DNA from: an uncultured Acidimicrobiia bacterium | GTDB lineage: Bacteria > Actinomycetota > Acidimicrobiia > Spongiisociales > JAENVV01 | Assembly (NCBI GenBank): GCA_965363765.1 | Contig: CBDTUI010000001.1 | Span: forward strand, 26,403 to 90,402 | Direction of reading: 5' to 3' | DNA: 64,000 nt | Shown here: in pieces, positions 1 through 64,000 of the stretch | How positions within the stretch are numbered: position 1 is the first letter of the stretch | How the letters are laid out: each line of letters opens with the position of its first letter | Notes under the pieces: generated by a model | Seen by the model: the letters and a program-made list of their open reading frames with translations, nothing else | Database searches by the model: none | What the model was told of the DNA's origin: nothing | Made by a program: the position numbers and the translations under genes

Positions 1-797
1 TCGGGGTCGGGGACTTCAAGCTCGTCGAAGCGGACGGCCCGAATGGGGTGGCGATCAGGAACTACTTCGACGACGACATTCGCGATTCAACCCTCGGCAT
101 CTTCGACAAACAGGCCGACATGATTGTGTTCTTGTCCGAACGGTTCGGGCCGTATCCGTTTGACGTGTACGGCGCACTCGTTCTCGACACCGCAGAAGTG
201 GCCGTCGCCCTCGAGACTCAAACGCTTTCGACGTTTGGCACACAAATCCTCGGCCTCGGTGAGGAGGTCGTCATTCATGAACTCGCTCACCAATGGTTCG
301 GCGACTCGGTGTCATTGAAACGATGGGACGATATCTGGCTCAACGAAGGGTTCGCCACGTACAGTCAGTGGCTGTGGATCGAGGAGACTCAGGGCCCTGA
401 ATTCCGTGACGTTCGTATCGCCCAGTCCTATGACCTCATCAGCGGGCGTCAGTTTCTGGGTGGTACCGGGTCTGAATCGGTGGCGGCTAGCCAGGCCTAC
501 CGCCAGTTTCCGCCGGCCGGTACCCCCGCCGCCGACGACATCTTCAACGCATCCGTCTATCTCCGGGGTGGGTTGACCCTCCATGCTCTCCGGTTGGAAG
601 TTGGTGATGAAGACTTCTTTGAAATTGCCAGGACCTATCAGGAACGATTCGCCTACGGGAACGCCGAAACGAGCGACTTTTTGGCAACTGTCGCTGACGT
701 GACCGGGCGCGATTTAGGAGGATTCCTGGACGCCTGGTTATACGACGAGGCGATGCCTCCCATCCCTGCGCTGAGTCTGTCGCCGCTCGAAGGCTGA
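1..797 (+). CDS. M1-family zinc metallopeptidase (aminopeptidase N-like). The 5' end is cut by the window edge.
   Basis: The reading frame is open from nt 3. HELAHQWFG...WLNEGFATY is the gluzincin HEXXH-(18)-E signature of M1 peptidases. Stop at 795-797. Confidence 0.8.
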   Translation, partial: GVGDFKLVEADGPNGVAIRNYFDDDIRDSTLGIFDKQADMIVFLSERFGPYPFDVYGALVLDTAEVAVALETQTLSTFGTQILGLGEEVVIHELAHQWFGDSVSLKRWDDIWLNEGFATYSQWLWIEETQGPEFRDVRIAQSYDLISGRQFLGGTGSESVAASQAYRQFPPAGTPAADDIFNASVYLRGGLTLHALRLEVGDEDFFEIARTYQERFAYGNAETSDFLATVADVTGRDLGGFLDAWLYDEAMPPIPALSLSPLEG

Positions 798-802
798 CGG
801 TT

Positions 803-850
803 TTGCGACTCTATGCGCATACATGTATAATTATGCGGGTCTAGTTATGC
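803..850 (+). promoter_or_regulatory. Putative argC promoter (TTGCGA-17 nt-TATAAT) overlapped by ARG-box-like palindromes (TATGCGCATA; ACATGTATAATTATGCGG)
   Basis: A -35-like TTGCGA at 803-808 and a perfect TATAAT at 826-831 are separated by 17 nt. The perfect palindrome TATGCGCATA and repeated TATGCG half-sites lie just upstream of the argC RBS GGAGGGGG. argR is encoded in the same operon. Confidence 0.5.
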
Positions 851-863
851 GGAGGGGGTCAAC

Positions 864-1886
864 GTGAAATCAGTAGCAATTCTCGGCGCCTCCGGATACG
901 GCGGAGGAGAGCTGATTCGTCTGGTCGATGCCCATCCGGAGATGACGGTTGCCTACCTCGGTGCCCATACCCAAGCCGGTAAACCTCTGGCAGAGGTGCA
1001 TCCCCATCTGGCGGACGGACAGCGGGTGCTCGAGCCGAACACAGCCGACCTGACCGGCATCGACCTCGTTTTTTTGGCGCTACCGCACGGCGCTTCTGCC
1101 GTGCTTGCAAGTGACCTGGCCGGGGCGGGCGTCAAAGTCGTTGACCTTGGTTCCGACTTCCGAATGGATACGACCGATCGGTACGAAGCCGCTTACGGGG
1201 CCCCTCATCCTCTGCCGAACGAATTATCCGACTGGACATATGGCCTCCCGGAACTGTTTCCGATTGGGGACTCAACGCGAGTGGCTTCCCCAGGCTGCTA
1301 TCCGACCGCCACCCTGCTCGGGGTTGCTCCGCTTCTCGCCGCTGGCGCCGTTTCGCCCGACGGGATTGTCATCAATGCCGTCTCGGGGGCGTCTGGGGCC
1401 GGACGATCGCTGAGCGAAGACCTCCTGTTTGGTGCGGTGGCCGATGGGGTTCGCGCCTACGGGGTTGCTAAGCACCGACACCGTCCCGAGATCGAGATGG
1501 CCCTCGAGGCATACACCGGACAGTCGTCGATTCGGGTGACATTCACCCCGCATCTGGTGCCGATGCAGCGGGGTATTCACGCCACGATCACCGCCCCCAC
1601 CGCCGGTGGGGTGACCGAGAATGACTTGCGCGGCGTGCTGGCCGACTTCGGGGAGGGCAAGCCGTTTTATGAGGTAGTGGATAGCCCCCCGCAGACTCGC
1701 TGGGCGGTCGGCTCAAATCGGGCGATCGTGTCGGTTTATCTTGATGAGCCAACCGGAAACGCGGTGATCCTCTCGGCAATCGACAACTTGCTCAAAGGCG
1801 CTGCCGGTCAAGCCATCCAGGCCGCCAACCTGATGTTCGGCTGGGATGAGGCCGCCGGGTTGCCCGTCTCAGGGTGGATGCCGTGA
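864..1886 (+). CDS. argC: N-acetyl-gamma-glutamyl-phosphate reductase
   Basis: GTG start 5 nt after GGAGGGGG. N-terminal GASGYGGGEL NAD-binding motif and active-site GCYPTA. 340 aa. Confidence 0.93.
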   Translation: MKSVAILGASGYGGGELIRLVDAHPEMTVAYLGAHTQAGKPLAEVHPHLADGQRVLEPNTADLTGIDLVFLALPHGASAVLASDLAGAGVKVVDLGSDFRMDTTDRYEAAYGAPHPLPNELSDWTYGLPELFPIGDSTRVASPGCYPTATLLGVAPLLAAGAVSPDGIVINAVSGASGAGRSLSEDLLFGAVADGVRAYGVAKHRHRPEIEMALEAYTGQSSIRVTFTPHLVPMQRGIHATITAPTAGGVTENDLRGVLADFGEGKPFYEVVDSPPQTRWAVGSNRAIVSVYLDEPTGNAVILSAIDNLLKGAAGQAIQAANLMFGWDEAAGLPVSGWMP

Positions 1887-3001
1887 TCCGATCTGCCGGC
1901 ATGGTCTCCGGCATCAAATCGTCAGGGGCGCCTGACCTGGCCCTGATTGATCTGGGTCGGCTGGTTTCCTGTGCTGCGGTTTTCACGGCTTCTCAGGCGG
2001 CCGCCGCTCCGGTTCTCATCAGTCGACCGATCGCCGGTCGGGGAGAGGCCAGGGCGGTGGTCATGAACTCGGGATGTGCCAATGCCGGGACAGGCGCCGT
2101 CGGCATGGACAACGCTCGGCGTATGCAACTGGCTGCCGCCACCAAGCTGGGATGCGATCCCGGGGCTGTGTTTGTTTGTTCCACGGGACCGATCGGCCCC
2201 CAACTCCCTATCGAGAAGATCGAAGCGGCGCTGGCCAGCATCGACGTGAGCGAGGATGGCTGGACCGGCGCTGCCGAAGCGATCCGAACCACTGACACCT
2301 TCGCCAAGGTTGCCGAGCGCACGTTTGGTCCTCTCAGGGTCCGTGGCATGGCCAAAGGGGCAGCCATGATCAGGCCAGATATGGCAACGATGCTGGCGGT
2401 AATCACCACCAATGCCGACCTGGGCTCAGAAGACCTTGATCGTGGCTTGCGCGACGCAGTCGGGCCGTCGTTCAACTCGCTCAACATCGACGGATGCCAG
2501 TCGACCAATGACACTGTCATCGCGTTCGCCACCAGCGAAGTGAATGCCGATCTCGACGCAGTGAATCGTCTGATTGCCGAGGTGTGCATGGAGTTGGCCG
2601 TAATGATCGCCAGCGACGGGGAGGAAACCAGCCGGGTCGTACGCGTCTCGGTGGTCGGGGCGGCCACCGACGGAACGGCTCGCCGACTCGGCCAAGCGAT
2701 GACCGACTCGGACCTGGTTCGGGCGTCCTTTTACGGTGGAGATCCGAACTGGGGACGGCTTCTGCAAGCGGCGGCCGTTTCAGGAGTCACAATCGACACC
2801 GAGGCGTTTGGGGTTGCCTATGAAGGGGTAGCGGTGGCGAGCGAGGGCTGCCAGGTGGAATATGATCCCGCTGCTATCCGGCCGCTGTTGAGAAACGACT
2901 TCACCGTCGACGTAAGAGTCGGGTGGGGTCCAGGATCAGCCACGATCATCACCACAGACCTCACCCCGGGATACGTCGAGTTCAACGGGGCACCGTCATG
3001 A
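1883..3001 (+). CDS. argJ: Bifunctional glutamate N-acetyltransferase / amino-acid acetyltransferase (ornithine acetyltransferase)
   Basis: Self-cleavage motif ATMLAVITTNA. GIK motif near the N-terminus. The GTG start at 1883 overlaps the argC stop (GTGA); an alternative start is GTG 1874. Confidence 0.9.
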   Translation: MIRSAGMVSGIKSSGAPDLALIDLGRLVSCAAVFTASQAAAAPVLISRPIAGRGEARAVVMNSGCANAGTGAVGMDNARRMQLAAATKLGCDPGAVFVCSTGPIGPQLPIEKIEAALASIDVSEDGWTGAAEAIRTTDTFAKVAERTFGPLRVRGMAKGAAMIRPDMATMLAVITTNADLGSEDLDRGLRDAVGPSFNSLNIDGCQSTNDTVIAFATSEVNADLDAVNRLIAEVCMELAVMIASDGEETSRVVRVSVVGAATDGTARRLGQAMTDSDLVRASFYGGDPNWGRLLQAAAVSGVTIDTEAFGVAYEGVAVASEGCQVEYDPAAIRPLLRNDFTVDVRVGWGPGSATIITTDLTPGYVEFNGAPS

Positions 3002-3894
3002 CCACCGGCCACTCATCACCGAATGCTCGCAAAAGCCGGATCGCCTCGACCATGGGCAAAGCCAAGATTCTGACCGAGGCGGCACCATACATCAAAGCTT
3101 TCTCAGGCAAGATCATGGTCATCAAGTACGGCGGGTCGGCCATGACCAGCGACGAACTCCGAGAAACGTTCGCCGGGGATGTCACACTGCTGAGCCTCGT
3201 CGGCATCAAGCCAGTGATTGTGCATGGGGGAGGGCCGCAAATCACGAGGGCGATGGGCCAATCGGGCGTTGAACCTAAGTGGGTGGACGGGCTGCGTGTA
3301 ACCGACGCCGAGACGATCCGAGTTGTGCAATCGGTACTCGCTGGTGAAGTCAACCCCGATATCGTCCGATTGCTGGCCGGTCATGGGGCGGTGGCGGCCG
3401 GGGTCACAGGTATCGATGGCGGGCTTTTCAAGGCGGTCCAGAAGGACGATCGGCTCGGGTTCGTAGGAGAGATCGAGTCGGTTGACCCGACTTTGGTCCG
3501 CGGCATGCTCAACCAAGGGATCGTTCCGGTAGTGGCACCCCTGGCGCGGGGCGCAGACGGCCACGCCTACAACCTGAACGCCGATACTGCGGCCGGGGCG
3601 TTGGCCGAGGCCCTGGGGGCAACCAAGCTGGTCTATCTCACTGACGTCGAGGGGTTGTATTCGGACCTCGGCGACGAAGACACCTTGCTATCGAGGGTAG
3701 GTATCACCGAGTTGGAGGCGATGATCGAATCTGGCTCGGCATCCGCTGGCATGGTGCCGAAGTTGCGGTCTTGTATCTCGGCAATGAAAGCGGGCGTACC
3801 TCAGGCTCACATTCTTGACGGACGGGTCCAGCACGCGCTCCTCCTGGAAGTGTTTACGCCAGAGGGCATCGGAACGATGGTCGAGCCTCGCTGA
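2998..3894 (+). CDS. argB: Acetylglutamate kinase
   Basis: MGKAKIL...KIMVIKYGGSAM amino-acid kinase N-terminus. ATG 2998 overlaps the argJ TGA (ATGA); an alternative start is ATG 3052. Confidence 0.9.
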   Translation: MTTGHSSPNARKSRIASTMGKAKILTEAAPYIKAFSGKIMVIKYGGSAMTSDELRETFAGDVTLLSLVGIKPVIVHGGGPQITRAMGQSGVEPKWVDGLRVTDAETIRVVQSVLAGEVNPDIVRLLAGHGAVAAGVTGIDGGLFKAVQKDDRLGFVGEIESVDPTLVRGMLNQGIVPVVAPLARGADGHAYNLNADTAAGALAEALGATKLVYLTDVEGLYSDLGDEDTLLSRVGITELEAMIESGSASAGMVPKLRSCISAMKAGVPQAHILDGRVQHALLLEVFTPEGIGTMVEPR

Positions 3895-3936
3895 CATGTT
3901 GCATGAATATTCGCCGACCCGTATCGTTATGCGCCC

Positions 3937-4395
3937 ATGAACACCGCCTCTCGCCGTAGGTTGATCCGCAAGCTGTTGCTCGAGAACGACGTTTCCAGCC
4001 AGGGTGAGATGGTCGACCTGCTTCTTGGCGAATCACACGAAGTGACCCAGGCGACGGTGTCGCGGGACCTCCATGCCCTCGGCGCTGTGAAGTCACGTCG
4101 GAACGGCCGCATGCGATATGTCTTGCCTGACGACGGGACGACTAGCGACGGCGAATATCTGACTCTCGCCAGGGCCCTGATCGAGTTTGTCGAGTCGATT
4201 GCCTTTTCGGCCAACTTGGTTGTCATTAAGACATCACCCGGTGCGGCCGGAGTGGTGGCCGGAGCCATCGATGCTTCCCCTCTCGGTGGGGTGCTTGGCA
4301 CCATTGCGGGAGACGACACACTCATGATCGTTGCTGATGAACAAGTCGGCGGTTTTGGATTGGCGAACCGCCTCGAACAAATCGGAGCTGGGTAA
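3937..4395 (+). CDS. argR: Arginine repressor
   Basis: 152 aa with an N-terminal winged-helix region (QGEMVDLL...ATVSRDL) and a C-terminal oligomerisation domain. It sits inside the arg operon. Confidence 0.88.
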
Positions 4396-5597
4396 TGAAA
4401 AAGATCGTTCTTGCGTATTCGGGAGGCCTCGATACGTCGGTGATTCTCACCTGGCTCAAAGAGGAATATGACGTCGAAGTGGTTGCGTACACCGCCGACG
4501 TTGGCCAGGGCGAAGAAGTTGAAGAAGCCAAGGTCAAAGCGATGGCGACCGGTGCGGTCGAAGCAATCGCCGAGGACCTGATCGAAGAGTTTGTCTCTGA
4601 CTACGTCTTTCCGGCACTGCGGGCCAACGCCATTTACGAAGGGCACTATCTGTTGGGCACTTCTTTGGCCCGTCCGGTGATCGCGAAAGGGTTAGTGCGG
4701 GCAGCCGAAGCCACCGGTGCCGATGGGATCGCCCACGGGGCAACCGGCAAGGGCAACGATCAGGTCCGGTTCGAAGTCTCCGCCTATGCGCTCAAGCCAG
4801 ACATCAAAGTCATTGCACCCTGGCGGGAATGGAAACTGCGGGGGAGGGCTGATTGCATCGCCTATGCAGAAGCGAGGGGAATCCCAATACCGGTCACCAA
4901 GGAAAAGCCTTATTCAATGGATGCCAACCTGCTGCACATTTCTTACGAGGGTGGCGTTCTCGAGGACCCGTGGGTGGGCCCTCCGAAAGACATGTTCAAA
5001 ATGACGGTCGATCCCGAGGACGCTCCTGACGAGCCGGAGATCGTGACAGTCACCTACGACCGCGGCGATCCGGTGGCTGTCAACGGGCAGGCCCTCGGGC
5101 CAGCGGCGCTCCTGGCCCGGCTCAATCAAATTGCTGGAGCGCATGGCGTGGGTCGAGTCGACATCGTCGAGAATCGCTTTGTCGGGATGAAGTCGCGCGG
5201 CGTGTACGAAACGCCTGGCGGGACGGTGCTGCACTACGCACACCGCGCGGTTGAATCGCTGACCCTGGACCGGGAGGTCATGCACTTGCGGGACAGTCTG
5301 ATCCCTCGGTATGCCGCCATGGTTTACAACGGCTTTTGGTTCTCGCCCGAACGCGAAGCGCTCCAATCGTTCGTCGATACCACCCAGGAGCGGGTGTCGG
5401 GGGAGGCGCGGCTGAGGCTCTATAAGGGCGGCGTTTACGTCGAGGGTCGCCGGTCCGACTACCGGCTCTACGACCAGGCCACGGTTACCTTTGAAGAAGA
5501 CGACGTCTACGACCAGGCCGACGCGGCCGGGTTCATTCGTCTCAACGCTTTGCGGTTGCGGCGCTCTGCCGAAGCTCGCCTCGGTCAAGGGGAGTAG
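4395..5597 (+). CDS. argG: Argininosuccinate synthase
   Basis: [18 protein letters not shown]-loop. 400 aa. The ATG overlaps the argR stop (TAATG). Confidence 0.95.
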
Positions 5598-6965
5598 ATG
5601 TCGACGCTGTGGGGCGGAGGTTTCGCCGAAGGTCCCGATGCGCTGCTGTGGGCCTATACGGTCGACACGGCAGACCGCCGGCTGATCTTCGACGACCTGC
5701 ATGGTTCGTGGGCCCACGTCGGGATGCTCGGCGAGCAGGGGATCATCAGTTCCGAAGAGGCCGCTCAGTTGCAGGGTGGCATTTTGGAGATCGTGGCCGA
5801 GGCGGAGGCGGGCGAGTTTGTTTTCCTGAATTCCGACGAAGATGTGCATTCGGCAACCGAACGGCGCCTGATCGAAAAGATCGGCGATGTGGGCCGCAAG
5901 GTGCACACGGGTCGATCCCGCAATGATCAGGTGGCTCTCGACCTTCGCCTCTATTTGGCCAGGGCGGGTCGTCAACAATTGCAGCACCTTGCCGCCATGG
6001 CCAGGGTCTTGGTTGACCAGGCCGAACGGGTGGGCGACCTCGTGGTCCCGTCATACACCCACCTCCAGCAAGCCCAGGCGGTGCCGTTGGCCCATCACCT
6101 GCTGGCGTATGCCGAAATGCTCCGGCGGGATGCCGAACGTATGCAAGCCGCCGTCTATCGGACCGAAGTGTCTCCGCTTGGAGCGAGTGCCTCGGGAGGA
6201 TCGAGCCTTCCTCTTGACCCTGCGGCCTCGGCCCGGCTTCTCGGTTGGAGTTGGCATTTCGCCAACTCGATGGACGCGGTTGGATCGCGCGACTTTGTCG
6301 CCGAGTACGTCTTTGTGTGCGCCCAGGCGATGGTCCACCTGTCGCGCCTCGCCGAAGAAGTCGTGCTGTGGGCGACTAGCGAATTCGGATGGGTGTCGTT
6401 CCCGGACACATTTACGACCGGATCGTCAGCGATGCCTCAGAAAAAGAACCCAGACGTTGCCGAACTCGTGCGGGGACGATCCGCAGGCGTGATCGGCGAT
6501 TTGTCGGCGATCATGGCCCTGCAAAAAGGGCTGCCACTCACGTACAACCGTGACCTGCAAGAAGATAAGCGGATCGCGTTCCACGCCGACGACGTGCTGG
6601 CCGGGTCGCTCCAGACGCTGGCAGCCATGCTGGCCACGGCCGTTTTCAACCCGCCACCCCCCAACCCGGCAGTCACCGCCCTCGACCTGGCCGAAGTGCT
6701 GGTCGGGCGGGGAGTGCCCTTCCGGACAGCACACGAGGCGATCGGTCAGCTACTCAAGAACCTGGCGGACGACGGGCGGACCCTGGCCGAAGCTACCGAT
6801 GCCGACCTTTCGACTGCCCATGATCAGTTCGAGGCCGAAGACGTCGCTCGGATTGATCCCGTTGCGTCGGTTCAACACCGGGTAACTCCGGGTGGCGGTT
6901 CGTTTCGTGAAGTTGCCCGGCAAATAACCCGCCTCCGGTCTTTGCTGGCAGACATCGGCAAGTAG
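5598..6965 (+). CDS. argH: Argininosuccinate lyase
   Basis: N-terminal LWGGGF. Fumarate-lyase signature GSSAMPQKKNPDVAE. 455 aa. Confidence 0.95.
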   Translation: MSTLWGGGFAEGPDALLWAYTVDTADRRLIFDDLHGSWAHVGMLGEQGIISSEEAAQLQGGILEIVAEAEAGEFVFLNSDEDVHSATERRLIEKIGDVGRKVHTGRSRNDQVALDLRLYLARAGRQQLQHLAAMARVLVDQAERVGDLVVPSYTHLQQAQAVPLAHHLLAYAEMLRRDAERMQAAVYRTEVSPLGASASGGSSLPLDPAASARLLGWSWHFANSMDAVGSRDFVAEYVFVCAQAMVHLSRLAEEVVLWATSEFGWVSFPDTFTTGSSAMPQKKNPDVAELVRGRSAGVIGDLSAIMALQKGLPLTYNRDLQEDKRIAFHADDVLAGSLQTLAAMLATAVFNPPPPNPAVTALDLAEVLVGRGVPFRTAHEAIGQLLKNLADDGRTLAEATDADLSTAHDQFEAEDVARIDPVASVQHRVTPGGGSFREVARQITRLRSLLADIGK

Positions 6966-7030
6966 AGTCAAGACCCGGTGCTGACGCAGCCGGGGACGCC
7001 GGCTTCGACAGGGGCATCGGCTGGAAGTGA

Positions 7031-7384
7031 GTGTCTTTGGACTGGTTACCGTGGTTGTTGTCGCTTGGGTTTGCGTTCCTCGGCTGGGCAATCGGTCGAT
7101 CAACGAACCGTTGGTTCGCTGCGAGCCGCGAAGCTACCCGTCGGATGGTCCTCGTCAAAGGGTTGAATTCGGCTCTTATTGCGGTGGCGTACTGGCTTAT
7201 CGTGTGGCAGGTCCTCAAACGCTTCGATCTGTTTGATCTCACCGCTGGGGTCGTCGTCGGACTGATGATGGTCCCGTTCGCCGCCCTTGGCTACATGTGG
7301 GCAGTCCGCCAACACGCCCAAAGTCTGTTTGGCCGGCGCCTCCCCCGCCGCCTCCGCCCCCGAATGTTCATACGACGTAGCTAG
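7031..7384 (+). CDS. Hypothetical small membrane protein (2-3 TM helices, Arg-rich tail)
   Basis: ORF with a GTG start, hydrophobic segments and a basic C-terminus. No recognisable family. Confidence 0.35.
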   Translation: MSLDWLPWLLSLGFAFLGWAIGRSTNRWFAASREATRRMVLVKGLNSALIAVAYWLIVWQVLKRFDLFDLTAGVVVGLMMVPFAALGYMWAVRQHAQSLFGRRLPRRLRPRMFIRRS

Positions 7385-7388
7385 GGGT

Positions 7389-8306
7389 TCAGATCAATGC
7401 GATGGTGGCAGCGAGGGTGAGGGCGCTGGCGACCGTTGATACGAGCACGGTGGTGGTCACGAAGTCTGGTTCGAGGTCGTGTTCGATCGCAATTAGCGCC
7501 GCAAAAACGGCGGCGGGCATGGCCGATTGCAGGATGGTGACGCCACCCGCAGTGCCGCCCAGCCCGATGAAGGCGGCAGCCAGGGCGGCAGCCGCCGGGG
7601 CGATCAGCAGGCGAAGGCCCGATGCCACCCATACTTCTTTTGCGAAGCGTGGTCGCTGCATGCTCGACAACTGAACCCCGAGCGTTACGAGCATGACGCC
7701 GATCATGGCGTCGGCCAGCAGGCCAATTGCCCGGTCGGCGAAGACAGGGAGCGTTAGATCGCCGGCGTTAAAGACGATTGCTAAGGGAAGGACCGCCACG
7801 GTGGGGGTGGTGAGTGCCTTGATGATCGCTTTGGACGGCGAGGCGGTCCGCCAGGTGGCTGCCGTCACCCCGATCATGAAGGCGGCGAAGTTGATGATGA
7901 GGAATGACACTCCGGCGAGTGGCAAGGCCTCTTCGCCGAACGCAAAGGAGACGATCGGTATGCCGAAATTGCCGACGTTCCCGTAAACAGCAACCAAAAC
8001 GACGGCCGCCGTCAGCGAGTAGCCCCACTTGAACAAGCGGCCGGCCGCCAGGCCGAGTAAGGCCACAACCGCGGTGGTTACGGTGATCACTATCGCCATC
8101 TGGGCCACCACGCCGGTCTCGATGTCGGCATCGCGGAGCAGATCAAAAAAGAACGCGGGGGCCAGAATGTAGTAGGCCACCTTGGCGAGTGGAGCGGGAT
8201 CTAAGCCCATCCGCCGACCAACGATGAGGCCGATCGTTGCTAATCCGAAGACGGGCAGCAGGATATCGATGAAGATTGCAGTGAGGTCGGTCACGTGGGC
8301 GGCCAT
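7389..8306 (-). CDS. AEC (auxin efflux carrier / malate permease-like) family transporter
   Basis: Polytopic membrane protein with the N-terminus MAAHVTDLTAIFIDILLPVFGLATIGLIVGRRMG typical of the AEC family. The start was moved to the internal ATG at 8306; the track ORF starts at 8570. Confidence 0.7.
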   Translation of the reverse strand: MAAHVTDLTAIFIDILLPVFGLATIGLIVGRRMGLDPAPLAKVAYYILAPAFFFDLLRDADIETGVVAQMAIVITVTTAVVALLGLAAGRLFKWGYSLTAAVVLVAVYGNVGNFGIPIVSFAFGEEALPLAGVSFLIINFAAFMIGVTAATWRTASPSKAIIKALTTPTVAVLPLAIVFNAGDLTLPVFADRAIGLLADAMIGVMLVTLGVQLSSMQRPRFAKEVWVASGLRLLIAPAAAALAAAFIGLGGTAGGVTILQSAMPAAVFAALIAIEHDLEPDFVTTTVLVSTVASALTLAATIALI

Positions 8307-8367
8307 TCTAGGAGCCGTCCGCTGATCGAGCCGGTCGAGACTGCTCAAAGTTGGTAACGTCGCAAGC

Positions 8368-8799
8368 ATGTCGATCCGTATGTCGCCCGAACGAGTACGC
8401 CAGTTTCTTATGTCGGGCACGCTCACCGGAAAGCTGGCAACGGTGCGATCTGATGGGCGGCCCCATGTGGCACCTATCTGGTTCGTGCTCGATGGCGACG
8501 ACGTCATCTTCAACACTGCCGATACGAGCGTGAAGGGCAAGAACCTGGCACGAGACAAACGGGTGTCCATCTCCGTTGACGATCAAGCGCCGCCGTATGC
8601 GTTCGCGATCATCGAAGGAACTGCTGAGTTAAGCACCGACTCAGATGAGGTGATCCGCTGGGCCACCGCTATCGGACGTCGGTACATGGGTGACGATCGC
8701 GCTGGCGAGTTTGGTCGCCGGAACGGAGTTCCGGGCGAATGGCTCGTCCGGGTCCGACCCGACAAAGTCATCGCCTTTGACGATACGGTCGGGTACTAA
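8368..8799 (+). CDS. Pyridoxamine 5'-phosphate oxidase (PPOX) family protein, probable F420/FMN-binding split-barrel
   Basis: 143 aa with RSDGRPHVAPIWFVLDGDDVIFNT, characteristic of the PPOX class. Confidence 0.7.
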   Translation: MSIRMSPERVRQFLMSGTLTGKLATVRSDGRPHVAPIWFVLDGDDVIFNTADTSVKGKNLARDKRVSISVDDQAPPYAFAIIEGTAELSTDSDEVIRWATAIGRRYMGDDRAGEFGRRNGVPGEWLVRVRPDKVIAFDDTVGY

Positions 8800-8908
8800 G
8801 CGACTGCGACCTTCCATCCGCACCTGCATCGCGAATCGCATCATTCGGGCTGCGACGGCGGTTCTGCTACCGATAAGGTGGCGCTCATGTATTTGACCCG
8901 AGGCGCTC

Positions 8909-10081
8909 GTGCTGCAAATCCCTGACGCCGAACGACGTAGGCGGTTAGCCCATCGCCACGGCCTTGTCGCGGGATTTGAGGCGGTTCCGTCGGTCGCCGA
9001 CGCCCTGGTCGGTCTCCATTCGAGTGATCCTGCCAGCGTCTACTTGTCGGTGTGGGCGCGTATGGATGGCGTCAAAATCGAGGACATCGAATCGGCTCTG
9101 TATGACACGGGAGAGCTGGTCCGGATGTGGGCGATGCGCCGGACCATGTTTGTCGTGCCCCCCGAACTCGGGCAGGTCATGTATCCCGCCGCCACCCGCG
9201 ACGTGGTGACTTCCGAGTGGCGCAAGCTGCGGCAATGGGTGGTCGCCAATCATGATTTTCCAGATCCCGACGCCTGGATGGAGCAGATCGCAGCAGGAGC
9301 CATCGAATTCCTATCGAGGATCGGGAGAAGTACCACTCGTGAACTGAAAGCGCAGGTCGATGGTCTGGATACGGCGCTCGTGGTCCAGCAAGGCACGCGA
9401 GCTCCCGTGACGATGAGCATGGCGAGTCGGCTGCTCATGCTCCTCGCGATGGACGGGCGGGTTGCCAAAGGACGGCCGGCGGGAACCTGGCGATCTTCCC
9501 AATACGAGTGGTTGTCGCTCGGTGAATGGCCAGGCGATTGGATCACGAACGGCACCCACGACGATCCCGAAGCCGAACTGCTCGCAAGGTGGCTGAGCGC
9601 ATACGGTCCGGGGACGTTTCAAGACCTCAAGTGGTGGACGGGTTGGACGGTTGCCAAGACCCGGCGGGCGCTGTCGGCAACCGGGGCCGTCGAGGTGGAA
9701 CTCGATGATGGCACCGGGTTCGTCCTTGGCGACGACCTGAACGCGACACCCGATCCGGGCGATTGGGTGGCCCTGCTACCCGGCCTCGACCCGAGCGTCA
9801 TGGGATGGAAGCAGCGAGACTGGTTCCTCGGTGACCTGGCCGGTCGACTCTTCGACCGAAACGGCAACGCTGGCCCGACCGTGTGGGCCAACGGGGAGAT
9901 AGTCGGTGGGTGGGCTCAGCGGCCAGATGGGACGATCGCGGTGGGTTTGCTCAAAGATGTACCGACCGCTGCCCGAAAAGCCATCGACCGTGAGGCTGAT
10001 GACCTGGCCGATTGGATTGGTCCGGTCGGGCTCCGGTTCCGCTTCCCCAGTCCCTACGAGAAGGAACTACGCGACAGCTAG
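8909..10081 (+). CDS. Winged-helix DNA-binding domain protein of the YcaQ/AlkZ-like (DUF1006) crosslink-repair glycosylase family
   Basis: 390 aa. The N-terminal architecture (LVGLHSSDPASVYLSVWAR...LYDTGELVRMWAMRRTMFVV) resembles the actinobacterial AlkZ/YcaQ family. Confidence 0.55.
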   Translation: MLQIPDAERRRRLAHRHGLVAGFEAVPSVADALVGLHSSDPASVYLSVWARMDGVKIEDIESALYDTGELVRMWAMRRTMFVVPPELGQVMYPAATRDVVTSEWRKLRQWVVANHDFPDPDAWMEQIAAGAIEFLSRIGRSTTRELKAQVDGLDTALVVQQGTRAPVTMSMASRLLMLLAMDGRVAKGRPAGTWRSSQYEWLSLGEWPGDWITNGTHDDPEAELLARWLSAYGPGTFQDLKWWTGWTVAKTRRALSATGAVEVELDDGTGFVLGDDLNATPDPGDWVALLPGLDPSVMGWKQRDWFLGDLAGRLFDRNGNAGPTVWANGEIVGGWAQRPDGTIAVGLLKDVPTAARKAIDREADDLADWIGPVGLRFRFPSPYEKELRDS

Positions 10082-10104
10082 GGTGAGATTCTGGACCCTG
10101 GAGG

Positions 10105-10968
10105 ATGATGTACGAGAAAGCCTTCAAGCAAATTCACGGCAAACAGATGGCCTATATCGACATCGGCGAAGGTGATCCAATCGTGTTTCTGCACGGCAAT
10201 CCAACCTCGTCGTTCCTATGGCGATCCGTCATGGCCGAACTCGAGGGACACGGACGCCTCATCGCCCCCGACCTCATCGGAATGGGCGATTCCGACAAAC
10301 TCGACGATCCGGGTCCAGATTCGTATACGTTTGTTGAGCACCGGCGTTTTCTTGACGAACTCCTCGACCAGCTAGATCTCGGTGACGCAGTGACGCTCGT
10401 CATCCACGACTGGGGTTCGGGTCTCGGCTTCGACTGGGCCAACCGCCACCGGACTCGGGTCAAGGCGATTGCCTACATGGAAGCCATCGTCAAGCCAGTC
10501 ACATGGGAGGAGTGGCCCGAGTCGGCTCGCCAATTCTTCCAGGGGCTTCGGTCAGAAGCCGGAGAATCGATGGTCCTCGTAAAGAACATGTTCGTTGAGA
10601 GGGTGCTGCCCAGCTCGATCCTCCGACCGCTCACCGACGAAGAGATGACCGAGTACCGAAGGCCCTACCTTGCGGCCGGGGAGTCACGTCGCCCCACGCT
10701 GACCTGGCCCCGACAGATTCCCATTGCAGGAACGCCTTCCGACGTGCACGACATCGTGGCGGCATATTCCCAGTGGTTGGCCGACTCGGATGTACCCAAG
10801 TACTTCTTCAACGCTGATCCCGGATCGATTCTCATCGGAGACCAGCGCGAGTTTTGTCGGAGTTGGCCAAATCAGCAGGAGATGACCGTGGCGGGCCTGC
10901 ACTTCATCCAAGAGGATTCCGGCGCCGAGATCGGGCGCGAGCTAGCCAGATGGCTTCCCAGGCTGTGA
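10105..10968 (+). CDS. dhaA: Haloalkane dehalogenase (HLD-II, DhaA/DmbA-like alpha/beta hydrolase)
   Basis: [27 protein letters not shown], nucleophile elbow [10 protein letters not shown]-terminal [21 protein letters not shown]. Colinear with Rhodococcus DhaA and Mycobacterium DmbA. Confidence 0.88.
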
Positions 10969-10990
10969 ACCGCGTTGGGAGCGGCGCTGT

Positions 10991-11617
10991 TTAGGTCTCA
11001 AACTCGATCACGTCGGGGTCTTCGTAAAGAGCCTGCATAAGCGCTCGATGGGCAGTCTGAGTCCCGATCACGTCGAAGTGGGCGATTAGCCGCTCGCGAT
11101 CCTTCGCTTCCTTGAAGGAGCGCACGCGTAGTCCAAGTTCCACAATCCGGTCGCGGAGAGCGTCGAGCTTCGGATGGCCGGCGGTTGTGACGATGCGATA
11201 GATCATATGGCCCGACCGTCGATCGATCATGACTTCCGCTTTGGGCAGAGCGACGAGCACAACCATCATGACGGCAAACGTGGCCATGCTGGCCAAGTAT
11301 TCGCCCGCTCCGATTCCCATGCCCAGTGCCGCTGCTACCCAGATCGTGGCGGCGGTCGTGATGCCGGAGACATTGCCGTTGTGCTTGAAGATGACCCCGC
11401 CACCGAGAAACCCGACGCCCGCCACTATTCCGGCCGCTACCCGGCCCGGGTCGTTGGTGCTGCCGGCTAAATCCTCTGAGATCATCGTGAAGAGGGTGGC
11501 GCCCAAGGTGATGAGCAGGATCGTGCGAAATCCGGCTGCTTTGTCGCGGTATTCCCGCTCGGCGCCGACGATTCCGCCGACGAGCACGGCCAGGGTGAGT
11601 TTGAGGGCGAGTTCCAT
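10991..11617 (-). CDS. mgtC: MgtC/SapB family membrane protein
   Basis: N-terminus MELALKLTLAVLVGGIVGAEREYRDKAAGFRT and a soluble C-terminal domain. Confidence 0.85.
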   Translation of the reverse strand: MELALKLTLAVLVGGIVGAEREYRDKAAGFRTILLITLGATLFTMISEDLAGSTNDPGRVAAGIVAGVGFLGGGVIFKHNGNVSGITTAATIWVAAALGMGIGAGEYLASMATFAVMMVVLVALPKAEVMIDRRSGHMIYRIVTTAGHPKLDALRDRIVELGLRVRSFKEAKDRERLIAHFDVIGTQTAHRALMQALYEDPDVIEFET

Positions 11618-11677
11618 CGGTTGAATGTATCAGCTGGTCGCAGGTGCAGCCAAGCCTGGGCTAAACCCTGACACGAA

Positions 11678-12133
11678 TTAGCCCTTGCGGATCTGTTCTT
11701 CGAGGAAGGCGATCCGTTGGCGAATCCACACCACTGCGCTGTGCGGATCGGCTGAACCCTGCTCGTCGGCGATGGCGTCGATGGCGTTCAGCGTGCCCCT
11801 GACGGAACCCTCGCCGGCCATAGCCAGTTCTATGCCCTGAGTTGGAAACCGGGCCAGATGGGCTCGGAGCCCCTCGAGTTCGCGTTTCATGTCGGCCACG
11901 GAGAGAGGAGCATGCGATCGGAGTATGTCACGAAGGCCGTCGCGTTCCTCCGTCATGGCCGCAAGGGACGCTATATCTCCGGGGTTGGAGCGGGCCTTCT
12001 CTATTTCGCCGGCAAGCTCGCCGAGGCGGCTCAGAATGTCGTCTCGTTTCAATGTTTCTCCCTTGGGATGCCCCGATGGTAGGTGAAGGCCGTCCCGCGC
12101 GTCGGGCCATCCGCCAATTCTGCCCACCGCCAC
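11678..12133 (-). CDS. Hypothetical protein (coiled-coil/acidic). The start is uncertain.
   Basis: ORF with coding-like composition. The track ORF start at 12154 lies inside a palindromic repeat, so I propose GTG 12133 instead. No family recognised. Confidence 0.3.
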   Translation of the reverse strand: MAVGRIGGWPDARDGLHLPSGHPKGETLKRDDILSRLGELAGEIEKARSNPGDIASLAAMTEERDGLRDILRSHAPLSVADMKRELEGLRAHLARFPTQGIELAMAGEGSVRGTLNAIDAIADEQGSADPHSAVVWIRQRIAFLEEQIRKG

Positions 12134-12137
12134 CCGA

Positions 12138-12210
12138 TCTTGGGGCTCCAGCACCCATTATCGGGCGCAGGAACCCAGGGTTCAACCCTGGGTTCGGGTA
12201 GGGGGGGTAG
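12138..12210. repeat. Solo copy (inverted orientation) of the ~60-65 bp palindromic repeat family that is also present as a tandem array at 55759-55947
   Basis: TCTTGGGGCTCCAGCACCCATTATCGGGCGCAGGAACCCAGGGTTCAACCCTGGGTTC followed by a G-rich tail. This is the reverse complement of the unit at 55881-55947. It contains the near-palindrome GAACCCAGGGTTC/GAACCCTGGGTTC. Confidence 0.8.
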
Positions 12211-12220
12211 CCTGGCTCGC

Positions 12221-13642
12221 ATGGATCAGTTTGCACAACGTAGAGCTCAGTTCGCCGAAGCGATTGGAGACGGAGTCGCCATCATTCCGGCGGGACGTGA
12301 CACCACCCGCAACGACGACGTCGACCACGAGTTTCGCCAGGACTCGACGTTCTATTTCCTCACCGGGTTCTCGGAACCCGACGCCGTCGCGATCCTTCAT
12401 CCGTCCCACCCCAGCGCTTCGTACACGCTGTTTGTGCGGCCCCGCGACCGCGAGATGGAAATCTGGAACGGATACCGGGCCGGCACCGAGGGAGCCAAGA
12501 AGGAATACGGAGCCGACGAGGCATATCCGATTGGGGAACTGTCAACCAAACTGAACGACCACCTGATTGGTACCGACACGATCCTCTACCGAACAGGGGG
12601 CCCGCTCGACGAGATGGTTTTGGGGATGATGCAATCGCTTCGGCCGCTCGCCGAACGATACGGACGAACCATCCCCACCCGGTTGGTCGACCCTTCGCCG
12701 ACGCTCGACGAGATGCGACTGCGCAAGTCAGACCCAGAACTGGCTCACCTGCGTAGGGCCTGTGACATATCGGTTCTCGGACACGAAGCGGCCATGCGGT
12801 TCGCCAAGCCGGGAGTGTACGAGTACCAAATCCAGGCAGCCATGGAACACGTCTTTCGCCAGGAGGGGTCACCCCGCAATGGCTATCCATCGATCGTGGC
12901 CTCTGGGCCGAATGCCTGCATCCTGCATTACACCGAGAACGACCGCCAGGTCGAAGATGGTGACCTGGTGCTCATCGACGCAGCGGCCGAATCGGGTCAC
13001 TTCTCTTCGGATATCACCCGAACCTTCCCGGCCAATGGACGGTTTACCAAACCCCAGCGAGCCGTATACGACGTCGTGCTTGGCGCCCATCGGGCCTCGA
13101 TCGGCGACGCAAAAGCGGGCAACACGCATCGCGACATGCACGAAACCGCCAAGAAAGCCATCACGGAAGGACTCATCGACCTCGGCCTACTGCCGCAAGG
13201 TCTCGAAGACTCGCTGAGTATGCACCACTATCGCGAGTACTTCATGCACGGAACCGGTCACTGGCTTGGCATGGACGTGCACGATGCCGGATCGGTTCAG
13301 ATTGGCAATGACTCACGGACCCTTGAGGTCGGAATGTCATTCACGGTCGAGCCGGGCATTTACATTGCGCCAGATCAAGAGGCCGTCGACTTCGTGTTGA
13401 TGGAGTACGACTCATCGGCGCGCTACGAACGGCGTTATCGCATCGGCGCCGAGGCTGCCAAAAAGCTTGAAGAAGAAGAGATGAAGGACGCCCCCCGGGT
13501 TAGCCATGAGATCCCTGCCGAATTTCGGGGAATTGGGGTCCGCATCGAGGACGATATCGCTATCACAGCAGCTGGCCCCGAGAACTTGACCGCCGCTCTA
13601 CCGGTCGATCCCGATGAGGTCGAAGCGATCTGTCAGAACTGA
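12221..13642 (+). CDS. pepP: Xaa-Pro aminopeptidase (M24B family)
   Basis: An N-terminal creatinase-like domain plus the pita-bread domain with HGTGHWLGMDVHD. The start is set to ATG 12221 downstream of the repeat; the track ORF starts at 12083 inside the repeat. Confidence 0.85.
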   Translation: MDQFAQRRAQFAEAIGDGVAIIPAGRDTTRNDDVDHEFRQDSTFYFLTGFSEPDAVAILHPSHPSASYTLFVRPRDREMEIWNGYRAGTEGAKKEYGADEAYPIGELSTKLNDHLIGTDTILYRTGGPLDEMVLGMMQSLRPLAERYGRTIPTRLVDPSPTLDEMRLRKSDPELAHLRRACDISVLGHEAAMRFAKPGVYEYQIQAAMEHVFRQEGSPRNGYPSIVASGPNACILHYTENDRQVEDGDLVLIDAAAESGHFSSDITRTFPANGRFTKPQRAVYDVVLGAHRASIGDAKAGNTHRDMHETAKKAITEGLIDLGLLPQGLEDSLSMHHYREYFMHGTGHWLGMDVHDAGSVQIGNDSRTLEVGMSFTVEPGIYIAPDQEAVDFVLMEYDSSARYERRYRIGAEAAKKLEEEEMKDAPRVSHEIPAEFRGIGVRIEDDIAITAAGPENLTAALPVDPDEVEAICQN

Positions 13643-14268
13643 TCGTTGAGGCTCAGCTCGCCTGCCGCCGCCCTGCGCAAGGCGGTCCTAAGCGTGCTGT
13701 CCGCAAACAACGCCTGGTCGATCGGTAACGGGACTGACATTCTGAGGAGATCGTCCTCGAGCTCGACTTGGGCGCCCGCCTTCGACAGGCTGTCTACAAC
13801 GGCCCGGTTGTCGGGAAGAACGTAGGCAGTGAAAACTGCAACGCCGTTGGTCATGGCGACTTCGGTGAGTTCTTGCAGTAGTCGGGTACCGATTCCGCGA
13901 CCGTGGTGGGAATCGATGACGATGAGGGCCGCCTCGGCAGCCGTTGGATCTTGGGTATCGCGAACATAGCGGGCTACGCCGACCCCGACGCCGTTGTCCA
14001 ATACCGCCACGAGCGCCACATGGTCCTGCCCGTCGACGTCGACGAGGTAGTCGAGTTCGGCGTCTGTGAGTCGGTCGACGCCGCGCATAAACCGAAAGAA
14101 GCGGCTCTGTTGACTCGTCTCTTCGAACCCGGCGACCAATTGGGCGCGATCCTCAGGCAGGATCGGGCGGATGGTGATGGTCTCGCCATCGGGGAGTTGG
14201 GTTTGCACGGCGCCATTCTCGCACGAACCGGTAAGCTCATTGTCATGGCACGACCAAGCTTCAAACAT
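13633..14268 (-). CDS. GNAT family N-acetyltransferase
   Basis: Acetyl-CoA-binding motif LLQELTEVA...GRGIGTRL (Q/RxxGxG/A). 211 aa. Confidence 0.75.
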   Translation of the reverse strand: MFEAWSCHDNELTGSCENGAVQTQLPDGETITIRPILPEDRAQLVAGFEETSQQSRFFRFMRGVDRLTDAELDYLVDVDGQDHVALVAVLDNGVGVGVARYVRDTQDPTAAEAALIVIDSHHGRGIGTRLLQELTEVAMTNGVAVFTAYVLPDNRAVVDSLSKAGAQVELEDDLLRMSVPLPIDQALFADSTLRTALRRAAAGELSLNDQF

Positions 14269-14468
14269 CTCGCCGGTAACTGGGCGAACTCAGAGCTACC
14301 CCTAGCTCAAAAGATTCGACTGACTATCAAGAACAACGCAATCAAGATCAAGAACGGATCGAACTGCTGCGGAAATCACGGCGAACCCGGTTGTTGAGTG
14401 GGTCCTGACGCCTCCGGTTCGGATGGCCATGCACATACCCACGACGACGATCATGGTCATGGCCACAA

Positions 14469-14993
14469 TTAGTTGACGATGGAATAACGCACTAGCTCGG
14501 CCCCGTCGTTGGTCCACCACTGTTTCTCGAGCGCCATACCAACCCGTTCCGCTACCCCCCGCGAGGCCTCGTTTTCGGCCAGAGCGTTGGCAAAAATCGT
14601 CCGTACCCCGACCACGTCGAACGCGTACGAGATAATGGTGTCGACCGCTTCAGAGGCGTAGCCCTGTCGTTGGTACTTCCGGGCGATGGTGTATCCGACG
14701 TCGGCGGTTGAAGGGTCGGAAGCACGTACGTGGAGGCCCACGTCGCCAACTGTCACGCCGGTTTCCTTATCGACGACAGCGAACTGGTGCCACTCGCCGG
14801 GCGTTCCTGGCGGGATATTCGCCAACTCGTCGAAGAAGTCGTGAGCTTCGTCCTCGGTGTATGGCATGTCCCACCCCTGGAGACGGGCGATCTCGGGGTC
14901 GTTGCGATATTCGAGAAACAGGGCCAGGTCCCGTTCGTCGAAGGTTCGGAGGCCGATCCGATCGGTCTCTGCCAGCCAGTTGCTACTGCCCAA
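14469..14993 (-). CDS. GNAT family N-acetyltransferase (RimJ/RimL-like). The start is uncertain.
   Basis: ETDRIGLRTFDERDLALFLEYRNDPE...YQRQGYASEAV typical of RimL-type acetyltransferases. The likely start is TTG near 14993; the track ORF extends to 15131 and overlaps uppS. Confidence 0.65.
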   Translation of the reverse strand: MGSSNWLAETDRIGLRTFDERDLALFLEYRNDPEIARLQGWDMPYTEDEAHDFFDELANIPPGTPGEWHQFAVVDKETGVTVGDVGLHVRASDPSTADVGYTIARKYQRQGYASEAVDTIISYAFDVVGVRTIFANALAENEASRGVAERVGMALEKQWWTNDGAELVRYSIVN

Positions 14994-15840
14994 AACGACG
15001 CTCTCGTTGGGCGAAATCGCGTAGGGACCGGAGGAAATCAACTCTGCGGAAGGCTGGCCAGTGCACGTCAACGAATGAGAACTCGGCGTAGGCAGATTGC
15101 CAGAGGAGGAAGCCAGACAGGCGCGACTCACCGGAAGTGCGGATGATGAGTTCGGCGTCTGGCAGGTCGGAGAGATACATGTGGGCTGCCAGTGACTCCC
15201 GGGTTACCTTGGCAGCGATTTCGTCAGGGGTGATCCCCGCTCGGAGTAAATCCGCCATCAGCTCCCTGGCGGCGTCGACGATTTCTTGTTGGCCCCCGTA
15301 TCCCATTGCAATGTTGAGTTGGCGAGTGCCGGTGGGCCGGGCTGCGGTCATCTCTTTGGCGGAGCGGACGAGGTCGTCGGGGAGCAAATCAAGCGAGCCG
15401 ATGACCCGCAGGGATATGTCGTAATGCTCGGCTAGCAGCGGCAGTCTTGCGAAGAGATCCTTGAGCACGTCGAAGTAGGGAAGTAACTCAGACTCGGGGC
15501 GGGTCATGTTCTGCGGCGACAGAACCCAGCCGGTGACGGTCTCGATGCCGATCTTCTGCGACCACTCGATGAACTGTTCGAATTTGGCCATGCCTTCGCG
15601 ATAGCTCGCCGCGTAATCAGGCAGCCGCTGAGTGCGTGCGTACCGCCGATGCCCGTCGAGGATCACGCCGATATGGCGAGGGAGACGGGTTGAGTCGAGT
15701 CCCCGTTCGAGCTGGCGCTCGTACAGTCGGTAGAGGGGACGGGATAGGACAGATTGGCTCACGCCTTTATGGTACCGACCTGGATGCTGCGTGTCTCTAT
15801 AACTCGGAGCGGTTCCATGCAGTGGAAAGAGCATCGGCAT
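14983..15840 (-). CDS. uppS: Isoprenyl transferase (undecaprenyl/decaprenyl-diphosphate synthase, cis-prenyltransferase)
   Basis: HIGVILDGHRRYA substrate-binding motif and C-terminal RFGQ, as in the UPP synthase family. Confidence 0.88.
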   Translation of the reverse strand: MPMLFPLHGTAPSYRDTQHPGRYHKGVSQSVLSRPLYRLYERQLERGLDSTRLPRHIGVILDGHRRYARTQRLPDYAASYREGMAKFEQFIEWSQKIGIETVTGWVLSPQNMTRPESELLPYFDVLKDLFARLPLLAEHYDISLRVIGSLDLLPDDLVRSAKEMTAARPTGTRQLNIAMGYGGQQEIVDAARELMADLLRAGITPDEIAAKVTRESLAAHMYLSDLPDAELIIRTSGESRLSGFLLWQSAYAEFSFVDVHWPAFRRVDFLRSLRDFAQRERRFGQ

Positions 15841-16459
15841 ATTCGTTCCAGCGGGATCCGTCGTGGGCCCTGATCCAGGTGAACGTGATCTCGGGCCGTG
15901 CTTTCGCTAGGCGATACAGTTCTTGGACCAAATCAAGGTTCTTGATCGGACCGCTCTTGCGCTTCCATCCGTTGCGCTCCCAGCCAGCAGCCCAGGTGTT
16001 GACCGTCTGGACGCACAGGTTCGAGTCCGAGTACATGGTCACAGAACTGCCCTCTGGGACGAGGGCGACTCCCTCGATGAGAGCGGTCAGCTCCATACGA
16101 TTATTGGTCGTATCCGGATCGTGGCCGTACGCCTGGCCGATCACATCACCATCGACGACGTAAACCGCCCCCCAGCCACCAGGGCCGGGATTGGGTACCG
16201 AGGAACCGTCGGTGAATACACCGGTTGCCGGTCCGTCGGCGAACTCGACGAGAACTTGAGCCACGGTCAGCGATTGGGACGACGTCCTTGATTTGGTCCG
16301 TTTGGGCGATGCGGATCCCGACGCCCTCGGCGAGGTCCTATTCGGGGTACCGTTGCGGCAGTCGAGGCATTGCGATGGTGTCCAGTTCTCATACCGATCA
16401 ACAATGTCCTGCCTGACCGAAAACGATTTTCCACAGAGGTTGCATACATACTGCGGCAT
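15797..16459 (-). CDS. rnhA: Ribonuclease HI with an N-terminal CxxC...CxxC zinc-ribbon extension
   Basis: RNase H core: TDGSSVPNPGPGGWGAVYV, NNRMELTALIEG, IRAHDGSRWNEYAD. Preceded by MPQYVCNLCGKSF...CLDCRNG and a basic Ser/Thr-rich linker. The start is coupled to the kinase stop (TGATG). Confidence 0.85.
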   Translation of the reverse strand: MPQYVCNLCGKSFSVRQDIVDRYENWTPSQCLDCRNGTPNRTSPRASGSASPKRTKSRTSSQSLTVAQVLVEFADGPATGVFTDGSSVPNPGPGGWGAVYVVDGDVIGQAYGHDPDTTNNRMELTALIEGVALVPEGSSVTMYSDSNLCVQTVNTWAAGWERNGWKRKSGPIKNLDLVQELYRLAKARPEITFTWIRAHDGSRWNEYADALSTAWNRSEL

Positions 16460-17856
16460 CAGGTGGCTTTCGGGAGTGAGAAGATAAACGAGCTCAGCCC
16501 ATTCTTGCGCTGATAGGTGACGTCACCCTCCATGAGGCGAGCCAGTTGCCTGGCGACGACCAGTCCGAGGCTGAGCCGATCAGGTTGCCGCTCGGCCTCC
16601 GCATCGTTGCGATACGGCTCGAAGATGTTGCCGGGATTGTCGAGTCGGATCCCGGGGCCGTCATCGTGAATGGCAACCTGAACGGTGTCGAATGTTGACT
16701 CAACCGTCACAAATACCTCTCCGCCGCCGTGGGTGACTGCGTTCCCGACCAGGTTCCTGATGATCTGAACGCAACGAAAGCGGTCTCCTTTGGCGAATAT
16801 TGTTTCGCCAATCACACGTACTCCACCTGCCGGGAAGGAAGCGATGACCTCCCTTGTGAGTTTGTTGATATCGAATCGCGCCGGTGTGAATTCGACGCTC
16901 CCGACGTCCACCTTTGCAGCGACGATGAGGTCCTCGATGCGAAACATGAGAACCCCGGCCTGGGTGGCGATGGTGTCGATCAGCTCGTCCTGTTCCGGCT
17001 CCGTGAAGCTCGTTCGATTGTCCTTGAGCTCCTGAGCGAATCCGACCACTGCCGACAATGGAGTCCGCAGTTCGTGGGCGATAGAAGCTACGAATTCATC
17101 CTTCGTACTCACCATGTGTCCGTGCATTTCGACTTGTTCTGCCTGGCGTTGAGCAGTGATGTCTCGCGCAGCGCCGACGACATCGCCATCGTCCGCGGAT
17201 AGGCGGATCTCGTAGGTTCGGTCGCCGCCGCCGAAGTCGGCTTCGCCTATCACGACCTGAACGTCACCGGTATCGATTGCCGACGTGGTCCCGACCAGCA
17301 GCGCAGCCGCAAATTCTTCCGGGAGAAAATCGCCAAAATTTCGGAACAGATACTTGGCTTTGTCCAGCGTACCGATGGCTCCATATATCTCGACGAGTCG
17401 GCCGGCCGAGGTCACTCGAAAGATGGCATCGGGAGCAGCTTCGAGCAGAGATCTGAGTCTCTCCTCGGACCGCACCGCTGCCGCGTCGGCCTTCTGGTCG
17501 GCGCGCTCATAGATCTCTAGCCTGCGAACAATCAGGTAGTACCGACCGAAGACCAGGCTCACGAACACGAGGGACAAGGTGATCAGGGCTCTCGTGAGGG
17601 TGACGGGACCCTCTTCGTTGCGGACCCCCGACAGATAGTCGAGTACGAACGTATTGAACGGAAAGGCGAGCGTGGTTGCCGCCAGCCCTGCTCGGCTCCC
17701 GTAGAAACTCGCAACGAGTGCGACCGGCAGGACGGAAACGAAGGCGGCTGCGTCGCCAAGCTCGCTACCAAAGATGTAAAAGATGAGCGCCGAAAACGCC
17801 ACGGCGAGGGCCACGAAGAGGGCGTGGCGAGTTGTTTGAGCCGAGAGGGAGGTCAT
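16459..17856 (-). CDS. Sensor histidine kinase (membrane-anchored, PAS-like, HisKA plus HATPase_c)
   Basis: N-terminal TM helices. H-box IAHELRTPLSAV. N/G boxes RNLVGNAVTHGGG...DDGPGI. No response regulator is adjacent. Confidence 0.85.
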   Translation of the reverse strand: MTSLSAQTTRHALFVALAVAFSALIFYIFGSELGDAAAFVSVLPVALVASFYGSRAGLAATTLAFPFNTFVLDYLSGVRNEEGPVTLTRALITLSLVFVSLVFGRYYLIVRRLEIYERADQKADAAAVRSEERLRSLLEAAPDAIFRVTSAGRLVEIYGAIGTLDKAKYLFRNFGDFLPEEFAAALLVGTTSAIDTGDVQVVIGEADFGGGDRTYEIRLSADDGDVVGAARDITAQRQAEQVEMHGHMVSTKDEFVASIAHELRTPLSAVVGFAQELKDNRTSFTEPEQDELIDTIATQAGVLMFRIEDLIVAAKVDVGSVEFTPARFDINKLTREVIASFPAGGVRVIGETIFAKGDRFRCVQIIRNLVGNAVTHGGGEVFVTVESTFDTVQVAIHDDGPGIRLDNPGNIFEPYRNDAEAERQPDRLSLGLVVARQLARLMEGDVTYQRKNGLSSFIFSLPKAT

Positions 17857-18028
17857 GATCGACGCTCAGGATATCGGCGTCGGCACGGAGGAACCACTTC
17901 TGTTGGTTTTGTGTCCTGAATAGACTCCCCCTCGTAGCCGCAGTCTCTGTTGCCAAAATCCGGTGCTTAACGTGAGCGACCACCCCGAAGGGCGGTCGCT
18001 ATGGTCGGGCTAACACAGGAGGCTGAAC

Positions 18029-18070
18029 GTGTTATGCAATGATCTTCGGCACATGAAGGCTTTAACTTGA
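18029..18070 (+). other. Putative 13-codon upstream ORF (MLCNDLRHMKALT) translationally coupled to pyrE
   Basis: AGGAGG at 18017-18022 lies 6 nt before GTG 18029. The stop TGA at 18068-18070 overlaps the pyrE ATG (UGAUG). Confidence 0.35.
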
Positions 18071-18627
18071 TGGATTTATCAGAACCGGTTCGTCGCCTCA
18101 AAGAGCATCTGATGGCCGACGCGATTCGCCAGGACGGTCCGTTTACGCTCCGCTCTGGTGCGATCTCATCGTGGTACCTCGACGGACGCCAAACCACGTT
18201 CAACGGGCGTGGTGCCCGGTTGGTCGGCGAGGCTGTTTTGTCTCGTCTCGACCAGGACGCGGTTGCGGTCGGCGGCATGACGATGGGAGCAGATCCAATC
18301 GCGGTCGCCTCGGCCATGTTGTCCACAGACGACCGTCGCCCCCTGAACGCATTCTCGATTCGGAAAGAAGCCAAGGACCACGGCACCGGCGGACGATTGG
18401 TCGGTCCGGTGAAGTCAGGGGATAGGGTGGCGATCCTCGAGGACACGACCACTACCACCGGAGCGTTTATGGAAGCCATCGACGCCGCCGAAGCCGACGG
18501 TCTCGTGGTGATCCAAGCGATCTGTCTTGTTGACCGATCGAGCGGCCTAGCAACAGAGAAGATGGCGGCCAGGGGAATCCCCTATGTGGCGTTGCTGACG
18601 CCCGAGACGCTGGGTCTGGGCGCATGA
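18067..18627 (+). CDS. pyrE: Orotate phosphoribosyltransferase
   Basis: PRPP-binding motif VAILEDTTTTGAFM. 185-186 aa. The start is TTG 18067 or ATG 18070. Confidence 0.9.
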   Translation: MMDLSEPVRRLKEHLMADAIRQDGPFTLRSGAISSWYLDGRQTTFNGRGARLVGEAVLSRLDQDAVAVGGMTMGADPIAVASAMLSTDDRRPLNAFSIRKEAKDHGTGGRLVGPVKSGDRVAILEDTTTTTGAFMEAIDAAEADGLVVIQAICLVDRSSGLATEKMAARGIPYVALLTPETLGLGA

Positions 18628-19214
18628 TTGTTCGCGTAAAACCCCATCGAACCTTTGCATGGGCGATCCTTGGATTGCTGGGAGCGACCATCCTTGCCGA
18701 TTTTCTGGTCGGCGGTCTTATGGCGAGTGGGGCGACGTGGTTGCAGAGCACCCCGATTGCCACCTGGATTACTGAACGGTTTGGCGTGCCGTTCTCGCTC
18801 GGTGAAATCGATGCGTTTGAGGCTCGGGATTTTCTGTGGGCGGCCGCATACGGGACGCTGGGACTCGGACTCGTGATCCATGGGTTGCGGGATCTGCTGG
18901 TGCCGCGCAAAGTCTTGGTCGCCGACGATGAAGGTATCTCGGTTCATCTGTCCGGATGGTTTGGACGGACCACTCGGATTCCCTGGCCCGTGATTGACGA
19001 CATTCGAGGAGGGCGACTCACGCATCTCGATGCCGTATCGGAAGCATTGATGGTCACGGTCACCTCCAACGAAGGCATCCCGAGCGATCCATGGGGTGCA
19101 AGGTGGATAGATGACAACACCCTGGCGATCGTCGCTCGACATTGGACGAAAACGCCAGACGCCGTCGCCGAAGGATTGAAAGACCTGGCGTTGCAGGCGA
19201 AGACGGCCCTGTGA
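18624..19214 (+). CDS. Membrane protein with two N-terminal TM helices and a putative bacterial PH (bPH_2/YdbS-like) domain
   Basis: Two hydrophobic helices followed by a ~120 aa soluble domain. Overlaps the pyrE stop and the nfo start. Confidence 0.4.
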
Positions 19215-19972
19215 TGCTGGTTGGCGCCCATGTCGACCCGGTCGATCCACTGGCGGCCGCCAGCGAACGAGGGGCCGACATCGTTCAGGTTTTCCTCTCG
19301 AATCCTCAATCGTGGAAGAAGCCACCACCTCGAGAAGACGCAGCAGTCCTGAAAGCTTCCGCCGTGGGGATCTATGTGCACGCCCCGTATCTCGTCAATG
19401 TGGTGTCCGGTAACAACCGGGTGCGGATCCCGTCTCGCAAGATTCTTCAGGACTCGGCCGATGCTGCTGCTGCAATAGGCGCGCTGGGCCTGATCGTCCA
19501 CGGTGGACACATGACCGGCGAGGAAACCGACGAAAACGAAGGGTTCGTCCGGTGGCGCAAAGCGCTGGAGGCGGTCGAAACCGACGTGCCGATCCTCATT
19601 GAGAACACTGCCGGCGGCGACGTTGCTATGGCGCGACAGATTGAAGTGATCGGGCGACTCTGGGCCGAGATCGGGGACCTGGGGCCGGGGTTTTGTCTCG
19701 ATACCTGTCATGCGTGGGCAGGAGGCGAACCGCTCGAGGGTCTAGTGGAGCGGGTGATGACTGCTACCGGGCGGATCGACCTGGTGCATTGCAACGATTC
19801 GAAGGATGGGTTCGATTCGCGCCGAGATCGCCACCAGAACCTGACTCGTGGGCAGATCCCCCCCGACGAGCTAGCTGAGTTTCTTCGGGCGGTTGACGCC
19901 CCAATTGTCGTTGAGACCCCCGGATCGGTTGCCGACCACATCGCCGATATAGCTTGGATCCGTAGCCTCTAA
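19211..19972 (+). CDS. nfo: Deoxyribonuclease IV (endonuclease IV, AP endonuclease family 2)
   Basis: Colinear with E. coli Nfo: [31 protein letters not shown] metal-binding motifs. The GTG start overlaps the upstream stop. Confidence 0.88.
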
Positions 19973-19997
19973 CCGGTATTTTGAGCGATCGCTTGAC

Positions 19998-20032
19998 ATT
20001 GGATGCCGTCCCGCGATATAGTTTGAGCGAAC
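19998..20032 (+). promoter_or_regulatory. Sigma-70-like promoter (TTGACA-18 nt-TATAGT) flanked by an inverted repeat TTGAGCGATCGC / GCGATTGCTCAA
   Basis: A consensus -35 TTGACA and a -10 TATAGT lie upstream of the small membrane protein and TetR genes. The flanking 12-nt inverted repeats at 19982-19993 and 20042-20053 are a candidate TetR operator. Confidence 0.45.
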
Positions 20033-20072
20033 GATCAAAGCGATTGCTCAAGACGGTTCGATCAAAGGAGTA

Positions 20073-20468
20073 ATGATGGACTCGCTCATAGTGGTCTACG
20101 TGCTGTACGGAGTATCGGCAATCGGACTTACGGTGTGGTTAGCGAAGACGCTCTTTGCCAACGGAGCTGTGTTCCTCGAGGGAGTATTCAAAGACAATCA
20201 CGAACTGGCCGAAGCGCTGAACCGGCTGCTGGTGACCGGGTTCTACATGCTCAACCTGGGCTACGCGTTCCTGATCTTCAAGACCAACAGTCGCCCGATC
20301 GGAGCCATCGACTCGATCGAGCTGCTCGTCAATAAGATGGGCATCCTGCTCGTAAGCCTGGGGCTCATCCACTTTCTGAACATGATCGTCTTCTGGCGTC
20401 TTCGTAGAGGAAGCGAAACTCGGACCCCACCGCCGTTACCAACCCCCCAGGGTGACTTCCCTTGGTAG
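20073..20468 (+). CDS. Hypothetical small membrane protein (3-4 TM helices)
   Basis: RBS AAAGGAG precedes the ATG. Hydrophobic 131-aa product. Probably co-transcribed with the downstream TetR. Confidence 0.5.
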   Translation: MMDSLIVVYVLYGVSAIGLTVWLAKTLFANGAVFLEGVFKDNHELAEALNRLLVTGFYMLNLGYAFLIFKTNSRPIGAIDSIELLVNKMGILLVSLGLIHFLNMIVFWRLRRGSETRTPPPLPTPQGDFPW

Positions 20469-20505
20469 CAAACGGACCGAGCCGGATCGAAAGGATGCGA
20501 GAATC

Positions 20506-21147
20506 ATGACCCGATTCACGACGGAGCCCTTCATGCCACCCAAATCGGCCGGCGACAATACAAAGGAACGAATCCTCGATGCCGCCTTCGACACGCTTGT
20601 CGAAGACGGCATCACGGGAGCAAGTGCTCGGGCGATAGCGGCTCGAGGCGAATTTAATCAAGCACTGATCTTCTATCACTTCGGCAGCGTACGCGACTTG
20701 CTCATCGCCACCATCGAACGAGCATCTCAAATTCAGGTCGAGCGATATCGGGAACGAATCGAAGGCATCACTGACCTCGGGGACATGGTTCACGTAGCCG
20801 ACGCGCTCCATGCCGAAGATATGGAGCGGGGTTCGATCACCATGGTTGCTCAGCTCATGGCGGGAGCGGCGTCGGATCCGGAGATGGGTGAGGCGGTTGT
20901 TAAAGCTTTCCAACCGTGGATCGACCTGGTGGAAAAGGCCCTCAGGCAGGTATTCGCCGGATCACCCATCGAGCCGTTCCTGCCGTTTCCAGATATGGCG
21001 TACGGCATTTCGTCGCTGTTCCTGGGTCTTGAACTGCTGTCGAAGCTTGACCCCGACCATGAGCAGGACGAACGGATCTTTTCCATGATGACCATGGTTT
21101 CCGGGATGCTTGAAAACGTCATCGCCGGTAAGCCGCTACTCGGCTAG
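20506..21147 (+). CDS. TetR/AcrR family transcriptional regulator
   Basis: HTH KERILDAAFDTLVEDGITGASARAIAARGEFNQALIFYHFGSVRDLL. The start is set to ATG 20506, preceded by AAGGA. Confidence 0.85.
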   Translation: MTRFTTEPFMPPKSAGDNTKERILDAAFDTLVEDGITGASARAIAARGEFNQALIFYHFGSVRDLLIATIERASQIQVERYRERIEGITDLGDMVHVADALHAEDMERGSITMVAQLMAGAASDPEMGEAVVKAFQPWIDLVEKALRQVFAGSPIEPFLPFPDMAYGISSLFLGLELLSKLDPDHEQDERIFSMMTMVSGMLENVIAGKPLLG

Positions 21148-21599
21148 GAGTCTGCTCCTAGATCTGGGTTGACGGGGCATCCCACATCGGCGCGGGGCCA
21201 CTGCTCGACCCGGTCCTCATCGATGGCGATGTACACGTAGTCAAAATCAGCTTCAAGATCAACGTAGAGCTCGCGGACGGCCGAGTCCTCGCCGGGGAGG
21301 CCGTACGTGTGCGTTATGCCTGACGAAAAGAGATCGTCAAGTGGGTGCTCGGCCGGTCCGAAACTCAGTACCTGCCCGGCGTCGTTGGTCAGGGGTCCCA
21401 GCAGGCCGAGCGGGTCAGACGCGAACCGGTGCTCACCGAACTCGAGGAACGTAACGCCCTTCTCGTCGCAGATGAACTGGCTCGGGTACTCATTGACACC
21501 GTTAGCGATGCGGTCGTTGCCATCGACCCAAGGTCCGTGCTGGCTCGACGCGCACGCCCCGAGGACCAAAGCCATTGCCAGTATGAGAACCCGTCGCAT
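21144..21599 (-). CDS. Hypothetical secreted lipoprotein
   Basis: Signal peptide MRRVLILAMALVLGAC with a lipobox (LGAC). Confidence 0.5.
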   Translation of the reverse strand: MRRVLILAMALVLGACASSQHGPWVDGNDRIANGVNEYPSQFICDEKGVTFLEFGEHRFASDPLGLLGPLTNDAGQVLSFGPAEHPLDDLFSSGITHTYGLPGEDSAVRELYVDLEADFDYVYIAIDEDRVEQWPRADVGCPVNPDLGADS

Positions 21600-21619
21600 C
21601 CCACCAGGCTACTGGTAGC

Positions 21620-22261
21620 TTGCCGCTTGTGGAACTGACACAAAACGAAACCAGAGTGCTGGGTGCGCTCATCGAGAAGCACATGACCACCCCCGATCAC
21701 TACCCGCTCACGACGAACTCTCTCATGGCAGCCTGTAATCAGACCTCGAACCGCGACCCGGTGATGGAGCTCAGCGAAGGCGAAGCGATCGAGGCGATGG
21801 ATTCGCTTCGAAGCCAGGGACTAGCTCGAACGGTGAAGCGGACCGGGGAGCGAGCCCTGAAACACCTCGAAATTGCCGACGAGGGACTCGAGCTCAACCG
21901 TGAGCGGAAGGCGCTGCTCGGCGTATTGCTGTTGCGGGGTCCCCAGACGAGTGGCGAGCTGCGTCTACGAACCGAACGCTACGTTCAATTGGACAGCCTG
22001 GAAGAGGCCGACCGGATACTCGAATCGATGGCGACCGCCGACATTCCAGTGGCGGTCTTACTTGAACGGGCACCTGGCCAGAAAGAGGCGCGCTGGATGC
22101 ATCTGCTGGCCGGGGAAACTGCTGAGCATGCAGCTCCTTCCACCGGATCGGTCGCTACCGGACAAGTCGTTCCGTCCCGCTTGGAAGCGCTTGAAGCCGA
22201 AGTGTCGAAGCTCCAAGATCGCGTCAGCGAACTGGAATCACGGTTGGAACAGGACCGATAA
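21620..22261 (+). CDS. DUF480/YceH (UPF0502) family protein with a C-terminal coiled coil
   Basis: N-terminus L..E.RVLGALIEKHMTTPDHYPLTTNSLMAACNQTSNRDPVM, characteristic of YceH. TTG start. Confidence 0.75.
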   Translation: MPLVELTQNETRVLGALIEKHMTTPDHYPLTTNSLMAACNQTSNRDPVMELSEGEAIEAMDSLRSQGLARTVKRTGERALKHLEIADEGLELNRERKALLGVLLLRGPQTSGELRLRTERYVQLDSLEEADRILESMATADIPVAVLLERAPGQKEARWMHLLAGETAEHAAPSTGSVATGQVVPSRLEALEAEVSKLQDRVSELESRLEQDR

Positions 22262-22618
22262 GTCAACACTGATTGTCGAGTCATCCGGCAGGCCGACCAA
22301 GTCGCCGCCGTAGTCCTCGAGAGCGAATCGGTAGCTGGCGTTCGGCATGTAGCGGGGGCAATCGGCAGAAACCCCATCGACGCACGGCGCCATGGTGATG
22401 ACCTCCATCAGCTTCCCGTCGCCATCGAAGAAAGCCACATCCAATGGAATCGGAACGGTCCACATCCAGAACGATCCCGAGGCCGGCGTCTCCCATGCGA
22501 ACAACATGGCGTCAACATCACCGAGCGATGTCACTCCCATCAGCCCCTGCGCCCGCCGCGCGCTGTCGTCGGCTACTGCCACCATCAGATCTACGCCGTT
22601 GAGCTGAATGGTGGCCAA
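22238..22618 (-). CDS. DUF192 (COG1430) domain protein. An in-frame upstream lipoprotein signal lacks a canonical start.
   Basis: DUF192 core (GLMGVTSLGDVDAMLFAW...). Upstream in the same frame (22619-22837) the sequence reads GGATRPFLAALLVGLLTSCTSGS plus a Thr/Pro linker, with no ATG/GTG/TTG. This suggests a non-canonical start or an indel. Confidence 0.55.
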   Translation of the reverse strand: MATIQLNGVDLMVAVADDSARRAQGLMGVTSLGDVDAMLFAWETPASGSFWMWTVPIPLDVAFFDGDGKLMEVITMAPCVDGVSADCPRYMPNASYRFALEDYGGDLVGLPDDSTISVDLSVLFQP

Positions 22619-22803
22619 TTCGAAGCCCTCGATATCGCCGGTGTTGATCGTCGTGGCGGTGGACGGCGGATCGGGATGGGTCTGTGTCGTTGTCGGCGCT
22701 GGTGCGGTAGTCGTCGGCCCAGCCGTGACTGTCGTGGTTGTTGTTGAATTGCCAAGAACAACGGGCTCCGCAGGGGAGCCCGAAGTGCAACTGGTGAGGA
22801 GTC

Positions 22804-23682
22804 CTACCAGGAGAGCGGCCAGGAAAGGTCGCGTGGCTCCTCCTCAAATAGGGCGGCGGCTGCCTCGTCGGTCATGTGATAGGTCTCAGCTTCGCCGGGG
22901 AACGTTTCGCTGCGAACGTCAGCGGCATATTGGGTGAGGGCTTCGATGGCCTGGACGCGCAGGTCGGCATACTTGCGAACAAACTTGGCGTAGTGACCGT
23001 CGTGCAGACCCAGGACGTCGTGCCAGACCAGTACCTGACCGTCGCAGTGGACCCCGGCCCCGATACCGATGGTGGGTATGCCGATCTCCTTGGTGATGAC
23101 CTGGGCGACGGTGTCGGGCACGCCTTCGAGGACGATCGCAAAGACGCCGGCGTCGGCGAGGGCTTTGGCGTCGGCGATCATCTCCTTGGCGTCGGCGACC
23201 GCCCGTCCTTGGACCTTGTATCCGCCCATGGCGTGCACCGACTGGGGGGTCAGTCCGATGTGGGCCATGACGGGAATTTCGGCATTGATGATTGCCTCTA
23301 CAACCGGTAGTCGGTTGATTCCGCCCTCTAGCTTTACCGCTTCCGCCCCACCCTCACGGATGAGACGCGAGGCGTTCCGCACCGCTTCGGATGTGGAGAT
23401 GTGATAGCTCATCCATGGCAAATCACCGAGCACCAGGCTGTGGGGCTTGGCTCTCGCTACTGCGGCGGTGTGGTGAATCATGATGTCGACGTCTACAGCC
23501 AGGGTGTGATCGTGTCCGAGCATGGCGTTGGCGACAGAGTCCCCAACGAGGATGATGTCGATGCCCGCAGCTGAGGCGATCGATGCGGAAGGGGCGTCGT
23601 AGGCGGTCACCATGGCGATCCGTTCGCCGCCTTTGCGGGCTGCGATAGCCGGTGCCGTGACCTTCTTGGGTGCGTCACCCAT
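22804..23682 (-). CDS. panB: 3-methyl-2-oxobutanoate hydroxymethyltransferase
   Basis: IAMVTAYDAPSASIASAAGIDIILVGDSVANAMLGHDHT. 293 aa from ATG 23682. Confidence 0.9.
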   Translation of the reverse strand: MGDAPKKVTAPAIAARKGGERIAMVTAYDAPSASIASAAGIDIILVGDSVANAMLGHDHTLAVDVDIMIHHTAAVARAKPHSLVLGDLPWMSYHISTSEAVRNASRLIREGGAEAVKLEGGINRLPVVEAIINAEIPVMAHIGLTPQSVHAMGGYKVQGRAVADAKEMIADAKALADAGVFAIVLEGVPDTVAQVITKEIGIPTIGIGAGVHCDGQVLVWHDVLGLHDGHYAKFVRKYADLRVQAIEALTQYAADVRSETFPGEAETYHMTDEAAAALFEEEPRDLSWPLSW

Positions 23683-23865
23683 GCGTGTGCTCCTGTCTCC
23701 CCACCTCTTCGAGGTTGAGGGATGTGGCGGGTTTCCGGTTGTTGAAAGTCCGACATCCGATGCCAAGTGGTCACCAGTGTCTTTTTTCAGGATAGCCGTA
23801 GCTGACTTAATCCGTTTTTCGAACCACTCCGTACTAGTACTAAATAGATTCTACAGGAGGTTATT

Positions 23866-24651
23866 GTGAGAAAGCTATCGCTATTCGTAATGGCACTGGC
23901 GGTTATGGCCGTATCGGTGCCAGCCGTGGCACAAGAGACGCCCCGCATTCACCTGATTCATGGCATCCCCGACACAGCTGTCGATGTGGAAGCCGGTGGC
24001 GAGAATGTATTCGAAAACTTTCAGTTCGGCGAGACGCAGGATCTTTCCTCGTTGGCAGGTGCCACGCTCGAAGGCTTGACGGTCAAGTTGGCCGGAACCG
24101 ACACGGTTGCTATCGATGCCGGTGATGTTGCATTGCCAGCTTCGGGTAACTACACGATCATCGCTCATCTCACCGCAGACGGTACGCCGACACTTGCCGT
24201 GTTTGAGAATGACACGTCGTCCATCGCTGCCGGTGAAGGCCGTCTAACCGTTCGCCATACCGCTGCGGCTCCTCCCGTCGACGTTCTGGCCAATGGCGCA
24301 GTTGCGTTCTCAAACCTGGCCAACCCTGATGGCGCTTCAGCTGATCTTGCCGTCGGCACGATCTCGGCGACGGTTGTTCCGACCGGAACCACTGAGCCGG
24401 TTGTAATCGGCCCAGCCGACCTTCCGATCGCCGACGGGACGTCGCTGATCGTCTATGCCGTCGGTTCGCTGGATGCTGAATCGCTGACTGTCCTGACTGA
24501 AAGCATCAGTGGTCTTGGTACCGCTCCCGCTGCAGTCAACACGGGCAACAGCCCGGTTGCGACTACTTCGCCATACGTCGTTGCCGGTGGAGTCCTGGCC
24601 GTCGCCATGGTTGGTTTCGCAGCTCGCCGTCGCACAGCGTTCGACAACTAG
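23866..24651 (+). CDS. Secreted DUF4397-like repeat protein with a C-terminal sortase-type sorting signal
   Basis: RBS AGGAGG. Signal peptide MRKLSLFVMALAVMAVSVPAVAQE. C-terminus: ...NTGNSPVATTSPYVVAGGVLAVAMVGFAARRRTAFDN, a hydrophobic helix followed by a basic tail. Confidence 0.65.
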   Translation: MRKLSLFVMALAVMAVSVPAVAQETPRIHLIHGIPDTAVDVEAGGENVFENFQFGETQDLSSLAGATLEGLTVKLAGTDTVAIDAGDVALPASGNYTIIAHLTADGTPTLAVFENDTSSIAAGEGRLTVRHTAAAPPVDVLANGAVAFSNLANPDGASADLAVGTISATVVPTGTTEPVVIGPADLPIADGTSLIVYAVGSLDAESLTVLTESISGLGTAPAAVNTGNSPVATTSPYVVAGGVLAVAMVGFAARRRTAFDN

Positions 24652-24662
24652 GTCCTCCATTG

Positions 24663-24707
24663 AAAGGGGTTGGGGTGCCACTTGGCACCCCAACCCCTTT
24701 TGCTTGC
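24663..24707 (+). terminator. Rho-independent terminator or attenuator hairpin between the DUF4397 gene and the sortase gene
   Basis: Perfect 17-bp stem AAAGGGGTTGGGGTGCC / GGCACCCCAACCCCTTT with loop ACTT, then TGCTTGCTTC. Confidence 0.7.
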
Positions 24708-24710
24708 TTC

Positions 24711-25379
24711 ATGCGCTACCTTCTTCTTCTCTTTTTGGTTGCCGCCACGGTCGCTTGCGCGGGTGAGTCTGCCCCCCCTTCCGTAGCCGCTCCAACGGCG
24801 GCTACGGTCTCACCGACCACGGCCGTAGACGGGCCGACCACTACGACCTCGATATCGACTTCCGAGGCGAATGAACTTTCCGAACTGACCAGACCGCTCG
24901 AGTCGGCAATCTACGATCCCGACGCGTTCTTTCCTGAGTCCACCAACCCGGTCGGTCTTCGTATTGACGCTATCGACGTCGAGTCGCCGGTAATTCCTGT
25001 CGGGGTTCTCGACAACGGCGAAATGGAAATCCCGGGAGCTGCCGAAGTTGGTTGGTATCGCTATGGGCCTTCACCCGGCGAGAGCGGATCAGCCGTCCTC
25101 GCTGCCCATATTGCCTACAACGGTCGTAACGGCGTGTTCCGCAAGCTCGACCGAATGCAAGTTGGCGACACATTTGAAGTTGTTTACGACGACGGTTCGG
25201 TAGGCCCTTTTGTGGTCACCGAGGTTGCCCATTACGGCAAGGCCGCGTTGCCCTTTGACCGGGTTTTTGCCAAAGACGGAGATGCCGAACTTGTGCTCAT
25301 TACCTGTGGCGGGACGTTCAATGAGTCGTTGAGGTCATACGAAGACAATTTCGTCGTATACGCGACACCCTCCACCTAG
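24711..25379 (+). CDS. Class F sortase (transpeptidase)
   Basis: N-terminal TM/lipobox, catalytic His (LAAHIAYNG), TLxTC motif (LVLITCGG) and a downstream Arg. ~220 aa. The start is set to ATG 24711. Confidence 0.8.
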   Translation: MRYLLLLFLVAATVACAGESAPPSVAAPTAATVSPTTAVDGPTTTTSISTSEANELSELTRPLESAIYDPDAFFPESTNPVGLRIDAIDVESPVIPVGVLDNGEMEIPGAAEVGWYRYGPSPGESGSAVLAAHIAYNGRNGVFRKLDRMQVGDTFEVVYDDGSVGPFVVTEVAHYGKAALPFDRVFAKDGDAELVLITCGGTFNESLRSYEDNFVVYATPST

Positions 25380-25407
25380 CTCTCTCTCTCTCTCTCTCTC
25401 TCTCTCT
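25380..25407. repeat. (CT)14 dinucleotide microsatellite
   Basis: An uninterrupted CTCTCT... run of 28 nt directly after the sortase stop and ~75 nt upstream of the VWA lipoprotein start. Confidence 0.95.
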
Positions 25408-25482
25408 GGGTGAGGGAACCGATCGTTGCGTGGTCAGCGTCCGAGGTTGTGAGCCTGCGGGCTCGTGACCAAGGAGAGCACC

Positions 25483-27102
25483 ATGAATCGAAAGCTTTTG
25501 ACCGGAGTTTTGGCAGCGGCACTAATCCTCGGGGCCTGTGCCTCGACCAGCGGAACGAAGACAACTGCCTGGGGGACCGAACCGCGGAGCGGACCGGCTG
25601 ACACGCAGAGTCGGAGTTCCGACCCCTGGGTCACAGACCCGAGCGACGCTCGCGTGACTCCCGATGCCGTGGATTCAGCGGTGGGCGTGTACTCCGAAGA
25701 GCGAGCGGCCAGCTCGTCGAGTCCTGACTTGTATGGGAACGCCGACTTTGTTGGAGAGTCTCCTAACCCGGCCATAGATCCGCTGCGCGACGGATTCTCG
25801 ACCTTCGCCCTCGACGTCGATACCGGTTCCTATTCGATCGGCAAACGATTTGTGGAAGACGGGTATCTGCCTGATCCCGACTCGGTGAGGACTGAGGAAT
25901 ACGTGAACGCCCTCGACTACCACTACCCCCAGCCCGGCAGAGGAGACGACTTTGCCATCCATCTGATGGGGGGCGTTACACCGTTCGTCGCCGACCCCGA
26001 CACGTATTTGTTTCAGGTCGGCCTACAGGCCTTCGACGTCGAAGACGAAGACCGTCCGCACGCCAATCTCACTTTCGTGATCGACGTGTCGGGTTCCATG
26101 AGCAATGACAACAAGTTGGACATCGTCAAGGACGCGCTCGTAGAGCTGGTTGACAACCTTGGAGTTGATGACCAGGTCGGCATCGTTGCCTACGACAATT
26201 ATGCCGAGGTCATCCTCGAACCGACCTCGGTGCGGTACGCAGATGAGATCGTGCGAGCCATCGAGCGGCTCTATCCGGGCGGAAGCACCAATGCCGAGGC
26301 CGGCCTCGTCGCCGGGTACGAACTCGCCGAAGCGGCGTTTGATCGCAACGCCATCAATCGAGTGATACTCGCTTCCGATGGGGTCGCCAACGTCGGCGAG
26401 ACCGACCCCAACGGGATCTTGGCTTCAATTTCCGAAGCGGCCGGAGACGGCATCAATCTCGTCACGGTCGGCGTCGGGATGGGTGAGTACAACGACTACC
26501 TGCTCGAGCAACTCGCCGACAACGGCGACGGGTTCTATGCCTACGTGAACTCGTACGACGAGATTCGCGATCTTTTTGTAACCGACCTGACCGGGACGCT
26601 GTACACCGTCGCCAAAGACGCCAAGGTCCAGGTCGAGTTCAATCCGGATACGGTCCTGTCGTATCGCTTGCTCGGATACGAGAACCGGGCCATTGCAGAC
26701 GACGACTTTCGCAATGATGCGGTCGATGCCGGAGAGATCGGCGCCGGGCACGCCGTTACTGCCATCTACGAGATCGTGCTGACTGAGGAAGCCAGCCGCC
26801 GCGACGAGGTAGCCACCGTGACCATGCGATGGCTCAACCCGAACTCCAACCAGGCGATCGAACTCGACGGACGGTTCACGGTCGGCGACCTGAACGACGA
26901 CTTTGACCGGGCTCCGAAGGCGTTCAAAGCCGCCACCACGGTCGCTGCCTATGCCGAGCTGCTCCGTGAATCGCGGTTTGGACGAGCTATTGACTGGGGT
27001 CACCTTGTGGGGGTGGTCGATGACGTGGCCAGGGATCTCCGTGATAGCGACTTCGATGACTTCTCCGACCTCGTGTATGACGCCTACCGAATTGATAGCT
27101 AG
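25483..27102 (+). CDS. von Willebrand factor type A (VWA) domain lipoprotein, YfbK-like (VWA plus DUF3520-type C-terminus)
   Basis: RBS AAGGAG. Lipoprotein signal MNRKLLTGVLAAALILGAC. VWA MIDAS motif DVSGSM...GGSTNAE. Confidence 0.8.
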   Translation: MNRKLLTGVLAAALILGACASTSGTKTTAWGTEPRSGPADTQSRSSDPWVTDPSDARVTPDAVDSAVGVYSEERAASSSSPDLYGNADFVGESPNPAIDPLRDGFSTFALDVDTGSYSIGKRFVEDGYLPDPDSVRTEEYVNALDYHYPQPGRGDDFAIHLMGGVTPFVADPDTYLFQVGLQAFDVEDEDRPHANLTFVIDVSGSMSNDNKLDIVKDALVELVDNLGVDDQVGIVAYDNYAEVILEPTSVRYADEIVRAIERLYPGGSTNAEAGLVAGYELAEAAFDRNAINRVILASDGVANVGETDPNGILASISEAAGDGINLVTVGVGMGEYNDYLLEQLADNGDGFYAYVNSYDEIRDLFVTDLTGTLYTVAKDAKVQVEFNPDTVLSYRLLGYENRAIADDDFRNDAVDAGEIGAGHAVTAIYEIVLTEEASRRDEVATVTMRWLNPNSNQAIELDGRFTVGDLNDDFDRAPKAFKAATTVAAYAELLRESRFGRAIDWGHLVGVVDDVARDLRDSDFDDFSDLVYDAYRIDS

Positions 27103-27194
27103 ATCGCCTCGCAGGGGGCGGTCCCAAACGGACCGCCCCCAATCGTCGCGTTCTCCTTCTGCGAGGATGAGAAGATGGCCGCACCAGAGCTGCT

Positions 27195-27469
27195 CGAAAA
27201 GGAGGTTGGGGGGAATTCCGAGCGACCAGACTGCTGCCTTCTTGGATCTCTTGAACGAGCTATCTGACGATCGGGTTGCACTCGGCGTTCTGAAACTCGC
27301 AGACGGCGACATCGAGCAACTTTTGCTTTGGCTTGATATGGCCCGCGTCGATTGGCGAGATGTGCTGGCCGCTGCGGAGTATCCCCGCCAGATCAGGATT
27401 CAGGGTCCCGCACCCGCCGCGGTGATTGCCGCCGACCTGTCCGAATATGAGAGCTGGCTCGAAGAGTAA
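27195..27469 (+). CDS. Hypothetical small acidic protein (LDLLNELSDDRVALGVLKLADGDIEQLLLWLD...). Start unclear.
   Basis: Coding-like C-terminal part of track ORF 26903..27469, lying downstream of the VWA stop. AAAAGGAGG is at 27186-27194. The only nearby in-frame start is a poorly spaced TTG. Confidence 0.3.
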
Positions 27470-27487
27470 CTCGACCTTCGAATAGGA

Positions 27488-29044
27488 CTAGCTCCTAAAG
27501 CTCTGGACCATTGAATTCTTGAGCTCTGACAGTTTGGGGGTGATCGACACGTGGTACGTGTGCGGATTGACGAGACGCCGCACTCCTGGGTCGAGTTGTT
27601 GGAGGTCTGCGATGCGCCGGCGACGGGCGTCCTCGATGCCGCCGAGGTCTCCCACTCGCTGGCCCTGATCGAGAACCCTGACCAGGAGCGGTTCGATGCG
27701 GCTCACTTCGGGCCCGGTGAGGGTTCGGCTGACACCCGGCTGGGTGGGATGGACCAACGTCACTGGAGCGGCGATCTTTTCACCGTTGAGCGAGACCAGG
27801 TCGGCTGTAGCGATGCCCCGCCGGTCATAGATGCGCCACAGGCTCTTGCGGCCCGGGTTCTGGATCTTGGCGGGTGAGTCGGAAATCTTGATGGCCGGCT
27901 GCCACTCACCGTCGCTGTCCTCGACGGCCACAGTTTTATAGACCCCGTCGAAGCTGGAATCCCCCTCTGAGGTGACCATCTTCGATCCAACTCCGTAGAC
28001 GAGTCGGCCCAGGACCCGGGCCGGGTCGACGTCGTATCTCGAAGCCTCTTCGAGGATCTGGTTTCGGATCTGCCAGATGGTCAGTTCGTCGAGTTGGCTC
28101 GACAAGACAATGCGGACGTTCTCGAACCCGGCCGCATTGAGCATCTGTGCCGATCGGACCGATAGATGGGCCAGGTCGCCCGAGTCGAGGCGGATGCCCT
28201 TTGGTTCGTGTCCCTTTGATCGAAGCTCCTCAAACACCTTGATGGCGTTAGGGACGCCAGAGTCAAGCGTGTCGACCGTATCAACCAGGAGCGACGTGTC
28301 GTCGGGATACAGGTCGGCGTAAGCCCGGAAGGCTTCAAGTTCCCCGCCGGCAACGGCCATGAAGACCTGGACCATCGAATGGGCGTGGGTGCCCCGCGAT
28401 TTAAACCCGAGGTCGAGGCTTAGCCCGACGTTGGAAGACGCCTCGGCTCCGCCAATCAGCGAGGCCCGCGACGCCGTGTTCGCACCCCAGGCAGGCGCCC
28501 GCCTCATACCAAATTCGAGCACTGATCCGCCGCTGGCCGCTTCCACAACCCGCGACGCCTTGCTGGCAATCAGCGAAGCAAAGTTGAGATGATTGAGAAG
28601 TGGCGTCTCCAGGATCTGAGCGATCGCCAGTGGCGCCTCGACTACGGCCAGGGGAGTATTGGGGTGAATGACCCGACCCTCCGGAATAGCCCGAAGGGAC
28701 ACGGAATTAAATGAACCGGCGTCGCCGAGCCAGTTGAGGAAGTCCGTTCGGAATTCGGGATCGCCATTTGAGGTCTGGAACGTGGCGAGCGCTTGCAACT
28801 CATCAGAGCCCACCTTGGTGTCAGTCATCCAGTCGAGCAGCGGACCTAGTCCGGCGGCGATCGCGTAACCAGCTTGGTGGGTGCCATAACTTGGGTAGGA
28901 CCGGAAGAAGTAATCGAATTGCGAACGTCGTTCGTGCAAGCCCATATGAAAATACAATTGGGCCATCGTCAGTTGGTAGTGGTCGGTGAAGAGGAATCCG
29001 TCGGCAAGCACAATTGCAATGTTACCGACGTAGGATCGCCCCAT
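27488..29044 (-). CDS. pncB: Nicotinate phosphoribosyltransferase
   Basis: N-terminal LFTDHYQLTMAQLYF motif. ~518 aa from the ATG at 29044; the track ORF extends to 29284. Confidence 0.85.
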   Translation of the reverse strand: MGRSYVGNIAIVLADGFLFTDHYQLTMAQLYFHMGLHERRSQFDYFFRSYPSYGTHQAGYAIAAGLGPLLDWMTDTKVGSDELQALATFQTSNGDPEFRTDFLNWLGDAGSFNSVSLRAIPEGRVIHPNTPLAVVEAPLAIAQILETPLLNHLNFASLIASKASRVVEAASGGSVLEFGMRRAPAWGANTASRASLIGGAEASSNVGLSLDLGFKSRGTHAHSMVQVFMAVAGGELEAFRAYADLYPDDTSLLVDTVDTLDSGVPNAIKVFEELRSKGHEPKGIRLDSGDLAHLSVRSAQMLNAAGFENVRIVLSSQLDELTIWQIRNQILEEASRYDVDPARVLGRLVYGVGSKMVTSEGDSSFDGVYKTVAVEDSDGEWQPAIKISDSPAKIQNPGRKSLWRIYDRRGIATADLVSLNGEKIAAPVTLVHPTQPGVSRTLTGPEVSRIEPLLVRVLDQGQRVGDLGGIEDARRRRIADLQQLDPGVRRLVNPHTYHVSITPKLSELKNSMVQSFRS

Positions 29045-29627
29045 GACAACGTACGGGCAGAACACGGCGCTGATCGTGGTTGATATGCAAAACGACTTCG
29101 CCGATCCGGGCGGCAGTTTGTCAGTGGCCGGCGGTGACGTACTCGTTGGCACCGTCAATGCCGAAGTGATCCGGGCCGCGTCAGCTGGCGCGTTCGTGGT
29201 GTACACCCAGGACTGGCATCCCAAATCCACCCCGCATTTCGCCAAGGATGGCGGCGTGTGGCCGGTGCATTGCGTGGCAAACACCTGGGGAGCTGCCTTT
29301 CATCCTCACCTTATCGTCGCCGGACCGACCGTCCGCAAAGGCACCAACGGCGAGGACGGATACTCGGGTTTCACCATGCGCGACCCAACCACCGAGACGA
29401 CGATCCCGACTGGGTTAGCCGAGCTCCTCAAAGCCCAAGGCGTCAAACGGGTCGTCATAGCGGGCCTCGCCCTCGACTACTGCGTCAAGGCTACGGCCCT
29501 TGATTCGGCCAACAACGGGTGGTTCACCACCGCCCCATCCTATCTAACCGCTGCCGTCAACCTTGAGCCCCAGGACGGCGAGGCAGCGGTCGAAGAGCTA
29601 CGGCAAGCAGGCATCGGGCTCGAGTAA
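29043..29627 (+). CDS. pncA: Nicotinamidase/pyrazinamidase (isochorismatase-like hydrolase)
   Basis: ALIVVDMQNDFADPGG. Catalytic Cys region (LALDYCV). Confidence 0.85.
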   Translation: MTTYGQNTALIVVDMQNDFADPGGSLSVAGGDVLVGTVNAEVIRAASAGAFVVYTQDWHPKSTPHFAKDGGVWPVHCVANTWGAAFHPHLIVAGPTVRKGTNGEDGYSGFTMRDPTTETTIPTGLAELLKAQGVKRVVIAGLALDYCVKATALDSANNGWFTTAPSYLTAAVNLEPQDGEAAVEELRQAGIGLE

Positions 29628-29905
29628 CCGTTATTCGACCACCGGTTCATGGTTCGATACTGACGGTGGACGGCCACTCTTTGAATTGCCAACGTTGGCC
29701 GATCGAACTGGCGACTGGCCGAGGTCGCGAACCGAGCGATACGACCTCCATCTGCCGAAGGGTTTGGAGCAGGTCGCAATGTCAATGTCCGAGGCGGCCG
29801 CGTCCCTCAGTTAACGCGGACGATAACGGAGAAAGTGAGCTCTTACGCTAGTTCCGAGTGCTCGGAATAGTTCTTCTCATCTCTCGACCGCTGTAGCCTC
29901 CCCCG

Positions 29906-31654
29906 CTAGCCACGGTCCTCTGCGGTGACGGCGTCGTACAGGCTCTCGACGATACCGTTGCCGCGCCGGATCGTGATCGGTACGTGAGTATCGAGCTTCT
30001 CGTTTGACTCAGCAGATTTGATCACGAAAACCGTGACCAGGGCGTCTCCCGGAATATTCAGTGCCGGGTCGAGCAAGTCGAAGCCCGGATACTGAGTGCA
30101 GTCGTATGGAGTCATCGAGGCTAAACACAATGTGCGGGCCAGGTCGTCGAGTAGCACTGGCTCCGCATTCCGCGTGAGTCCGGTTGTCACAGAGTGTCTC
30201 GGTTTGATCGCGAGAAACGGAGAATATCGACCTACGCCCCACATTGGGTGGTCCCAAATCGGTGTGGCCTCGAGGGTGCCGGGGGCCTGATACCCATTGG
30301 GCTTCCCATGATCGCTCTTGAGGACGATCACTGCTTCGTCATATACGCCCAGTGCTTTCAGTTTGTCCAGGAATTCGGCCATTTCTGCCAATGCGCACTT
30401 CGTTATAGCATCGAATCCGTCCACGTTTTGGTTTTCTGCGAACCACTCTGGTTCGTGTGCGCGGTACTCGCACGCCTCATCAAATTGCAAGGGGAAATGA
30501 GTATGCGTGAAGTGGAGAAAGTGAGCAGATGGCTGAACCCCACCGACTTCCAGGTTTCTGACGTATCGATCGAAGTCTAGGATCGATAGAGCGAGGTTAT
30601 GGCTCCACTGGGGCGACAGAGACCCGCTAAGCCGGTTTTTCAATTCGGACTCTGCCTGGTCGGCGGGATGGTCGGCGCTCACGAGGAATCCCTGCATCGC
30701 CGACTTGACCCGGCCGGTCGGCACAGACACCGGAGTGAGCGTTCTCGCAAATGAAAGGTCCAGGAGGGTCGATGCAAGTTCTTGACGCATCGTCGTTTCG
30801 GCGAGTCGGCGACCTGAGTTAAGTCCGGTACCGTAGGCATAGTACGTTGTCACCTCGTACCCGTTTGCCCCGAGGACGTTCGTTAGAAGTGTGGGGCCGC
30901 CAAGTGTCCACGCTTGTTCTTGCGTCTTGAATCGGCTTTTAGAGCTCTGGTTTCCGCTGAGCTCACCAAAGATCGATGCCAAGGTTCCGGGTGAGCTTGC
31001 AGCTGCGTTGTCGAAGTATACGAAGCCTCTCAGTTCGTTTTCTAAGTCCGGGTCGGCCGATAAAACTCGGTTTACGGAGGACCTAGATAAACCGTCGAAA
31101 CTGAGTACGAAGATGTTGCTGGTCTCCGAGGCAACTGCATGTCGGTCAGGTTGAGTCCGAGCTTGGTACTCACTAAAAACCAATAGCGAGACGTTGAGGA
31201 TCAAAAGGATTCCCAGGAAACTGTTGACGTAGTGCCCTCTTGCTGACCTCGAAAGTGCAAACAGTACGACTGCAACGATGGTGCTGGCTAGCAGAGGTCC
31301 GATGGCGACACCGAGGTTGCTGGGGTCGGTTAGGCCGTCGTTGGCTGCAACTGGGAACACGAGACTTGTTGTCAGGACGAAGAACGACAGGTAGTGAATT
31401 GTTCGATTGAAAAGTGATCCGGTACGCGAGCCTTTTGCGAGCCGCCGGATTATGAGCAGGAAGAGAAGAACATACGAGGCGAGTCCAAATAGGCCGACTA
31501 ATGACGCTGGAGGAATGGTCGAGATCGGGACATCGTTTTCGCTAGCTATGAGCGCCGGCGTAAATATGAAGACCAGGAACGGGAGCAGGAAGAACGGAAA
31601 CAACGGTTCGGCCAGTCGACCCCGAGGAGACTCGCTAACAGTTTCTTTAGCCAT
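29906..31654 (-). CDS. Sulfatase / phosphoglycerol-transferase (LTA-synthase/EptA-like, alkaline-phosphatase superfamily) membrane protein
   Basis: 4-5 N-terminal TM helices plus a periplasmic AP-superfamily domain (VLSFDGLSRS...KSDHG). The GC content here is visibly lower than in flanking DNA. Confidence 0.6.
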   Translation of the reverse strand: MAKETVSESPRGRLAEPLFPFFLLPFLVFIFTPALIASENDVPISTIPPASLVGLFGLASYVLLFLLIIRRLAKGSRTGSLFNRTIHYLSFFVLTTSLVFPVAANDGLTDPSNLGVAIGPLLASTIVAVVLFALSRSARGHYVNSFLGILLILNVSLLVFSEYQARTQPDRHAVASETSNIFVLSFDGLSRSSVNRVLSADPDLENELRGFVYFDNAAASSPGTLASIFGELSGNQSSKSRFKTQEQAWTLGGPTLLTNVLGANGYEVTTYYAYGTGLNSGRRLAETTMRQELASTLLDLSFARTLTPVSVPTGRVKSAMQGFLVSADHPADQAESELKNRLSGSLSPQWSHNLALSILDFDRYVRNLEVGGVQPSAHFLHFTHTHFPLQFDEACEYRAHEPEWFAENQNVDGFDAITKCALAEMAEFLDKLKALGVYDEAVIVLKSDHGKPNGYQAPGTLEATPIWDHPMWGVGRYSPFLAIKPRHSVTTGLTRNAEPVLLDDLARTLCLASMTPYDCTQYPGFDLLDPALNIPGDALVTVFVIKSAESNEKLDTHVPITIRRGNGIVESLYDAVTAEDRG

Positions 31655-31700
31655 GGCTATGTTCGTCCCATTCGGTAAATCGTTGCTAGAGACCCAACTC

Positions 31701-32726
31701 CTACCAGCCTGTCAAAATGACCTTGCCTGCTTCGGCAGACCGGGCAGTCTCGAAAGCGGCCTTCCATTGCTCGAACGTGAAGTGGTGGGTGATTACGGGA
31801 CTGATGTCGAGGCCCCCTTGCAGAAGAGCCGTCATCTGGTACCAGGTCTCAAACATGCGACGGCCATAGATGCCTTGCATGCTCAGACCCTTGAAGATGA
31901 CATCGTTCCAGTCTATAGGTGCTTCAGAAGGCGGGATTCCCAGCAAGGCAACCTTGCCTCCGTGGTTCATGACATGGAGCATGTCGCGAAGCGCATGCGG
32001 ATTGCCCGACATCTCCATGCCGACGTCAAACCCTTCGATCATGCCGAGTTCACGCATAACGCTTTCGAGGCTTTCTTGGTCGGCTCGGACAGCCCGTTCG
32101 ATCCCCATCGCTCTCGCCAGCTTGAGCCGATAGTCGTTGACGTCGGTGATAACCACATGGCGGACTCCGACTCGGTTGGCGATCGCGCCCGCCATGAGTC
32201 CGATCGGCCCGGCTCCGGTGATGAGGACGTCCTCGCCGACCAGTGGGAAGCTGAGGGCGGTGTGGGTGGCGTTCCCGAGGGGGTCGAGGATTGTGGCAAT
32301 GTCATCGTCGATGTCGTCGGGTATCGGGAACACGTTGATGGCCGGAATCATGACGAATTCGGCAAACGCTCCTGCCCGGTCGACTCCCACCCCCACTGTG
32401 TTCCGGCAATGATGGCGCTGCCCGGCCCGGCAGTTGCGGCAGGTCCCGCAGGTGATGTGCCCTTCGCCCGATACCCGCTGCCCGACGCTGATGCCGGTCA
32501 CTTCCGACCCGACGGCGGCAGCCGTCCCCATGTATTCGTGACCTACGACCATCCCGACGGGGATCGTTGAAGCGGCCCATTCGTCCCAGGCTTCAATATG
32601 CAGATCAGTTCCACAGATCGACGCCTGGCTGACCTCGATAAGCACGTCGTTTGGCCCGTGTTCGGGCATCGGGACGTCAGTCAACTCGAGACCCGGGCCA
32701 GCCGTGGGTTTGATGATGGCCTTCAC
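31701..32726 (-). CDS. tdh: L-threonine 3-dehydrogenase (Zn-dependent)
   Basis: Near-colinear with E. coli Tdh: [40 protein letters not shown]. Confidence 0.95.
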
Positions 32727-33910
32727 GCCACGACCCCCAACTGGCGTCCGACCTCGATGAACGCCCCTATTGACGCGTCGAGGTGATCCTTGGTGTGAGC
32801 CGCAGACATCTGCGTACGGATCCTGGCTTCGCCACGCGGAACCACCGGAAACGAAAAAGCGGTTACGTAGATGCCCTTTGCCAACATGCCGGTGGCCATC
32901 TCACCAGCCAGCTTGGCGTCACCGAGCATCACGGGAATAATCGGGTGGTCGGCTCCCGCCAACCTAAAGCCGGCATCTTCCATCGCCGACCGAAAGTACG
33001 CCCCGTTATCTGCCAATTGGTGGCGCAATGCTGCCCCGTCTTCGATGAGGTCGAGAGCTCTCAACGAGGTGGCAACGATGGTCGGGGCCAATGAGTTAGA
33101 AAAGAGATAGGGCCGCGACCGTTGCCGGAGCCAGCCGACGATCTCTTTTGGGCCGCTTGTGTAGCCACCGGAGGCGCCACCGAGGGCTTTGCCGAGGGTT
33201 CCGGTTCGGATCGTTACTCGATCTTCGACACCCCAATAGTCCGGAGTACCGCCACCGTGCTCACCAACAAACCCGACGGCATGCGAGTCATCGACGAAGA
33301 CCATGGCATCGTATTTCTCCGCAAGGTCGCAGATGCCTGGAAGGTTGGCGACAATGCCGTCCATCGAAAAGACGCCATCAGTGGCGACCAGCCGGAAGCG
33401 AGCACCCTGGGCAGCTTTGAGCTGGGCCTCAAGGTCGTTTAGATCGTTGTTGGCGTAGCGATAGCGCTTGGCTTTGCAGAGTCGCACTCCGTCGATGATC
33501 GAGGCGTGATTGAGGGCATCGGAAATGATGGCGTCCTCTTCGCTGAGCAAAGTTTCGAACAGACCGGTGTTGGCGTCAAAGCAGGACGAGTAGAGAATCG
33601 TGTCTTGCGTCTTGAGAAACGCAGAGAGTCGCGTTTCAAGGTCGGTGTGGATGGTCTGGGTCCCGCAGATGAAGCGAACCGACGCCATCCCGTAGCCGTA
33701 TGTATCGAGGGCGGCATGCGCCGATTCGATGAGGCGAGCGTCGTTGGCGAGCCCAAGGTAATTGTTGGCGCATAGGTTGATGACCTCGCTGCCGTCGTCG
33801 AGGGTCACGGTGGCGCCCTGGGGTGAGGTCATCAGTCGTTCATGTTTTTCGAGACCATCGGCACGAACCGCGGCTAGTTCGTCGGTCAGGTAATCAGTGA
33901 AACTGCTCAT
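32723..33910 (-). CDS. kbl: Glycine C-acetyltransferase (2-amino-3-ketobutyrate CoA ligase)
   Basis: PLP-dependent class II aminotransferase. N-terminal [10 protein letters not shown] motif. The stop overlaps the tdh start. Confidence 0.9.
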
Positions 33911-33919
33911 GCCGACAGG

Positions 33920-34273
33920 CTAGGCGTCCGCGGGCGGGGTGGTCTTTGGCTCCGGTCGGAGCTGGTCAATCCGATCGTCAAGATCAAGCAGGCGTTGGGC
34001 CTCGGTGAGTTGGCGCGCTTCGAGAGCGGCGATGTCTCCCTGAGCGGTTAGCTCGCTCATGCGAAGTTCGTGCCGGTAACCGAGCAAGTAACGAGCAGCC
34101 ACGGTCCCAGCTCCGATAGCGGCGACAACGGCGGCCATATTGCTGGTCAGAATCTCAGTTAAGTCCACATTGGTGACCGCAAAGATCGGGATCATCAAGG
34201 CCATCATCGGAATGAGGTACGCCCAATTCCAGCCGCCTGATTTCGGATCTTCGTCTGCCATATCACTAAGCAT
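33920..34273 (-). CDS. Hypothetical small membrane protein
   Basis: One TM cluster (YLIPMMALMIPIFAV...AAVVAAIGAG) followed by a coiled-coil tail. Confidence 0.4.
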   Translation of the reverse strand: MLSDMADEDPKSGGWNWAYLIPMMALMIPIFAVTNVDLTEILTSNMAAVVAAIGAGTVAARYLLGYRHELRMSELTAQGDIAALEARQLTEAQRLLDLDDRIDQLRPEPKTTPPADA

Positions 34274-34289
34274 AGAAGAGCTTGTCCTA

Positions 34290-34499
34290 GGCGTGCGGAG
34301 CTAGACACAGCACAAAGCATCTGATCAGGCCCCAAACGCGAAAACTGAGGAGCAGCTCAGTTAGCTCGCGAGCGCTTGCTCGTTTACACTCGCGAACCGC
34401 GCACCCATCCGGGTGTTCTCGCACTTCACGGTGCACACATCCTGCTCCACCACCGTGGTGGGGCCGTTCGCTTAAGCGAATGTCCATAGGAGGTATAAA
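34290..34499 (+). promoter_or_regulatory. rpsF 5' leader with multiple palindromes (candidate S6:S18 autoregulatory leader)
   Basis: GCACCCatccGGGTGT at 34401-34418. CCACCACCGTGGTGG at 34447-34461. The perfect palindrome TTCGCTTAAGCGAA at 34467-34480 lies immediately before the RBS AGGAGG. Confidence 0.35.
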
Positions 34500-34790
34500 T
34501 TGCATAACTATGAAGTCATGACGATTCATCGTCCTGACCTCCAAGAGCCAGACGCCCAGGGCAAGGTCAAAGAGATCGCGGCCCTGTTGGAAGCTCGAGG
34601 CGCTGAGGTATCCGAACAGGACTTCTGGGGCAAACGTCGCTTTGCCTACGAGATCAACCACATGAACGAGGGCTACTACTCGCTTGTGACGTTCAAAACC
34701 GACAACCCGGTGGCGATCGATGAACTCGACCGGGCCCTTCGTCTATCTGACGCAGTCATCCGACACAAGGTCATGCGACTAGAAGACTGA
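34500..34790 (+). CDS. rpsF: 30S ribosomal protein S6
   Basis: MHNYEVMTIHRPD...GKRRFAYEI. TTG start 6 nt after AGGAGG. Confidence 0.92.
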   Translation: MHNYEVMTIHRPDLQEPDAQGKVKEIAALLEARGAEVSEQDFWGKRRFAYEINHMNEGYYSLVTFKTDNPVAIDELDRALRLSDAVIRHKVMRLED

Positions 34791-34869
34791 CCTTTTTGTC
34801 ACATCCAGCCCAGATACTGTGTCTGTCGGCGAGAGATGTGACGAAAGAGACGACCCAGGAGAGGGATCA

Positions 34870-35334
34870 ATGACGAACACCGTAACACTCATCGGAAACC
34901 TGGTTGAAGACCCAGAACTGCGCTTCACCCAATCGGGTATTGCCATGGCCAAGATTCGCGTAGCGGTCAACCGCCGCTGGCGTGATCAGCAAAACGAATG
35001 GCAGGAAGAGACGTCGTACTTCGGCGGAACCTTGTGGCGCGAAGCCGCCGAACACGCATCGGAATCCCTGACCAAGGGAACTCGTATCATCGTGACTGGC
35101 AGCCTCGAGCAGCGCAGCTGGGAAACCCCCGAGGGCGACAAGCGGTCCGTGGTTGAACTCCGGATTGACGAAATCGGGCCCAGCCTTCGTTGGGCTTCCG
35201 CTTCGGTCACCAAGGCAGCCCGTACGGGCGGCGGTGACTTCGGTGGCGGATCATCCGATGCAGGGGGCCTGCCGGCCGCTCCGGTTGCTCCGGTTGCTCG
35301 GGAAGATTTCGGACCAGACGAAGCGCCGTTTTAG
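34870..35334 (+). CDS. ssb: Single-stranded DNA-binding protein
   Basis: OB-fold VTLIGNLVEDPELRFTQSG. Gly-rich linker. Acidic tail DFGPDEAPF. The ATG is preceded by GGAGAGGG. Confidence 0.92.
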   Translation: MTNTVTLIGNLVEDPELRFTQSGIAMAKIRVAVNRRWRDQQNEWQEETSYFGGTLWREAAEHASESLTKGTRIIVTGSLEQRSWETPEGDKRSVVELRIDEIGPSLRWASASVTKAARTGGGDFGGGSSDAGGLPAAPVAPVAREDFGPDEAPF

Positions 35335-35357
35335 CACTACAGCTTTAGGAGAAACAA

Positions 35358-35612
35358 ATGGCTCAGCAGCCACGTAAGAAGCGCCGGAACGACTCCGGCC
35401 GCAAGATGAAGAAAAAGGTCTGTGCGTTTTGCACTGACAAACGGGCCACCATTGACTACAAAGAGGTCTCGGTGCTGCGTCGATATGTGTCCGACCGTTC
35501 CAAGATCCGCGCTCGTCGTGTGACTGGGAACTGTGCCCGTCACCAGCGCGAAGTGGCCCTTGCCATCAGGAACGCTCGTGAAATGGCCCTTCTGCCCTAC
35601 ATCAACCGCTAA
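35358..35612 (+). CDS. rpsR: 30S ribosomal protein S18
   Basis: [20 protein letters not shown]... Confidence 0.93.
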
Positions 35613-36058
35613 TGAAACTCATATTGACAGCGGAAGTAGAGGGGCTCGGAGTTGAAGGAGATATCGTCGACGTTGCCGACGGATACGCGCGTAACTACCT
35701 GTTGCCGCGCCACGTAGCCATCAAAGCGTCCGGGGGCGCCCTCAAGCACGCCACCGCGCTGAAGGAAGCACGTGACGAATCGTCACGCAAGGCCCATCAG
35801 GAAGCCGAAGCGATTGCTTCGTCACTGGTCGGCACTCGGATCGTCATCGGAGCCCAAGCAGGCGACGAAGGCAAACTGTTCGGGTCCATCGGTGTGAGCG
35901 ACATCGTCGAAGGCGTGCAGAAGTTCGCCGGCGTAGCGCTCGACCGTCACGCGGTGAATCTCGACAAGCCGATCAAGAGCATCGGCCTCCATGAAGTGCC
36001 AATCAAACTGCATAAGGATGTGCAGTTTGTGTTGACCCTCGACGTTATCCCGGCCTAG
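35612..36058 (+). CDS. rplI: 50S ribosomal protein L9
   Basis: [33 protein letters not shown]. Confidence 0.93.
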   Translation: MKLILTAEVEGLGVEGDIVDVADGYARNYLLPRHVAIKASGGALKHATALKEARDESSRKAHQEAEAIASSLVGTRIVIGAQAGDEGKLFGSIGVSDIVEGVQKFAGVALDRHAVNLDKPIKSIGLHEVPIKLHKDVQFVLTLDVIPA

Positions 36059-36065
36059 CCCGGTT

Positions 36066-37481
36066 ATGGCAGACGGCGGCGCGCACGAGCCACCTGACGA
36101 CTCGTACGCGCCGCCGGCGCCTGATTTCCAGCCCCGTTCCAGTTCACGACCCGGCGGGGTTCGCGTCCCTCCTCACAATGCCGAGGCCGAAGAGTCAGTC
36201 CTCGGAGCGATGTTGTTGTCGTCCGACGCAGCCAACACTGTCATCGATCGCCTCTCGGCTTACGACTTCTACGTGCCGGCCTACCAGGCCATTTACGAAG
36301 CGATGGTCGAGCTCTACAACACGAGCCAGCCGATCGACGCAGTCACGGTCACCGATCAGCTTCGCCGCAAGGACGAACTCGACAAGATCGGCGGACCGGC
36401 TTTCATCGCTCGCCTCCAGAATGCCGTTCCCGTCGCCTCACGAGTTGAATACTACGCCGACATCGTGGAGGACAGCGCCCTCCGCAGGAGCCTGATCCGA
36501 GCCGGTGGCGAGATCACAAACCTCGCCCACCAAACTGACGAAGAGCTCGACTATGTAATCGACAATGCCGAACAGACAGTGCTGGGCGTAGCCGAGCGAC
36601 GGGTCGGTGACGGCTTGTTAGAGCTGTCGACGATGCTCAAACCAGCTCTTGAGTCGATTGAGGCGCTCGAAGCGAATGCCGGACAGATCACCGGGTTGTC
36701 GACCGGGTTCCGTGATCTCGACACGATGCTGGCTGGCTTTCAACCTTCCAACCTCATCGTGATAGCTGCCCGTCCTGCCATGGGCAAAAGCGCCATCGCC
36801 TTGAACATCGCCACCAACGTTGCGGTGAATGGCGGCGTCGTGGCCATGTTCTCATTGGAGATGGGAAAGGATGAGATCATCCAGCGGATTCTGTGTTCCA
36901 TGGGCCGAGTTGACTCGATGAAGCTGCGGGCCGGCCAGCTATCGGTAGAGATGTGGCAGAAGGTCACCAATGCCGCCAGCCGTCTGTATCCCGCTCCCAT
37001 CTTTGTGGACGACAGTTCTTATACGACCGTCACCGATGTTCGCGCCAAATGTCGACGACTCAAACGTCAGAAGGGCCGGCTCGACCTTGTCGTGCTCGAC
37101 TATTTGCAGCTCATGCAGGGCCGCAACCGTGAGAACCGGCAGCAAGAAATTGCCGAGATCAGCCGAAACCTCAAGAACTTGGCCCGAGAACTGGAATGTC
37201 CGGTGGTGGCCGTTTCTCAGCTCAACCGTGGCCTTGAGGCTCGAGAGGACAAACGGCCCCGACTAGGCGACCTTCGTGAATCTGGCGCCATCGAGCAGGA
37301 CGCCGACATCGTCATGTTCATCTACCGCGACGAGTACTACAACCCCGACGCCGTCGAAAGCAAAGGCCTCGCCGAAGTGATCGTGGCCAAACACCGTGCC
37401 GGTGCAACCGGGCGGGTGGAAATGAACTTTCTTCCCGAATACACGTTGTTCGCCGATCTCACCCGACACCCGCCGCCCTAA
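36066..37481 (+). CDS. dnaB: Replicative DNA helicase (no intein)
   Basis: N-terminal EESVLGAMLL. Walker A GKSAIALN. 471 aa. Confidence 0.92.
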   Translation: MADGGAHEPPDDSYAPPAPDFQPRSSSRPGGVRVPPHNAEAEESVLGAMLLSSDAANTVIDRLSAYDFYVPAYQAIYEAMVELYNTSQPIDAVTVTDQLRRKDELDKIGGPAFIARLQNAVPVASRVEYYADIVEDSALRRSLIRAGGEITNLAHQTDEELDYVIDNAEQTVLGVAERRVGDGLLELSTMLKPALESIEALEANAGQITGLSTGFRDLDTMLAGFQPSNLIVIAARPAMGKSAIALNIATNVAVNGGVVAMFSLEMGKDEIIQRILCSMGRVDSMKLRAGQLSVEMWQKVTNAASRLYPAPIFVDDSSYTTVTDVRAKCRRLKRQKGRLDLVVLDYLQLMQGRNRENRQQEIAEISRNLKNLARELECPVVAVSQLNRGLEAREDKRPRLGDLRESGAIEQDADIVMFIYRDEYYNPDAVESKGLAEVIVAKHRAGATGRVEMNFLPEYTLFADLTRHPPP

Positions 37482-37496
37482 GCCACACCTGTTCAG

Positions 37497-37545
37497 GCGA
37501 CACGCTTCCTAAGCGACACGCTTCCTAAGCGACCGCTACAGCGAC
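37497..37545. repeat. Short tandem repeat (GCGACACGCTTCCTAA x2, plus degenerate partial copies)
   Basis: Exact 16-bp tandem duplication at 37497-37528, followed by GCGACCGCTACAGCGACACTGC. Confidence 0.8.
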
Positions 37546-37908
37546 ACTGCTCATCAACATGAGGATCGTGACCGGACCCCAGATGCGGCGTTCCCACTTG
37601 CTGGGGGTCGTCAGATTCAGCACGGCGCTCAGTCCGGCAAAGCCGACTACGAACCAGATCAGCGTCTTCGACAGCTCGAACCACTGGTCCAGCAGCCACC
37701 CGGCCCGGACGAGCACCACCCCGGCGAGCGCAGCGAGTAAAACGGCTTGGACAACGGCGGCTCCCCGCATGTGGTGGGGAAACGTGCCTGGATACCGACC
37801 GCCCATGGCGACGTTCCCCCACGGCATTCCGATCGCCAGGCCTAACTGGAAGACGATCGCCAGCCCGGCCAGCGCCAGGTAAACCCAGGCGGCTAGGTCC
37901 AGATTCAT
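37525..37908 (-). CDS. Hypothetical membrane protein (4 TM helices)
   Basis: Hydrophobic 127-aa ORF with coding-like codon bias. Confidence 0.45.
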   Translation of the reverse strand: MNLDLAAWVYLALAGLAIVFQLGLAIGMPWGNVAMGGRYPGTFPHHMRGAAVVQAVLLAALAGVVLVRAGWLLDQWFELSKTLIWFVVGFAGLSAVLNLTTPSKWERRIWGPVTILMLMSSVAVAVA

Positions 37909-37966
37909 CTGGCGATGTCACGTCCAGCCTGGTCTGGCGTCGCCGTTGCCGTTTCGCCAAGAATCC

Positions 37967-38332
37967 TCATTCATCGAACCCTTCGGATTCCTGGACGCTC
38001 CGAACATAGGCAGTTACGGCGGCGACTTCCTCATCGCTGATGCGGGTGACGGGGGGCATGTCGCCGAATCCCCAGTGGTGGGCGACGACGCCGTTCTTGG
38101 CGGCGCTGGCGAACGCAAAATCGGCATGATGGTTCGGCTCGTAGATAATCGACAAGAACGACGGTCCCTGGGCTGTGCCACGCAAATCGGTGCCATGACA
38201 GGCAGAACAGAACGTCCGGTACGAGTCACTTCCGAGAGCGAGTAACTCGTCCCCAGCTACGGTGGCCGAAGATTCCGCCACCCCGCCACAAGCGCTCGCT
38301 CCCAACATGAGAACGATAAGGAGTTTTTTCAC
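37967..38332 (-). CDS. c-type cytochrome (class I), lipoprotein-anchored
   Basis: Signal/lipobox MKKLLIVLMLGASAC. Heme-binding CSACHG. Confidence 0.8.
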   Translation of the reverse strand: MKKLLIVLMLGASACGGVAESSATVAGDELLALGSDSYRTFCSACHGTDLRGTAQGPSFLSIIYEPNHHADFAFASAAKNGVVAHHWGFGDMPPVTRISDEEVAAVTAYVRSVQESEGFDE

Positions 38333-38408
38333 GCCGCCAGACTAGGTCACTGGGACCGTGACTACTGACGCTTTGATCCCGCTTCTGGTTATCTGGAAGA
38401 CAGCAGCC

Positions 38409-38783
38409 CTAGAAGGCGTAGTCGCCGAATCGCCCCCAGGCAACGAAGAGGGCCATCAACAAGAACACCATGTTCATCGCGGCCTTTTGAGTTTCGTCCC
38501 CTCTGCTCAAGTGGCGAGCTATTGCCCCGACCATTACCAGGGCGATTCCGATGGCCGCTAATGGGGTCAGCATCGGGATAATCCCGGTCACGGCCGGAAC
38601 GATGAGGCCGATGGCACCGAGCACTTCGAGGAGGCCGATGAGCTTGATCGTGCGAGGCTCGTAGTGCTCAACCCAACCCATGTCTTCGGCCAGTTTTTCT
38701 TTCGGCTGCCTGATTTTCATCATGCCAGCCATCAAGAAGATGGCGGCCAACAGGCCAGCAACAATCCAAAGTGCAATGTCCAT
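38409..38783 (-). CDS. DoxX family membrane protein
   Basis: MDIALWIVAGLLAAIFLMAGMMKI... 4 TM helices. The start ATG 38783 is preceded by GGAG. Confidence 0.7.
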   Translation of the reverse strand: MDIALWIVAGLLAAIFLMAGMMKIRQPKEKLAEDMGWVEHYEPRTIKLIGLLEVLGAIGLIVPAVTGIIPMLTPLAAIGIALVMVGAIARHLSRGDETQKAAMNMVFLLMALFVAWGRFGDYAF

Positions 38784-39035
38784 GTGTATTTTCTCCGCAG
38801 TAGTTTCCAGGGTCGATAACCCCGAAGTGAGACCGATCATTCCCTGCGGGAGTGCGAAGACAAATGCGAAGAGGCCCCCGGAGGAGCCTCTTCATAATTC
38901 TCCGCACAAGGTGTGGCAACGAGAGAAGGGGATCTCCGCCGCGTCCTTCGCTGAGAAGCTTGCTTACCCCAGTATCGGCATCCGCCCTAGGTGACTTGAG
39001 AGAAACTTTGGATTGGGTCGGTATAACGTTGCGTA

Positions 39036-39923
39036 ATGCATCCGAGATCGATCGTTGCTCTGGCCGCCGCATCGCTGGGGTGGGGGTTGGCTGGCGTTGG
39101 GGTGCGGGCAATGTTCATTGCCGGAACGACGACCTTCACGGTGATTGTCTTTCGGATTCTCTTCGCCACGGCTGCGGTCGTGGCGTACGGCCTGGTGGCC
39201 CGGACCGGCGTCGATGCTCAAGCGTGGCTCCGTGGTTCGGCTATCGGGGTTCTGAGGATCGGGATCGCCCCAATGCTTTTCATCGGCTCGCTGAACTACA
39301 TCTCAGCCGGTTTCGAATCGTTGGTGATCACGCTCGTCCCGGTGGTCACCGCCGTGTTGGCCCGTCTGTTCCTATCGGAGACCTTGCGCCGTGCTCAGGT
39401 CGGCGGCCTCATGCTCGGCCTGGCCGGCACGCTCATCATCGTGCTTTCTGGTGATAGTGGTCTGGCCGAAGGAGGCAACGCTTTAGCCGGTGCGAGCCTC
39501 GCTTTTGGCGGTGTTGTGGCCGCATCGCTTTCGGGCGTCATAAGTCGCCACTTCGCACCGATGCACGACACTGCCGAGTTGGCTATCCCCATGTTCGTTT
39601 CCGGCCTACTTCTGGTCGGCCTGGTTGGCGCGGCGGTTGGGGGCGTAAGCCCGTCCTCCGTGCCGCCCGATTACTGGCCTCTTCTTATCGCTCTCGGTCT
39701 CGTCGCCACGTTGCTTCCATTCGTGGCAACCCTCTACGCCATCAAGCACGTTTCAGCGACTGTGGTTGCCCTGACCGGATACCTGGCTCCGCTGGTGGGG
39801 CTACTTGGAGGTGTAGTGATTCTCGGCGAACTCGTGACCCCAGCGATTGCCGTTGGCGGTTTACTCACACTGGCCGGTGTCGTAGTCGTTGGCATCCCGC
39901 GGCGTTTGCCCATCCAAACCTGA
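39036..39923 (+). CDS. EamA/DMT superfamily transporter
   Basis: 10 TM helices with duplicated EamA domains. Confidence 0.75.
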   Translation: MHPRSIVALAAASLGWGLAGVGVRAMFIAGTTTFTVIVFRILFATAAVVAYGLVARTGVDAQAWLRGSAIGVLRIGIAPMLFIGSLNYISAGFESLVITLVPVVTAVLARLFLSETLRRAQVGGLMLGLAGTLIIVLSGDSGLAEGGNALAGASLAFGGVVAASLSGVISRHFAPMHDTAELAIPMFVSGLLLVGLVGAAVGGVSPSSVPPDYWPLLIALGLVATLLPFVATLYAIKHVSATVVALTGYLAPLVGLLGGVVILGELVTPAIAVGGLLTLAGVVVVGIPRRLPIQT

Positions 39924-40078
39924 CGTTGCTTGCGGCAGGCGAGCGAAACCGCCCTGCGTCGTCGGCTGTTTCGCTGTGAAGATCGAGGGCGTACCGTCAG
40001 CGAGGGTTGATGGACAGCAGTGGAAAGAGAATCCCCGGGGCGCTGGCCCAGGGGATTCTCTCGTGACTGGCAGCTTGG

Positions 40079-42370
40079 TCAACCGGGGAAGGCGATTGCT
40101 ACGACGTCGTCGATTGAGTCTGCGATGTGGATCGTCATTTCTTGTAGGACGGCTTCGGGGATGTCATCGACATCCACCTCGTTGCGCCGGGGCAGGATTA
40201 CCTCAGTGAGTCCGGCTCGATGGGCCGCCAGTACCTTCTGCTTCACGCCGCCGATCGGCAGAACCTTGCCTTGGAGTGTTACCTCTCCGGTCATCGCTAC
40301 CGTCGACTTGACGTTGCGTCCTGTCAACAGTGACACGAGGGCTGTGACCATGGTCACCCCGGCCGACGGGCCATCCTTGGGGATGGCACCGGCGGGCACA
40401 TGCACGTGGAAACGCCTATCCAAAGAGGCGGGGTCAATGCCGAGCTCCCGGGTATGGCCCTTCACATACGACAGGGCGATCTGGGCGGATTCCTTCATTA
40501 CGTCGCCGAGCTGACCGGTCAATGTGAGTCCGGCCTCTCCGTCCATTGCGGTCGCCTCGATAAAGAGGACGTCGCCACCGGCACCGGTTACCGCCAAACC
40601 TGTGGCGACTCCGGGTACGTCGGTCCGGTCGGAGACTTCGTCCTTCCACACCTTCGGCTTGCCGAGGAAATCGGCCATGAGGTCAGCGTCGACCACGATA
40701 GGTATTTCTGTGTTCTTGCCGGCGACTTTGACGGCAGCTTTGCGAGTCAGCTTGCCAAGTTGGCGTTCCAGGCTTCGCACCCCGGCTTCCCGGGTGTAGC
40801 GGTCAACCACTGTCGCCAGGGTCTCTTCCGGGACCTCGATCTCTTCGGGCTCAAGCCCTGCCGCGCGGATCTGACGCGGGAGCAGATGATCTCTGGCGAT
40901 CTCGACCTTCTCGACATCGGTATATCCGTCAATACGGATGACCTCGGTGCGATCCAACAGAGGACCGGGAATCGTTTCGAGCACATTGGCGGTTGCAATG
41001 AACAGGACACTGGAAAGATCCAGATCGGTCTCCAGGTAGTGATCTCGGAATGTGTGGTTCTGGGCAGGGTCGAGCACCTCTAGCAATGCCGACGATGGAT
41101 CGCCTCTCCAGTCGTTTCCGACCTTATCCATCTCATCCAACAGGAACACCGGGTTCATGGTCCCGGCTTCGATGATCGCTCTAGCGATTCGGCCAGGACG
41201 GGCACCGACGTACGTACGGCGATGACCACGGATCTCTGCCTCGTCACGGACACCACCGAGGGCTACCCGATGGAACTTGCGGCCGAGTGCCTTGGCGACT
41301 GACTCGCCCAAAGACGTCTTTCCGACGCCGGGAGGGCCGACCAGCAGCAAGATGGCACTCGAAGATCGATCGTCTTCCAGCCCACGCTCGGTGCGGAGTT
41401 TGCGGATGGCGAGATGTTCGACAATCCGTTCTTTGACGTCCATTAAGCCGGTGTGGTCGCCGTCTAGCACGGCCCACGCCTCATCGAGGTCCAGCTTGTC
41501 TTCACTTTTGGTTTCCCAGGGGATTTCGAACATGGTGTCGAGCCAGGTCCGGATCCACGAGTGTTCCGGCGACTGCTCGCTCATCTTCTCGAGTCGATCG
41601 ATCTCCTTTGAGATCGAATTAGCGACGTGTTCTGGCAGGTCGCGTCCTTCGAGCTTGGAGCGATAGTCATCGGTGGCATCAGCGTCCTCGCCGAGTTCCT
41701 TTTTGATCGAAGCGAGCTGCTGGCGAAGGATGTACTCACGTTGTGAGTCGGTAATCTTTTCGGTGGCGTCGTCGCGGACCTTCTTGCGAAGCTCGAAGTC
41801 GGCCAGGACGTTGCGCATCAGATCAATCACGAGCCCTAGCCGGGCTCTGATATCCATCGTCTCAAGAACCTCGACCTTCTGGGCAAGATTCAAGTCGGGT
41901 GAGTAGACGATGAGGTCGGCGAGTTGGCTGGGGTTCTCCATTCCGAGTACCCGATCAGCTACGACGCCGATCCCACGATGGTTCATGACTTCGGTAACCA
42001 CTGCCCGGAACTCAGCAACCAGTGAGTCGAGCTCTTCGTCAATGATGTCGACTTCGGGATAGCTCTCGACCTCGACCCACAGCGCACCCGTTTCATCGGT
42101 CGAGCCAGCTCCGACCCGCGCCCGGGCGACCCCGGCGACGACCACGTTGCCGTCATCGTCGGACTGTTGGATCTCGGCGATGGTGCCGACCTTGGCGTAC
42201 TCACCGTCGACCCGAGGGACGAGCAGCAATCGACCGTCACTTGACTCAGCAGCTGCGAGCGCAATTCGGCCCTCGCTAGTTTCGATTTTGAGGGTGACAA
42301 CCATGTGGGGAAAGACGACCCCATTACGAAGGGGAAGTACGGGGAGCGTCGAATGTTTGGTGTTTGGCAC
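40079..42370 (-). CDS. lon: ATP-dependent protease Lon (endopeptidase La)
   Basis: LON N-domain (LPVLPLRNGVVFPHMV). Walker A GPPGVGKTS. Protease domain with catalytic Ser (PKDGPSAG). GTG start with AAGGAG 9 nt upstream. Confidence 0.93.
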   Translation of the reverse strand: MPNTKHSTLPVLPLRNGVVFPHMVVTLKIETSEGRIALAAAESSDGRLLLVPRVDGEYAKVGTIAEIQQSDDDGNVVVAGVARARVGAGSTDETGALWVEVESYPEVDIIDEELDSLVAEFRAVVTEVMNHRGIGVVADRVLGMENPSQLADLIVYSPDLNLAQKVEVLETMDIRARLGLVIDLMRNVLADFELRKKVRDDATEKITDSQREYILRQQLASIKKELGEDADATDDYRSKLEGRDLPEHVANSISKEIDRLEKMSEQSPEHSWIRTWLDTMFEIPWETKSEDKLDLDEAWAVLDGDHTGLMDVKERIVEHLAIRKLRTERGLEDDRSSSAILLLVGPPGVGKTSLGESVAKALGRKFHRVALGGVRDEAEIRGHRRTYVGARPGRIARAIIEAGTMNPVFLLDEMDKVGNDWRGDPSSALLEVLDPAQNHTFRDHYLETDLDLSSVLFIATANVLETIPGPLLDRTEVIRIDGYTDVEKVEIARDHLLPRQIRAAGLEPEEIEVPEETLATVVDRYTREAGVRSLERQLGKLTRKAAVKVAGKNTEIPIVVDADLMADFLGKPKVWKDEVSDRTDVPGVATGLAVTGAGGDVLFIEATAMDGEAGLTLTGQLGDVMKESAQIALSYVKGHTRELGIDPASLDRRFHVHVPAGAIPKDGPSAGVTMVTALVSLLTGRNVKSTVAMTGEVTLQGKVLPIGGVKQKVLAAHRAGLTEVILPRRNEVDVDDIPEAVLQEMTIHIADSIDDVVAIAFPG

Positions 42371-42700
42371 GATGTGTGACTCCTTGAGCGGAACCGATCC
42401 GTTCGATCGGTAATAGATGTAATCAGGATTACACCCAGCTTATTCCCTTTCCAGACTTATCTGAGCCGATCCCAGTCAGATATTCGCTATCGCATCCATC
42501 AGATCCGCAAGGATCCGGCTATTGGTTCGGTGTCGGTCCCCCAGTGGAACGTCCGGGGAAGGGCGTGGCCTGTCGGTCACGTTGCCGAACGGCGAGCCGT
42601 TCTGCGGACGCTGGTGCGCGTCACAGACAGGCGCGTGTTCGCTTCGCTCGTTGGGGGACCGACGGGTCATGGACAGTGGGTCACGCCGCTGCCGCGTATG

Positions 42701-43183
42701 TCAGTGGCGGGCTTGGGCGACTAGGGGGATGGTGCGGTAGGGGATCTGGCAGGCGAGGGCGATGGCCGTTGAGGTGCGATCGACTTGAGGGATCTGGAGA
42801 ATGCGTTCGAGCACACCCATGAGATGATCGTTGGATCGGGCCACGATACGGATGAAGAGATCGCCCTGGCCGGCGACCGAGTGAACCTCGACGACCTCGG
42901 GGATAGACCGGAGCGGTTCCACAACCTCGCTGATCCGACCCTGGGTCATCTCAATGGTGCAGAAGGCCGTCACGTCGTACCCGATTGCCTTTGGGTCAAT
43001 GTCGGGGCCGAATCCACCTATCACCCCTGAGTCGAGGAGCTTGTCGAGTCGGCTCTGGACGGTGGCGCGGGCGACCTCGAGGCGTCGAGACATTTCGAGT
43101 ACGCCCAGGCGAGGCTGGCTGGCGAGCAGTTCGATGAGCCGTTGGTCGAGTTCGTCGACTTGATGAGCAGATTGAGTAGCCAT
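42701..43183 (-). CDS. Lrp/AsnC family transcriptional regulator
   Basis: HTH_AsnC plus a RAM domain. Divergent from hppD. Confidence 0.85.
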   Translation of the reverse strand: MATQSAHQVDELDQRLIELLASQPRLGVLEMSRRLEVARATVQSRLDKLLDSGVIGGFGPDIDPKAIGYDVTAFCTIEMTQGRISEVVEPLRSIPEVVEVHSVAGQGDLFIRIVARSNDHLMGVLERILQIPQVDRTSTAIALACQIPYRTIPLVAQARH

Positions 43184-43299
43184 GGACGAACCTTAGCCCG
43201 ACAACTATACAATTTGCACAGTGAAATCTCGGTTGGTTGCGCACGTTGGTGACTTGCTGTTGAATCACCTGACAAGACCGTCACAGAAAGGCCTCATCC

Positions 43300-44397
43300 G
43301 TGACCGATCTCATGCCCATCCTCGGGTACGACGCCATCGAGTTCTATGTCGGAAACGCCCGACAGGCTGCCCACTACTACCGGACTGCCTTTGGGTTCGA
43401 CGTCACCGCCTATGCCGGTCCCGAGCACGGAAGCCGGGATCGTTGCTCATATGTCCTTGAGCAAAACGGGGTTCGATTCGTCGTGACCGCCGGACTTGAT
43501 CCCAACTCACCGATCGTTCGACACCAAGCGGCGCACGGGGATGGTGTGAAAGACGTGGCGTTTTCCGTTCCGAATGCCGAACAAGCCTTCGCAGTCGCTC
43601 TCGAACGCGGCGCCGAACCACTGGCAGAGCCATATGTGGACGAGGACGAACACGGAAAGATCGTCCGAGCGTCGATCAAAGCGTACGGCGATACCATTCA
43701 CACGTTTGTCGATCGTTCGAACTACTCGGGCATCTACGCACCCGGCTACCACGCCACCAATCATCAAGTCGCCGCGGTCTCAGTCGGCCTCCAACTGGTC
43801 GACCACGTGGTCTGCAATGTCGAGCTCGGTCAGATGGATCGCTGGGCGAAGTACTACGCAGACATTATGGGATTCAGTCAGCTCCACCACTTCGACGACG
43901 AGGCGATCGCCACTGACTACACCGCCTTAATGTCGAAGGTCCTCTGGGACGGCAACGGGCGGATCAAGTTGCCGATCAACGAACCGGCGGCAGGAAAGAA
44001 GAAGAGCCAGATCGAGGAATACCTGGACTTCTACGGGTCGGCTGGTGTGCAACATATGGCCCTGGCGACAGAAGACATTGTCGAGTCGGTTCGTCAGATG
44101 CGTGCCAATGGAGTCCGATTCTTGTCCACCCCGGCCACCTATTACGAGGATCTGCGCACTCGTCTGGACTGGTCGACGATTGATGCCGATCTCGACACCC
44201 TCCAAGAGCTAGGGGTGCTCGTCGACCAGGACGACGAGGGGTATCTTCTGCAAATTTTTACGAAGGCGGTCCAGGACCGGCCGACGGTGTTCTATGAAGT
44301 CATCGAGCGACATGGTTCGCGTGGCTTCGGAGTCGGAAACTTCAAAGCGCTGTTCGAAGCGATCGAACGCGACCAGGCCGAACGCGGCAACCTGTAG
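43300..44397 (+). CDS. hppD: 4-hydroxyphenylpyruvate dioxygenase
   Basis: Two VOC modules. C-terminal GNFKALFEAIE motif. 365 aa. Confidence 0.9.
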   Translation: MTDLMPILGYDAIEFYVGNARQAAHYYRTAFGFDVTAYAGPEHGSRDRCSYVLEQNGVRFVVTAGLDPNSPIVRHQAAHGDGVKDVAFSVPNAEQAFAVALERGAEPLAEPYVDEDEHGKIVRASIKAYGDTIHTFVDRSNYSGIYAPGYHATNHQVAAVSVGLQLVDHVVCNVELGQMDRWAKYYADIMGFSQLHHFDDEAIATDYTALMSKVLWDGNGRIKLPINEPAAGKKKSQIEEYLDFYGSAGVQHMALATEDIVESVRQMRANGVRFLSTPATYYEDLRTRLDWSTIDADLDTLQELGVLVDQDDEGYLLQIFTKAVQDRPTVFYEVIERHGSRGFGVGNFKALFEAIERDQAERGNL

Positions 44398-44433
44398 CCT
44401 TGCAGCCGGCTCGACCCCGGTAGCCTGACAGCC

Positions 44434-44892
44434 GTGAGATATCGGATCGTCGCAGTAGGCCAGATCAAGCGTGGCTTCTATGCCGAGGGCTGCGCGTTCT
44501 ACCTGGACAGGTTGCAGCGGATGACAACGGCCGAACTACTTGAGATCAGAGACGGCAAGGACCGTGACCCGGCGAAGCGAAAAGCCGAAGAGTCGTCGGC
44601 CCTGCTCGGCCACGCTGATGGCCGGCTGGTGGCGCTCGACGAGCGAGGCAAGCGACTCCGATCGGAGGAGCTGGCAGCGGTCATCGGGGATTGGGAAACC
44701 CAGGCCGTTTCGCGAGTGACTTTCCTTATCGGCGGCGCCGACGGTCACGCCCCGGATCTGCTGGATCGAGTGGACGCGACGTGGCAGCTATCGGCACTCA
44801 CCATGCCTCACGAGTTGGCTCGGCTGGTCCTCCTCGAACAGCTGTATCGGGCTGAAACGATCCGATCCGGACACCCGTATCACCGGGCCTAG
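44434..44892 (+). CDS. rlmH: 23S rRNA (pseudouridine1915-N3)-methyltransferase (SPOUT)
   Basis: MRYRIVAVGQIK...FLIGGADG...MPHELARLVLLEQLYRA. Confidence 0.85.
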   Translation: MRYRIVAVGQIKRGFYAEGCAFYLDRLQRMTTAELLEIRDGKDRDPAKRKAEESSALLGHADGRLVALDERGKRLRSEELAAVIGDWETQAVSRVTFLIGGADGHAPDLLDRVDATWQLSALTMPHELARLVLLEQLYRAETIRSGHPYHRA

Positions 44893-44901
44893 TCTGTAGC
44901 A

Positions 44902-46389
44902 GTGAGCGAGTCGCGACCAACAAGTGTCCTATCCCCGGAGCTGCTGCCCGTTTCGGTGGCCATCTTCACGCTGGTTGGTTTATCGGCTTTCAACTCCCTC
45001 GGCGTCTCGGCGGCACTGCCCAATCTCGCCGCCGATCTCGGCAACCTGGATCTGCTCCCATGGGTGATCACCGTGTATCTCCTCATGGCGGGTGTGGCCA
45101 CGGTTGTCTCGGGAGCCCTGATCGACTCGGTCGGTCTTCGAACGATCTTTCGAGTTTCGGTGGGGGCGTTCGTGTTGGGGTCGCTCCTCGCCGGTTTGGC
45201 TGGGTCGATGCAGATGCTTATCGCCGCCCGGGTTGTCCAAGGAATCGGTGGAGGCGGCGTGATCGCCGTGGGCCTCGCCGGGGTGAACCTTCTGTTCCCC
45301 AAGCACCTGGTCGGCCGAGCGTTCGCGGCCAACTCGACGGTGTGGGGTGTCATGGGTGTTGCTGGCCCGGCCCTCGCCGCGTTCCTGCTCTCGTTTGCGT
45401 CTTGGCACTGGATCTTTTTCGTCAATGTGCCGTTCGGGCTCGTTTCGTTGGCTGCCGGATGGCGGGTCATGCCGGGGCCAGCTGGCACGCACTCAGGACG
45501 TCGCCTCGACCTGCTCGGCTTGGCGATTGTGTTCGTTTTCAATCTGTTGTTGCTGTTCGCTGTGAATTCGTTCGATAGTAGTTCGGCCTTGCTATTCGGG
45601 GCTGCGGTGATTGCTGGGGCGATCTACCTGTGGCATGCCCGGCGTCACGGCGAGCCGGTGATGAAGCGGCGCCACCTGGTTGATCCACCGTTCGGACTGC
45701 TGGCCTGGTCGATCAGTATGTTGCTGGCCGGAGGCATTGCTGCCGAGTCGTTCTTCACGCTGTACGTGCGAGGAGCGAGAGGTGGTAGCCAGACGCTGAC
45801 CGGGTGGGCCGTGGTGTTCTTTGTTGTCGGTTGGACGATTGGCTCAAATGCGTCGAGTCGAATGCTCGACCGGTTGGCGGAAACCAGCACGATCGTGATC
45901 GGTTTCGCGCTCAACCTGGTCGGTCTCCTATCTGTGGCCCTCCTGGCGGCATTTGATGCGCCGCTGCCGGCCGTGTTCGTTGGAATGGCCGCCGTTGGCG
46001 CTGGCCTCGGTATGGCAACGAACGCTGGACTTACGTTGCTCCAATCGATTACTGCCGTTGACGAGAGTGGGCGCGCCACCGCCGCCCATCAGTTTTATCG
46101 GAACCTTGGGTTCACAATCGGCGCGGCGACCGGCGGTGCGGTCATCCTGTTCGTGGTGGCTAGGCAACTCGGCGATGTCGATGCAGTACGGGGATTGCTG
46201 GCCGGTAGTTCAGGAGTGTCAGACGAGGCAGGTGCGGCGGCATTGGCGGATGGGTTCGCGGCTGCTGTGGGGATCGGACTTGGGTTCGGGTTGATTGGCC
46301 TGATCCCGCTGACGCTGCTGAGAAGGGCGCTTTCCGACGACCGCATAGTTGCCAACCGGGACCGGCAGCATCCCCGCTATATCCCTTAG
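44902..46389 (+). CDS. MFS transporter (DHA2-like, 14 TM helices)
   Basis: MFS signature regions. ~14 hydrophobic helices. GTG start. Confidence 0.8.
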   Translation: MSESRPTSVLSPELLPVSVAIFTLVGLSAFNSLGVSAALPNLAADLGNLDLLPWVITVYLLMAGVATVVSGALIDSVGLRTIFRVSVGAFVLGSLLAGLAGSMQMLIAARVVQGIGGGGVIAVGLAGVNLLFPKHLVGRAFAANSTVWGVMGVAGPALAAFLLSFASWHWIFFVNVPFGLVSLAAGWRVMPGPAGTHSGRRLDLLGLAIVFVFNLLLLFAVNSFDSSSALLFGAAVIAGAIYLWHARRHGEPVMKRRHLVDPPFGLLAWSISMLLAGGIAAESFFTLYVRGARGGSQTLTGWAVVFFVVGWTIGSNASSRMLDRLAETSTIVIGFALNLVGLLSVALLAAFDAPLPAVFVGMAAVGAGLGMATNAGLTLLQSITAVDESGRATAAHQFYRNLGFTIGAATGGAVILFVVARQLGDVDAVRGLLAGSSGVSDEAGAAALADGFAAAVGIGLGFGLIGLIPLTLLRRALSDDRIVANRDRQHPRYIP

Positions 46390-46397
46390 GCAGTTGG

Positions 46398-48149
46398 CTA
46401 GTCAGTCTCTTCCCAGAGTGCCCGCATCTCGGCATTGCGGGCCAACAGCTCCTCCAAAGTTCCGGTGTCGTCGATCCGGCCGTCTTTCATCAGGATGATT
46501 TGGTCGGCACGCCGGAGGGCCGGGTGGCGGTGGGAGATCACGAGGCAGGTCGCATCGCGAAGTTCAAAGAGTCGCTGCCAGAGTTCTGCTTCGGTCCGCA
46601 CGTCGAGGGCTGACGACAGATCGTCGAACACGAGGAGGTCGGCATCCGTTGCGAACATACGGGCTGCGGCCGAACGTTGAATCTGGCCACCCGACAGGCG
46701 AGCACCGCGCGTTCCTACCACCGTGTCCAAGCCCGATTCCAATTGCCCAAGGTCGCTGGTCATGCGGGCCAGATCGATCACTTCGCCGAGAGTGGCCTCG
46801 TCAAGCGTGCGCCCCATGGTGATATTGGACTCAAGCGTGTCAGATACCAAGCGAGGGACTTGAGGGGTGTAAGCCGACCGGGGCGGGACCAGGAACGAAC
46901 TCGGGTCGCGGATGATCTCGTCGTTCCAACGAATCTCGCCGGCGTCGCGGGGTAGGAGTCCGAGTAACACCCGAACCAGAGTCGTCTTCCCAGACCCGAT
47001 CCGTCCGGTCACGACGGTGAACGTGCCCCGTTCAAGGGTGAACGAGACATCCCTGATTCCCTGAGCGTCTCCGTCCGGGAAGCCGAACCCGAGGCCGGTA
47101 ACAGTCAATCGACGAAGTCGACGATCGGGGGACAGCACGGCCGACACTGGTTGGGGCGGATCGCCATCCTGCCAGAGAGGCTCGGGATCAGTTATCTGAG
47201 TGACGGGTGCATCGACCATCAAGCGCATCATGCGCGTCACGGCCACCTTGGCGCGGTAATGCTGCGCAAGCATCTGACCTCCCCAGGCCATGTACCCGGT
47301 CATGCGCGGGATATAGACCAGGAACACCGTGAGATCTCCGATGCTTATCCGCCCGTTCTGAATGAGCGATCCGCCCGCCAACAGGACCAGTCCGGTCGAA
47401 ATGTTCGCCATGTTGCGGTTGAGTGAGCGCACCGTCTGGTCGAGGAACGTGTCGCGCAGAGCAGAGCGTTGTCGTTCCTCGTTGAGCGATGCAAGGTGAT
47501 CAATCATCGGGTCTGCGGTGCCGGTCGCTTTGACGGACTCGATGGCCGTGAAGAAGTCGCCGATGAACCCGGTCACCGACTCGGTCGAATTGCGGAGTCG
47601 TTCTCGATACATCTTGATACGCCCCGACAGGCTCCGTGTGATGAGGAACGCCCCGACCATCGGAGCGATCGCCCACCATGTCAGCGTCGCCGAGATGGCC
47701 TGCATGATCCAGATGGATACGACTAGAAACCCGACCAAACCGAAAAGGTCGAGCAGGTTCTCGACGTAGTCAACGAGCTGATCGGAGTCTTCCCGGAAGG
47801 TAGAGACTGCCGCGCCGGTGCTCATGGGCAGGACCCGAGACCCAGGGGCCCGCATCAGGTAGTCGAGCAGGTTGCGGCGGATCAGCAGAACCATCCGGTG
47901 CCACAAACGCGAATACGAAAGGATGCTCGTCTGAAACAGAACGAGCCGCCCGATGATCACTGCTAGGTAGATCCACAGGGCGGTGGTTGCCAGGTTGCGG
48001 TCACCCTGGTCAAGGGCGTCGAATACCCGCCCCACCATGACACCGATCACGGCTGGGAAAATGTGGAAGCCTCCCCACAACAGGACGTTGATCCAGAACA
48101 TGAAGGGCCACGGCTTCGAGATGCGCCAGGCGACTGGCAGCGGGTTCAT
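46398..48149 (-). CDS. ABC transporter, fused permease/ATP-binding subunit (type I exporter)
   Basis: 6-TM domain plus Walker A GSGKTT, signature LSGGQIQR and Walker B LVFDD. Confidence 0.88.
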
Positions 48150-49918
48150 AGCGGCACCTCGTCTCTGATCAAGCCGTCCTTGGCGGTGCTCAGCAAATGA
48201 GCAAACGCTGAGTCGGGGTCGGCGGCGAGGTCGGTCCGGCGGCCGTGTTCGATGACTTGGCCCCGCTCAAGGATCATGATTTCGTCCACATGTGAGACGG
48301 TTGCCAGACGATGCGCCACGATGATCGCGGTGCGGCCTTCGATGAGCCTGTCGAGTGCAGCCGCGAGAACTACTTCGGTGGCCGGGTCGACGCGGGAAGA
48401 AGGCTCGTCGAGGATCACCAGACCCGGATCAAGAAGATAGGCCCTGGCGAGCGCCACCAGCTGCGCCTCACCGGACGACAATCCTTTTCCGGCTGTGTCG
48501 AGATGGGTGTGAATACCATCGGGAAGGGTGGCCAGCCATTGGCCAAGACCAATATCGCGTAATGCGTGTTCGATGAGTGCGTCATCGTGGTCAGGGACGA
48601 ACATCGCCACGTTGTCGCGCACGGTGCCCTCGAAAAGTTGCACGTCTTGCGTGATCATTGCCACCCGAGTCCGCAGCGACGACTCGTCGATCTCAGTTAT
48701 CGGTTCACCCCCGAGGGAGATGGTGCCCGAACTCGCGTCGTAAAAACGGGCAATGAGTTTGGTGATCGTGCTCTTGCCGCTTCCGGTCCGCCCGAGCAAC
48801 CCGATATGGGTCCCGGGCGCGAACGCAAACGTCACCCCGTCGAGTACCGGATCGGTTTCGTACGCGAATGTCACGTTGGCAAAGTCGACGGCGAGAGCGT
48901 CGGATGACAGCTGAGTTGTTCCGAGTCGGGGGACCGTCGGTTGACGGCTGAAGAGCTCGCGGAGACGTCCAAGACCGGCAGCCGCCTTCTGGACCTCTTG
49001 CATCTGGTCGGTGATCTCTTCGATCGGTCCCTCAAGTTTGGACATGTACTGAATGATCAGAAAAGCAACCCCGTATGTGATTTGGCCCTGGAACACGAGA
49101 TAGGCGCCGACCGCCAAACCCAGCAGCGTCCCGAGCGAGAACATGCCGATCGACGTTGTCCAAATGACCGACCGCTTGATCCAGGCGTTCACCGATCGGG
49201 TGTAATAGCGTCGCATTACGGTCTGGAATGTGCCCATGACATACTCGCCCGCCCCGTTGGCGCGGATGTCTTCGATGGCGGCCAGCCGTTCCTCAATGAA
49301 ACCGTACAGGTCGGCCGACGTCCCTCGCTCGGCCTTGGTGGCGGCGACGGCGAACCCTCTCAGGAGATACATGGCGAGCACGACCGCGGCGGCGAACCCG
49401 ACAACGGTCCAGCCGGCGATAGCGTTCTCCCGGAACGTGAGAACGAAAATCCCACCAAGCAGCAGTACCCCGGAGATCACCTGAACTGCGAAATGGGAGA
49501 ACATCTTGGCGACGGCGTCTATGTCTCCGTCGACCCGCTCGATAAGCGCTCCGGCGCTCGTGTGCTTGTGATAGTCGAGATCGAGGGAGGCGACATGCCT
49601 CGTAGCGTCGATCCGCAGGTCGTTGGCGATTGACCATCCGATGGCCGTTCCGACGTATCGAGATGCAATTGCCATTATTTGAGCCCCGATTCCGGCGGCG
49701 ATGTAGATGGCGGCCAATCTGACCAGCTGACTGAGGGGGACACTTCCGAAGGCTTCGTCAATGAAGTCAGCCAGGATTTGTGGAATCCACAGCTCGAGGC
49801 CGACGCCAACCACGATGGCCAGAGTGGCGAGCAGGAACCAGCCCTTGCGGGTAGCCAGATAGGGGCGAAGTACATCGAGGTTCAGGCGCGACTTCTCGGC
49901 ACGCTCTTCGGGGTTCAT
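48146..49918 (-). CDS. ABC transporter, fused permease/ATP-binding subunit (partner of the downstream exporter; heterodimeric pair)
   Basis: 6-TM domain plus [17 protein letters not shown] and ILDEPSS. The stop overlaps the downstream start (ATGA). Confidence 0.88.
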
Positions 49919-50029
49919 GGGTTCAGGCTACGTGTGACGCGCCTCGAACGTCGTTCTTTTTTGCAGCGCTGATCGTGCTGGCGAGTGGGGTTGTTGACAA
50001 GGTAGGTCCGCACCCCTTGAATCCCCGGT

Positions 50030-50920
50030 GTGGCTGGGAAGTTAATGGGTTCAATCGAGGCGGGGGGCACCAAGTGGATTTGTGCTGTGGGAACCAGTCC
50101 GTCTGGCATTGTTGCTGAGACGCGTATCGACACCACCAGTCCAGCCGAAACCCTGGGTCTCGTACTCGACTTCTTCCGCTCCCAGCCGGTCATCGAAGCC
50201 GTCGGCGTGGCTTCGTTTGGGCCACTGGAGTTGCGCAAAGATCATCCCAAATTCGGGTACATCACGACCACACCCAAAGAGGGCTGGATGGACGCCGATC
50301 TGGTCGGTACCATCGGCGATGGGCTCGGAGTTCCTGTTCAACTCGACACCGATGTCAACGGGTCTGCCCTCGGTGAGGGCCGATGGGGTGCGGCCCAAGG
50401 CGTGGGGTCGTTTGTTTACTTGACGATCGGAACCGGGATCGGCGGGGGAGCAGTGGTGGGAGGCGAACCCGTTCATGGACTCGCTCACCCGGAGATGGGC
50501 CACGTCTCGGTGACCAGGCATCCAGACGACGGATTTGGCGGGCTATGCCCGTATCACGGTGACTGCTTCGAGGGGCTGGCCGCCGGCCCGGCAATTGTGG
50601 CCCGCTGGGGAGACGAACCGCGCTATCTGGCTCCAGCCCTTGGTCGGTCGGCAGCTGAGATGGAGGCTTTCTACGTTGCAGAAGGCCTGCGGGCCATCGT
50701 GTTTACATTGGCGCCAGAGCTGATCATCGTGGGCGGTGGTGTATCGCATATGGATGGTTTCTTTCCGGCGGTACGGAGTGCCCTCATCACGACGCTCGCT
50801 GGCTATCCGGGTCTTCCCGAGCATTCGTCGGATGCTTTTGTTGTACCGCCCGGACTCGGCGACAGGTCGGGGATTGCTGGTGGATTCGTCCTTGCTGAAC
50901 GAGCTGTCCGAACCCCGTGA
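50030..50920 (+). CDS. ROK family sugar kinase (glucokinase/fructokinase-like)
   Basis: IEAGGTKW N-terminal ATPase motif. ROK Zn motif (GLAHPEMGHV...CPYHGDCFEG). An alternative start is ATG 50045. Confidence 0.8.
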   Translation: MAGKLMGSIEAGGTKWICAVGTSPSGIVAETRIDTTSPAETLGLVLDFFRSQPVIEAVGVASFGPLELRKDHPKFGYITTTPKEGWMDADLVGTIGDGLGVPVQLDTDVNGSALGEGRWGAAQGVGSFVYLTIGTGIGGGAVVGGEPVHGLAHPEMGHVSVTRHPDDGFGGLCPYHGDCFEGLAAGPAIVARWGDEPRYLAPALGRSAAEMEAFYVAEGLRAIVFTLAPELIIVGGGVSHMDGFFPAVRSALITTLAGYPGLPEHSSDAFVVPPGLGDRSGIAGGFVLAERAVRTP

Positions 50921-51852
50921 CCGACCAGTTGCCTCCATTCGCAACTTCGCCTCCCGAACGACCGGGAAAACCGGTCGCGACGCAGGCGATCGACGCAGAC
51001 CTGGTCCGAGCGTTGCTTCGCTCGCAGTGTCCGATGTACGCCGATCTTCCTCTCATCAAGGCGGCCACCGGGTGGGACAACGAGATGTATCGGCTCGGCG
51101 ACGAACTGGCCGTTCGGCTCCCTCGCCGCGACATTGCCGCTCCGAACATCACCAACGAGCAGCGTTGGCTCCCTGGCCTGGCTCCGGCGCTTCCAATCCG
51201 TGTTCCAGTCGCCATCGTCAACGGGACACCGGAGTTTGGCTATCCATACGGGTGGAGTGTCGTGAATTGGGCAGCAGGCACAACGGCCGCTTCGAGCTCG
51301 CTGCTTCCTGCCAACGCCGGCGCCATTGCGAAGTTTCTGGTGGCCCTTCACAGCCAGGTCCCGCCCGACGAAGCGCCGGTCAATCCGTGGAGAGGGGGCC
51401 TTCTGGCCGAACGCACCGAAGCCGTCGAGGAGCGCCTAGAGGTCGTTTTCCGAAAAGACCCTGAACTCGGAGTCACGCACGCGGACACTCTCAGACTCTG
51501 GAAGGCAGCATCTCAAGTGACGATCGATCTTCCCGCCACCTGGATCCACGGTGATCTGCATCCCAAGAACCTGATCGTCGACGAAGGCATCATTGTCATG
51601 GTCATCGACTGGGGAGATATCTGCGTTGGTGATCCCGCTACCGATCTGGCCGCAGCCTGGATGTTGTTTGATGCCCTCGCGGTTGAGGAATTTCGGCAGT
51701 CATATGGGAACATTTCGGAGGCAACGTGGTTGCGTGCCCAAGGCTGGGCCATCTACTTCGGAGCCGTGCTGTTGCTCAACGGATTGGCAGACGACCAGGC
51801 CTTTGCCGCGGTCGGACGGCGCACGCTGAATAGAGTGGGAATGAGTCGGTAA
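50917..51852 (+). CDS. Aminoglycoside-phosphotransferase (APH) fold kinase family protein
   Basis: Brenner motif HGDLHPKNLIV and IDWGD. The start overlaps the ROK stop. Confidence 0.75.
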   Translation: MTDQLPPFATSPPERPGKPVATQAIDADLVRALLRSQCPMYADLPLIKAATGWDNEMYRLGDELAVRLPRRDIAAPNITNEQRWLPGLAPALPIRVPVAIVNGTPEFGYPYGWSVVNWAAGTTAASSSLLPANAGAIAKFLVALHSQVPPDEAPVNPWRGGLLAERTEAVEERLEVVFRKDPELGVTHADTLRLWKAASQVTIDLPATWIHGDLHPKNLIVDEGIIVMVIDWGDICVGDPATDLAAAWMLFDALAVEEFRQSYGNISEATWLRAQGWAIYFGAVLLLNGLADDQAFAAVGRRTLNRVGMSR

Positions 51853-51955
51853 CCCCGCCGGCTGTCCGCGAGATTATTTTTGGCTACTGAGAACTATTTC
51901 CAGTGTCGGGTGTCAAAGCGGTATACATCAGCTCGGTCAACTGAAGGAGGCCATT

Positions 51956-52768
51956 ATGAAGCTCGGTGAAATGGGAACGAAGGTACGTGATTCGATCGTC
52001 GGAACCGTCAAAGGCGCCGGCACGGTGGCCGACACAACGGTCAACGAGATCAAGGACACGACAGTCAAGGTGTTGAAGGGCGCTGGTGGCATTATCCACG
52101 GCGGAACCGACGCAGTTGGCGATGTTGTATCAGGCGCATTGAGCGCTGTCGATGATATCGGCGGCGGTATCCTCAAGGTTGCCAAGGGTGTTGTGCTCGG
52201 TGTAGTTGGCTCGGTTGGCGAAGTAGCGACTGTTACCGCCGGGACGATCAGCGACATTGTTCGCGCAGCGATCAAGGGTACGTCTGAGATTGGTGGCGAC
52301 CTAACGGCTGCCGCCAGTGGCACGGCCCAGGGTGTCATGGGTGGCGCCAAGGAAGTAGGCATGTCGGCTACCGACGCAGCCTTCACCCTCGCCAAGTCCG
52401 TTGTGACGGGTACGACTGAGGTCGGTGGCGACCTCATCGGCGCCGTGACCGGCACCGTTCAGGGTGCCGTCAAGGGCGCATCCGAAACGGGTGGCGATGT
52501 ACTCGGTGCCATCTCGAACACCGCTCGCGGCGCAGTCCGCGGTGTAGGTGAAGTTGGCGGCGACATCGCCGAAGTAACCCGCACGACCATTTCGGCTGCC
52601 ATTGGTGCTGCCAAAGAGGTCGGTCTTGGAGTCGAGGATGCTGCTTCGGCAGCCGCCACCGGCGCCATGGAAGCGGCTGGCAACATTGGCGAGTCCGCAG
52701 TGAACGCGGTCACCGGTGTTATCGGTACCACCGTCGACGGTGTGAAGGTTGCTGTCAAAGGCCAGTAA
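51956..52768 (+). CDS. 22-residue tandem-repeat protein (Gly/Ala/Val/Thr-rich, apolipoprotein/LEA-like 11/22-mer periodicity). Unknown function.
   Basis: Strong RBS GAAGGAGG. No signal peptide. The motif E(V/I/T)GGD recurs every 22 aa (for example EVGGDLIGAVTGTVQGAVKGASETGGDVLGAISNTARGAVRGVGEVGGDIAEV). Followed by a strong terminator. Confidence 0.7.
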   Translation: MKLGEMGTKVRDSIVGTVKGAGTVADTTVNEIKDTTVKVLKGAGGIIHGGTDAVGDVVSGALSAVDDIGGGILKVAKGVVLGVVGSVGEVATVTAGTISDIVRAAIKGTSEIGGDLTAAASGTAQGVMGGAKEVGMSATDAAFTLAKSVVTGTTEVGGDLIGAVTGTVQGAVKGASETGGDVLGAISNTARGAVRGVGEVGGDIAEVTRTTISAAIGAAKEVGLGVEDAASAAATGAMEAAGNIGESAVNAVTGVIGTTVDGVKVAVKGQ

Positions 52769-52796
52769 GGCACTCTGACTAAACCGAACCAAAAGG

Positions 52797-52829
52797 AGGC
52801 CCGGGCGTTTGCCCGGGCCTTCTTGTTTT
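52797..52829. terminator. Bidirectional rho-independent terminator (for the repeat-protein gene on the plus strand and argS on the minus strand)
   Basis: 10-bp GC stem AGGCCCGGGC/GCCCGGGCCT with loop GTTT, followed by TCTTGTTTTG and preceded by AACCAAAAGG. Confidence 0.8.
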
Positions 52830-52837
52830 GGGTCGTT

Positions 52838-54598
52838 CTACATCCGGTCGGGGACTTCTATCCCGAGGAGATCGAGTAGGACCGTGAGGGTCCGCGCGGT
52901 TAGTTCAATCAGACCGAGCCAGGAAGCCTTGCGAGTTAGATCCGTCTCGCTGAGAATGTGGCACTCCTCGTAGAAGCGGTTGAACTGCTGGGCGAGTTCG
53001 TAGGCGAACTCGGCGATGTGATTCGGAGCGCGAGTGGTCCAGGCCCGATCGATCACGTCGGGAGAGCGAAGTAACTCGAGCATGAGGCGCCGTTCTGCTT
53101 CGACTGTCGGTTCCACGAGGGAACCGGGTGTCCAACCGGCCTCGGCCGCCTCCCGCAGGATTGACTGGGTTCGCACGACCGCGTATTGGAGGTACGGGCC
53201 GGTCTTGCCGACCAGACTTGTGAATCGTTCGAGGTCGAACAGATAGTCGGATTGTCGGTGGTTAGACAACTCACCGAACTTGAGGGCAGCCAGACCGACC
53301 AACCGCGCGATTTCGGTCCGCTCCTCGTCGGTGTAGTCACTGATCTTCGATTCTGCCAGGCGGGCGAGACCTGCTTTGGTCACCATGTTGATCAGATCAC
53401 GCAGCTTGACCACGCCACCCTTGCGGGTCTGGAAGGGTTTCCCGTCTGGTCCGTTCATCGTTCCGAACTTGATGTGCTCCAGTGCGGCGTCCGGTGGCAC
53501 GATGCCAGCCTGGCGGCCAACCCGAAACACCTGTTCGAAGTGGAGCGCTTGACGGGCATCGACGACATACAGGACTTCTTGTCGATCGAGTTCCTCCATC
53601 CGCATCTGCAACGTGGCAACATCGGTCGTCGAATACAGGTAGGCACCGTCGCCTTTGAGCATGATGAGCGGCGGTATGTCCATCTTGTCGGTCGGTTCGG
53701 CGACGTCGACTACCAACGCCCCAGCCGACTCCTTAGCGAGTCCTTGGGACTTCAGCAGGTTGATCAGTGGGTCAACCAATTCATGCACCGTCGCCTCTCC
53801 GTACCAGAGGTCGAAGTCCACTCCGAGGTCATGGAAGTCTGCTCGTTGTGACGTTTGGGAAACGTCAACGAGGTGCTGCCAGAGTGCCCGATATCCGGGC
53901 CGGCCCTGTTGGAGTTCGACGGTGGCCAGTCGGGCCGCCTCAGCGATGTCCGGATCGTCTTTAGCTCGCCCGGATATGTCCGGGTAGATCTCCTGGAGGT
54001 CGGTCATGCTGACCGGCGAATCGGCGGGATAGCCGTATGTGATGGCAGGGTCGAAGTAGGGCAGGTCAGGCATTCGCTCCCTGACGCCGACGATGACCTG
54101 TCCCATTTGGGTGCCCCAGTCACCGAAGTGGGCGTCGCCGAGAACGTTATGTCCGACGAACTTTCCGATGCGGGTCAGCGAGTCGCCAATGATGGTGGCT
54201 CGTAGGTGGCCAACATGCATGTCTTTGGCGACGTTGGGGCCGCCGTAGTCGACCAGCACCCGTTTGGGATCGGCGACGGGGTCGATGCCGAGTCGGGCAG
54301 TCTGCATCGTCGAGGCGAACCCGATGAGGGCTTGGTCGGTCAGCCTGATGTTGATGAATCCAGGTCCGGCGAGTGTCAGCTCGGCAAATTGAGGACGGTT
54401 GGACAGTGACTCGACGACGGTCTGAGCGATTTCACGCGGATTGCGGCCAGCTTGTTTGGCGGCCGGCAGCGCACCGTTGCATTGGAACTGCCCGAGATCG
54501 GGTCGCGATGACACCACTACGGCACCGAACGAGGAGTCAAGGCCCTGGCTGGCAAAAGCCTGGCCAAAGATTTCAGAGAGTTGAATCAGGACGTTCAT
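52838..54598 (-). CDS. argS: Arginine--tRNA ligase
   Basis: Class I aaRS. HIGH-type motif HVGHLRATIIGD. C-terminal DALR anticodon-binding domain. 586 aa. Confidence 0.92.
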   Translation of the reverse strand: MNVLIQLSEIFGQAFASQGLDSSFGAVVVSSRPDLGQFQCNGALPAAKQAGRNPREIAQTVVESLSNRPQFAELTLAGPGFINIRLTDQALIGFASTMQTARLGIDPVADPKRVLVDYGGPNVAKDMHVGHLRATIIGDSLTRIGKFVGHNVLGDAHFGDWGTQMGQVIVGVRERMPDLPYFDPAITYGYPADSPVSMTDLQEIYPDISGRAKDDPDIAEAARLATVELQQGRPGYRALWQHLVDVSQTSQRADFHDLGVDFDLWYGEATVHELVDPLINLLKSQGLAKESAGALVVDVAEPTDKMDIPPLIMLKGDGAYLYSTTDVATLQMRMEELDRQEVLYVVDARQALHFEQVFRVGRQAGIVPPDAALEHIKFGTMNGPDGKPFQTRKGGVVKLRDLINMVTKAGLARLAESKISDYTDEERTEIARLVGLAALKFGELSNHRQSDYLFDLERFTSLVGKTGPYLQYAVVRTQSILREAAEAGWTPGSLVEPTVEAERRLMLELLRSPDVIDRAWTTRAPNHIAEFAYELAQQFNRFYEECHILSETDLTRKASWLGLIELTARTLTVLLDLLGIEVPDRM

Positions 54599-54646
54599 GG
54601 CTATCGGTAAGGATAGGCCGGATAACCTGACAGTCGGTCTGTCCCG

Positions 54647-55159
54647 CTAACCGTTGGTGACGTTGAAGCGGAGGTTGCCGGAAGAATCCGAAACGATGGC
54701 CTCAAAACTACATTTGGCGCCAGAGCTGGTCATCGTCTTCTCGGCGATCGGTTCGGTCGCATCCTCGGAGTCGAAGACCTTGAACACCACAGGCAGGCCG
54801 CCGTCAACGGTGAGATTCTGGCCTCGGTCGGTTCTGACAGGCCCGATGGTCGCCTTCGAGGTCGTGGCTGTCAGCCAGTAGCCGTCGGAACCAGCGATGA
54901 CCGTGATGTCACAACTGGCGTGCCTGGTTGAGATGAGCCCGGCTTCATCGGTGTTGCCAGTCATCTGGATTAGGCCGAAACCAAGCATGACGACGACGGC
55001 CGCGCCTGCGGCGGCCATCACCAGATTGTTGAATCGGTTTCGGCGAGGCTGAAAAGGGACGACTTTGGTTTGCACAAATTTGTGGTCTGGGACTTCGATG
55101 AGGCGCGCTTTGGCGGCCAGATGGCCGCGTAGGCGCTCCTCAAAGTCGGATTCGTTCAC
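54647..55159 (-). CDS. Putative anti-sigma factor (single-pass membrane protein co-translated with the ECF sigma factor)
   Basis: The start overlaps the sigma stop (ATGA). Domain order is ~55 aa cytoplasmic N-terminus, one TM helix (LVMAAAGAAVVVMLGFGLI), then a ~95 aa extracytoplasmic domain. No canonical zinc anti-sigma domain. Confidence 0.5.
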   Translation of the reverse strand: MNESDFEERLRGHLAAKARLIEVPDHKFVQTKVVPFQPRRNRFNNLVMAAAGAAVVVMLGFGLIQMTGNTDEAGLISTRHASCDITVIAGSDGYWLTATTSKATIGPVRTDRGQNLTVDGGLPVVFKVFDSEDATEPIAEKTMTSSGAKCSFEAIVSDSSGNLRFNVTNG

Positions 55160-55707
55160 GTTGCTTCTCCAAGAGATTTCTGGAGTGCGGCGACACCCCG
55201 ATGAATTCGGCTTTTAACGGTCCCCTTGGGAATCCCGAGCGAGTCGGAGATTTCCTCCATGGACCAATCCATGTAGTACCGCAAGACGACCGGGGCCCGA
55301 TACTTTTCGGGTAGTTCTGCCAGGGCCGCGTCGAGCTTTGGCTCGAACTGCGGATCTTCAATATGGGGTTTGTCCGTGACGTAGATCGATGGCAGTTCTC
55401 GTTTTGACCGACGAAGTTTGGTGCGTGCCCAGTTCATGCCAACCCGGTAAACCCAGCCTCCCGGGTTGTCATAGGTCTGCACGTCTGACCAGCGCTGGTA
55501 GGCGCGGGTCATGGCTTCATCGGCCGCCTCGATGCCCAACTCCCGGTTACCAAGAACGATCACCAGGGTGCGCACCAAATGAGGACGTTTCGCGTTGTAG
55601 AACTCTTCAAAAGAGTTCAGCGAGATGCCCTGTTCGACTGTCACGGTTCCCTCCATACGGGGAGCAGACGCATCGTTTGGCTTGTTGGTTCCCAGATTCC
55701 GTTCCAT
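55156..55707 (-). CDS. ECF subfamily RNA polymerase sigma-70 factor
   Basis: Sigma70_r2 (FEEFYNAKRPHLVRTL...YQRW). Sigma70_r4 (LPEKYRAPVVLRYYMDWSMEEISDSLGIPKGTVKSRIHRG). The start is set to ATG 55707; the track ORF runs into the repeat array. Confidence 0.85.
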   Translation of the reverse strand: MERNLGTNKPNDASAPRMEGTVTVEQGISLNSFEEFYNAKRPHLVRTLVIVLGNRELGIEAADEAMTRAYQRWSDVQTYDNPGGWVYRVGMNWARTKLRRSKRELPSIYVTDKPHIEDPQFEPKLDAALAELPEKYRAPVVLRYYMDWSMEEISDSLGIPKGTVKSRIHRGVAALQKSLGEAT

Positions 55708-55758
55708 CTCGTTCCCAGGATAGGTCTCCCCAACCTGGCTCCAAACCCACCATTCCCC

Positions 55759-55947
55759 GAACCCAGGGTTCAACCCAGGGTTCCAGCGCCCGAATACGGG
55801 TGCTGAGGCCCCAAGAACAACCCAGGGTTGAACCCAGGGTTCCTACCCCCGTTTTTCGGGGGGTTACAGCCCCGAGAACAACCCTGGGTTGGTGCGTGAA
55901 CCCTGGGTTCTAGCGCCCGGGTATGGGTGCTGGAGCCCCAAGAACAG
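55759..55947. repeat. Tandem array of three copies of a 61-67 bp palindrome-containing repeat (same family as the solo copy at 12138-12210)
   Basis: Copy 1 is 55759-55819, copy 2 is 55820-55880 and copy 3 is 55881-55947. Each starts with the near-palindromes (G)AACCCAGGGTT(C/G)AACCCAGGGTTC and ends CCCCAAGAACA. Copy 2 has a diverged middle (CCCCCGTTTTTCGGGGGG hairpin). Confidence 0.85.
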
Positions 55948-56013
55948 CGCGCGGGTGACAAAAGGTGGGCTGCGGTGGGCTGGGTCGGGACGACGCAGCT
56001 ACCCTTCGGCCTG

Positions 56014-58203
56014 ATGTCTCAGACGTTCGACTTTGCGGGAACCGACGTGATTTTCGTCGAGGGCGATTCGGTACTCACCGCCCTGGTGCGGGGCGGGATT
56101 TACCCGGCCGGTGGGGGAACCCTCTGCTGCGAAGGTGATTGCCCGTACTGCATTGCCACCGTCGACGGCGTCTCGTACGTTCGGACCTGCCAGACAGCTG
56201 CCCGCGAGGACCTGGTCGTCGAACCTCACCCGGCCGACCAGGATCCGCCTCTGCCAGCCGACCAAGGGTATCGGTCCGCGCCCATCGAATACCGCCATGC
56301 TGACCTTGTGGTCGTTGGTCAGGGCGAAAGTGGCCGGATGGCCGTCTACGAGGCTTCGGCCGCCGGGCGAACAGTTGATGCCTTTGACGCCAGTAGCGGC
56401 GAAGAGGTCATCGGGATCTATGACGGTCCGATGGTGATCGTTCGGACACCCGAACGGATGATCCACGTCGAATGTGACGAGATCGTCGTGGCGACCGGTG
56501 CGGCGCAAATCCAGCCAGCCTGCCCGGGGAGCGAACTGATCGGCATTATCACCGGACCTGCGGCGCAGGTACTGGCCACCCAGGGTGTCGAGCTGGGCGT
56601 TGTCGCCGTCGTCGGCCCGCCACCAACAGACCTCGAATGCGTCGTCGCTGTGGGAGAGCTGGTCCGGTTTGAAGGCTCTGACGGTCGACTCAACGCAGTC
56701 GTAACTGTGACCGACGATGGGGAGCGCCGGACCGAATGCGACACCGCAGTTGTCAGCCTGGGGATCTATCCACGTGACGGTCTAGCCCGAATAGGAAACG
56801 GCCTCGCCGTAACCGTCGTCGGCGACGCTGCGTTGCCAGCCACGATTCCTCCCTGTCCATCCGAAGGTGTGATCTGCCCCTGCAACAACGTCGACGTCGA
56901 CGACCTACAAAGCGTATGGGATCGTGGCTTCCACGAGATGGAACTCGTCAAGCGGGCCACCCTTGCCGGAACGGGAACCTGCCAGGGGATGGTCTGCTTG
57001 CCGTACTTGCGGAGTTTCCTCGCTGACCGGGGAGGTGAACTGCAACCGGCGTTCACCGCCCGTCCGGTCGCCCGTCAGTTGACCATCGGGGAAATGTCCG
57101 CCGGCGAACACGACCGGCCCGTACCGCGCACTCCGCTCCACGGAGAACATGTCGCCCTCGGTGCCCGCATGGACCGAATTGGCGGCTGGTGGCGACCGTG
57201 GACATACGGCGATCTGGCAGCAGAATATGACGCGGTCCGGCACAGAGTTTCGATCGGCGATGTCTCGACTCTTGGCAAGATGATCGTGTCGGGTCCCGAC
57301 GCCGAAGCCTTTCTTGAATACATCTATCCCACCAACGTGTCCACCATCAAACCCGGCCGCTCCCGATACGTTCTCATGCTCAACGAGCGGGGATACGTGT
57401 TCGACGACGGCCTAGTCAGCCGGGAACTAGACGGTCCGTTCTCGTTGACGTTCACATCGGGAGGCGCCAGCCACGCCGAAATGTGGATGCGCGATTGGGG
57501 TTCGAGCTACGACGTACGGATGTTGAACCAGACGATGTCCCTTGCCGCCATCAACGTCACAGGCCCGCTGGCGAGCGAGTTGCTCACCAAAGCAGGAGTC
57601 ACCAACCCGCCGCCGTACATGGGCCATGCCGAACTTGAAGTGGCCGGGATCGCATGCAAGGTTTACCGACTGAGCTTCACGGGTGAACTATCTTTCGAGC
57701 TACACCATCCGGTCGACCGATCGGTGGAGCTCTGGCGTGCGTTGCTCGAACTCGGGGCCGAGTACGACATCTACCCGCACGGCCTTGAAGCCCTCCAGCT
57801 GCTGAGGTTGGAGAAGGGTCACATCCTCGTCGGTGTCGACACTGACTTCGATTCGACACCTCGCCGTATCCAGCATGAGTGGGCCTGCCGACTCGATAAA
57901 CCCGACTTCCTTGGCAAAACCGCCGTAGTCCGCACCAACGAGATTTCGCTCGATCGTCTGCTCGTCGGGTTCACCACCGAGCGAGCAACCGTCGACGGTG
58001 CTCTGCTTTACAGCAAGGGTGAGTACTGCGGATATGTCACCTCGGCTGGGTGGTCGCCAATCATTGGGCAAGGAATCGCCATGGCCTGGCTCTATGTCGG
58101 GTCGGATGGCGAGTTGCCTGACGAGGTTGAGATCGACGGCATGCCAGCGGTCCGTGTTTCGTTGCCGTTCTATGATCCGCAAGGCGGCCGAGCTCGTGCT
58201 TGA
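56014..58203 (+). CDS. soxA: Sarcosine oxidase alpha subunit family protein (2Fe-2S Fer2_4 N-terminus, FAD/NAD-binding domain, GcvT-like folate-binding C-terminus). Shorter than canonical SoxA.
   Basis: N-terminal CCEGDCPYC iron-sulfur-type motif. Dinucleotide-binding VVVGQGESG. C-terminal aminomethyltransferase-like domain (HVALGARMDRIGGWWRP...GKMIVSGPDA). The start is set to ATG 56014. Confidence 0.75.
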   Translation: MSQTFDFAGTDVIFVEGDSVLTALVRGGIYPAGGGTLCCEGDCPYCIATVDGVSYVRTCQTAAREDLVVEPHPADQDPPLPADQGYRSAPIEYRHADLVVVGQGESGRMAVYEASAAGRTVDAFDASSGEEVIGIYDGPMVIVRTPERMIHVECDEIVVATGAAQIQPACPGSELIGIITGPAAQVLATQGVELGVVAVVGPPPTDLECVVAVGELVRFEGSDGRLNAVVTVTDDGERRTECDTAVVSLGIYPRDGLARIGNGLAVTVVGDAALPATIPPCPSEGVICPCNNVDVDDLQSVWDRGFHEMELVKRATLAGTGTCQGMVCLPYLRSFLADRGGELQPAFTARPVARQLTIGEMSAGEHDRPVPRTPLHGEHVALGARMDRIGGWWRPWTYGDLAAEYDAVRHRVSIGDVSTLGKMIVSGPDAEAFLEYIYPTNVSTIKPGRSRYVLMLNERGYVFDDGLVSRELDGPFSLTFTSGGASHAEMWMRDWGSSYDVRMLNQTMSLAAINVTGPLASELLTKAGVTNPPPYMGHAELEVAGIACKVYRLSFTGELSFELHHPVDRSVELWRALLELGAEYDIYPHGLEALQLLRLEKGHILVGVDTDFDSTPRRIQHEWACRLDKPDFLGKTAVVRTNEISLDRLLVGFTTERATVDGALLYSKGEYCGYVTSAGWSPIIGQGIAMAWLYVGSDGELPDEVEIDGMPAVRVSLPFYDPQGGRARA

Positions 58204-58582
58204 AGTCCTGGCGGTAACCCGAATCGTGGCCGCGGTCGGGGCTCTTGATGGGGCGGCCTACCCGCCTGACGCAGTCATCATGCGAACCGCGCCGGACGAT
58301 GCCATGGTGATTGGAGGCGGAGCGGTAGAAGTCGAGGATCCGCACGCCATCATTCAGCAGGACAGCGGCTGGACGGGTGTTTGGGTCAACGCCGAACCAG
58401 CCGATGCATTCTTACGCACCAGCTGCGCATGGGCAGTTCCTGACCGGCCCAGCTTCGCCCAAGGGATGATCGCCGGACTGGCTATCAAACTGTGGCAGGC
58501 CAAAGATCGGACGCTGTTCGTATTTCCTACCGCACTCACCGCAGATTTTGTCGAGCGGACTCCGCCGGAGTGGTCGGCATGA
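58196..58582 (+). CDS. soxG: Putative sarcosine oxidase gamma subunit (short). The start is uncertain.
   Basis: Small ORF between soxA and soxB in the alternate frame, with a coding-like sequence (AYPPDAVIMRTAPDDAMVIGGG...). A GTG at 58196 overlaps the soxA stop. Confidence 0.45.
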   Translation: MLEVLAVTRIVAAVGALDGAAYPPDAVIMRTAPDDAMVIGGGAVEVEDPHAIIQQDSGWTGVWVNAEPADAFLRTSCAWAVPDRPSFAQGMIAGLAIKLWQAKDRTLFVFPTALTADFVERTPPEWSA

Positions 58583-59790
58583 ACGAGTTCCTCGAACAGA
58601 AAGTCCGGCTCACATGGGGTGAACAAAAACCCAACTACGACGTTGTGATTATTGGGGGAGGTGGGCATGGGCTCTCGACTGCCTATCACCTGGCGACACG
58701 GCATGGCATCACCAACGTGGCCGTTCTGGAACGTAGCTACATCGGCGGCGGCAATAGCGGCCGGAACACGACAGTTATTCGCTCAAACTACGGAGTCCCC
58801 GAATCGGTTCGGTTCTATCAGAGGTCCGTCGAGTTGTACCAGCGACTCGAAGAGGAAACCGATCGCTGGATCATGCACAAACAAAAAGGCATTCTGTGGA
58901 CCGTTCACACGGAAGCCGGACTGAGGCAAGAGCGGGCGCGTTCCATCATCAATCGAGCAAACGGGGTCGAGACCGAGTTTCTGACTCCCAAAGAAGTCGC
59001 CCAAATCGCTCCTGAGATCGACCTAAATGTCGGTGGAGGAAAGTACCCCGTTCTGGGCGCTTCGTATCAACCGGCCGCTTCGACTGCCCGACACGATCGC
59101 GTCAACTGGGCACTTGCCGAGGGAGCGATGCGGCATGGTGTCGATGTACTTCAGCGAACCGAAGTCATCGATCTCATCATGGACGGGGATCGGGTAACCG
59201 GGGTTCGGACCAATCACGGCGATATTTCTGCGGATGTAGTGGTGTCGGCCGTCGGCGGCCACGTCACCCGCATTACCGACATGGCAGGACTGCGGATCCC
59301 GATCCGTACCCACCCTCTCCAGGCGTTCGTGACCAACCATTACGAGCGTACGTTCAATCCAATCGCCTCTTCGCTCGACCTGGGCTTCTACGTGAGCCAG
59401 ACGGCCAGAGGCGAGATGCTGGCTGGTGCCCACATTGACCAGCAGCCCAGCTACTCCTATCGATCCGGCCATCATTTTCTTTCGTCAATCGCCCACAACA
59501 TCCAGCGCTTTCTCCCCTTCATGCGCGACCTGCGCATCCTTAGACAGTGGACCGGAATCTGCGACATGTCGCCCGACTACACGCCAATCATGGGCAAAAC
59601 TCCTGTCGACGGGCTGCTTATCACGACGGGTTGGGGAACGTGGGGCTTCAAAGCGATCCCAGCCGGCGGTGAAGCGATGGCTGAGTTGATCGCAACTGGC
59701 AAGACGCCAGCGCTGATCGCTCCGTTTTCGCTGGATCGGTTCCGCAACGACCGGACGCTGGCCGACCGTAGTTCGGCTGGGACCCACTGA
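58579..59790 (+). CDS. soxB: Sarcosine oxidase beta subunit (FAD-dependent oxidoreductase, DAO family)
   Basis: YDVVIIGGGGHGLSTAYHLA dinucleotide-binding motif. 403 aa from ATG 58579, coupled to the upstream stop. Confidence 0.85.
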   Translation: MNEFLEQKVRLTWGEQKPNYDVVIIGGGGHGLSTAYHLATRHGITNVAVLERSYIGGGNSGRNTTVIRSNYGVPESVRFYQRSVELYQRLEEETDRWIMHKQKGILWTVHTEAGLRQERARSIINRANGVETEFLTPKEVAQIAPEIDLNVGGGKYPVLGASYQPAASTARHDRVNWALAEGAMRHGVDVLQRTEVIDLIMDGDRVTGVRTNHGDISADVVVSAVGGHVTRITDMAGLRIPIRTHPLQAFVTNHYERTFNPIASSLDLGFYVSQTARGEMLAGAHIDQQPSYSYRSGHHFLSSIAHNIQRFLPFMRDLRILRQWTGICDMSPDYTPIMGKTPVDGLLITTGWGTWGFKAIPAGGEAMAELIATGKTPALIAPFSLDRFRNDRTLADRSSAGTH

Positions 59791-60026
59791 TGAGTATCCG
59801 GATCATCTGCGACCATTGTGGGACCCGACCCCTTGAGGAGTACGTCTACGGCGAAATTTTCGACGTACCGGCTTCGATAGCTGATCCGCTAGAACGGAAC
59901 CTGGACCGAGCCTTCAACCACACCAACATCGAAGGCCCGGTGATCGAAGCGTGGTTCCATCTCTATGGTTGCCGGCGATGGATTACGGTCAATCGAGACA
60001 CAGCTACCGATAGGGTTATCGAATGA
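59790..60026 (+). CDS. soxD: Sarcosine oxidase delta subunit
   Basis: 78 aa. MSIRIICDHCGTRPLEEYVYGE Cys-containing N-terminus typical of SoxD. The ATG overlaps the soxB stop. Confidence 0.75.
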   Translation: MSIRIICDHCGTRPLEEYVYGEIFDVPASIADPLERNLDRAFNHTNIEGPVIEAWFHLYGCRRWITVNRDTATDRVIE

Positions 60027-60036
60027 CCTACCCGAA

Positions 60037-60678
60037 ATGTTGGACATGCCGGTAGAAGCCGAACCTATCATTCGACTCATGACCCGACTGGTAGGCACGG
60101 GTCCCGCGCTAGGGACGACCGCTACTCCGATTACAACCAAACGCCTCAGGATTGATCTGCCAACCGAGGCAGCCGCTCACTCGCTCTTTGCAATGACGTA
60201 CGGTCCCGGTGGCCAGTCAGTGACGTCCAAGCTACTGTGGAACGGCCCCATCGACCTGAACGAAATGGCTGCTTGGTGCCAGAAGTACGGGTCAAATGAG
60301 TTCAATGATGGTGGCCACCACTGGGTCATTTCCCAACGCGATGACTTCAGCCGGAGTAGACCCGTGGTGATGGGGGCGATTGGATTGACACCAGGGGATC
60401 AAGCTGGCCTCGCCAGCCTCGGGTACTGGTCGGGTGAGGCGTTCTGGAATCAGGGCTTCATGACCGAAGCGGTTGGTGCCGTCGTTAGCCATGGTTTCGA
60501 CGTTCTCAACGTGGCCCGAATTGAGGCGTGCACCTTCCTGACTAATCCGGCCAGCGCAGCCGTATTGAAAAAGGCTGGGTTTGGGTCGGAGGGCGTTCGG
60601 CGCGAATCGGCATACAAATACGGCGAATGGATTGACCAAACTGTCTGGGCGGCGTTGCGGACCGATCAGGAAAACTGA
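60037..60678 (+). CDS. GNAT family N-acetyltransferase (RimJ/RimL-like). The start is uncertain.
   Basis: TKRLRIDLPTEAAAHSLF N-terminal region. Acetyl-CoA motif region (QGFMTEAVGAVVSHGFDVLNVARIEA). Alternative starts are 60046 and 60079. Confidence 0.7.
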   Translation: MLDMPVEAEPIIRLMTRLVGTGPALGTTATPITTKRLRIDLPTEAAAHSLFAMTYGPGGQSVTSKLLWNGPIDLNEMAAWCQKYGSNEFNDGGHHWVISQRDDFSRSRPVVMGAIGLTPGDQAGLASLGYWSGEAFWNQGFMTEAVGAVVSHGFDVLNVARIEACTFLTNPASAAVLKKAGFGSEGVRRESAYKYGEWIDQTVWAALRTDQEN

Positions 60679-60705
60679 TCTCTGCTCGGCATGACAAGTC
60701 CGGCG

Positions 60706-62160
60706 TTACCAGTTCAGAGCGATGTACTTGGTTTCGAGGAACTCGTGGATACCCTCGAAACCGCCTTCTCGTCCTACGCCTGACTGCTTGAAACCTCCGA
60801 ACGGTGCGGCGGGATCGGAAACGAGTCCCCGATTGAGCCCTACCATTCCGCTTTCCATCGCTTCGCTCGCTCGGAGGCCGCGACTCAGATCGCCCGTGTA
60901 GATGTAGGAGATGAGGCCGTACTCGGTGTCATTGGCCATCGTGATCGCCTCGGCTTCGCTGCCAAACGTAACGATTGGTGCGACTGGACCAAAAATCTCA
61001 GTCTTGAGAATGTCAGAGCCGGGTGCGACATTGTTGAGCACTGTCGGAGCGTAAAAGAAGCCCTTCTGGTCGGGGATCGTGCCGCCGGTTACCACCCGGG
61101 CGCCACCATCGGTCGCCATTTCGACCAAGGCGGCGATCTCGTCGCGGCTCTTGCGGTTCACCATCGGACCTACCTGCGTGGAACGATCGATGCCCGGACC
61201 CATCTTCAACGAAGACATGGCCTTGCTGAGTTTGTCGGTGAATTCCTGCGCGACCGCTTCATGGACCATGATGCGATTGGCAGCCGTGCAAGCCTCGCCG
61301 GCGTTACGCATTTTGGCGACCATGGCCCCGTCAATGGCGTCGTCGATGTCGGCATCTTCAAACACGATGAATGGGGCGTTGCCGCCCAACTCCATCGACG
61401 TCTTCAAGACCTGGTTGGCGGCTTTGGCGAGCAGCATTCGCCCGACGCCCGTTGATCCGGTGAAGGAAAGCTTGCGCACGCGGGGATCGGATAGCAGCGT
61501 ATCAACCGCGTCGGATGACCCACGAGCGCTCATGATATTGACAACTCCGGCTGGCAGTCCGGCCTTTTGCATGAGGTGCACGATGGCGAGCGTGGTCAGG
61601 GGAGTGTCGGAGGCTGGTTTAAGGATGGTCGTGCAACCGGCTGCCAAAGCGGGGCCGAGCTTGCGAGTGGCCATCGCAGCCGGGAAGTTCCAGGGCGTGA
61701 TGAGGACGCTGATACCGACCGGCTGGGACATCGTCATGATGCGCTTGTCACCGCCGGGAGCGGTACGTACTTCGCCGCCGACTCGCACAGCTTCTTCGGA
61801 GAACCATCGGAAGAACTCAGCGGCATAACGAGTTTCGCCGAGAGCGTCCGGGAATGCCTTGCCGTTCTCGAGCACGATCAGTTCTGAGATGGTTTCCTCG
61901 TGCTCGATCATCAACTCAAAGGTTCGACGCAGAATCTCACCACGCTGGCGGGGAGCGGTCGCCGCCCATGAGGCGGCCGCATCTGCTGCCGCATCGAGAG
62001 CTTGATTCGCCTCGACTGAACTGGCGGCCCCGACTGCGGCGAGAAGCTCCTCAGTGGCGGGGTCGATGACATCGATCGAACTCGACCCGGCCTGCCATTC
62101 TCCACCAATGAACAAGCCAGTTTTTCCCTCGTCAATAAGCGTGTTGAGCATGGTCGTCAT
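60706..62160 (-). CDS. gabD: NAD(P)+-dependent aldehyde dehydrogenase (succinate-semialdehyde dehydrogenase GabD-like)
   Basis: ALDH family. Catalytic Cys region (GEACTAANRIMV). Glu motif (ELGGNAP). 484 aa. Confidence 0.85.
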   Translation of the reverse strand: MTTMLNTLIDEGKTGLFIGGEWQAGSSSIDVIDPATEELLAAVGAASSVEANQALDAAADAAASWAATAPRQRGEILRRTFELMIEHEETISELIVLENGKAFPDALGETRYAAEFFRWFSEEAVRVGGEVRTAPGGDKRIMTMSQPVGISVLITPWNFPAAMATRKLGPALAAGCTTILKPASDTPLTTLAIVHLMQKAGLPAGVVNIMSARGSSDAVDTLLSDPRVRKLSFTGSTGVGRMLLAKAANQVLKTSMELGGNAPFIVFEDADIDDAIDGAMVAKMRNAGEACTAANRIMVHEAVAQEFTDKLSKAMSSLKMGPGIDRSTQVGPMVNRKSRDEIAALVEMATDGGARVVTGGTIPDQKGFFYAPTVLNNVAPGSDILKTEIFGPVAPIVTFGSEAEAITMANDTEYGLISYIYTGDLSRGLRASEAMESGMVGLNRGLVSDPAAPFGGFKQSGVGREGGFEGIHEFLETKYIALNW

Positions 62161-62243
62161 GATGCCTCCGAATGGTCTCGTGCAAGCCTAGACCTTGCGG
62201 TACGGACGCAAATGCGGTTTTTTCGACCGTGCGGTGGGGGGCG

Positions 62244-62954
62244 TCAATCGCCTGGCACTTCGATCATTACTTCGCCCAACGGTTTGCGTTCGAGTACCGG
62301 GACCTGGGCGTCAGGTGTGGGATAACCAACCGGGAACAGCACGAACGGGCGCTCATTGTCCGGTCGGCCGAGCAGTTTGGTAAGAAACGCCATCGGTGAC
62401 GGCGTGTGGGGGAGGGTGGCGAGGCCCATGTTGTGTAGCGCAGCAATAAACAACCCGCAGGCCATCCCGACGCTTTCCTTCACGTAATAGTGGTGCTGCT
62501 TGGTCCCTTCCGGAGTGGCGCCATACCGCTCTTCGAAGACGACGACGATCCAGGGGGCGGTTTCCAGGTAGCCCTTGCGCCAATGAGTGCCGAGGTGGGC
62601 GAGAGCTCCCTGCCACTCATCATTCATCCGGCCGTCGTAGTTGAGGCGCTCTTCCTCCTCTGCCGCATGTCGGATTTGTTGCTTGGTTTCGGTGTCACCG
62701 ATCACAACGAACTTCCACGGCTGCATATGGGCACCGGACGGGGCCGTTGCGGCAGTCCGGATGGCCAGGTCCAAGAGTTGGCGGGGAACTGGCTCGTCTG
62801 AGAAGGTTCGCACCGATCGCCGCTGTTCCATCAGTTCAAGGAAGGCTTCGCCGCGAGCTGCCTGCTCTTGCTGGTCGTATTGCGTGATCCGATGCTCTAC
62901 GAACGGGTACTTTGCGGCATCCTCGGGTCGGGGGTAGACATACGGATCGGTCAC
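62244..62954 (-). CDS. Nitroreductase family protein (FMN-dependent)
   Basis: RRSVRTFSDEPVP...APSGAHMQPWKFVVI nitroreductase signature. Confidence 0.8.
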   Translation of the reverse strand: MTDPYVYPRPEDAAKYPFVEHRITQYDQQEQAARGEAFLELMEQRRSVRTFSDEPVPRQLLDLAIRTAATAPSGAHMQPWKFVVIGDTETKQQIRHAAEEEERLNYDGRMNDEWQGALAHLGTHWRKGYLETAPWIVVVFEERYGATPEGTKQHHYYVKESVGMACGLFIAALHNMGLATLPHTPSPMAFLTKLLGRPDNERPFVLFPVGYPTPDAQVPVLERKPLGEVMIEVPGD

Positions 62955-63169
62955 GACTTCAGCTCAGCCGAACGACCTCTCGCTGTCAAGGGCCGAACGT
63001 CATCGGGGTTCGTTGCGGTGGGTGTGCCCGAGCCCTCTTTGAGGCTCATTGTCCGTACAAGCGCCTCTGTTTGGGAAATGTTTTCCCGATACAACCAACT
63101 ACGCCGACTACGAGATGTACTATGGGTACCTAATCGAGTCCGGAACTCCCCACTCCCTCCGGACTCGAA

Positions 63170-63206
63170 AAGCGGAACCCCGGCTTGCCGGGGTTCCGCT
63201 TATTTC
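63170..63206. terminator. GC-rich hairpin, a candidate terminator downstream of the Gmad2-like gene
   Basis: 14-bp stem AAGCGGAACCCCGG/CCGGGGTTCCGCTT with loop CTTG, followed by ATTTCTGGGTT on the plus strand. The strand assignment is ambiguous. Confidence 0.55.
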
Positions 63207-63230
63207 TGGGTTGCTTTGGGTCTTTTCGGA

Positions 63231-63989
63231 CTACGGCAAGTACTGCTCCACGATCGAAGTGATCGTGTCTCCGTCCACGGTGTACCAGACCCACCGGCCC
63301 GCCGAATACCAGTCGCTTGGGTTGGAGCCGTTGTAGACCGCCGCATATTCGGAAGGTGTCACCTCGGTGAGGTTGACGTACCCGCGGTCCTCAAGGAACC
63401 CGCTGGTTCCGTCGGTTGGGATCAAGCAAACAGGAGCATCGGCCGCCACAACCTGGGCGATGCCCGACGAGCTGATTCCCTGGATATAGAACCCTGCTGG
63501 TGCTTCCTCGCCGCTGGCGGCGGCCGTATCCATCGCAGGCTGGCCGGTCAGGAATCGAGCCTCGTCGATCGTGACTTCCACCCCGCCGGTCAGATCCTGC
63601 ACCAACGCTACTTCGCCGAATCGCAGCTCTCCTGCGCCGATCGCCACGATCCCGGGGATGATCGGGCAACCGTTTTCGAGTGTCGACGTCCACGGCTGAA
63701 GCGTCAGCTGGTGGGTTCGTTGGTTGATGATGCTTCCGTCCTCGGCTGAGTATTCCCACACGGTGAGAGTCGCCTCTGTGTCCGTTTCGACGAAGTAGGG
63801 GATAGCGGTATCGAAGGCGCCCCACCCTGTGCCATTCGAGGTCTGAATCGTTCCCTCCCACAGAACTGCGCCATTGGCTTCGAGCCGACCTTGGAAGACT
63901 GCTTCGAATACTGCGGCCGTCCCTCGAAGATAGACCGGACCGGTGACCGTTTCACCGTAGGCGGGCTGTTCCACAAGGATGTTCGGCAC
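63231..63989 (-). CDS. Gmad2/GerMN-like immunoglobulin-fold domain protein (secreted). The N-terminus may extend past the window end.
   Basis: A C-terminal region (VYLRGTAAVFEAVFQGRLEANGAVLWEGTIQTSNGTGWGAFDTAIPY) resembles the Gmad2 Ig-like domain. Confidence 0.45.
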   Translation of the reverse strand: MPNILVEQPAYGETVTGPVYLRGTAAVFEAVFQGRLEANGAVLWEGTIQTSNGTGWGAFDTAIPYFVETDTEATLTVWEYSAEDGSIINQRTHQLTLQPWTSTLENGCPIIPGIVAIGAGELRFGEVALVQDLTGGVEVTIDEARFLTGQPAMDTAAASGEEAPAGFYIQGISSSGIAQVVAADAPVCLIPTDGTSGFLEDRGYVNLTEVTPSEYAAVYNGSNPSDWYSAGRWVWYTVDGDTITSIVEQYLP

Positions 63990-64000
63990 GAAGTCGGCGA

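Follow-up and report, generated by a model that had tools for sequence, protein, structure and literature searches.

The intergenic region upstream of pepP

A palindromic element is located upstream of pepP in the window, that is, the whole 64,000-nt stretch of DNA that was analysed (the same sequence is also found in ENA assembly ERZ25083857). The element was recovered at 12138–12210, letter for letter as quoted in an earlier note and, as described there, is placed between a hypothetical gene on the minus strand and the start of pepP on the plus strand (Table 1). pepP, which carries the Pfam domains AMP_N and Peptidase_M24, starts at the ATG at 12221. The start of the hypothetical gene is most likely the TTG at 12052, behind the conserved sequence AAGGGAGA; this sequence and the block CACCTACCATCG... 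upstream of the gene are both conserved in three genomes. In the automatic gene call the hypothetical gene was extended to ~12133, a few bases from the tail of the element.

Table 1. Positions of the features at the pepP locus and in the repeat cluster at 55.7–55.9 kb of the window. DP, double palindrome.
Feature	Position	Strand	Remarks
Hypothetical gene, 124 aa, no Pfam match	11678..12052	-	5' end on the tail side of the element
C-rich flank CTGCCCACCGCCACCCGA	12118..12135	+	Largely complementary to the G-rich flank across the element
Solo copy, full	12136..12194	-	DP 12194–12172, hairpin 12171–12148, tail 12147–12136
Solo tail AGCCCCAAGATC	12136..12147	-	Family consensus RGCCCnnGAAY
Solo hairpin module CCTGCGCCCG-ATAA-TGGGTGCTGG	12148..12171	-	Imperfect 10-bp palindrome; GCCC/GGGC core nearly invariant
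Solo DP AACCCAGGGTT-G-AACCCTGGGTT	12172..12194	-	Two 11-nt palindromes, 12 nt apart; best-conserved module of the family
G-rich flank CGGGTAGGGGGGGTAG	12195..12210	+	'Poly-G tail' of the earlier note; spacer upstream of the predicted pepP -10
TAGCCT, -10-like hexamer	12208..12213	+	7 nt ahead of the ATG of pepP; arranged as in leaderless promoters, function predicted
Cluster copy 1	55760..55818	+	DP 55760–55782, hairpin, tail; 79.2 bits; adjoins the ECF sigma gene; conserved in LH_M20 and Ww197
Cluster copy 2, variant hairpin CCTACCCCCG-TTTTT-CGGGGGGT	55819..55879	+	Similar variant at L037 6856–6902
Cluster copy 3	55880..55945	+	8-nt insert GGTGCGTG between its 11-mers; 56.9 bits

The perfect hairpin described for the element was confirmed, GAACCCAGGGTT (12171–12182) being the exact reverse complement of AACCCTGGGTTC (12184–12195). 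Upon folding, each of the two strands formed an 11-bp stem with a 3-nt loop together with a second hairpin. The energies obtained for the two strands as DNA were -22.7 and -23.3 kcal/mol (z -3.6 and -4.2), and z was -2.5 and -4.0 when the strands were folded as RNA. The sequence GAACCCWGGGTT was matched 18 times in the window at no more than one mismatch, as compared to 0.61 matches expected, and 16 of these matches fall at two loci, namely 12.17–12.20 kb and 55.76–55.91 kb. A covariance model (R1) built from a seed alignment of 30 copies assigned the element a score of 83.2 bits (E 1.6e-24) and identified exactly four copies in the 64-kb window, this one and three in the cluster at 55.7–55.9 kb. 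The proposal that the element is a solo, inverted member of a family clustered at 55.7–55.9 kb was thereby borne out. Its description as the reverse complement of cluster copy 3 holds only roughly (79% identity over 67 nt), as the best full-length partner is cluster copy 1 in inverted orientation (83% over 70 nt); when only the 36 nt of the hairpin and tail are compared, copy 3 is marginally the closest with 6 mismatches vs 7.

The distance of TAGCCT from the pepP start codon was similar in other genomes. The same hexamer is found 6–7 nt before the pepP ATG at the loci L035, L054 and L055; the more distant orthologs L056 and L060 have TAGCAT and TAACCT with comparable spacing, and in L058 the hexamer is located farther upstream. 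This suggests that TAGCCT is a leaderless-type -10 of pepP, in which case the pepP mRNA would be leaderless. The DP of the solo element overlaps the -35 position of this predicted promoter, and this position of the DP in the window results from a length difference of ~50 nt from the metagenome-assembled genome LH_M20. As to the regulatory structure also suggested in the earlier note, the element may at most modulate the predicted pepP promoter. The suggestion that the hairpin terminates transcription of the minus-strand gene was not upheld, given that the 5' end and not the 3' end of that gene faces the element and that a T-run is lacking. A terminator scan of 11950–12350 returned no terminator-like site. 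As both neighbours start beside the element, in what is a divergent promoter region, termination of either one is geometrically impossible.

A formal G3N3G3N2G3N1G3 motif, GGGTTCGGGTAGGGGGGG, spans 12190–12207 and includes the GGG of the DP itself. Only three formal G4 motifs, defined by four tracts of at least three G and loops of 1–7 nt, are present in the 64 kb, two of which lie beside element loci, the second (55967–55989) at 20 nt from the cluster. A scan of 336 kb placed 9 of 20 G4 motifs within 60 nt of an element, where ~0.6 would be expected on the basis of length only, an expectation that ignores the difference between intergenic and coding DNA. The motifs close to elements are mostly found on the DP side with the GGG of the DP as first tract; apart from the two in the window, they occur at L009, L016, L018, L024, L035, L036 and L044. 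The DP-side flank is, within 25 nt and read in element orientation, 40% C vs 24% G, and often holds degenerate AACCC or CACCC half-units. The poly-G tail thus reflects a family-wide tendency of this flank and not a conserved sequence. The two flanks of the solo copy gave a duplex of -32.3 kcal/mol, the strongest of 35 copies. A long-range stem or terminal inverted repeat formed from the flanks was considered and rejected, as the family-wide signal is weak (p ~0.017) and mostly an effect of composition.

Architecture of the repeat family

The repeat unit is ~60 nt long and consists of the DP, AACCCWGGGTT-S-AACCCWGGGTT, followed by a 24-nt GC-rich palindrome with the consensus CCAGYGCCCG-ATAT-CGGGCRCTGG and then by the tail RGCCCnnGAAY, which reads ACGTT in a subset of copies; a C-rich extension adjoins the unit on the DP side. 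The 30 copies of the seed alignment come from different genomes and align almost without gaps. The central W positions of the two 11-mers are uncorrelated (AA 12, TT 14, AT 11, TA 12) and the S position is C or G, occasionally A or T, which means that the two 11-mers need not pair with each other at these positions. The remaining 20 DP positions are essentially invariant, also in second copies that were found by the model outside the selection imposed by the search pattern. As the loci were fetched by the exact DP pattern, the retrieval itself accounts for part of the DP conservation seen in orthologs.

Pairing in the hairpin module amounts to 78% of cells, with modest covariation, the observed score being reached in 20 of 500 shuffles of the larger set and 176 of 500 shuffles of the first set. 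G.T and A.C mismatches are equally frequent in the stem (35 each), and neither strand is therefore favoured as a folded single strand. The outer stem CCAGYG.../...CRCTGG is replaced by CCTACC.../...GGTAGG in two copies, at window 55833–55879 and at L037 6856–6902. The full stem is retained in the L037 variant via four compensated positions with one G bulged, whereas in the window variant the GC core alone is still paired. No variation was seen in the GCCC and the G of the tail in the seed alignment, and little across hairpin types, where GCCC is occasionally ACCC. The DP was almost never found in the absence of a hairpin-like module, and a hairpin and tail were never found in the absence of a DP.

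The number of 11-mer units is one (L052, L041), two, which is the norm, or three (L017), and extra units are found at a distance of 8 nt in window copy 3, L002, L031 and L024. A symmetrical two-armed element of ~113 nt, in which tail, hairpin, DP, hairpin and tail follow one another around a single shared DP, is found at L004 1380–1492 and resembles an inverted dimer of the REPIN style. At L055 5545–5592, in a more distant relative (PepP 68%), GAACCCTGGGT, the hairpin ACGTCGG-AAA-CCGACGT and GGACCCTGGGTT follow one another; the site is possibly related, at a distance, to the repeat family and would have 11-mers flanking a hairpin on both sides.

Distribution and genomic context

A scan with the exact pattern, using one genome per species, returned 53 loci of which ~40 came from eight Acidimicrobiia MAGs. 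The model identified ~55 full or partial copies in 40 Acidimicrobiia loci (287 kb) of the eight MAGs. Pattern matches in Segatella copri, Verrucomicrobia and a Lachnospiraceae genome were rejected as they comprise only the 23-nt hairpin, a terminator located beside a tRNA or before a T-run, and the same holds for matches in IMG/VR, where the search found no full element on viral contigs. A search of the whole window against Rfam gave 0 matches at the gathering threshold, and under permissive settings sub-threshold miRNA-type and generic hairpins. No tRNA or tmRNA was found, and a literature search for the motif retrieved unrelated primers only. A weak model match at 63134–63200 of the window was discarded as an ordinary terminator-like hairpin. 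On the minus strand this site reads GCGGAACCCCGG-CAAG-CCGGGGTTCCGC and then TTTT, followed by a second hairpin TCGAGTCCGGA...TCCGGACTCGA; T-tailed terminators, unlike the repeat, thus exist in the window genome.

Every copy is intergenic. Of the neighbouring gene pairs, 21 face a copy with both 5' ends and 10 with both 3' ends, and the co-directional arrangements number 9 + 9 for the two orientations, meaning that 43% of copies are located in divergent promoter regions and 10 of 49 between convergent 3' ends, some of which fill the entire gap. No strand preference relative to the neighbouring genes was observed, and many copies lie 5–30 nt past a stop codon. The neighbouring genes include pepP and genes for an ECF sigma factor, a sarcosine-oxidase-alpha-like protein, a luciferase-like monooxygenase, a molybdopterin oxidoreductase, a DsbA-like protein, LigB, a TrpD-like protein and a SARP regulator. 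Their functions are diverse, and no protein family recurs beside the copies beyond the clustering of orthologs.

No transposase or other cognate protein of the repeat family was identified at the loci examined. In the REP/REPIN-RAYT system, a single-copy gene for an IS200/IS605-like tyrosine transposase is flanked by repeats. A gene with the domains AbiEi_4 and DUF559 (Vsr-like nuclease) is tightly bracketed by two inverted copies, tails inward, at L018 4024–5123 and L024 2048–3147, where it fills the gap between an SCP2-like ORF and the ORF at 5136–6464, the C-terminal part of which is malate-dehydrogenase-like (both readings by eye). The layout looks like that of a REPtron, and a YbaK-like gene (by eye) in L036/L037 is bracketed in the same way. 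Neither of the two bracketed genes (L018/L024 and L036) is RAYT-like. The AbiEi_4 and DUF559 gene was considered as the cognate enzyme and set aside, as it was found at one orthologous locus only and the unrelated YbaK-like gene is bracketed in a like manner.

The cluster at the ECF sigma factor gene

Three copies are arranged head-to-tail on the plus strand at 55760–55945. The copy nearest the sigma gene is common to the window, LH_M20 (L044) and Ww197 (L049), and the array at this locus amounts to 3, ~1.4 and 1 copies, respectively. The ECF sigma gene is located at 55159–55656, and GGGAACC-N16-GCGTCT is found just upstream of it, at window 55666–55693 on the minus strand. The -35 GGGAACC is identical in the window, L044 and L049, and the corresponding -10 reads GCGTCT, GCGTCT and GAGTCT; this is probably the autoregulated promoter of the sigma gene itself.

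The pepP copy in related genomes

The locus L035 of LH_M20 is collinear with window 8907–14772 at 73% DNA identity, PepP being 83% identical, and its copy of the element matches that of the window in site and orientation. The DPs of the two genomes are identical at 20 of 20 constrained positions and differ at all three free positions (W, S and W), and the hairpins and tails are 75% and 83% identical, respectively. In L035 the DP is farther from the predicted -10 of pepP by ~50 nt, and the G7 run is missing. The idea that the G-run could form a G-quadruplex is weak: a formal motif is present in the window, and the run is replaced in this ortholog, where a different G4 motif is found on the same side of the element.

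At L054 (PepP 77%) the order of the hypothetical gene and pepP is the same and both conserved promoter blocks are kept, but a model search of its 6.4 kb detected neither the element nor a remnant of it, including upstream of pepP. None of 26 more distant pepP loci had an element upstream of the gene, and one weak, unrelated site was obtained among all 27 metagenomic loci. Absence from L054 despite the same gene order indicates that the element is lineage-restricted and not universal; the pepP copy was gained, or is still kept, only on the branch that gave rise to the window genome and LH_M20. With site and orientation shared by a genome of 83% PepP identity, the insertion is old and not recent, and the copy predates the split from LH_M20. 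The outcome that the earlier note had named as refuting its view, ancestral sequence in all relatives with no target duplications or variability, was thus found in part: the copy is shared with LH_M20 and a target duplication is lacking, but the copy is missing in L054.

Repeat dynamics

Among three genomes that are 88–91% identical, every comparable element-bearing site was occupied in all three, and no new dispersed insertion was observed, only tandem changes, so that mobility is at most putative. Differences in array or unit number were seen in L020 vs L038 and L026, L002 vs L031, L029 vs L048, and L017 vs L013 and L016. Synteny breaks and indels on the kb scale fall exactly at repeat copies. 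In Ww197 (L049) 4.2 kb are missing beside the cluster (window 55816–60078); L008 holds one copy (7324–7396) and L052 two direct copies 1.8 kb apart (1564–3445); and L003 and L042 diverge completely past the DP. These breaks would fit recombination between copies, or else hot spots of insertion.

The LH_M20 copy at L044 differs from its L020 paralogs at 2–3 of 36 nt and from its orthologs at 7–8 of 36. That the paralogs are closer than the orthologs points to within-genome copying or gene conversion; in the window the same contrast is marginal (6–7 vs 8). No target-site duplication was detected, as cognate flanks share 2.3 nt on average vs 2.6 nt for non-cognate flanks, and terminal inverted repeats are absent, the DP end and the tail end not being mutually inverted.

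Discussion

The repeats were compared to known classes of interspersed repeats. Members of the REP GTAG/CGTC super-families are extragenic GC-rich stem-loops of 20–40 bp, present in many copies and with an unpaired GTAG/CGTC terminating the stem on one side; most dimers of classical REPs are head-to-head or tail-to-tail and head-to-tail ones are rare, and this actinobacterial class is not among the phyla that the survey lists (PMC3733652). The stem of the present family, a 24-nt palindrome with a GCCCG/CGGGC core, is of this kind and all copies are intergenic. GTAN precedes the stem in only ~11 of 42 copies, and most copies instead carry CCAG, which pairs with CTGG; the solo copy has CCTG before the stem. 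Head-to-tail arrays are found in the window, L020, L038 and L002, and the copy at L004 is the one two-armed form. With the tag missing in most copies and with head-to-tail arrays, the family is not a member of the GTAG/CGTC REPs as defined in PMC3733652. In a wider sense it resembles the REP/BIME elements of Proteobacteria, which are mobilised by RAYT transposases, in that it consists of short GC-rich intergenic palindromes in tens of copies or more per genome, in that solo, clustered and two-armed forms of variable array number occur without target duplication, and in that positions are partly conserved between species and paralogs homogenised within a genome. It differs from them by the addition of an invariant double 11-mer module and a tail conserved in sequence.

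BOX elements of Streptococcus pneumoniae are built as boxA-boxB(n)-boxC and have no known transposase of their own. The present family is likewise modular, prone to form secondary structure and intergenic, with one short module, here one, two or three 11-mers, varying in number; sequence and host are unrelated, however, and BOX elements are larger. MITEs such as the Correia elements of Neisseria and ERIC are small non-coding dispersed repeats that may land in promoters and carry promoter-like hexamers. The family is alike in being small and dispersed, but is not a MITE because it has neither terminal inverted repeats nor a target-site duplication. Mycobacterial MIRUs share with it an actinobacterial host, intergenic location and head-to-tail arrays with a copy number that varies between lineages; they are not built from palindromic hairpins, however, and many of them overlap the stop and start codons of genes in an operon.

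Taken with moderate confidence, the flagged stretch is a repeat copy in inverted orientation, belonging to a lineage-specific family of modular, palindromic intergenic repeats that is REP/BIME- or BOX-like and occurs in a clade of uncultured Acidimicrobiia. The family is new to the resources searched, yet its kind is familiar. A trans-acting protein that binds or processes DNA, either transposase-like or a host factor, probably contacts the invariant AACCCWGGGTT units, and the copies would be kept alike by this constraint, by gene conversion or by both. Present change would mostly consist of tandem gain and loss and of recombination between copies, and not of fresh transposition. Conservation of position and of the 11-mers would also fit binding sites maintained by selection.

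Such sites might form a dispersed cis-regulatory element kept by selection, in which the paired 11-nt palindromes are operators of a dimeric regulator or parts of a two-way ECF-type promoter. Invariance of the 11-mers next to free W and S positions, conservation of position between genomes ~73% identical in DNA and the large share of copies in divergent promoter regions are all in favour of this. GGAAC-N17-GTT is the shape of SigH/SigE-type ECF promoters, and the block CTGG-AACCC...GGGTT-CCAG has this shape; in the solo copy GGAAC (12170–12174) and GTT (12192–12194) are directed toward pepP, and cluster copy 1 is directed toward the ECF sigma gene. A sigma-70-like TTGAAC-17-GATAAT, with 0.0 expected, is in addition found inside the solo copy toward the hypothetical gene. 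The N17 spacing is, however, automatic for any 23-nt palindrome starting with AAC, the CGTAC subfamily reads CGAAC and not GGAAC, and neither promoter-like motif is conserved in the L035 ortholog, where TTGAAC/GATAAT is lost (S=C, loop GAAAAC) and the distance to pepP differs by ~50 nt. An operator or promoter would moreover hardly account for the near-constant company of hairpin and tail, for the copies between convergent 3' ends or for the lack of functional coherence among neighbouring genes, and we therefore consider this explanation unlikely.

The family could also be a non-selfish network of protein-recognised architectural or regulatory sites, with the 11-mer pairs, which can also be read as the two-way GGAAC-N17-GTT promoter of ECF type, kept by selection in the same intergenic places across genus-level divergence and the hairpin and tail acting as an insulator or processing module. 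If true, Acidimicrobiia would have a dispersed cis-element of a new kind; this is regarded here as distinctly improbable.

REP-like hairpins can stabilise mRNA (PMC3733652), and the repeat could be a structured RNA acting on one strand, be it a terminator, a stabilising hairpin at the 3' end of an mRNA, a small RNA or a structure in a leader. Each strand can form two stable hairpins, many copies follow closely on stop codons and some stem variants are compensated. This reading has a very low probability nonetheless, since both neighbours of the solo copy start beside it and neither a T-run nor a terminator match is found there, orientation to co-directional genes is random (9 vs 9), G.T and A.C mismatches are balanced, covariation is weak and no Rfam match was obtained.

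The earlier note pictured an insertion. A recently arrived classical MITE with terminal inverted repeats and a target-site duplication, mobilised by an IS transposase, is largely refuted and retains a slim chance at best. The element is indeed dispersed in multiple copies, absent from L054 and, in the solo copy, flanked by mutually complementary sequences, but the site is occupied in the same orientation in LH_M20, a target duplication is lacking, the DP and tail ends are not inverted copies of each other and the full element is absent from viral contigs. A functional G-quadruplex switch formed by the G-run in the pepP promoter is the least credible of the alternatives, for although the motif at 12190–12207 exists and such motifs gather beside elements in the window and across the 336 kb, the run is replaced in L035 and absent in L054, a motif accompanies only ~8 of ~55 copies, the enrichment arises in part from the GGG of the element together with the C/G-skewed flank, and the run would be untranscribed if pepP is leaderless.

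Read as a REP/BIME- or BOX-like family, the repeats extend the known interspersed-repeat families by an undescribed one, found in an actinobacterial class that is uncultured and lies outside the REP survey (PMC3733652), with an unusual build of invariant double palindrome, variable hairpin and conserved tail. The family explains intergenic palindromes that are overrun by gene callers, as in the automatic start of the hypothetical gene near the tail of the element. The repeats furthermore mark sites of rearrangement and of copy-number change, which is useful in strain typing, and the defined 11-mer may be used as bait for the protein that recognises it. With respect to pepP and to termination the finding changes nothing.

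A different repeat was picked up by the repeat scan at 52276–52479 of the window. It is a 72-nt direct repeat (family D5) with a spacing of 132 nt and 71% identity, and may be a repeated protein segment.

Follow-up and report, generated by a model that had tools for sequence, protein, structure and literature searches.

The locus at positions 23866-27102 of the window, a 64,000-nt stretch of DNA from an uncultured Acidimicrobiia bacterium, carries in order a gene for a secreted DUF4397 protein, a hairpin, a class F sortase gene, a (CT)14 microsatellite and a gene for a YfbK-like VWA lipoprotein, and it raises the question of which of these parts belong together. An earlier note listed the five features, all of which are present in the sequence, and read them as a coordinated and possibly phase-variable surface module. 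The real unit is a widely conserved two-gene cassette, in which the gene for a secreted DUF4397 surface protein is followed by the gene for its own class F sortase.

The DUF4397 protein and its C-terminal signal

The DUF4397 gene (23866..24651, on the + strand like all features described here) starts with GTG, 5 nt downstream of a strong Shine-Dalgarno sequence, AGGAGG (23855..23860), read directly from the DNA, and encodes 261 aa (Pfam DUF4397, E=1.7e-23). The protein consists of a Sec signal peptide ending AVA/QE, two Ig-like beta-sandwich domains, and a C-terminal sorting signal. In the AF2 model (pLDDT 72.5), the beta-sandwiches span residues 27-114 and 124-230, and the best Foldseek matches of the model are the extracellular domains of PepT1/2 and AlgF. 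The 3787 homologues found are annotated solely as DUF4397 or hypothetical proteins. The C-terminus reads ...AAVNTGNSPVATTSP-YVVAGGVLAVAMVGFAA-RRRTAFDN, where a hydrophobic helix (residues 237-253) is followed by an Arg-Arg-Arg stop-transfer tail (residues 254-256; together 24574..24633), and AF2 also places a helix at residues 236-260.

The candidate sortase recognition motif is V224-N225-T226-G227 (24535..24546; context APAAVNTGNSPV), and the candidate sorting-signal peptide of this putative sortase substrate is TAPAAVNTGNSPV. All 79 species-level homologues conserve the motif, with V (77) or I (2) at position -3, most often N (42), P (17) or D (7) at position -2, T (64), S (11) or A (4) at position -1, and the G without exception. 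In the homologue alignments, N-S-P-V comes after the V-N-T-G motif. All of these homologues carry V-[N/P/D]-[T/S]-G near the C-terminus, followed by a hydrophobic helix and a basic tail; in 79/79 the hydrophobic run is at least 14 residues long and a basic residue comes after it. The protein has the features by which sortase substrates are recognized, namely an N-terminal signal peptide and a C-terminal motif with a hydrophobic segment and a basic tail (79/79), and its sorting signal is the only one of this type in the 64-kb window. The canonical LPXTG or LAXTG pentapeptide is absent from the DUF4397 protein, where the motif reads A-V-N-T-G, without Leu-Pro, and the anchor HMMs (PF00746 / TIGR01167; Pfam and NCBIfam, E<=0.01) do not match it. 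The V-N-T-G element nevertheless has the appearance of a sortase-type signal, though not of the LPXTG kind.

The class F sortase and its pairing with the cargo gene

The sortase gene (24711..25379) encodes 222 aa (Pfam Sortase PF04203, E=9.4e-21). Its start is assigned to the ATG at 24711 and not to the hairpin-overlapping TTG at 24660, because a 222-aa database protein is 100% identical to the product. By sequence reading, this ATG has no recognizable Shine-Dalgarno sequence, unlike the start of the DUF4397 gene. The sortase is laid out as a lipoprotein-type signal (Cys16), a Thr/Pro-rich linker and a catalytic domain, with His133 at 25107-25109, Cys199 at 25305-25307 and Asn213 at 25347-25349. 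C16, H133, C199 and N213 are invariant among 20 aligned homologues, H133 in the context AAHIA and C199 in the context LITCGG, and an ITCGG, VTCGG or ISCGG motif occurs in 86/86 sortase loci (the 80 species-level loci plus L001-L006). The AF2 model has a pLDDT of about 76-97 (block means) over the catalytic domain, and Foldseek matches it with a probability of 1.0 to solved sortases of classes C, A, E, and D. With its sortase fold and its invariant His, Cys and Asn, the enzyme looks functional.

The earlier assignment to class F is borne out, as this family is ahead of all others by 35 orders of magnitude in E-value, though the NCBIfam class_F_sortase model (NF033748) gives 145.1 bits (E=1e-42) and the curated cut-off of 166 is not reached. 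Database homologues of the window sortase are named class F sortase by NCBI, and the tblastn matches in plasmid records (47 records, 33-40% identity) are mostly genes that PGAP calls 'class F sortase'. Asn in place of the catalytic Arg is a hallmark of actinobacterial class F sortases (PMC6998099; PMC8703055); in an hhalign comparison, N213 falls on R197 of S. aureus SrtA, with a probability of only 27%. The window sortase, with His, Cys and an Asn apparently replacing Arg, is thus classed by its sequence with the actinobacterial class F enzymes. It resembles the members of NF033748, including the SrtF paralogues of Streptomyces and Actinoplanes, in its fold, His, Cys, and Asn-for-Arg replacement, but it lies below the curated cut-off of that family, and where other class F sortases have an N-terminal transmembrane helix, the window enzyme and at least 44 of 80 relatives have a lipoprotein-type signal instead. 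The only characterized class F member, SrtF of Propionibacterium/Cutibacterium acnes, is described as a housekeeping enzyme cleaving LPXTG, whereas the window sortase has one adjacent cargo with V-N-T-G.

The sortase is found in 80 species-level genomes, the majority of them Acidimicrobiia, with Nitriliruptoria also represented. A DUF4397 gene lies directly upstream of the sortase gene on the same strand at 79 of these 80 loci, and at the remaining one it is convergent to the sortase gene, yet still adjacent. The two genes are arranged alike in the cultured Thermomicrobium roseum DSM 5159 (TRD_RS12585 and TRD_RS14000), and the pair also occurs in genomic contexts that have no other genes in common. 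Such near-universal adjacency across genomes without other shared synteny indicates a direct functional link, as it is otherwise hard to explain. The cargo is the more conserved partner, with a median identity of 61% vs 50% for the sortase. These results strengthen the earlier proposal that the DUF4397 protein bears a sorting signal of the sortase type and is functionally linked to the class F sortase encoded next to it, and we consider it likely that one dedicated class F sortase and the single cargo encoded directly upstream make up the functional unit.

Between the two genes lies a GC-rich hairpin with a U-rich tail (24662..24710). The perfect 17-bp stem described previously is confirmed: 17 Watson-Crick pairs join 24663-24679 with 24684-24700 around an ACTT loop, a G.U pair (24662/24701) closes the stem, and the tail is UUUUGCUUGCUU. 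The predicted energy is -40.7 kcal/mol (z=-5.7), and none of 200 shuffled sequences folds equally well. Across eight relatives, compensatory double changes occur at 6 of the 17 pairs, and 91.9% of the cells are paired, compared to at most 57% with slid partners. Hairpins of -25 kcal/mol or below follow the DUF4397 stop codon at 41% of the species loci, vs 3% of random windows and 4% of the positions after the sortase stop codon. The compensatory changes and the enrichment at this position indicate that the hairpin is under selection. A scan for consensus terminators does not list it, while in shape it corresponds to an intrinsic terminator or attenuator whose stem-loop and U-rich tract appear to be kept in evolution.

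The DUF4397 protein might instead be an unprocessed surface protein that is held in the membrane by its C-terminus, with the sortase acting on unlinked substrates or in some other way. Consistent with this, the motif is neither LPXTG nor LAXTG, no anchor HMM matches, and AF2 models the motif-bearing residues 221-230 as a beta-strand of moderate confidence (pLDDT about 66-72), which also counts against the cassette reading, since such a strand, if real, could limit the access of the sortase to the motif. Moreover, an Actinoplanes missouriensis strain lacking four class F sortases has no phenotype (PMC13251363), so any physiological importance of the cassette is putative. However, a plain tail anchor would not require the G to be invariant, nor V and T/S to be nearly so, some 10 residues ahead of the helix, and it would not account for the near-universal adjacency of the two genes in genomes of otherwise unrelated synteny. 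In addition, a motif of the same type occurs in the unrelated cargo proteins encoded ahead of other class F sortases. We therefore regard an unprocessed anchor as unlikely and prefer the two-gene cassette.

The (CT)14 tract and the VWA lipoprotein gene

The microsatellite begins right after the sortase stop codon (25380..25407; TRF, 14.0 copies, 100% match) and is as perfect as first described. The next longest dinucleotide run in the 64-kb window has 3 units. The tract is not an artefact, because it is seen in two independent assemblies as well. Three contigs in all, confined to the window and its nearest strains, carry an allele, (CT)14 once, in the window, and CT-TT-(CT)11 twice, in L087 and L090, and two scans of metagenomes reveal no further alleles. 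About 140 aligned nt around the tract are otherwise identical between L087 and the window; in L090 the leader 3' of the tract is near-identical to that of the window, with one change, and the 3' end of the sortase gene upstream has diverged. The tract is missing in L001 and L091, which keep the sortase-VWA order, and an unrelated insert of about 170 nt occupies its site in L088 and L089. It appears to be a young, lineage-specific insertion and a recently expanded microsatellite rather than a conserved cassette element.

The tract is followed by a conserved leader (25408..25482), which hardly differs among five diverged relatives, in contrast to the coding DNA around it. The leader contains GGAAC (25415-25419), an 18-nt spacer, CGTC (25438-25441), a stem-loop GAGCC-UGCG-GGCUC, and a Shine-Dalgarno sequence AAGGAGAG (25471-25478). 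No Rfam family matches the leader. Its elements could be taken for an ECF-type promoter, and the count of the motif in the window equals chance. The VWA lipoprotein gene (25483..27102, from the ATG; the listed ORF begins with GTG at 25465) encodes 539 aa with the domains vWF_A (PF12450, E=7e-19), VWA (PF00092, E=2e-20), and YfbK_C (PF12034, E=2e-41) and a lipobox L16-G17-A18-C19, in agreement with its earlier description as a YfbK-like lipoprotein. With the same domain order and N-terminal lipobox as the YfbK-like VWA lipoproteins (COG2304; 'Ca-activated chloride channel homolog'), it is an ordinary member of a very large family of this architecture, which the sources name 'Ca-activated chloride channel family protein'. 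Its C-terminus, ...DAYRIDS, has neither a hydrophobic tail nor a sorting signal. A terminator-like hairpin with an 11-bp GC stem follows the VWA stop codon (27114..27140; -35 kcal/mol, z=-5.4).

A VWA homologue is found near the sortase at 0 of the 80 species loci, 62 of which extend 2 kb or more downstream. VWA genes lie beside the sortase only in the closest clade of the window (L001, L087, L088, L090, and L091-93). A sister lineage matches the window in its upstream gene order (TetR, DUF480, DUF192, panB, DUF4397, sortase) and shares its downstream NAPRTase and isochorismatase genes, but the VWA gene is absent. The VWA lipoprotein gene is therefore best interpreted as an independent gene, a neighbor and not a conserved partner, apparently added downstream in one small clade in recent times. 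The expected co-occurrence of the three genes in other genomes holds for the DUF4397-sortase pair but not for the VWA gene.

These results bear on the proposal that the DUF4397 protein, the hairpin, the sortase, the (CT)14 tract and the VWA lipoprotein form one adhesion module, possibly phase-variable, in which the tract switches the expression of the VWA gene or of the whole module. The three genes are co-oriented in the closest clade, and the sortase and VWA genes are not separated by a terminator, the terminator-like hairpin being found only past the VWA gene, so co-transcription is possible in this clade. A perfect 28-nt dinucleotide repeat is also highly unusual in this genome, and it differs in length between contigs, with 14 units in the window and 13 in the other two. 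Simple-sequence-repeat contingency loci underlie phase variation in Neisseria and Haemophilus, and the window resembles them in having a long perfect dinucleotide repeat beside a surface-protein gene and a one-unit difference between strains. Yet the tract differs from such loci in lying outside the coding region and the -35/-10 spacer, so the usual mechanisms of phase variation do not apply, and in being absent from close relatives; by the position of the repeat, at an intergenic site upstream of the conserved leader and 75 nt before the VWA ATG, the locus does not qualify as one of them. Because the tract is periodic and longer than a promoter spacer, a 2-bp change would leave the -35/-10 spacing unaltered, and with the leader included, the RNA of the tract is predicted to fold no more stably than shuffled sequences (z=-0.9). 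The difference in length is real, but an on/off role and the idea of a designed, phase-variable element are not supported. Given also that the VWA protein has no sorting signal and that the gene is missing from all species loci and from the sister lineage, the four-part locus as a conserved module is largely refuted, and we consider it highly improbable that the tract switches such a module.

Gram-positive pilus islands, with a class C sortase, pilins and a VWA tip adhesin, resemble the locus in placing a sortase near a VWA gene and in an Ig-like cargo, but here the sortase is not class C, the VWA protein lacks LPXTG, and there is no pilin lysine. The analogy with pilus tip-adhesin systems fails because the VWA protein has no C-terminal sorting signal, and a pilus island was rejected on this ground together with the missing pilin lysine and the non-conserved sortase-VWA linkage. 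The mature DUF4397 protein of the window contains a single Lys (K75), and the invariant columns of the alignment contain none; since this sole Lys is not conserved, it argues against Lys-linked polymerization and sets the cargo apart from pilins. It is highly improbable that the sortase, acting like a class C enzyme, polymerizes DUF4397 subunits into a pilus- or sheath-like fibre instead of anchoring monomers to the wall, as the best structural matches of the sortase model (class C pilus sortases), the tandem Ig-like domains shared with pilins and the unusually high cargo conservation, which would fit a self-assembling structure, are outweighed by Foldseek scores for classes A, D, and E nearly equal to that for class C, by the absence of a conserved lysine nucleophile (K75 is V or R in relatives) and by a locus without a second pilin or tip subunit bearing a sorting signal.

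Proposed processing of the cargo, and other class F sortases

In the two-gene cassette, Sec would export the DUF4397 protein by means of its signal peptide, and the C-terminal helix and RRR tail would hold it in the membrane. The sortase, tethered as a lipoprotein to the outer face of the membrane through its Thr/Pro-rich linker, would recognize V-N-T-G and, by analogy with LPXT|G, cut after Thr226, using His133, Cys199, and Asn213. It may then transfer the two-domain Ig-like protein to a cell-wall precursor, resulting in covalent display on the surface. The hairpin between the genes could serve as a partial terminator or a 3' stabilizer. From the hairpin, the strong ribosome-binding site of the cargo gene and the absence of one before the sortase gene, we infer that much cargo and little enzyme would be made.

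Dedicated sortases are familiar from the class B enzyme SrtB, which forms an operon with its adjacent cargo IsdC (NPQTN signal). As in that system, the specialized sortase of the window cassette adjoins its own substrate gene and the motif is non-LPXTG, a relationship to which genomics points in the window; the two differ in sortase class, cargo fold, and the iron-uptake context, and the window motif is V-x-[T/S]-G. The marine proteobacterial class GN sortase and its VWA target (TIGR03784 / TIGR03788) follow the same logic of one sortase and one target, and a VWA gene is nearby in the window too. However, the window VWA protein is a lipoprotein without a sorting signal and is not conserved beside the sortase, and both window proteins match the class GN models weakly, far below the cut-offs (19.1 vs 158 bits for the sortase with TIGR03784 and 51.7 vs 552 for the VWA protein with TIGR03788).

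In a sample of 17 further annotated class F sortase loci, 15 encode upstream a secreted protein whose C-terminus combines [V/A/I/P]-x-[T/A]-G with a hydrophobic stretch and RRR, which suggests a general rule for class F sortases. DUF4331, CHRD, and ice-binding proteins are among the cargo families at these loci. Acidimicrobiia, Nitriliruptoria, and Thermomicrobium pair the enzyme with DUF4397, and elsewhere its cargo is a DUF4331, CHRD, ice-binding-like or other protein; the signal often reads P-x-G-G-V-x-T-G in Actinomycetes, and the Acidimicrobiia version is A-P-x-x-V-N-T-G-N-S-P. On balance, we lean toward the view that many class F sortases are dedicated one-cargo enzymes, which act on a non-LPXTG signal, [V/A/I/P]-x-[T/A/S]-G, on the protein encoded directly upstream. 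If this is true, it would explain why class F substrates have been missed by LPXTG/LAXTG screens, and the class F sortases, whose role was described as unknown in 2026, would gain defined substrates and a recognition motif.

The DUF4397 cargo and its sortase partner

The earlier note described five features in this region, a DUF4397 protein gene, a hairpin, a sortase gene, a (CT)14 tract, and a VWA gene, and all of them are found in the sequence where it had placed them. The DUF4397 gene (23866-24651, + strand) encodes a 261-aa protein (Pfam DUF4397, E = 1.7e-23), the cargo, which has a typical signal peptide at its N-terminus and ends in ...APAAVNTGNSPVATTSP-YVVAGGVLAVAMVGFAA-RRRTAFDN. The candidate sorting motif, V224-N225-T226-G227, lies in the peptide TAPAAVNTGNSPV; the peptide spanning the motif in the Thermomicrobium roseum cargo is SHVGTGGGS. 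About 10 linker residues separate the motif from a hydrophobic stretch that is 14 or more residues long and has basic residues after it, and as far as its sequence goes the C-terminus of the cargo is laid out as a sortase signal. The pentapeptide in the window cargo, A-V-N-T-G, is neither LPXTG nor LAXTG, the signal matches no anchor HMM in Pfam or NCBIfam, and no second signal of this type occurs elsewhere in the 64-kb window.

We scanned for related loci using one genome per species. It gave at least 600 candidate stretches, of which 585 were confirmed as relatives, and returned 80 loci, so the sortase family is larger than our sample. These 80 species-level loci come nearly all from Acidimicrobiia, plus one Nitriliruptoraceae and one Egibacteraceae MAG. 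In 79 of the 80 loci, the gene immediately preceding the sortase gene on the same strand encodes a DUF4397 homologue, and the tripartite C-terminal signal is common to all 79 co-oriented DUF4397 proteins. In these 79 homologues, the G of the motif is invariant (79/79), position -3 relative to this G is V (77) or I (2), position -2 is N (42), P (17), D (7), or another residue, position -1 is T (64), S (11), or A (4), and positions +1 to +4 are mostly N-S-P-V. The pair recurs in varied contexts, beside panB in some genomes and flanked by genes for an ABC-F ATPase and an RNase H in others. The link between DUF4397 and sortase that the earlier note proposed is real, and this adjacency and shared signal make it stronger than its reader could know. 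The lone exception to co-orientation is the species-level locus L051, where the DUF4397 gene is convergent with the sortase gene and still adjacent to it. In the stop-to-stop ORF map of this locus (740-2645), the DUF4397-like ORF on the opposite strand overlaps the sortase region, and its C-terminus reads ...LVDTGVLPV followed by a helix and RRR.

The cargo is the more conserved partner, with a median identity to the window of 61% vs. 50% for the sortase, and in one relative the values are 97% for the cargo vs. 75% for the sortase. In Acidimicrobiia, the DUF4397 protein is probably one of the major conserved proteins of the cell surface. Its AF2 model (pLDDT 72.5) has two beta-sandwiches of the Ig-like type and a helix at the C-terminus, and the closest solved folds, the PepT1/PepT2 extracellular domains and AlgF, give no functional clue. 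The mature window cargo has a single lysine that is not conserved among relatives, which argues against pilin-type polymerisation. Exact-match look-ups of the window DUF4397, sortase, and VWA proteins returned no record. We also observed a 151-aa ORF on the minus strand (21144-21599) with the lipoprotein signal LVLGAC and without a Pfam match; a syntenic 149-aa gene lies between TetR and DUF480 genes in the homologous loci L001-L004 and L091-93.

The class F sortase and the intergenic hairpin

The sortase gene (+ strand; Pfam Sortase, E = 9e-21) starts at ATG 24711 and not at TTG 24660 of the mechanical ORF list, as a 100% identical database protein of 222 aa confirms. NCBIfam class_F_sortase is by far the best class for this protein (145 bits, E = 1e-42), with a score that falls short of the curated cut-off (166). 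Across the catalytic domain, the block means of pLDDT in the AF2 model are about 76-97, and the model is matched at probability 1.0 to solved sortases from classes C, A, E, and D. A profile search against solved structures gave no match at E < 0.01 and a single-sequence search gave marginal sortase matches only, so the identity of the sortase rests on Pfam, NCBIfam, and the fold comparison.

His133, Cys199 (in LITCGG), and Asn213 are invariant in the sortase homologues. An Arg in the beta7-beta8 region was considered as the catalytic Arg and rejected: in 73 of the 86 homologous loci (L001-L086) an Arg lies 6 or 9 residues past the catalytic Cys, but it moves between positions or is missing, whereas the Asn at +14 is invariant. 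Position +11 is conserved as well, as Tyr with Phe in two sequences; this stretch corresponds to sortase residues 205-213 (window 25323-25349). Arg197 of S. aureus SrtA is aligned to Asn213 by hhalign, at low probability. A conserved Asn replaces the catalytic Arg in actinobacterial class F sortases (PMC6998099, PMC8703055), and the Asn at +14 fits this published replacement. The window sortase (N-terminus at 24711-24760) and at least 44 of the 80 relatives (L007-L086) begin with a signal peptide that ends in a lipobox Cys and leads into a Thr/Pro-rich linker, and the remaining relatives have a plain N-terminal helix instead of the lipobox. Cargos with P at position -2 are found beside non-lipobox sortases in 13 cases and beside lipobox sortases in 6. 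Judged by these sequence features, the locus is a dedicated sortase-substrate cassette with a candidate non-canonical signal and a predicted lipoprotein-tethered His-Cys-Asn enzyme.

The two genes of the cassette are separated by a hairpin (24662-24701), which begins 11 bases past the DUF4397 stop and consists of 17 Watson-Crick pairs and a closing G.U around the loop ACTT; the sequence directly 3' of it is UUUUGCUUGCUU. The hairpin is not listed by a consensus terminator scan and was therefore assessed by folding and covariation. It folds at -40.7 kcal/mol, an energy that none of 200 shuffles reaches. The stem is kept in eight relatives despite sequence change, with 6 of the 17 pairs altered on both sides, and pairing is retained in 91.9% of cells vs. 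at most 57% with slid partners. Because a strict count of perfect stems undercounts such hairpins, enrichment was scored by energy against controls. In 41% of the species loci, a hairpin of -25 kcal/mol or lower lies no more than 70 nt from the DUF4397 stop, vs. 3% for randomly placed windows in these loci and 4% downstream of the sortase stop. A weak Rfam match to STnc390 on the hairpin is due to chance. The cargo gene has a strong ribosome-binding site (AGGAGG) and the sortase gene has none. We infer that the hairpin is a putative partial terminator or 3' stabiliser that would keep expression of the cargo high and that of the enzyme low.

The VWA gene and the (CT)14 tract

The VWA gene (ATG 25483 to 27102) encodes a protein with YfbK architecture (vWF_A + VWA + YfbK_C) and a lipobox, and its C-terminus carries no sorting signal. 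The earlier note joined this gene to the cassette in a four-part module, and its suggested synteny check in related genomes bears out the cargo-sortase pair and not the VWA gene. No VWA homologue is found near the sortase in any of the 80 species loci within the fetched flanks (62 loci with at least 2 kb downstream). In one lineage, the upstream synteny of the window (TetR, DUF480, DUF192, and panB) and the downstream NAPRTase/isochorismatase genes are present without a VWA gene. VWA adjoins the sortase only in close relatives (L001, L087, L088, L090, and L091-93), where it is 76-97% identical to the window VWA. In L001, the DUF4397 gene (7159-7943) and the VWA gene (8758-10389) are each split into several ORFs; since the splits hit two unrelated genes, they probably reflect indel errors in the assembly and not true pseudogenes. 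Over L090 1-118, the sortase gene has diverged at its 3' end, with ITCRG for ITCGG and the sequence LLAYDDNFVLHA, and the VWA there is 97% identical; this sortase may be a decaying gene, or the short contig may simply represent a divergent strain.

A leader of about 75 nt precedes the VWA gene (window 25408-25482; L087 2598-2670; L088 2270-2341; L001 8686-8757; L091 7930-8000). It is near-invariant in five relatives, while their flanking coding DNA has diverged, and it contains an ECF-promoter-like GGAAC-N18-CGTC, a stem-loop GAGCC-NNNN-GGYUC, and a Shine-Dalgarno sequence. The ECF-type promoter motif is no commoner than chance (4 in the window vs. 4.08 expected), so an independent VWA promoter is only a suggestion. 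No compensatory changes are seen in the stem-loop among the 5 sequences, and Rfam gives no match above threshold in 23500-27500, leader included; a weak c-di-GMP-II match inside the VWA gene is due to chance. One YfbK-like VWA homologue, P0340, has an extra zf-HC2 anti-sigma-factor domain (PF13490), which hints that the family could be wired to ECF sigma signalling.

The perfect (CT)14 tract (25380-25407) lies directly past the sortase stop, upstream of the leader, in a window of 60% G+C where the second-longest dinucleotide run has three units. Two independent contigs, L087 and L090, carry CT-TT-(CT)11 in its place. The flanks in L087 are otherwise identical to the window where aligned, and in L090 the leader downstream of the tract differs from that of the window by one change and the upstream 3' end of the sortase has diverged. 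L001 and L091 share this gene order and lack a CT tract, and L088 (2112-2265) and L089 (1150-1299) share a mutually conserved, unrelated insert of about 170 nt at the tract site, from the sortase stop to the leader. This patchy distribution among relatives marks the tract as a young microsatellite, and a short CTCTCC seed, retained in L088, was probably its origin. A candidate RNA structure between the CU tract and the ribosome-binding site of VWA was rejected, its predicted fold being no better than that of shuffled sequence (z = -0.9), and two metagenome scans gave no further tract alleles or leader copies. The tract is a microsatellite with length instability as expected, at a position unlike those of known phase-variation mechanisms, and it is outside the conserved design. 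Its absence from loci of the same gene order and its position speak against the phase variation that the earlier note raised as a possibility. A four-part, phase-variable adhesion module would have been the more unusual finding had it held, and the comparative data do not bear it out. A separate 12-nt palindromic unit, AACCCAGGGTTC/G, forms tandem pairs at 12172-12195, 55760-55783, and 55819-55841 (TRF) and may be a dispersed small repeat.

Other class F sortase loci and their meaning

The only match to the DUF4397 protein in the plasmid collection is in T. roseum DSM 5159, where the DUF4397 gene TRD_RS12585 lies directly upstream of the class F sortase gene TRD_RS14000 and encodes a protein ending in ...SHVGTGGGS, a helix, and RIERR. 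A tblastn search of the sortase against plasmid records gave 47 matches of 33-40% identity, mostly to genes named 'class F sortase' by PGAP. We examined 16 further annotated loci from Streptomyces, Kitasatospora, Rhodococcus, Arthrobacter, Paenarthrobacter, Cryobacterium, Planococcus, and Halobacillus, giving a sample of 17 plasmid or chromid loci including T. roseum (L094-L110). A co-oriented gene for a secreted protein lies upstream of the sortase gene in 15 of the 17; the two exceptions are a Halobacillus gene at the start of its record and a Paenarthrobacter gene that follows an integrase gene. The 15 cargos belong to DUF4397, DUF4331, CHRD, ice-binding, and hypothetical families. They end in [V/A/I/P]-x-[T/A]-G, often within P-x-G-G-V-x-T-G (for example, MPAGGVETG, HPDGGVGAG, MPSGGADTG, and GHPETG); a hydrophobic segment and then an Arg-rich tail complete each C-terminus. 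The sampled sequences suggest a general rule in which one class F sortase would serve one adjacent cargo through a non-LPXTG signal.

Class F sortases have no assigned physiological role according to papers from 2020-2026, and an Actinoplanes missouriensis strain lacking its four class F genes showed no phenotype (PMC13251363). In the literature searched, no paper pairs DUF4397 with a sortase or Acidimicrobiia with a sortase. The strictly conserved enzyme-cargo pair and its defined non-canonical motif open the function of class F sortases to direct experiment, and cultured carriers exist, including T. roseum DSM 5159, Actinospongicola halichondriae Hal317, and Ilumatobacter. The main value of the locus is that class F sortase function becomes experimentally testable.

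Follow-up and report, generated by a model that had tools for sequence, protein, structure and literature searches.

The question raised by this locus is whether a repeat whose copy number changes can act as a switch for the surface-protein gene behind it, or whether it is a hypermutable site that the neighbouring genes simply tolerate. In the window (the whole stretch of DNA that was analysed, 64 kb from an uncultured Acidimicrobiia bacterium, with a G+C content of ~60%), an uninterrupted run of CT dinucleotides occupies part of the 103-bp gap between a sortase gene and a gene for a lipoprotein with von Willebrand factor A domains (VWA), and the features at this place are as follows.

23866-24651 (+): gene for a DUF4397 protein with a C-terminal sorting signal; it precedes the sortase gene.
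24711-25379 (+): probable class F sortase gene, whose ATG start matches that of database protein P0121 and whose TAG stop abuts the tract.
25380-25407 (no strand): (CT)14 / (GA)14 microsatellite, perfect and length-polymorphic between assemblies.
25483-27102 (+): YfbK-type VWA lipoprotein gene, with vWF_A, VWA and YfbK_C domains and the lipobox LILGAC.

The tract consists of 14 CT units without interruption (28 nt), which is long enough for slippage. It begins at the base directly following the sortase TAG (25377-25379), in the context ...CCACC TAG (CT)14 GGGTGAGGGAACC..., and ends 75 nt before the VWA ATG. It is the only dinucleotide repeat of at least four units and the longest polypyrimidine run in the 64-kb window, where ~2e-12 such tracts would be expected by chance under a dinucleotide Markov model. 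Apart from the tract, no simple sequence repeat (SSR) was found in the window, and related loci amounting to ~96 kb (160 kb together with the window) contained only the same tract. The original prediction, which had placed a rare and perfect (CT)14 at these positions, within 103 bp separating a sortase stop from the start of a VWA protein, is borne out on each of these points, including the identity of the two flanking genes. An effect of the tract on coding was considered and rejected, as it lies after the sortase stop and before the VWA start and neither frame is shifted; two mechanically called ORFs that overlap the region (25376-25564, minus strand; 25410-25601, plus strand) were likewise set aside as being without support.

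The upstream gene matches the Pfam Sortase family at 74 bits (cutoff 26.6; 9e-21), and its best NCBIfam match is class_F_sortase at 145 bits (1e-42), which is below the 166-bit cutoff, making the class F assignment a probable one. The product of the VWA gene matches YfbK_C (142 bits), VWA (74 bits) and vWF_A (68 bits) in Pfam, all above the curated thresholds. The DUF4397 protein ends in ..VNTGNSP, a hydrophobic/transmembrane segment and RRR, an arrangement that resembles a sorting signal, and it is likely to be the substrate of the adjacent class F sortase, the two resembling a substrate/enzyme pair. The VWA lipoprotein itself is probably not a sortase substrate, since a sorting signal is lacking in it. 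On the 3' side of the VWA gene, the window and the related contigs L001 and L002 differ from one another in gene content, and the gene that follows VWA in L001 is not found in the window. One YfbK-type VWA homologue (P0100) carries an N-terminal PF13490 domain, which we take to be a zinc-finger anti-sigma domain, a hint of a connection elsewhere between the VWA family and ECF sigma signalling.

In all, four assemblies from at least three studies have the tract in exactly this position, and the four alleles, each of them the consensus sequence of an assembly, are as follows.

Window: (CT)14, 28 nt.
L014: CTTT(CT)10, 24 nt.
L016: CTTT(CT)11, 26 nt.
L001: CTTT(CT)11, 26 nt.

Copy number is thus 12, 13, 13 or 14 units, and all differences between alleles are multiples of 2 bp. 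When L014 is aligned over 3,728 nt with window positions 21711-25442, the only differences are a mismatch and a 4-nt gap, each of them within the tract; by our own arithmetic, if two differences were scattered at random over 3,732 nt, both would land in a given 28 nt with a probability of ~6e-5. The VWA protein of the window is identical to P0243, which is encoded on a 117,890-nt NCBI/ENA contig (a homologue, P0242, differs by 2 amino acids), from which it follows that the window and L014 come from essentially one strain, assembled twice. Across lineages that differ by ~5-6% at the nucleotide level (L016 and L001 against the window), the tract is kept at 12-14 units, a persistence beyond what a bacterial microsatellite would be expected to show if it were purely neutral. 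Three of the four alleles are interrupted and the pure one, that of the window, is the longest, in line with the reported lowering of repeat instability by interruptions (PMC7015867). Nowhere else does the locus vary as much as in the tract, and changes by whole units, as seen here, are the signature of slipped-strand mispairing. Whole-unit differences in repeat number between closely related genomes, which are one mark of a contingency locus, are accordingly found here, and the earlier view of the tract as a slipped-strand site is supported: the comparison of copy number between isolates that was proposed with it shows different lengths even for the window and L014, which are otherwise identical over 3.7 kb.

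L014, a 51.6-kb SPAdes contig, stops 35 nt past the tract (L014 3728, equal to window 25442), and another assembly passes through the same site to give the 117,890-nt contig. The tract may be a site at which assemblies break, and the end of L014 so near to it is compatible with heterogeneity there, without being proof of it.

What length variation of this kind could do to the VWA gene depends on where its promoter lies. In an alignment of 10 orthologous VWA upstream regions (alignment A1), the leaders are conserved throughout from GGGAACC to the ATG, and the following elements can be placed in the window.

25414-25420 (+): GGGAACC, the -35-like element of a putative ECF-sigma-type promoter, with an invariant GGAACC core (25415-25420).
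25438-25441 (+): CGTC, the -10-like element of the same putative promoter, invariant.
25445-25470 (+): conserved hairpin GGTTGTGAGCC-TGCG-GGCTCGTGACC, immediately 5' of the ribosome-binding site (RBS).
25471-25478 (+): Shine-Dalgarno sequence AAGGAGAG, 4 nt before the VWA ATG and kept in the leaders.

Both GGAACC and CGTC are invariant in 10/10 leaders, including that of L009, and GGAACC-N17-CGTC (25415-25441) is the sole conserved promoter-like signal, lying wholly downstream of the tract. ECF promoters have been described as having GGAAC at -35 and CGTC at -13 to -10 (PMC3397946). The signal seen here has a GGAAC-containing -35 and a GC-rich CGTC -10, and GGGAACC-N17-CGTC accordingly looks like an ECF-sigma promoter, both its identity and its start being predicted. 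The spacer is 17 nt from GGGAACC to CGTC, or 18 nt when counted from GGAAC; ECF promoter spacers are typically 16-17 nt, and 18 nt is at the long end. If CGTC is taken as -13 to -10, transcription would start at ~25451, which would place the tract at ~-71 to -44, with its end 7 nt upstream of the -35-like element. The looser motif GGAACC-N15-18-CGTC is found twice in the window against 1.68 expected and is not enriched, so the promoter call rests on invariance across species and on the stricter form, GGGAACC-N15-18-CGTC, which is also found twice, against 0.35 expected. No sigma-70-type promoter was found in 24400-25800, and, as the interval from the tract to the ATG lacks the dinucleotide TA, a TANNNT -10 hexamer is not possible in it.

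The hairpin, of 11 bp, stands between the -10-like CGTC and the Shine-Dalgarno sequence. Eight leaders retain its helix, showing wobble changes and 2 compensatory pairs, both of the latter coming from L009. The outer UCC/GGA helix could occlude the Shine-Dalgarno sequence only in read-through transcripts, and the hairpin may serve as a 5' stabilising stem or as a terminator of the sortase operon that lacks a U-tract.

A candidate for the cognate sigma factor of this promoter is encoded 30 kb away in the window.

55156-55693 (-): ECF sigma gene, with a probable ATG at 55656 and the motif GGGAACC-N16-CGTC (55693-55667) in front of it.

The predicted protein (166 aa) matches TIGR02937 at 56 bits, above cutoff, and its closest family is SigE. 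This second copy of the GGGAACC/CGTC motif ends 10 nt before the probable ATG, which suggests that the sigma gene is autoregulated and that its transcript is near-leaderless. As its own promoter motif matches that of the VWA gene, in an arrangement like that of autoregulation, the ECF sigma factor may tentatively be put forward as the one that reads the VWA promoter. Within 54647-55693 on the minus strand, an ORF of 170 aa comes after the sigma gene; its product has a single hydrophobic segment, matches no family and is a candidate anti-sigma factor. The same neighbourhood contains most copies of an 11-nt palindrome, AACCCWGGGTT, that occurs 8 times in the window against 0.01 expected: six copies are arranged as pairs within ~60-nt imperfect repeats (55760-55909), where the ECF sigma gene and ORF 55927-58203 diverge from a shared intergenic region, and two further copies (12172-12194) are upstream of ORF 12083-13642. 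Such an arrangement probably represents either an array of operators or a small repeat element. Elsewhere in the window, at 37497-37537, the 16-nt unit GCGACACGCTTCCTAA is repeated in tandem (2.6 copies, 96% matches), between ORFs 36066-37481 (+) and 37525-37908 (-).

The distribution of the tract among relatives, the closest named of which are Acidimicrobiia MAGs, shows how the leader is organized when the repeat is absent. More distant relatives (70-85% nucleotide identity) are without the tract, and in L002-L008 and L010-L013 (~72-78% nucleotide identity) the TAG is followed by ..CGCCGTGAGTGAGGGAACC, with no repeat. In L015 (90% identity) and L017 (85%), an insert of ~170 nt without a CT tract is found 3' of the sortase stop. 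This insert, between the sortase stop and the VWA promoter, is conserved between the two (L015 1147-1299, L017 2094-2260), and no Rfam match was obtained for the L017 insert. The bases that precede the promoter in L017, GCTCCTTGCTCTCCCTGAG, are CT-rich and non-repetitive, and could be a proto-repeat. L009 has no sortase gene upstream, and the gene found there is different and divergent. Scans of the collection with the conserved leader pattern returned only relatives that have no tract. The order panB(-) / DUF4397 / sortase / VWA is kept in relatives, which shows that the tract junction is not a mis-join, and the existence of tract-less relatives identifies the microsatellite as a recent expansion confined to one sub-lineage.

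The explanation that we prefer, and to which we would give about an even chance, is that the tract is a near-neutral, tolerated, slippage-prone microsatellite whose influence on promoter strength would be graded and modest at most. According to this explanation, the (CT)n/(GA)n tract would gain and lose 2-bp units through slipped-strand mispairing, having arisen in the only unconstrained stretch of the gap, from the sortase stop to the -35-like element; the predicted ECF-type promoter, the short hairpin and then the RBS of the VWA gene would follow it, and a change in length would merely shift the 3' end of the sortase gene relative to the promoter. Relatives with the same leader function without the tract, and the ~170-nt insert is tolerated at that place in L015 and L017, so that no spacing-sensitive upstream site is evident. 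An ON/OFF switch by way of the tract is not supported, and from the arrangement of the leader we infer that there is none.

The tract could instead be a length-dependent upstream element, in which the number of CT units tunes or gates transcription of the VWA gene and produces reversible, heritable states, as at the contingency loci vlhA and nadA; possible routes are the phasing of an upstream protein contact or a factor that binds the repeat. We consider this reading improbable, although it is one that several observations would suit: the tract is polymorphic between near-identical genomes, its predicted position relative to the start of a surface lipoprotein gene recalls vlhA, it has been retained at 12-14 units across ~5-6% nucleotide divergence, and in nadA a TAAA tract sits between distal operators (PMC2791445). 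No conserved site is found 5' of the tract, however, that could be phased with the promoter, as the DNA in that position is coding sequence in the window, the ~170-nt insert in L015 and L017, and different DNA in L009. Relatives that share the promoter do not have the tract, which is moreover the lone SSR in 160 kb, and three of its four alleles contain an interruption of the kind reported to decrease instability (PMC7015867). That the tract is a functional contingency element in the full sense, setting reversible and heritable VWA levels by a vlhA-like mechanism in free-living marine/sediment Acidimicrobiia, would by analogy be conceivable, and we regard it as distinctly unlikely.

The analogy with these systems is worth setting out. 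In M. gallisepticum, the vlhA genes have a (GAA)n repeat ~40 nt upstream of the start and are considered to be active only at exactly 12 repeats (PMC6258824). The present tract is like that of vlhA (pMGA) in being a homopurine-homopyrimidine repeat located ~40 nt 5' of the start (here a predicted one) of a surface lipoprotein gene, in lying upstream of the core promoter and not inside it, and in having a copy number that varies between strains (PMC6258824). In contrast, the vlhA repeat is a trinucleotide with conserved flanks, belonging to a multigene family with dozens of copies in a host-restricted pathogen, whereas the tract is a dinucleotide at a single locus, in front of a predicted ECF-type promoter in a free-living high-GC actinobacterium, and its orthologous loci function without the repeat. 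Another example is the (TAAA)n repeat of N. meningitidis nadA, which is also an SSR upstream of the core promoter and alters the geometry of the upstream DNA, not the -35/-10 spacing (PMC2791445). In that system defined NadR operators flank the repeat, unlike in the present locus, where no conserved upstream site is seen. The oipA and hopZ genes of H. pylori share with the tract the CT unit, a similar range of copy number (6-13 in oipA) and slippage at surface-protein loci, but their repeats are in the coding region for the signal peptide and act by frameshift (PMC4205683), as opposed to the intergenic position of the tract.

A further reading has the tract adopt a non-B structure, H-DNA, under the negative supercoiling that arises behind RNA polymerase, and thereby serve mainly as a fragile or recombinogenic site at a mosaic junction, any effect on transcription being secondary. 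The sequence requirement for H-DNA is a homopurine-homopyrimidine mirror repeat (PMC11667243; PMC7015867), and the tract is a perfect one of 28 bp. A comparison of L001 1-145 with L016 2450-2595 and window 25263-25407 also bears on this reading: L001 and L016 have the tract allele in common, as well as every SNP rightwards of it, whereas over the 117 nt to the left the identity to the window is only 76% for L001, compared with ~97-99% for L016. This drop in identity points to a junction, or a chimeric join, within ~10 nt of the left edge of the tract, and the differing gene content 3' of the VWA gene in the window, L001 and L002 would fit a mosaic locus. It is nevertheless a single junction on one short (2.8 kb) metagenomic contig, L001, which is possibly chimeric, and it coincides with a gene boundary, where breakpoints are tolerated anyway; the chance that this reading is the right one seems to us slim.

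According to the mechanism put forward in the original prediction, the tract separates the elements of a promoter from each other, or a promoter from the RBS, and unit changes would alter that spacing and could switch the gene ON or OFF or grade its expression. The tract is indeed within the 103-bp gap 5' of the VWA start codon and does vary in 2-bp steps, but the invariant -35-like element comes only after the tract, whose length can therefore change neither the -35/-10 spacing nor the distance from promoter to RBS, both of which are constant in all 4 alleles. The -35-like element, the -10-like element, the hairpin and the Shine-Dalgarno sequence are all 3' of the tract, and none of them shifts relative to the ATG from one allele to another. 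With 28 bp, the tract also exceeds the 16-18-bp spacer that separates -35 from -10, and neither a sigma-70-like promoter (24400-25800) nor a TANNNT hexamer 3' of the tract is available to the model. This part of the prediction has not been borne out, and we hold such a mechanism to be very improbable.

There is hardly any likelihood that the repeat or its length differences are artefacts of library PCR stutter or of mis-assembly. Dinucleotide repeats are prone to PCR stutter, all alleles are the consensus of short-read metagenome assemblies, and L014 ends close to the tract; against this, the same site is seen in 4 assemblies from at least three studies with gene order conserved on both sides, L016 and L001 independently yield the same allele, and stutter alone would not add a substitution. 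L014 has a coverage of 16x (as given in its contig name), at which we would not expect stutter to move the consensus by two units. Finally, a role in RNA, in which (CU)n would act as an anti-Shine-Dalgarno sequence in read-through sortase-VWA transcripts and its length would set translation, can practically be dismissed, for while CUCUCU is complementary to GGAGAG of the Shine-Dalgarno sequence when G-U pairs are allowed, partition-function folding with n = 0-20 units gave a pairing probability between the two of at most 0.07 and a shift in Shine-Dalgarno accessibility only from 0.44 to 0.41, and the folding energy of the region was unremarkable (z = -0.9). No Rfam family matched the intergenic region or the window at gathering score, and two Rfam matches in 25300-25560 had E values above 5 and were rejected as chance matches.

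The locus is a polymorphic intergenic SSR, which is a known kind of element. The SSRs of Mycobacterium leprae include dinucleotide repeats that are used as typing markers and are seemingly neutral, and the long SSRs of that species are like the present tract in being actinobacterial, strain-variable and without a known regulatory role. They are mostly associated with pseudogenes (PMC4516964), and, unlike the tract, which is the only one in gene-dense and otherwise SSR-free sequence, they are many and belong to a decaying genome. Actinobacteria in general are not known to have MutS or MutL, and their NucS-type repair is not known to correct slippage indels. To our knowledge, SSR-based phase variation has been documented almost only in host-associated bacteria. 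The examples that we found in the literature for Actinobacteria are short homopolymer indels in M. tuberculosis, and the recent review in which they are treated insists that a mutable site deserves the name phase variation only if its changes are also reversible and occur at high rates (PMC11868660). Judged by this standard, the tract has the repeat and the polymorphism of a contingency locus and does not have the classical placement, being located in neither an ORF, a -35/-10 spacer nor the interval between promoter and operator or RBS.

For the reading of bacterial genomes, this case is a caution that an intergenic SSR should not be taken for a switch before the promoter has been located. 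The practical value of the tract is modest, as a strain marker and a possible site of assembly breaks, while the comparative alignment gives a testable promoter and leader model for YfbK-type VWA lipoprotein genes. For the organisms themselves, the locus indicates that free-living, high-GC lineages, too, can acquire and keep hypermutable sites. Should the tract modulate the adjacent ECF-type promoter, this would place contingency-locus biology in a new phylum-level context and with a new promoter class, and if it were truly a contingency element, a mechanism of the vlhA type would have been met with beyond host-associated pathogens, coupled for the first time to an ECF promoter.

Follow-up and report, generated by a model that had tools for sequence, protein, structure and literature searches.

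Gene X, the lone occupant of a variable slot between pncA and tdh, encodes a 582-aa membrane-anchored enzyme of the alkaline-phosphatase superfamily (29906..31654, minus strand; open reading frame list and Pfam PF00884). It belongs to a family in which, judging by sequence, the predicted catalytic residues are intact and invariant. With moderate confidence, we read it as a phospholipid-headgroup transferase that uses a threonine nucleophile and decorates a surface glycopolymer. The window, as we call the whole 64-kb stretch of DNA that was analysed, and the genomic surroundings of homologs both bear on this reading.

A variable slot between pncA and tdh

Gene X starts with an ATG at 31654 and ends with a TAG at 29906-29908 on the minus strand. 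A protein identical to its product (P0001) is present on three public contigs. A preliminary description of this DNA had placed a single gene here, convergent with pncA, and the open reading frame list agrees. The conserved flank pncA (nicotinamidase; Pfam Isochorismatase) lies at 29043..29627 on the plus strand, has homologs at 75-95% identity and is separated from gene X by a 278-nt convergent intergenic region (29628..29905). The other conserved flank is tdh (threonine dehydrogenase; 31701..32726, minus strand, from the same list). A 46-nt spacer (31655..31700, minus strand) leads from the tdh stop codon to the start of gene X. The neighbours are housekeeping genes, and gene X comes last in a co-directional string, hyp117-kbl-tdh-X, whose 3' end it forms. 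This layout suggests co-transcription.

Comparison of the pncA-tdh interval with relatives, as the preliminary description had advised, shows that gene X is accessory. In L086, pncA and tdh-kbl are collinear with the window (amino-acid identity 88% for Tdh; 87% for Kbl and 75% for PncA), and three unrelated genes fill the slot of gene X. Homology to L086 by blastn is limited to window positions 29026-29579 and 31703-34234. L088, whose PncB is 91% identical, also lacks gene X downstream of pncA, and there blastn homology stops at 29615. The slot without counterpart in these relatives spans 29580..31702, reaching from the 3' end of pncA to the tdh stop codon. Because different genes occupy the same slot of the collinear L086, gene X is accessory cargo, a lone gene in a slot whose content varies between relatives. 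A synteny scan anchored on Tdh found pncA, pncB or rpsF nearby in 0 of 80 loci, with 69%-identical Proteobacteria as the best matches; it was uninformative because Tdh is too conserved.

Gene X also stands out in base composition. Sliding-window GC bears out the reported drop at ~29.9-31.7 kb: the interval 29850-31700 has 55.0% GC and gene X itself 55.1%, against a window mean of 60.1% (SD 1.5%, 1750-nt windows). Across the 64 kb, just 0.8% of the sliding windows are this low and every one of these overlaps gene X, the lowest-GC gene-sized stretch of the window. The flanks had been put at ~65% GC but measure 60-62%, a contrast of ~5 points and not ~10. Both AT-rich strings quoted in the preliminary description were found (30426-30444 and 30482-30505). 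Among the 23 genes with 330 aa or more, gene X has the lowest GC3 (0.621; the remaining genes span 0.665-0.755), and its GC1 is 0.59 versus ~0.66 elsewhere. In synonymous-codon divergence gene X ranks top among long genes (z = 3.7; runner-up 3.4). Its tetranucleotide distance (z 2.5-2.9) is level with that of a region at 54-57 kb. The codon-usage and GC3 deviation is thus present but modest, and the tetranucleotide signal is shared with another part of the window.

The gene had been described as a horizontally acquired insertion. Compositional deviation and the absence of gene X at this site in L086 and L088 agree with acquisition, but the hallmark genes and repeats of a genomic island are missing. 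Gene X has no integrase and no flanking target repeat, only short repeats at chance level; no tRNA lies in the 64-kb window, and a search for Rfam families found none. These absences, together with the modest codon deviation, would suit a gene long established in the rpsF / hyp117-kbl-tdh neighbourhood and not recently inserted, with low GC as a family trait and loss or displacement in some relatives. The closest homolog (P0002, 46% identical, on L106) directly adjoins an rpsF leader with 79.5% nucleotide identity to window positions 34356-34547, so ancient residency with local rearrangement is possible; a hyp117 fragment follows this homolog, on a contig that is possibly chimeric and of low coverage. 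In 4 of 4 contexts tested, the homolog gene is at 54-57% GC and its host at 58-62%. The L086 contig ends inside hyp117, and a copy of gene X may lie next to rpsF there. Even so, we lean against old residency while regarding it as possible. The L106 homolog sits in another slot, between rpsF and hyp117, and is flanked by a duplicated leader piece of 25 nt or more that resembles an insertion scar. A search of 5.8 billion proteins, in which PncA relatives at 73-95% identity were sampled, found no homolog above 47% identity to gene X. The spread of family contigs from 38% to 66% GC also speaks against old residency, as does GC3, which is less tied to amino-acid content and is also lowest in the window.

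The intergenic region between pncA and gene X holds a palindromic hairpin, TTCCGAGTGCTCGGAA, at 29851-29868. The preliminary description had reported a hairpin plus a T-rich run downstream of gene X. The hairpin is there, but its T-rich tail is on the plus strand, opposite to gene X and in the sense of pncA, 225 nt past the pncA stop; the gene X strand has no T-run after it. Terminator-like sites are not enriched in the region (3 found versus 1.9 +/- 1.6 by chance in shuffled sequence). We therefore rejected the hairpin as a terminator of gene X. Across the loci compared, no motif or hairpin is shared downstream of genes of this family.

Architecture and predicted active site

The AlphaFold2 (AF2) model of the gene X product (pLDDT 87.3, pTM 0.86) shows five transmembrane (TM) helices followed by an alpha/beta domain, in line with the polytopic membrane protein and alkaline-phosphatase-superfamily ectodomain proposed earlier. 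The N-terminal module (31160..31600, minus strand) comprises helices at aa 19-39, 49-72, 77-98, 118-135 and 140-165, as assigned by DSSP. Its K/R residues are confined to loops 2 and 4, a positive-inside pattern that gives an N-in, C-out topology. The predicted extracytoplasmic catalytic domain covers aa 176-582 (29909..31129, minus strand). All 20 close homologs keep two cysteine pairs, C395/C420 and C510/C519, which fits a domain placed in the oxidising environment outside the cytoplasm. In a wider set of 74 family members (21-47% identity to the gene X product), C510 and C519 are among the residues conserved at 90% or more, a list that does not include C395 and C420.

Pfam PF00884 (Sulfatase) matches aa 202-509 with 33.5 bits against a cut-off of 25. 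Beyond this, the Pfam scan returned just a sub-threshold DUF229 match, with no EptA_B_N and no DUF3413. PF00884 takes in LtaS, OpgB and Ept-type transferases too, so the match does not imply sulfatase activity. The best full-length Foldseek matches are proteins of the same layout, five TM helices plus an alkaline-phosphatase (AP) domain: PbgA (E = 1e-10), MCR-1 and EptA.

Nine residues are invariant over the 74 members: D187, T224, S227, H381, H386, P388, D448, H449 and G450. The predicted nucleophile is T224 (codon 30983..30985, minus strand) in the motif S-S-P-G-T-L-A-S, whose S220 is not conserved across the set and is Gly in P0022. In MCR-1 and EptA the catalytic Thr (T285 and T280, respectively) lies at a helix N-terminus, and the Zn ligands are Glu, an Asp-His pair and His. 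T224 opens a helix (224-233) in the AF2 model, and hhalign pairs it with Thr285 of MCR-1 in a weak local match (37 columns, E = 0.13). D187 (codon 31094..31096, minus strand), which closes the first beta-strand (V-L-S-F-D-G) and is predicted to bind metal, would by its position in the sequence take the place of LtaS E255 and MCR-1 E246. The H381-F-T-H-T-H386 motif (30497..30514, minus strand) contributes two invariant His predicted to bind phosphate or metal. Its H-x4-H-x-P spacing, compared by eye, is like that of MCR-1 H390-x4-H395-G-P. The fourth element, K446-S-D448-H449-G450 (30305..30319, minus strand), holds a predicted metal-binding Asp-His pair.

A sequence-profile search of the PDB with the family alignment gave nothing significant. 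Its best match (E = 0.025) aligned only the K446-G450 region, with the '...GDH' of LtaP (4uop). Similarity to characterised transferases is thus insignificant by either method. The invariant residue types nonetheless match the published metal and nucleophile sites of LtaS (E255, T300, D475, H476) and GacH (E488, T530, D711, H712), as well as those of EptA/MCR-1 (PMC7576196; bioRxiv 10.1101/337519).

The gene X family and its genomic company

An exhaustive profile search recovered at least 254 cluster representatives of the family at 50% identity (E <= 1e-30). This overturned a word-index search, which had found 22 members and suggested a very rare family; there are hundreds of clusters. Most representatives aligned over profile positions ~15-577, that is, over the 5TM module plus the ectodomain. 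The full-length signature D...P-x-T-x-x-S...H-x4-H-x-P...D-H-G is also carried by gene X, and members are all unnamed. The family is a coherent, completely unannotated clade and, by these motifs, apparently catalytically intact.

For roughly half of the homologs the surroundings are uninformative. Among the others, homologs in L003, L004 and L005 lie within clusters encoding GT4 glycosyltransferases, Wzx, pyruvyl-transferases and methyltransferases. A TagF-like Glyphos_transf gene overlaps the homolog start in L101 and L108, and in L089 a nucleotide-sugar epimerase is immediately upstream. L109 has its homolog in a Legionella-like Gram-negative context. In L107, a 76-aa fragment that precedes the homolog on its upstream side had been considered RmlD-like, an identity we dropped because Pfam gave no support. 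A YidC/Oxa1 domain is fused N-terminally in ~6% of family representatives, and L101 carries a YidC gene in translational coupling with its homolog. Gene X itself has no glycosyltransferase, Wzx, TagF, YidC or methyltransferase partner within the 64-kb window.

From this company one may picture a new glycopolymer-decoration module, in which this widely scattered clade and a YidC/Oxa1-type domain act with TagF-like or Wzx-dependent pathways. The YidC-like part would then not serve protein insertion but might supply or scramble the lipid donor, or clear diacylglycerol. We consider such a module quite unlikely.

Proposed function and alternatives

In the mechanism that we propose, the five N-terminal helices would anchor the enzyme in the cytoplasmic membrane with the catalytic domain facing outward. 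D187, D448 and H449 would bind a metal that activates Thr224. This threonine would attack the phosphodiester of a membrane phospholipid, and diacylglycerol would be released. A covalent intermediate between the phospho-headgroup and the enzyme would form, with phosphoglycerol or phosphoethanolamine as the head group. The intermediate would then hand the head group to a hydroxyl on an acceptor outside the cytoplasm, for which a surface glycopolymer is the most likely candidate. What the analysis shows is the architecture and topology, the intact and invariant set of catalytic residues, the accessory status of gene X and the genomic company of its homologs; we infer the head-group transfer itself, its donor lipid and its glycan acceptor.

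EptA, EptC, MCR-1 and BcsG resemble gene X in their 5-TM anchor, periplasmic domain and conserved cysteine pairs, and in a Thr nucleophile, which is predicted in gene X; they use a phospholipid donor, as proposed for gene X. BcsG and O-antigen PEtN transferases are polysaccharide modifiers, the class of acceptor suggested here. We did not assign gene X to the EptA/MCR group, given the missing EptA_B_N domain and the short hhalign match to MCR-1. A counterpart of the MCR-1 ligands E468 and H478 is not evident after the DH pair of gene X, and the host of gene X, unlike theirs, is probably a monoderm without lipid A. For the homologs in L003, L004 and L005, the best functional analogy is GacH, which is likewise encoded in a surface-polysaccharide cluster. 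GacH/SccH transfers the head group of phosphatidylglycerol, via a Thr intermediate, onto streptococcal rhamnose polysaccharide (10.1101/337519). GacH has 11 TM segments plus an eGacH domain (10.1101/337519) and belongs to a different clade, whereas gene X has five and was not placed in the GacH family.

Thr nucleophiles occur also in NPP and PafA-type hydrolases, and the matching Pfam family is named 'Sulfatase', so gene X could instead be a membrane-anchored hydrolase (phosphatase, phosphodiesterase, phospholipase-C-like or sulfatase) that, for example, scavenges phosphate or sulfate from an extracellular ester. The 5TM relative YejM acts as a phosphatase in vitro (PMC7576196), and gene X is an orphan in the window, with glycan genes absent nearby. 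A hydrolase is rather unlikely, however, given that the 5-TM module is conserved family-wide (from ~residue 15), as is typical of enzymes drawing a lipid substrate from the membrane, and that homologs recur in glycopolymer biosynthesis clusters. The sulfatase type named in the preliminary description can be set aside for the S1 formylglycine class: S220-S-P-G-T224 is only superficially similar to its C/S-x-P-x-R motif, with an invariant Thr, the predicted nucleophile, at the Arg position. S1 sulfatases are also soluble or secreted, in contrast to the five-helix anchor of gene X.

The layout of five N-terminal TM helices and an extracellular alkaline-phosphatase-fold domain is shared with LtaS and LtaP of Firmicutes (10.1101/337519), as are a Thr nucleophile, an acidic ligand and an Asp-His metal pair, predicted in gene X. 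LtaP and the NCBIfam LtaS model are also the best, still weak, sequence matches. A polymerising LtaS analogue, building poly(glycerol phosphate) on a glycolipid anchor, is nevertheless very unlikely. Identity to LtaS/LtaP is 13-16%, and the LtaS equivalog model NF053595 scores 19.2 bits against a cut-off of 970, over aa 377-449 only; the earlier label 'LTA-synthase-like' does not extend to an LtaS equivalog. The ligand after beta-strand 1 is Asp in gene X and Glu in LtaS. LtaS has a Mn site of Glu255/Thr300/Asp475/His476 and a GroP pocket of His347/Trp354/Arg356 (PMC7576196; 10.1101/337519); the pocket pattern H-x6-W-x-R is not evident in gene X, which has HFTHTHFP at the conserved His instead. 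Gene X is absent at its site in close relatives, unlike a core envelope polymer synthase such as LtaS. It has no LtaA or YpfP-type anchor genes nearby, and the Legionella-like context of L109 likewise argues against an LtaS analogue. PbgA/YejM is an LPS-sensing protein, essential in Gram-negatives, whose site is partly degenerate. It combines a 5TM module with an AP-like domain and is the best full-length Foldseek match, which raises the case of a non-catalytic lipid-binding sensor or regulator retaining the alkaline-phosphatase fold. We hold this highly improbable: the full catalytic set (including the D-H pair and two His) is invariant in 74 divergent members, a pattern that speaks for selection on catalysis. 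The gene X product shares only 13-16% identity with PbgA, DUF3413 is missing, and gene X is accessory. Neighbour homologs are named Acidimicrobiia, and, to judge from the names of PncA relatives, gene X probably resides in a monoderm actinobacterium that lacks LPS.

For the window alone, gene X is an ordinary accessory envelope gene. If the transferase reading is right, it would give an Acidimicrobiia-like actinobacterium a strain-variable means of adding a charged group, linked through phosphate, to a surface polymer. In better-studied bacteria, such surface changes alter phage adsorption, metal binding and sensitivity to cationic peptides. The preliminary description had noted that the enzyme class is often linked to antimicrobial-peptide resistance; none of the present results bears on that link. 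Of wider value than the locus is the family, whose recurrent partners (Wzx/GT clusters, TagF-like genes, methyltransferases and YidC fusions) make it testable.

Composition of gene X and variability of its slot

GC content falls to 55.0% across 29850–31700, and to 55.1% in the single gene there, X (29906–31654, minus strand, 582 aa), whose ORF coordinates make it convergent with pncA. Gene-sized windows over the 64 kb average 60.1% (SD 1.5%). X is the lowest-GC gene-sized stretch, and the 0.8% of sliding windows that are equally low all overlap it. The preliminary description had this drop and the convergent gene right, and both AT-rich strings it quoted are found in the sequence, but it overstated the contrast: flanks put at ~65% GC measure 60–62%, a difference of roughly 5 points.

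That description had also proposed codon, tetranucleotide and synteny comparisons. The GC drop goes beyond an amino-acid effect because three further measures deviate as well. GC3 of X is 0.621, the minimum among the 23 genes with products of 330 aa or more (remaining genes, 0.665–0.755). Synonymous-codon divergence from the pooled genes, scored over a composition-matched multinomial null, is largest for X (z = 3.7; another gene reaches 3.4), and its tetranucleotide distance (z = 2.5–2.9) ties with a region at 54–57 kb. This second region (54200–57000; z = 2.7–2.9) shows no GC drop and holds genes at 54647–55773 (minus strand) and 55927–58203 (plus strand). In the four contexts compared, genes for X homologs are likewise 54–57% GC within hosts of 58–62% GC; the deviation may thus be partly a trait of the family itself.

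X is flanked on the tdh side by Lon, DnaB, rplI, rpsR, ssb, rpsF, hyp117, kbl and tdh itself, and on the pncA side by pncA, pncB and a VWA protein. The PncA relatives named by sources are Acidimicrobiia MAGs (65–69% identity), which suggests an Acidimicrobiia host lineage. Heading the co-directional string hyp117-kbl-tdh-X, hyp117 (33920–34273, minus strand) encodes a 117-aa predicted membrane protein without a Pfam family. The rpsF–hyp117 intergenic leader (34274–34499) carries the hairpin CCACCACGGTGGTGG, has ~80% nucleotide identity in contig L106 and is a possible ribosomal-protein leader of the S6 type; an Rfam scan of the whole window at gathering threshold gave no match. The hairpin described downstream of X is present at 29851–29868, but its T-rich tail is on the plus strand, the pncA sense, 225 nt past the pncA stop. 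The region has no excess of terminator-like sites (3 observed versus 1.9 ± 1.6 expected).

Two relatives differ in the slot between the pncA 3′ end and the tdh stop codon, and both lack X there. Contig L086 (PncA 75%, Tdh 88%, Kbl 87% and hyp117 79% identical) aligns collinearly over 29026–29579 and 31703–34234, and in place of X it encodes a 365-aa hypothetical protein, a cupredoxin-like protein and a histidine kinase. In contig L088 (PncB 91%, PncA 82% identical), homology stops at 29615, followed by unrelated small genes and a TetR regulator. The slot is therefore variable and X is accessory. In L086 (1–9900), pncA is preceded not by pncB but by an ABC exporter and a sulfotransferase/glycosyltransferase/NRPS-module cluster; together with the variable slot, this means that both sides of pncA are rearrangement-prone in this lineage.

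The closest homolog, P0002 (46% identical), is encoded on the short contig L106 directly beside the rpsF leader, with a hyp117 fragment after it. This contig has low coverage (2.7x) and is possibly a chimera. In a comparison of L106 1–2300 with 33978–34547, nucleotides 1–191 match the rpsF leader (34547–34356) at 79.5% identity, and a 25-nt leader piece flanks the P0002 gene on both sides (83–107 and 2093–2117, 96% identical). The P0002 slot differs from that of X but belongs to the same neighbourhood, at a distance of ~2.4 kb. Such an arrangement could reflect independent insertion or cassette movement, or old residency followed by rearrangement. We consider an accessory and horizontally mobile X more likely than an old resident, and treat a recent transfer as no more than a possibility. 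Of the horizontally acquired insertion proposed earlier, the accessory status and compositional deviation stand; no integrase, tRNA or flanking repeat was found around X, and the L106 homolog beside rpsF may reflect old residency.

Fold and predicted active site

In Pfam, X has no more than a modest match to PF00884 Sulfatase (33.5 bits versus a cut-off of 25; aa 202–509). A confident AlphaFold2 model (pLDDT 87.3, pTM 0.86), built on 20 homologs, has five transmembrane (TM) helices (19–39, 49–72, 77–98, 118–135, 140–165) followed by an alpha/beta domain, in line with the polytopic protein with an alkaline-phosphatase (AP)-superfamily ectodomain first described. Lys and Arg of the membrane module are confined to loops 2 and 4, with zero in loops 1 and 3, which predicts that the N terminus is inside and that the C-terminal catalytic domain faces outward (N-in, C-out). 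Cysteines C395/C420 and C510/C519, invariant in 20 close homologs, fit this extracytoplasmic location; in a 74-member alignment C510 and C519 are among positions at least 90% conserved, and C395 and C420 are not.

The top full-length Foldseek matches are other 5TM-plus-AP-domain proteins: PbgA/YejM (6xlp, E = 1.4e-10), then MCR-1 (9nww) and EptA (5fgn). Fold comparison gave 24.2 for S1 sulfatase 7ebp, 23.7 for PbgA, 23.3 for phosphonate monoester hydrolase, 23.1 for LtaP, 22.5 for LtaS, 21.3 for EptC, 20.7 for EptA, 18.7 for BcsG and 14.8 for GacH. With such figures across subfamilies (14.8–24.2), the modelled fold assigns X to the superfamily and not to any subfamily. A PDB sequence search with the family found no significant match (best LtaP, E = 0.025, 'DH' motif only).

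Among the 20 close homologs and 74 diverse members (21–47% identical to X), D187, F211, T224, S227, H381, H386, P388, D448, H449 and G450 are invariant. At the sequence level, these residue types agree with the published sites of LtaS (E255, T300, D475, H476) and GacH (E488, T530, D711, H712), and with that of EptA/MCR-1, which has a Thr nucleophile, a Glu, an Asp-His pair and a His (PMC7576196; bioRxiv 10.1101/337519). An hhalign comparison of the family profile with MCR-1 (540/541 residues identical to PDB 9nww_B) was weak (E = 0.13) and paired T224 with catalytic Thr285. By eye, H381-x4-H386-x-P388 appears to match H390-x4-H395-G-P of MCR-1. At first sight S220-S-P-G-T224 looks like the sulfatase motif C/S-x-P-x-R. 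A formylglycine sulfatase is excluded because the Arg position is the invariant T224 and S220 is not conserved (Gly in homolog P0022), and the sulfatase alternative offered earlier fails.

The X family and its genomic company

A word-index search returned 22 relatives (31–46% identity), all unnamed. This impression of a small family was corrected by an exhaustive profile search of 50%-identity cluster representatives: 254 of them match at E ≤ 1e-30, and the number rises to 1600 at E ≤ 1e-10. The matches mostly span profile positions ~15–577, the TM module plus ectodomain. All sampled members are 'hypothetical protein' with zero NCBIfam matches. They fall into three length classes (about 580, 700 and 820 aa) and lie on contigs of 38–66% GC. 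An N-terminal YidC/Oxa1 domain (PF02096) is fused to the X module in 10 of 163 representatives (P0189, P0225, P0233, P0243, P0247, P0270, P0271, P0274, P0278 and P0279; Pfam-confirmed in 5/5 tested). The fused domains are mutually only 26–45% identical, and a literature search found no paper on such a fusion.

Several homologs sit among glycopolymer-type genes. Contigs L003 and L005 share GT4, GT4, GT1, Wzx, nitroreductase, pyruvyl transferase and methyltransferase genes, then the homolog. In L004 and L091 the homolog follows methyltransferase, GT2 and GT4 genes and precedes GT4, Wzx, FkbM methyltransferases and a CMP-sugar synthase; in L089 a nucleotide-sugar epimerase/dehydratase is directly upstream. 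A TagF-like Glyphos_transf gene overlaps the homolog start in L101 (6635–7774) and L108 (6859–8004), with methyltransferase and nucleotidyl-transferase genes upstream. These proteins, of CDP-glycerol glycerophosphotransferase type, are 55% identical to one another and their contigs are about 43% GC. In L101 a separate YidC gene (9935–11098) overlaps the homolog 3′ end, and a 716-aa paralogous Sulfatase-domain protein is also encoded.

Methyltransferases occur near the homolog in 7 of ~12 contexts. Class-I methyltransferase-like genes adjoin it in L002 (10160–10894) and L109 (6491–7867) and are related to one another (29% identity, E = 2e-29); their hosts are an actinobacterial-looking one of 61% GC and a Legionella-like one of 43% GC. 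The L109 member has PagP and Legionella_OMP neighbours in a Legionella-like context. Contexts in L002, L095, L098, L100, L106, L107 and L109 were uninformative. No homolog of these partner genes lies within the 64-kb window, and X is an orphan here.

Proposed function

We favour, with some reservation, X as a membrane-anchored, metal-dependent head-group transferase acting on phospholipid, most likely for a surface glycopolymer. Thr224 would attack a membrane phospholipid, and the phospho-alcohol would then be handed to an extracytoplasmic acceptor, most likely that glycopolymer. The same scheme of phospholipid attack and transfer operates in GacH, BcsG and the LtaS/Ept enzymes. An anchored hydrolase is an unlikely reading, although it ranks ahead of the others. 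A true LTA polymerase is improbable: the NCBIfam LtaS equivalog scores X at 19 bits (cut-off 970). Least probable of all is a non-catalytic sensor like PbgA, in a family whose predicted catalytic set is invariant.

Membrane-anchored AP-superfamily head-group transferases are a well-known kind of enzyme, and the X locus by itself holds no surprise for a specialist. The X clade is outside every named family tested, with its own motif set and partners, and its wider potential is limited to the family's YidC fusion and TagF/Wzx coupling.
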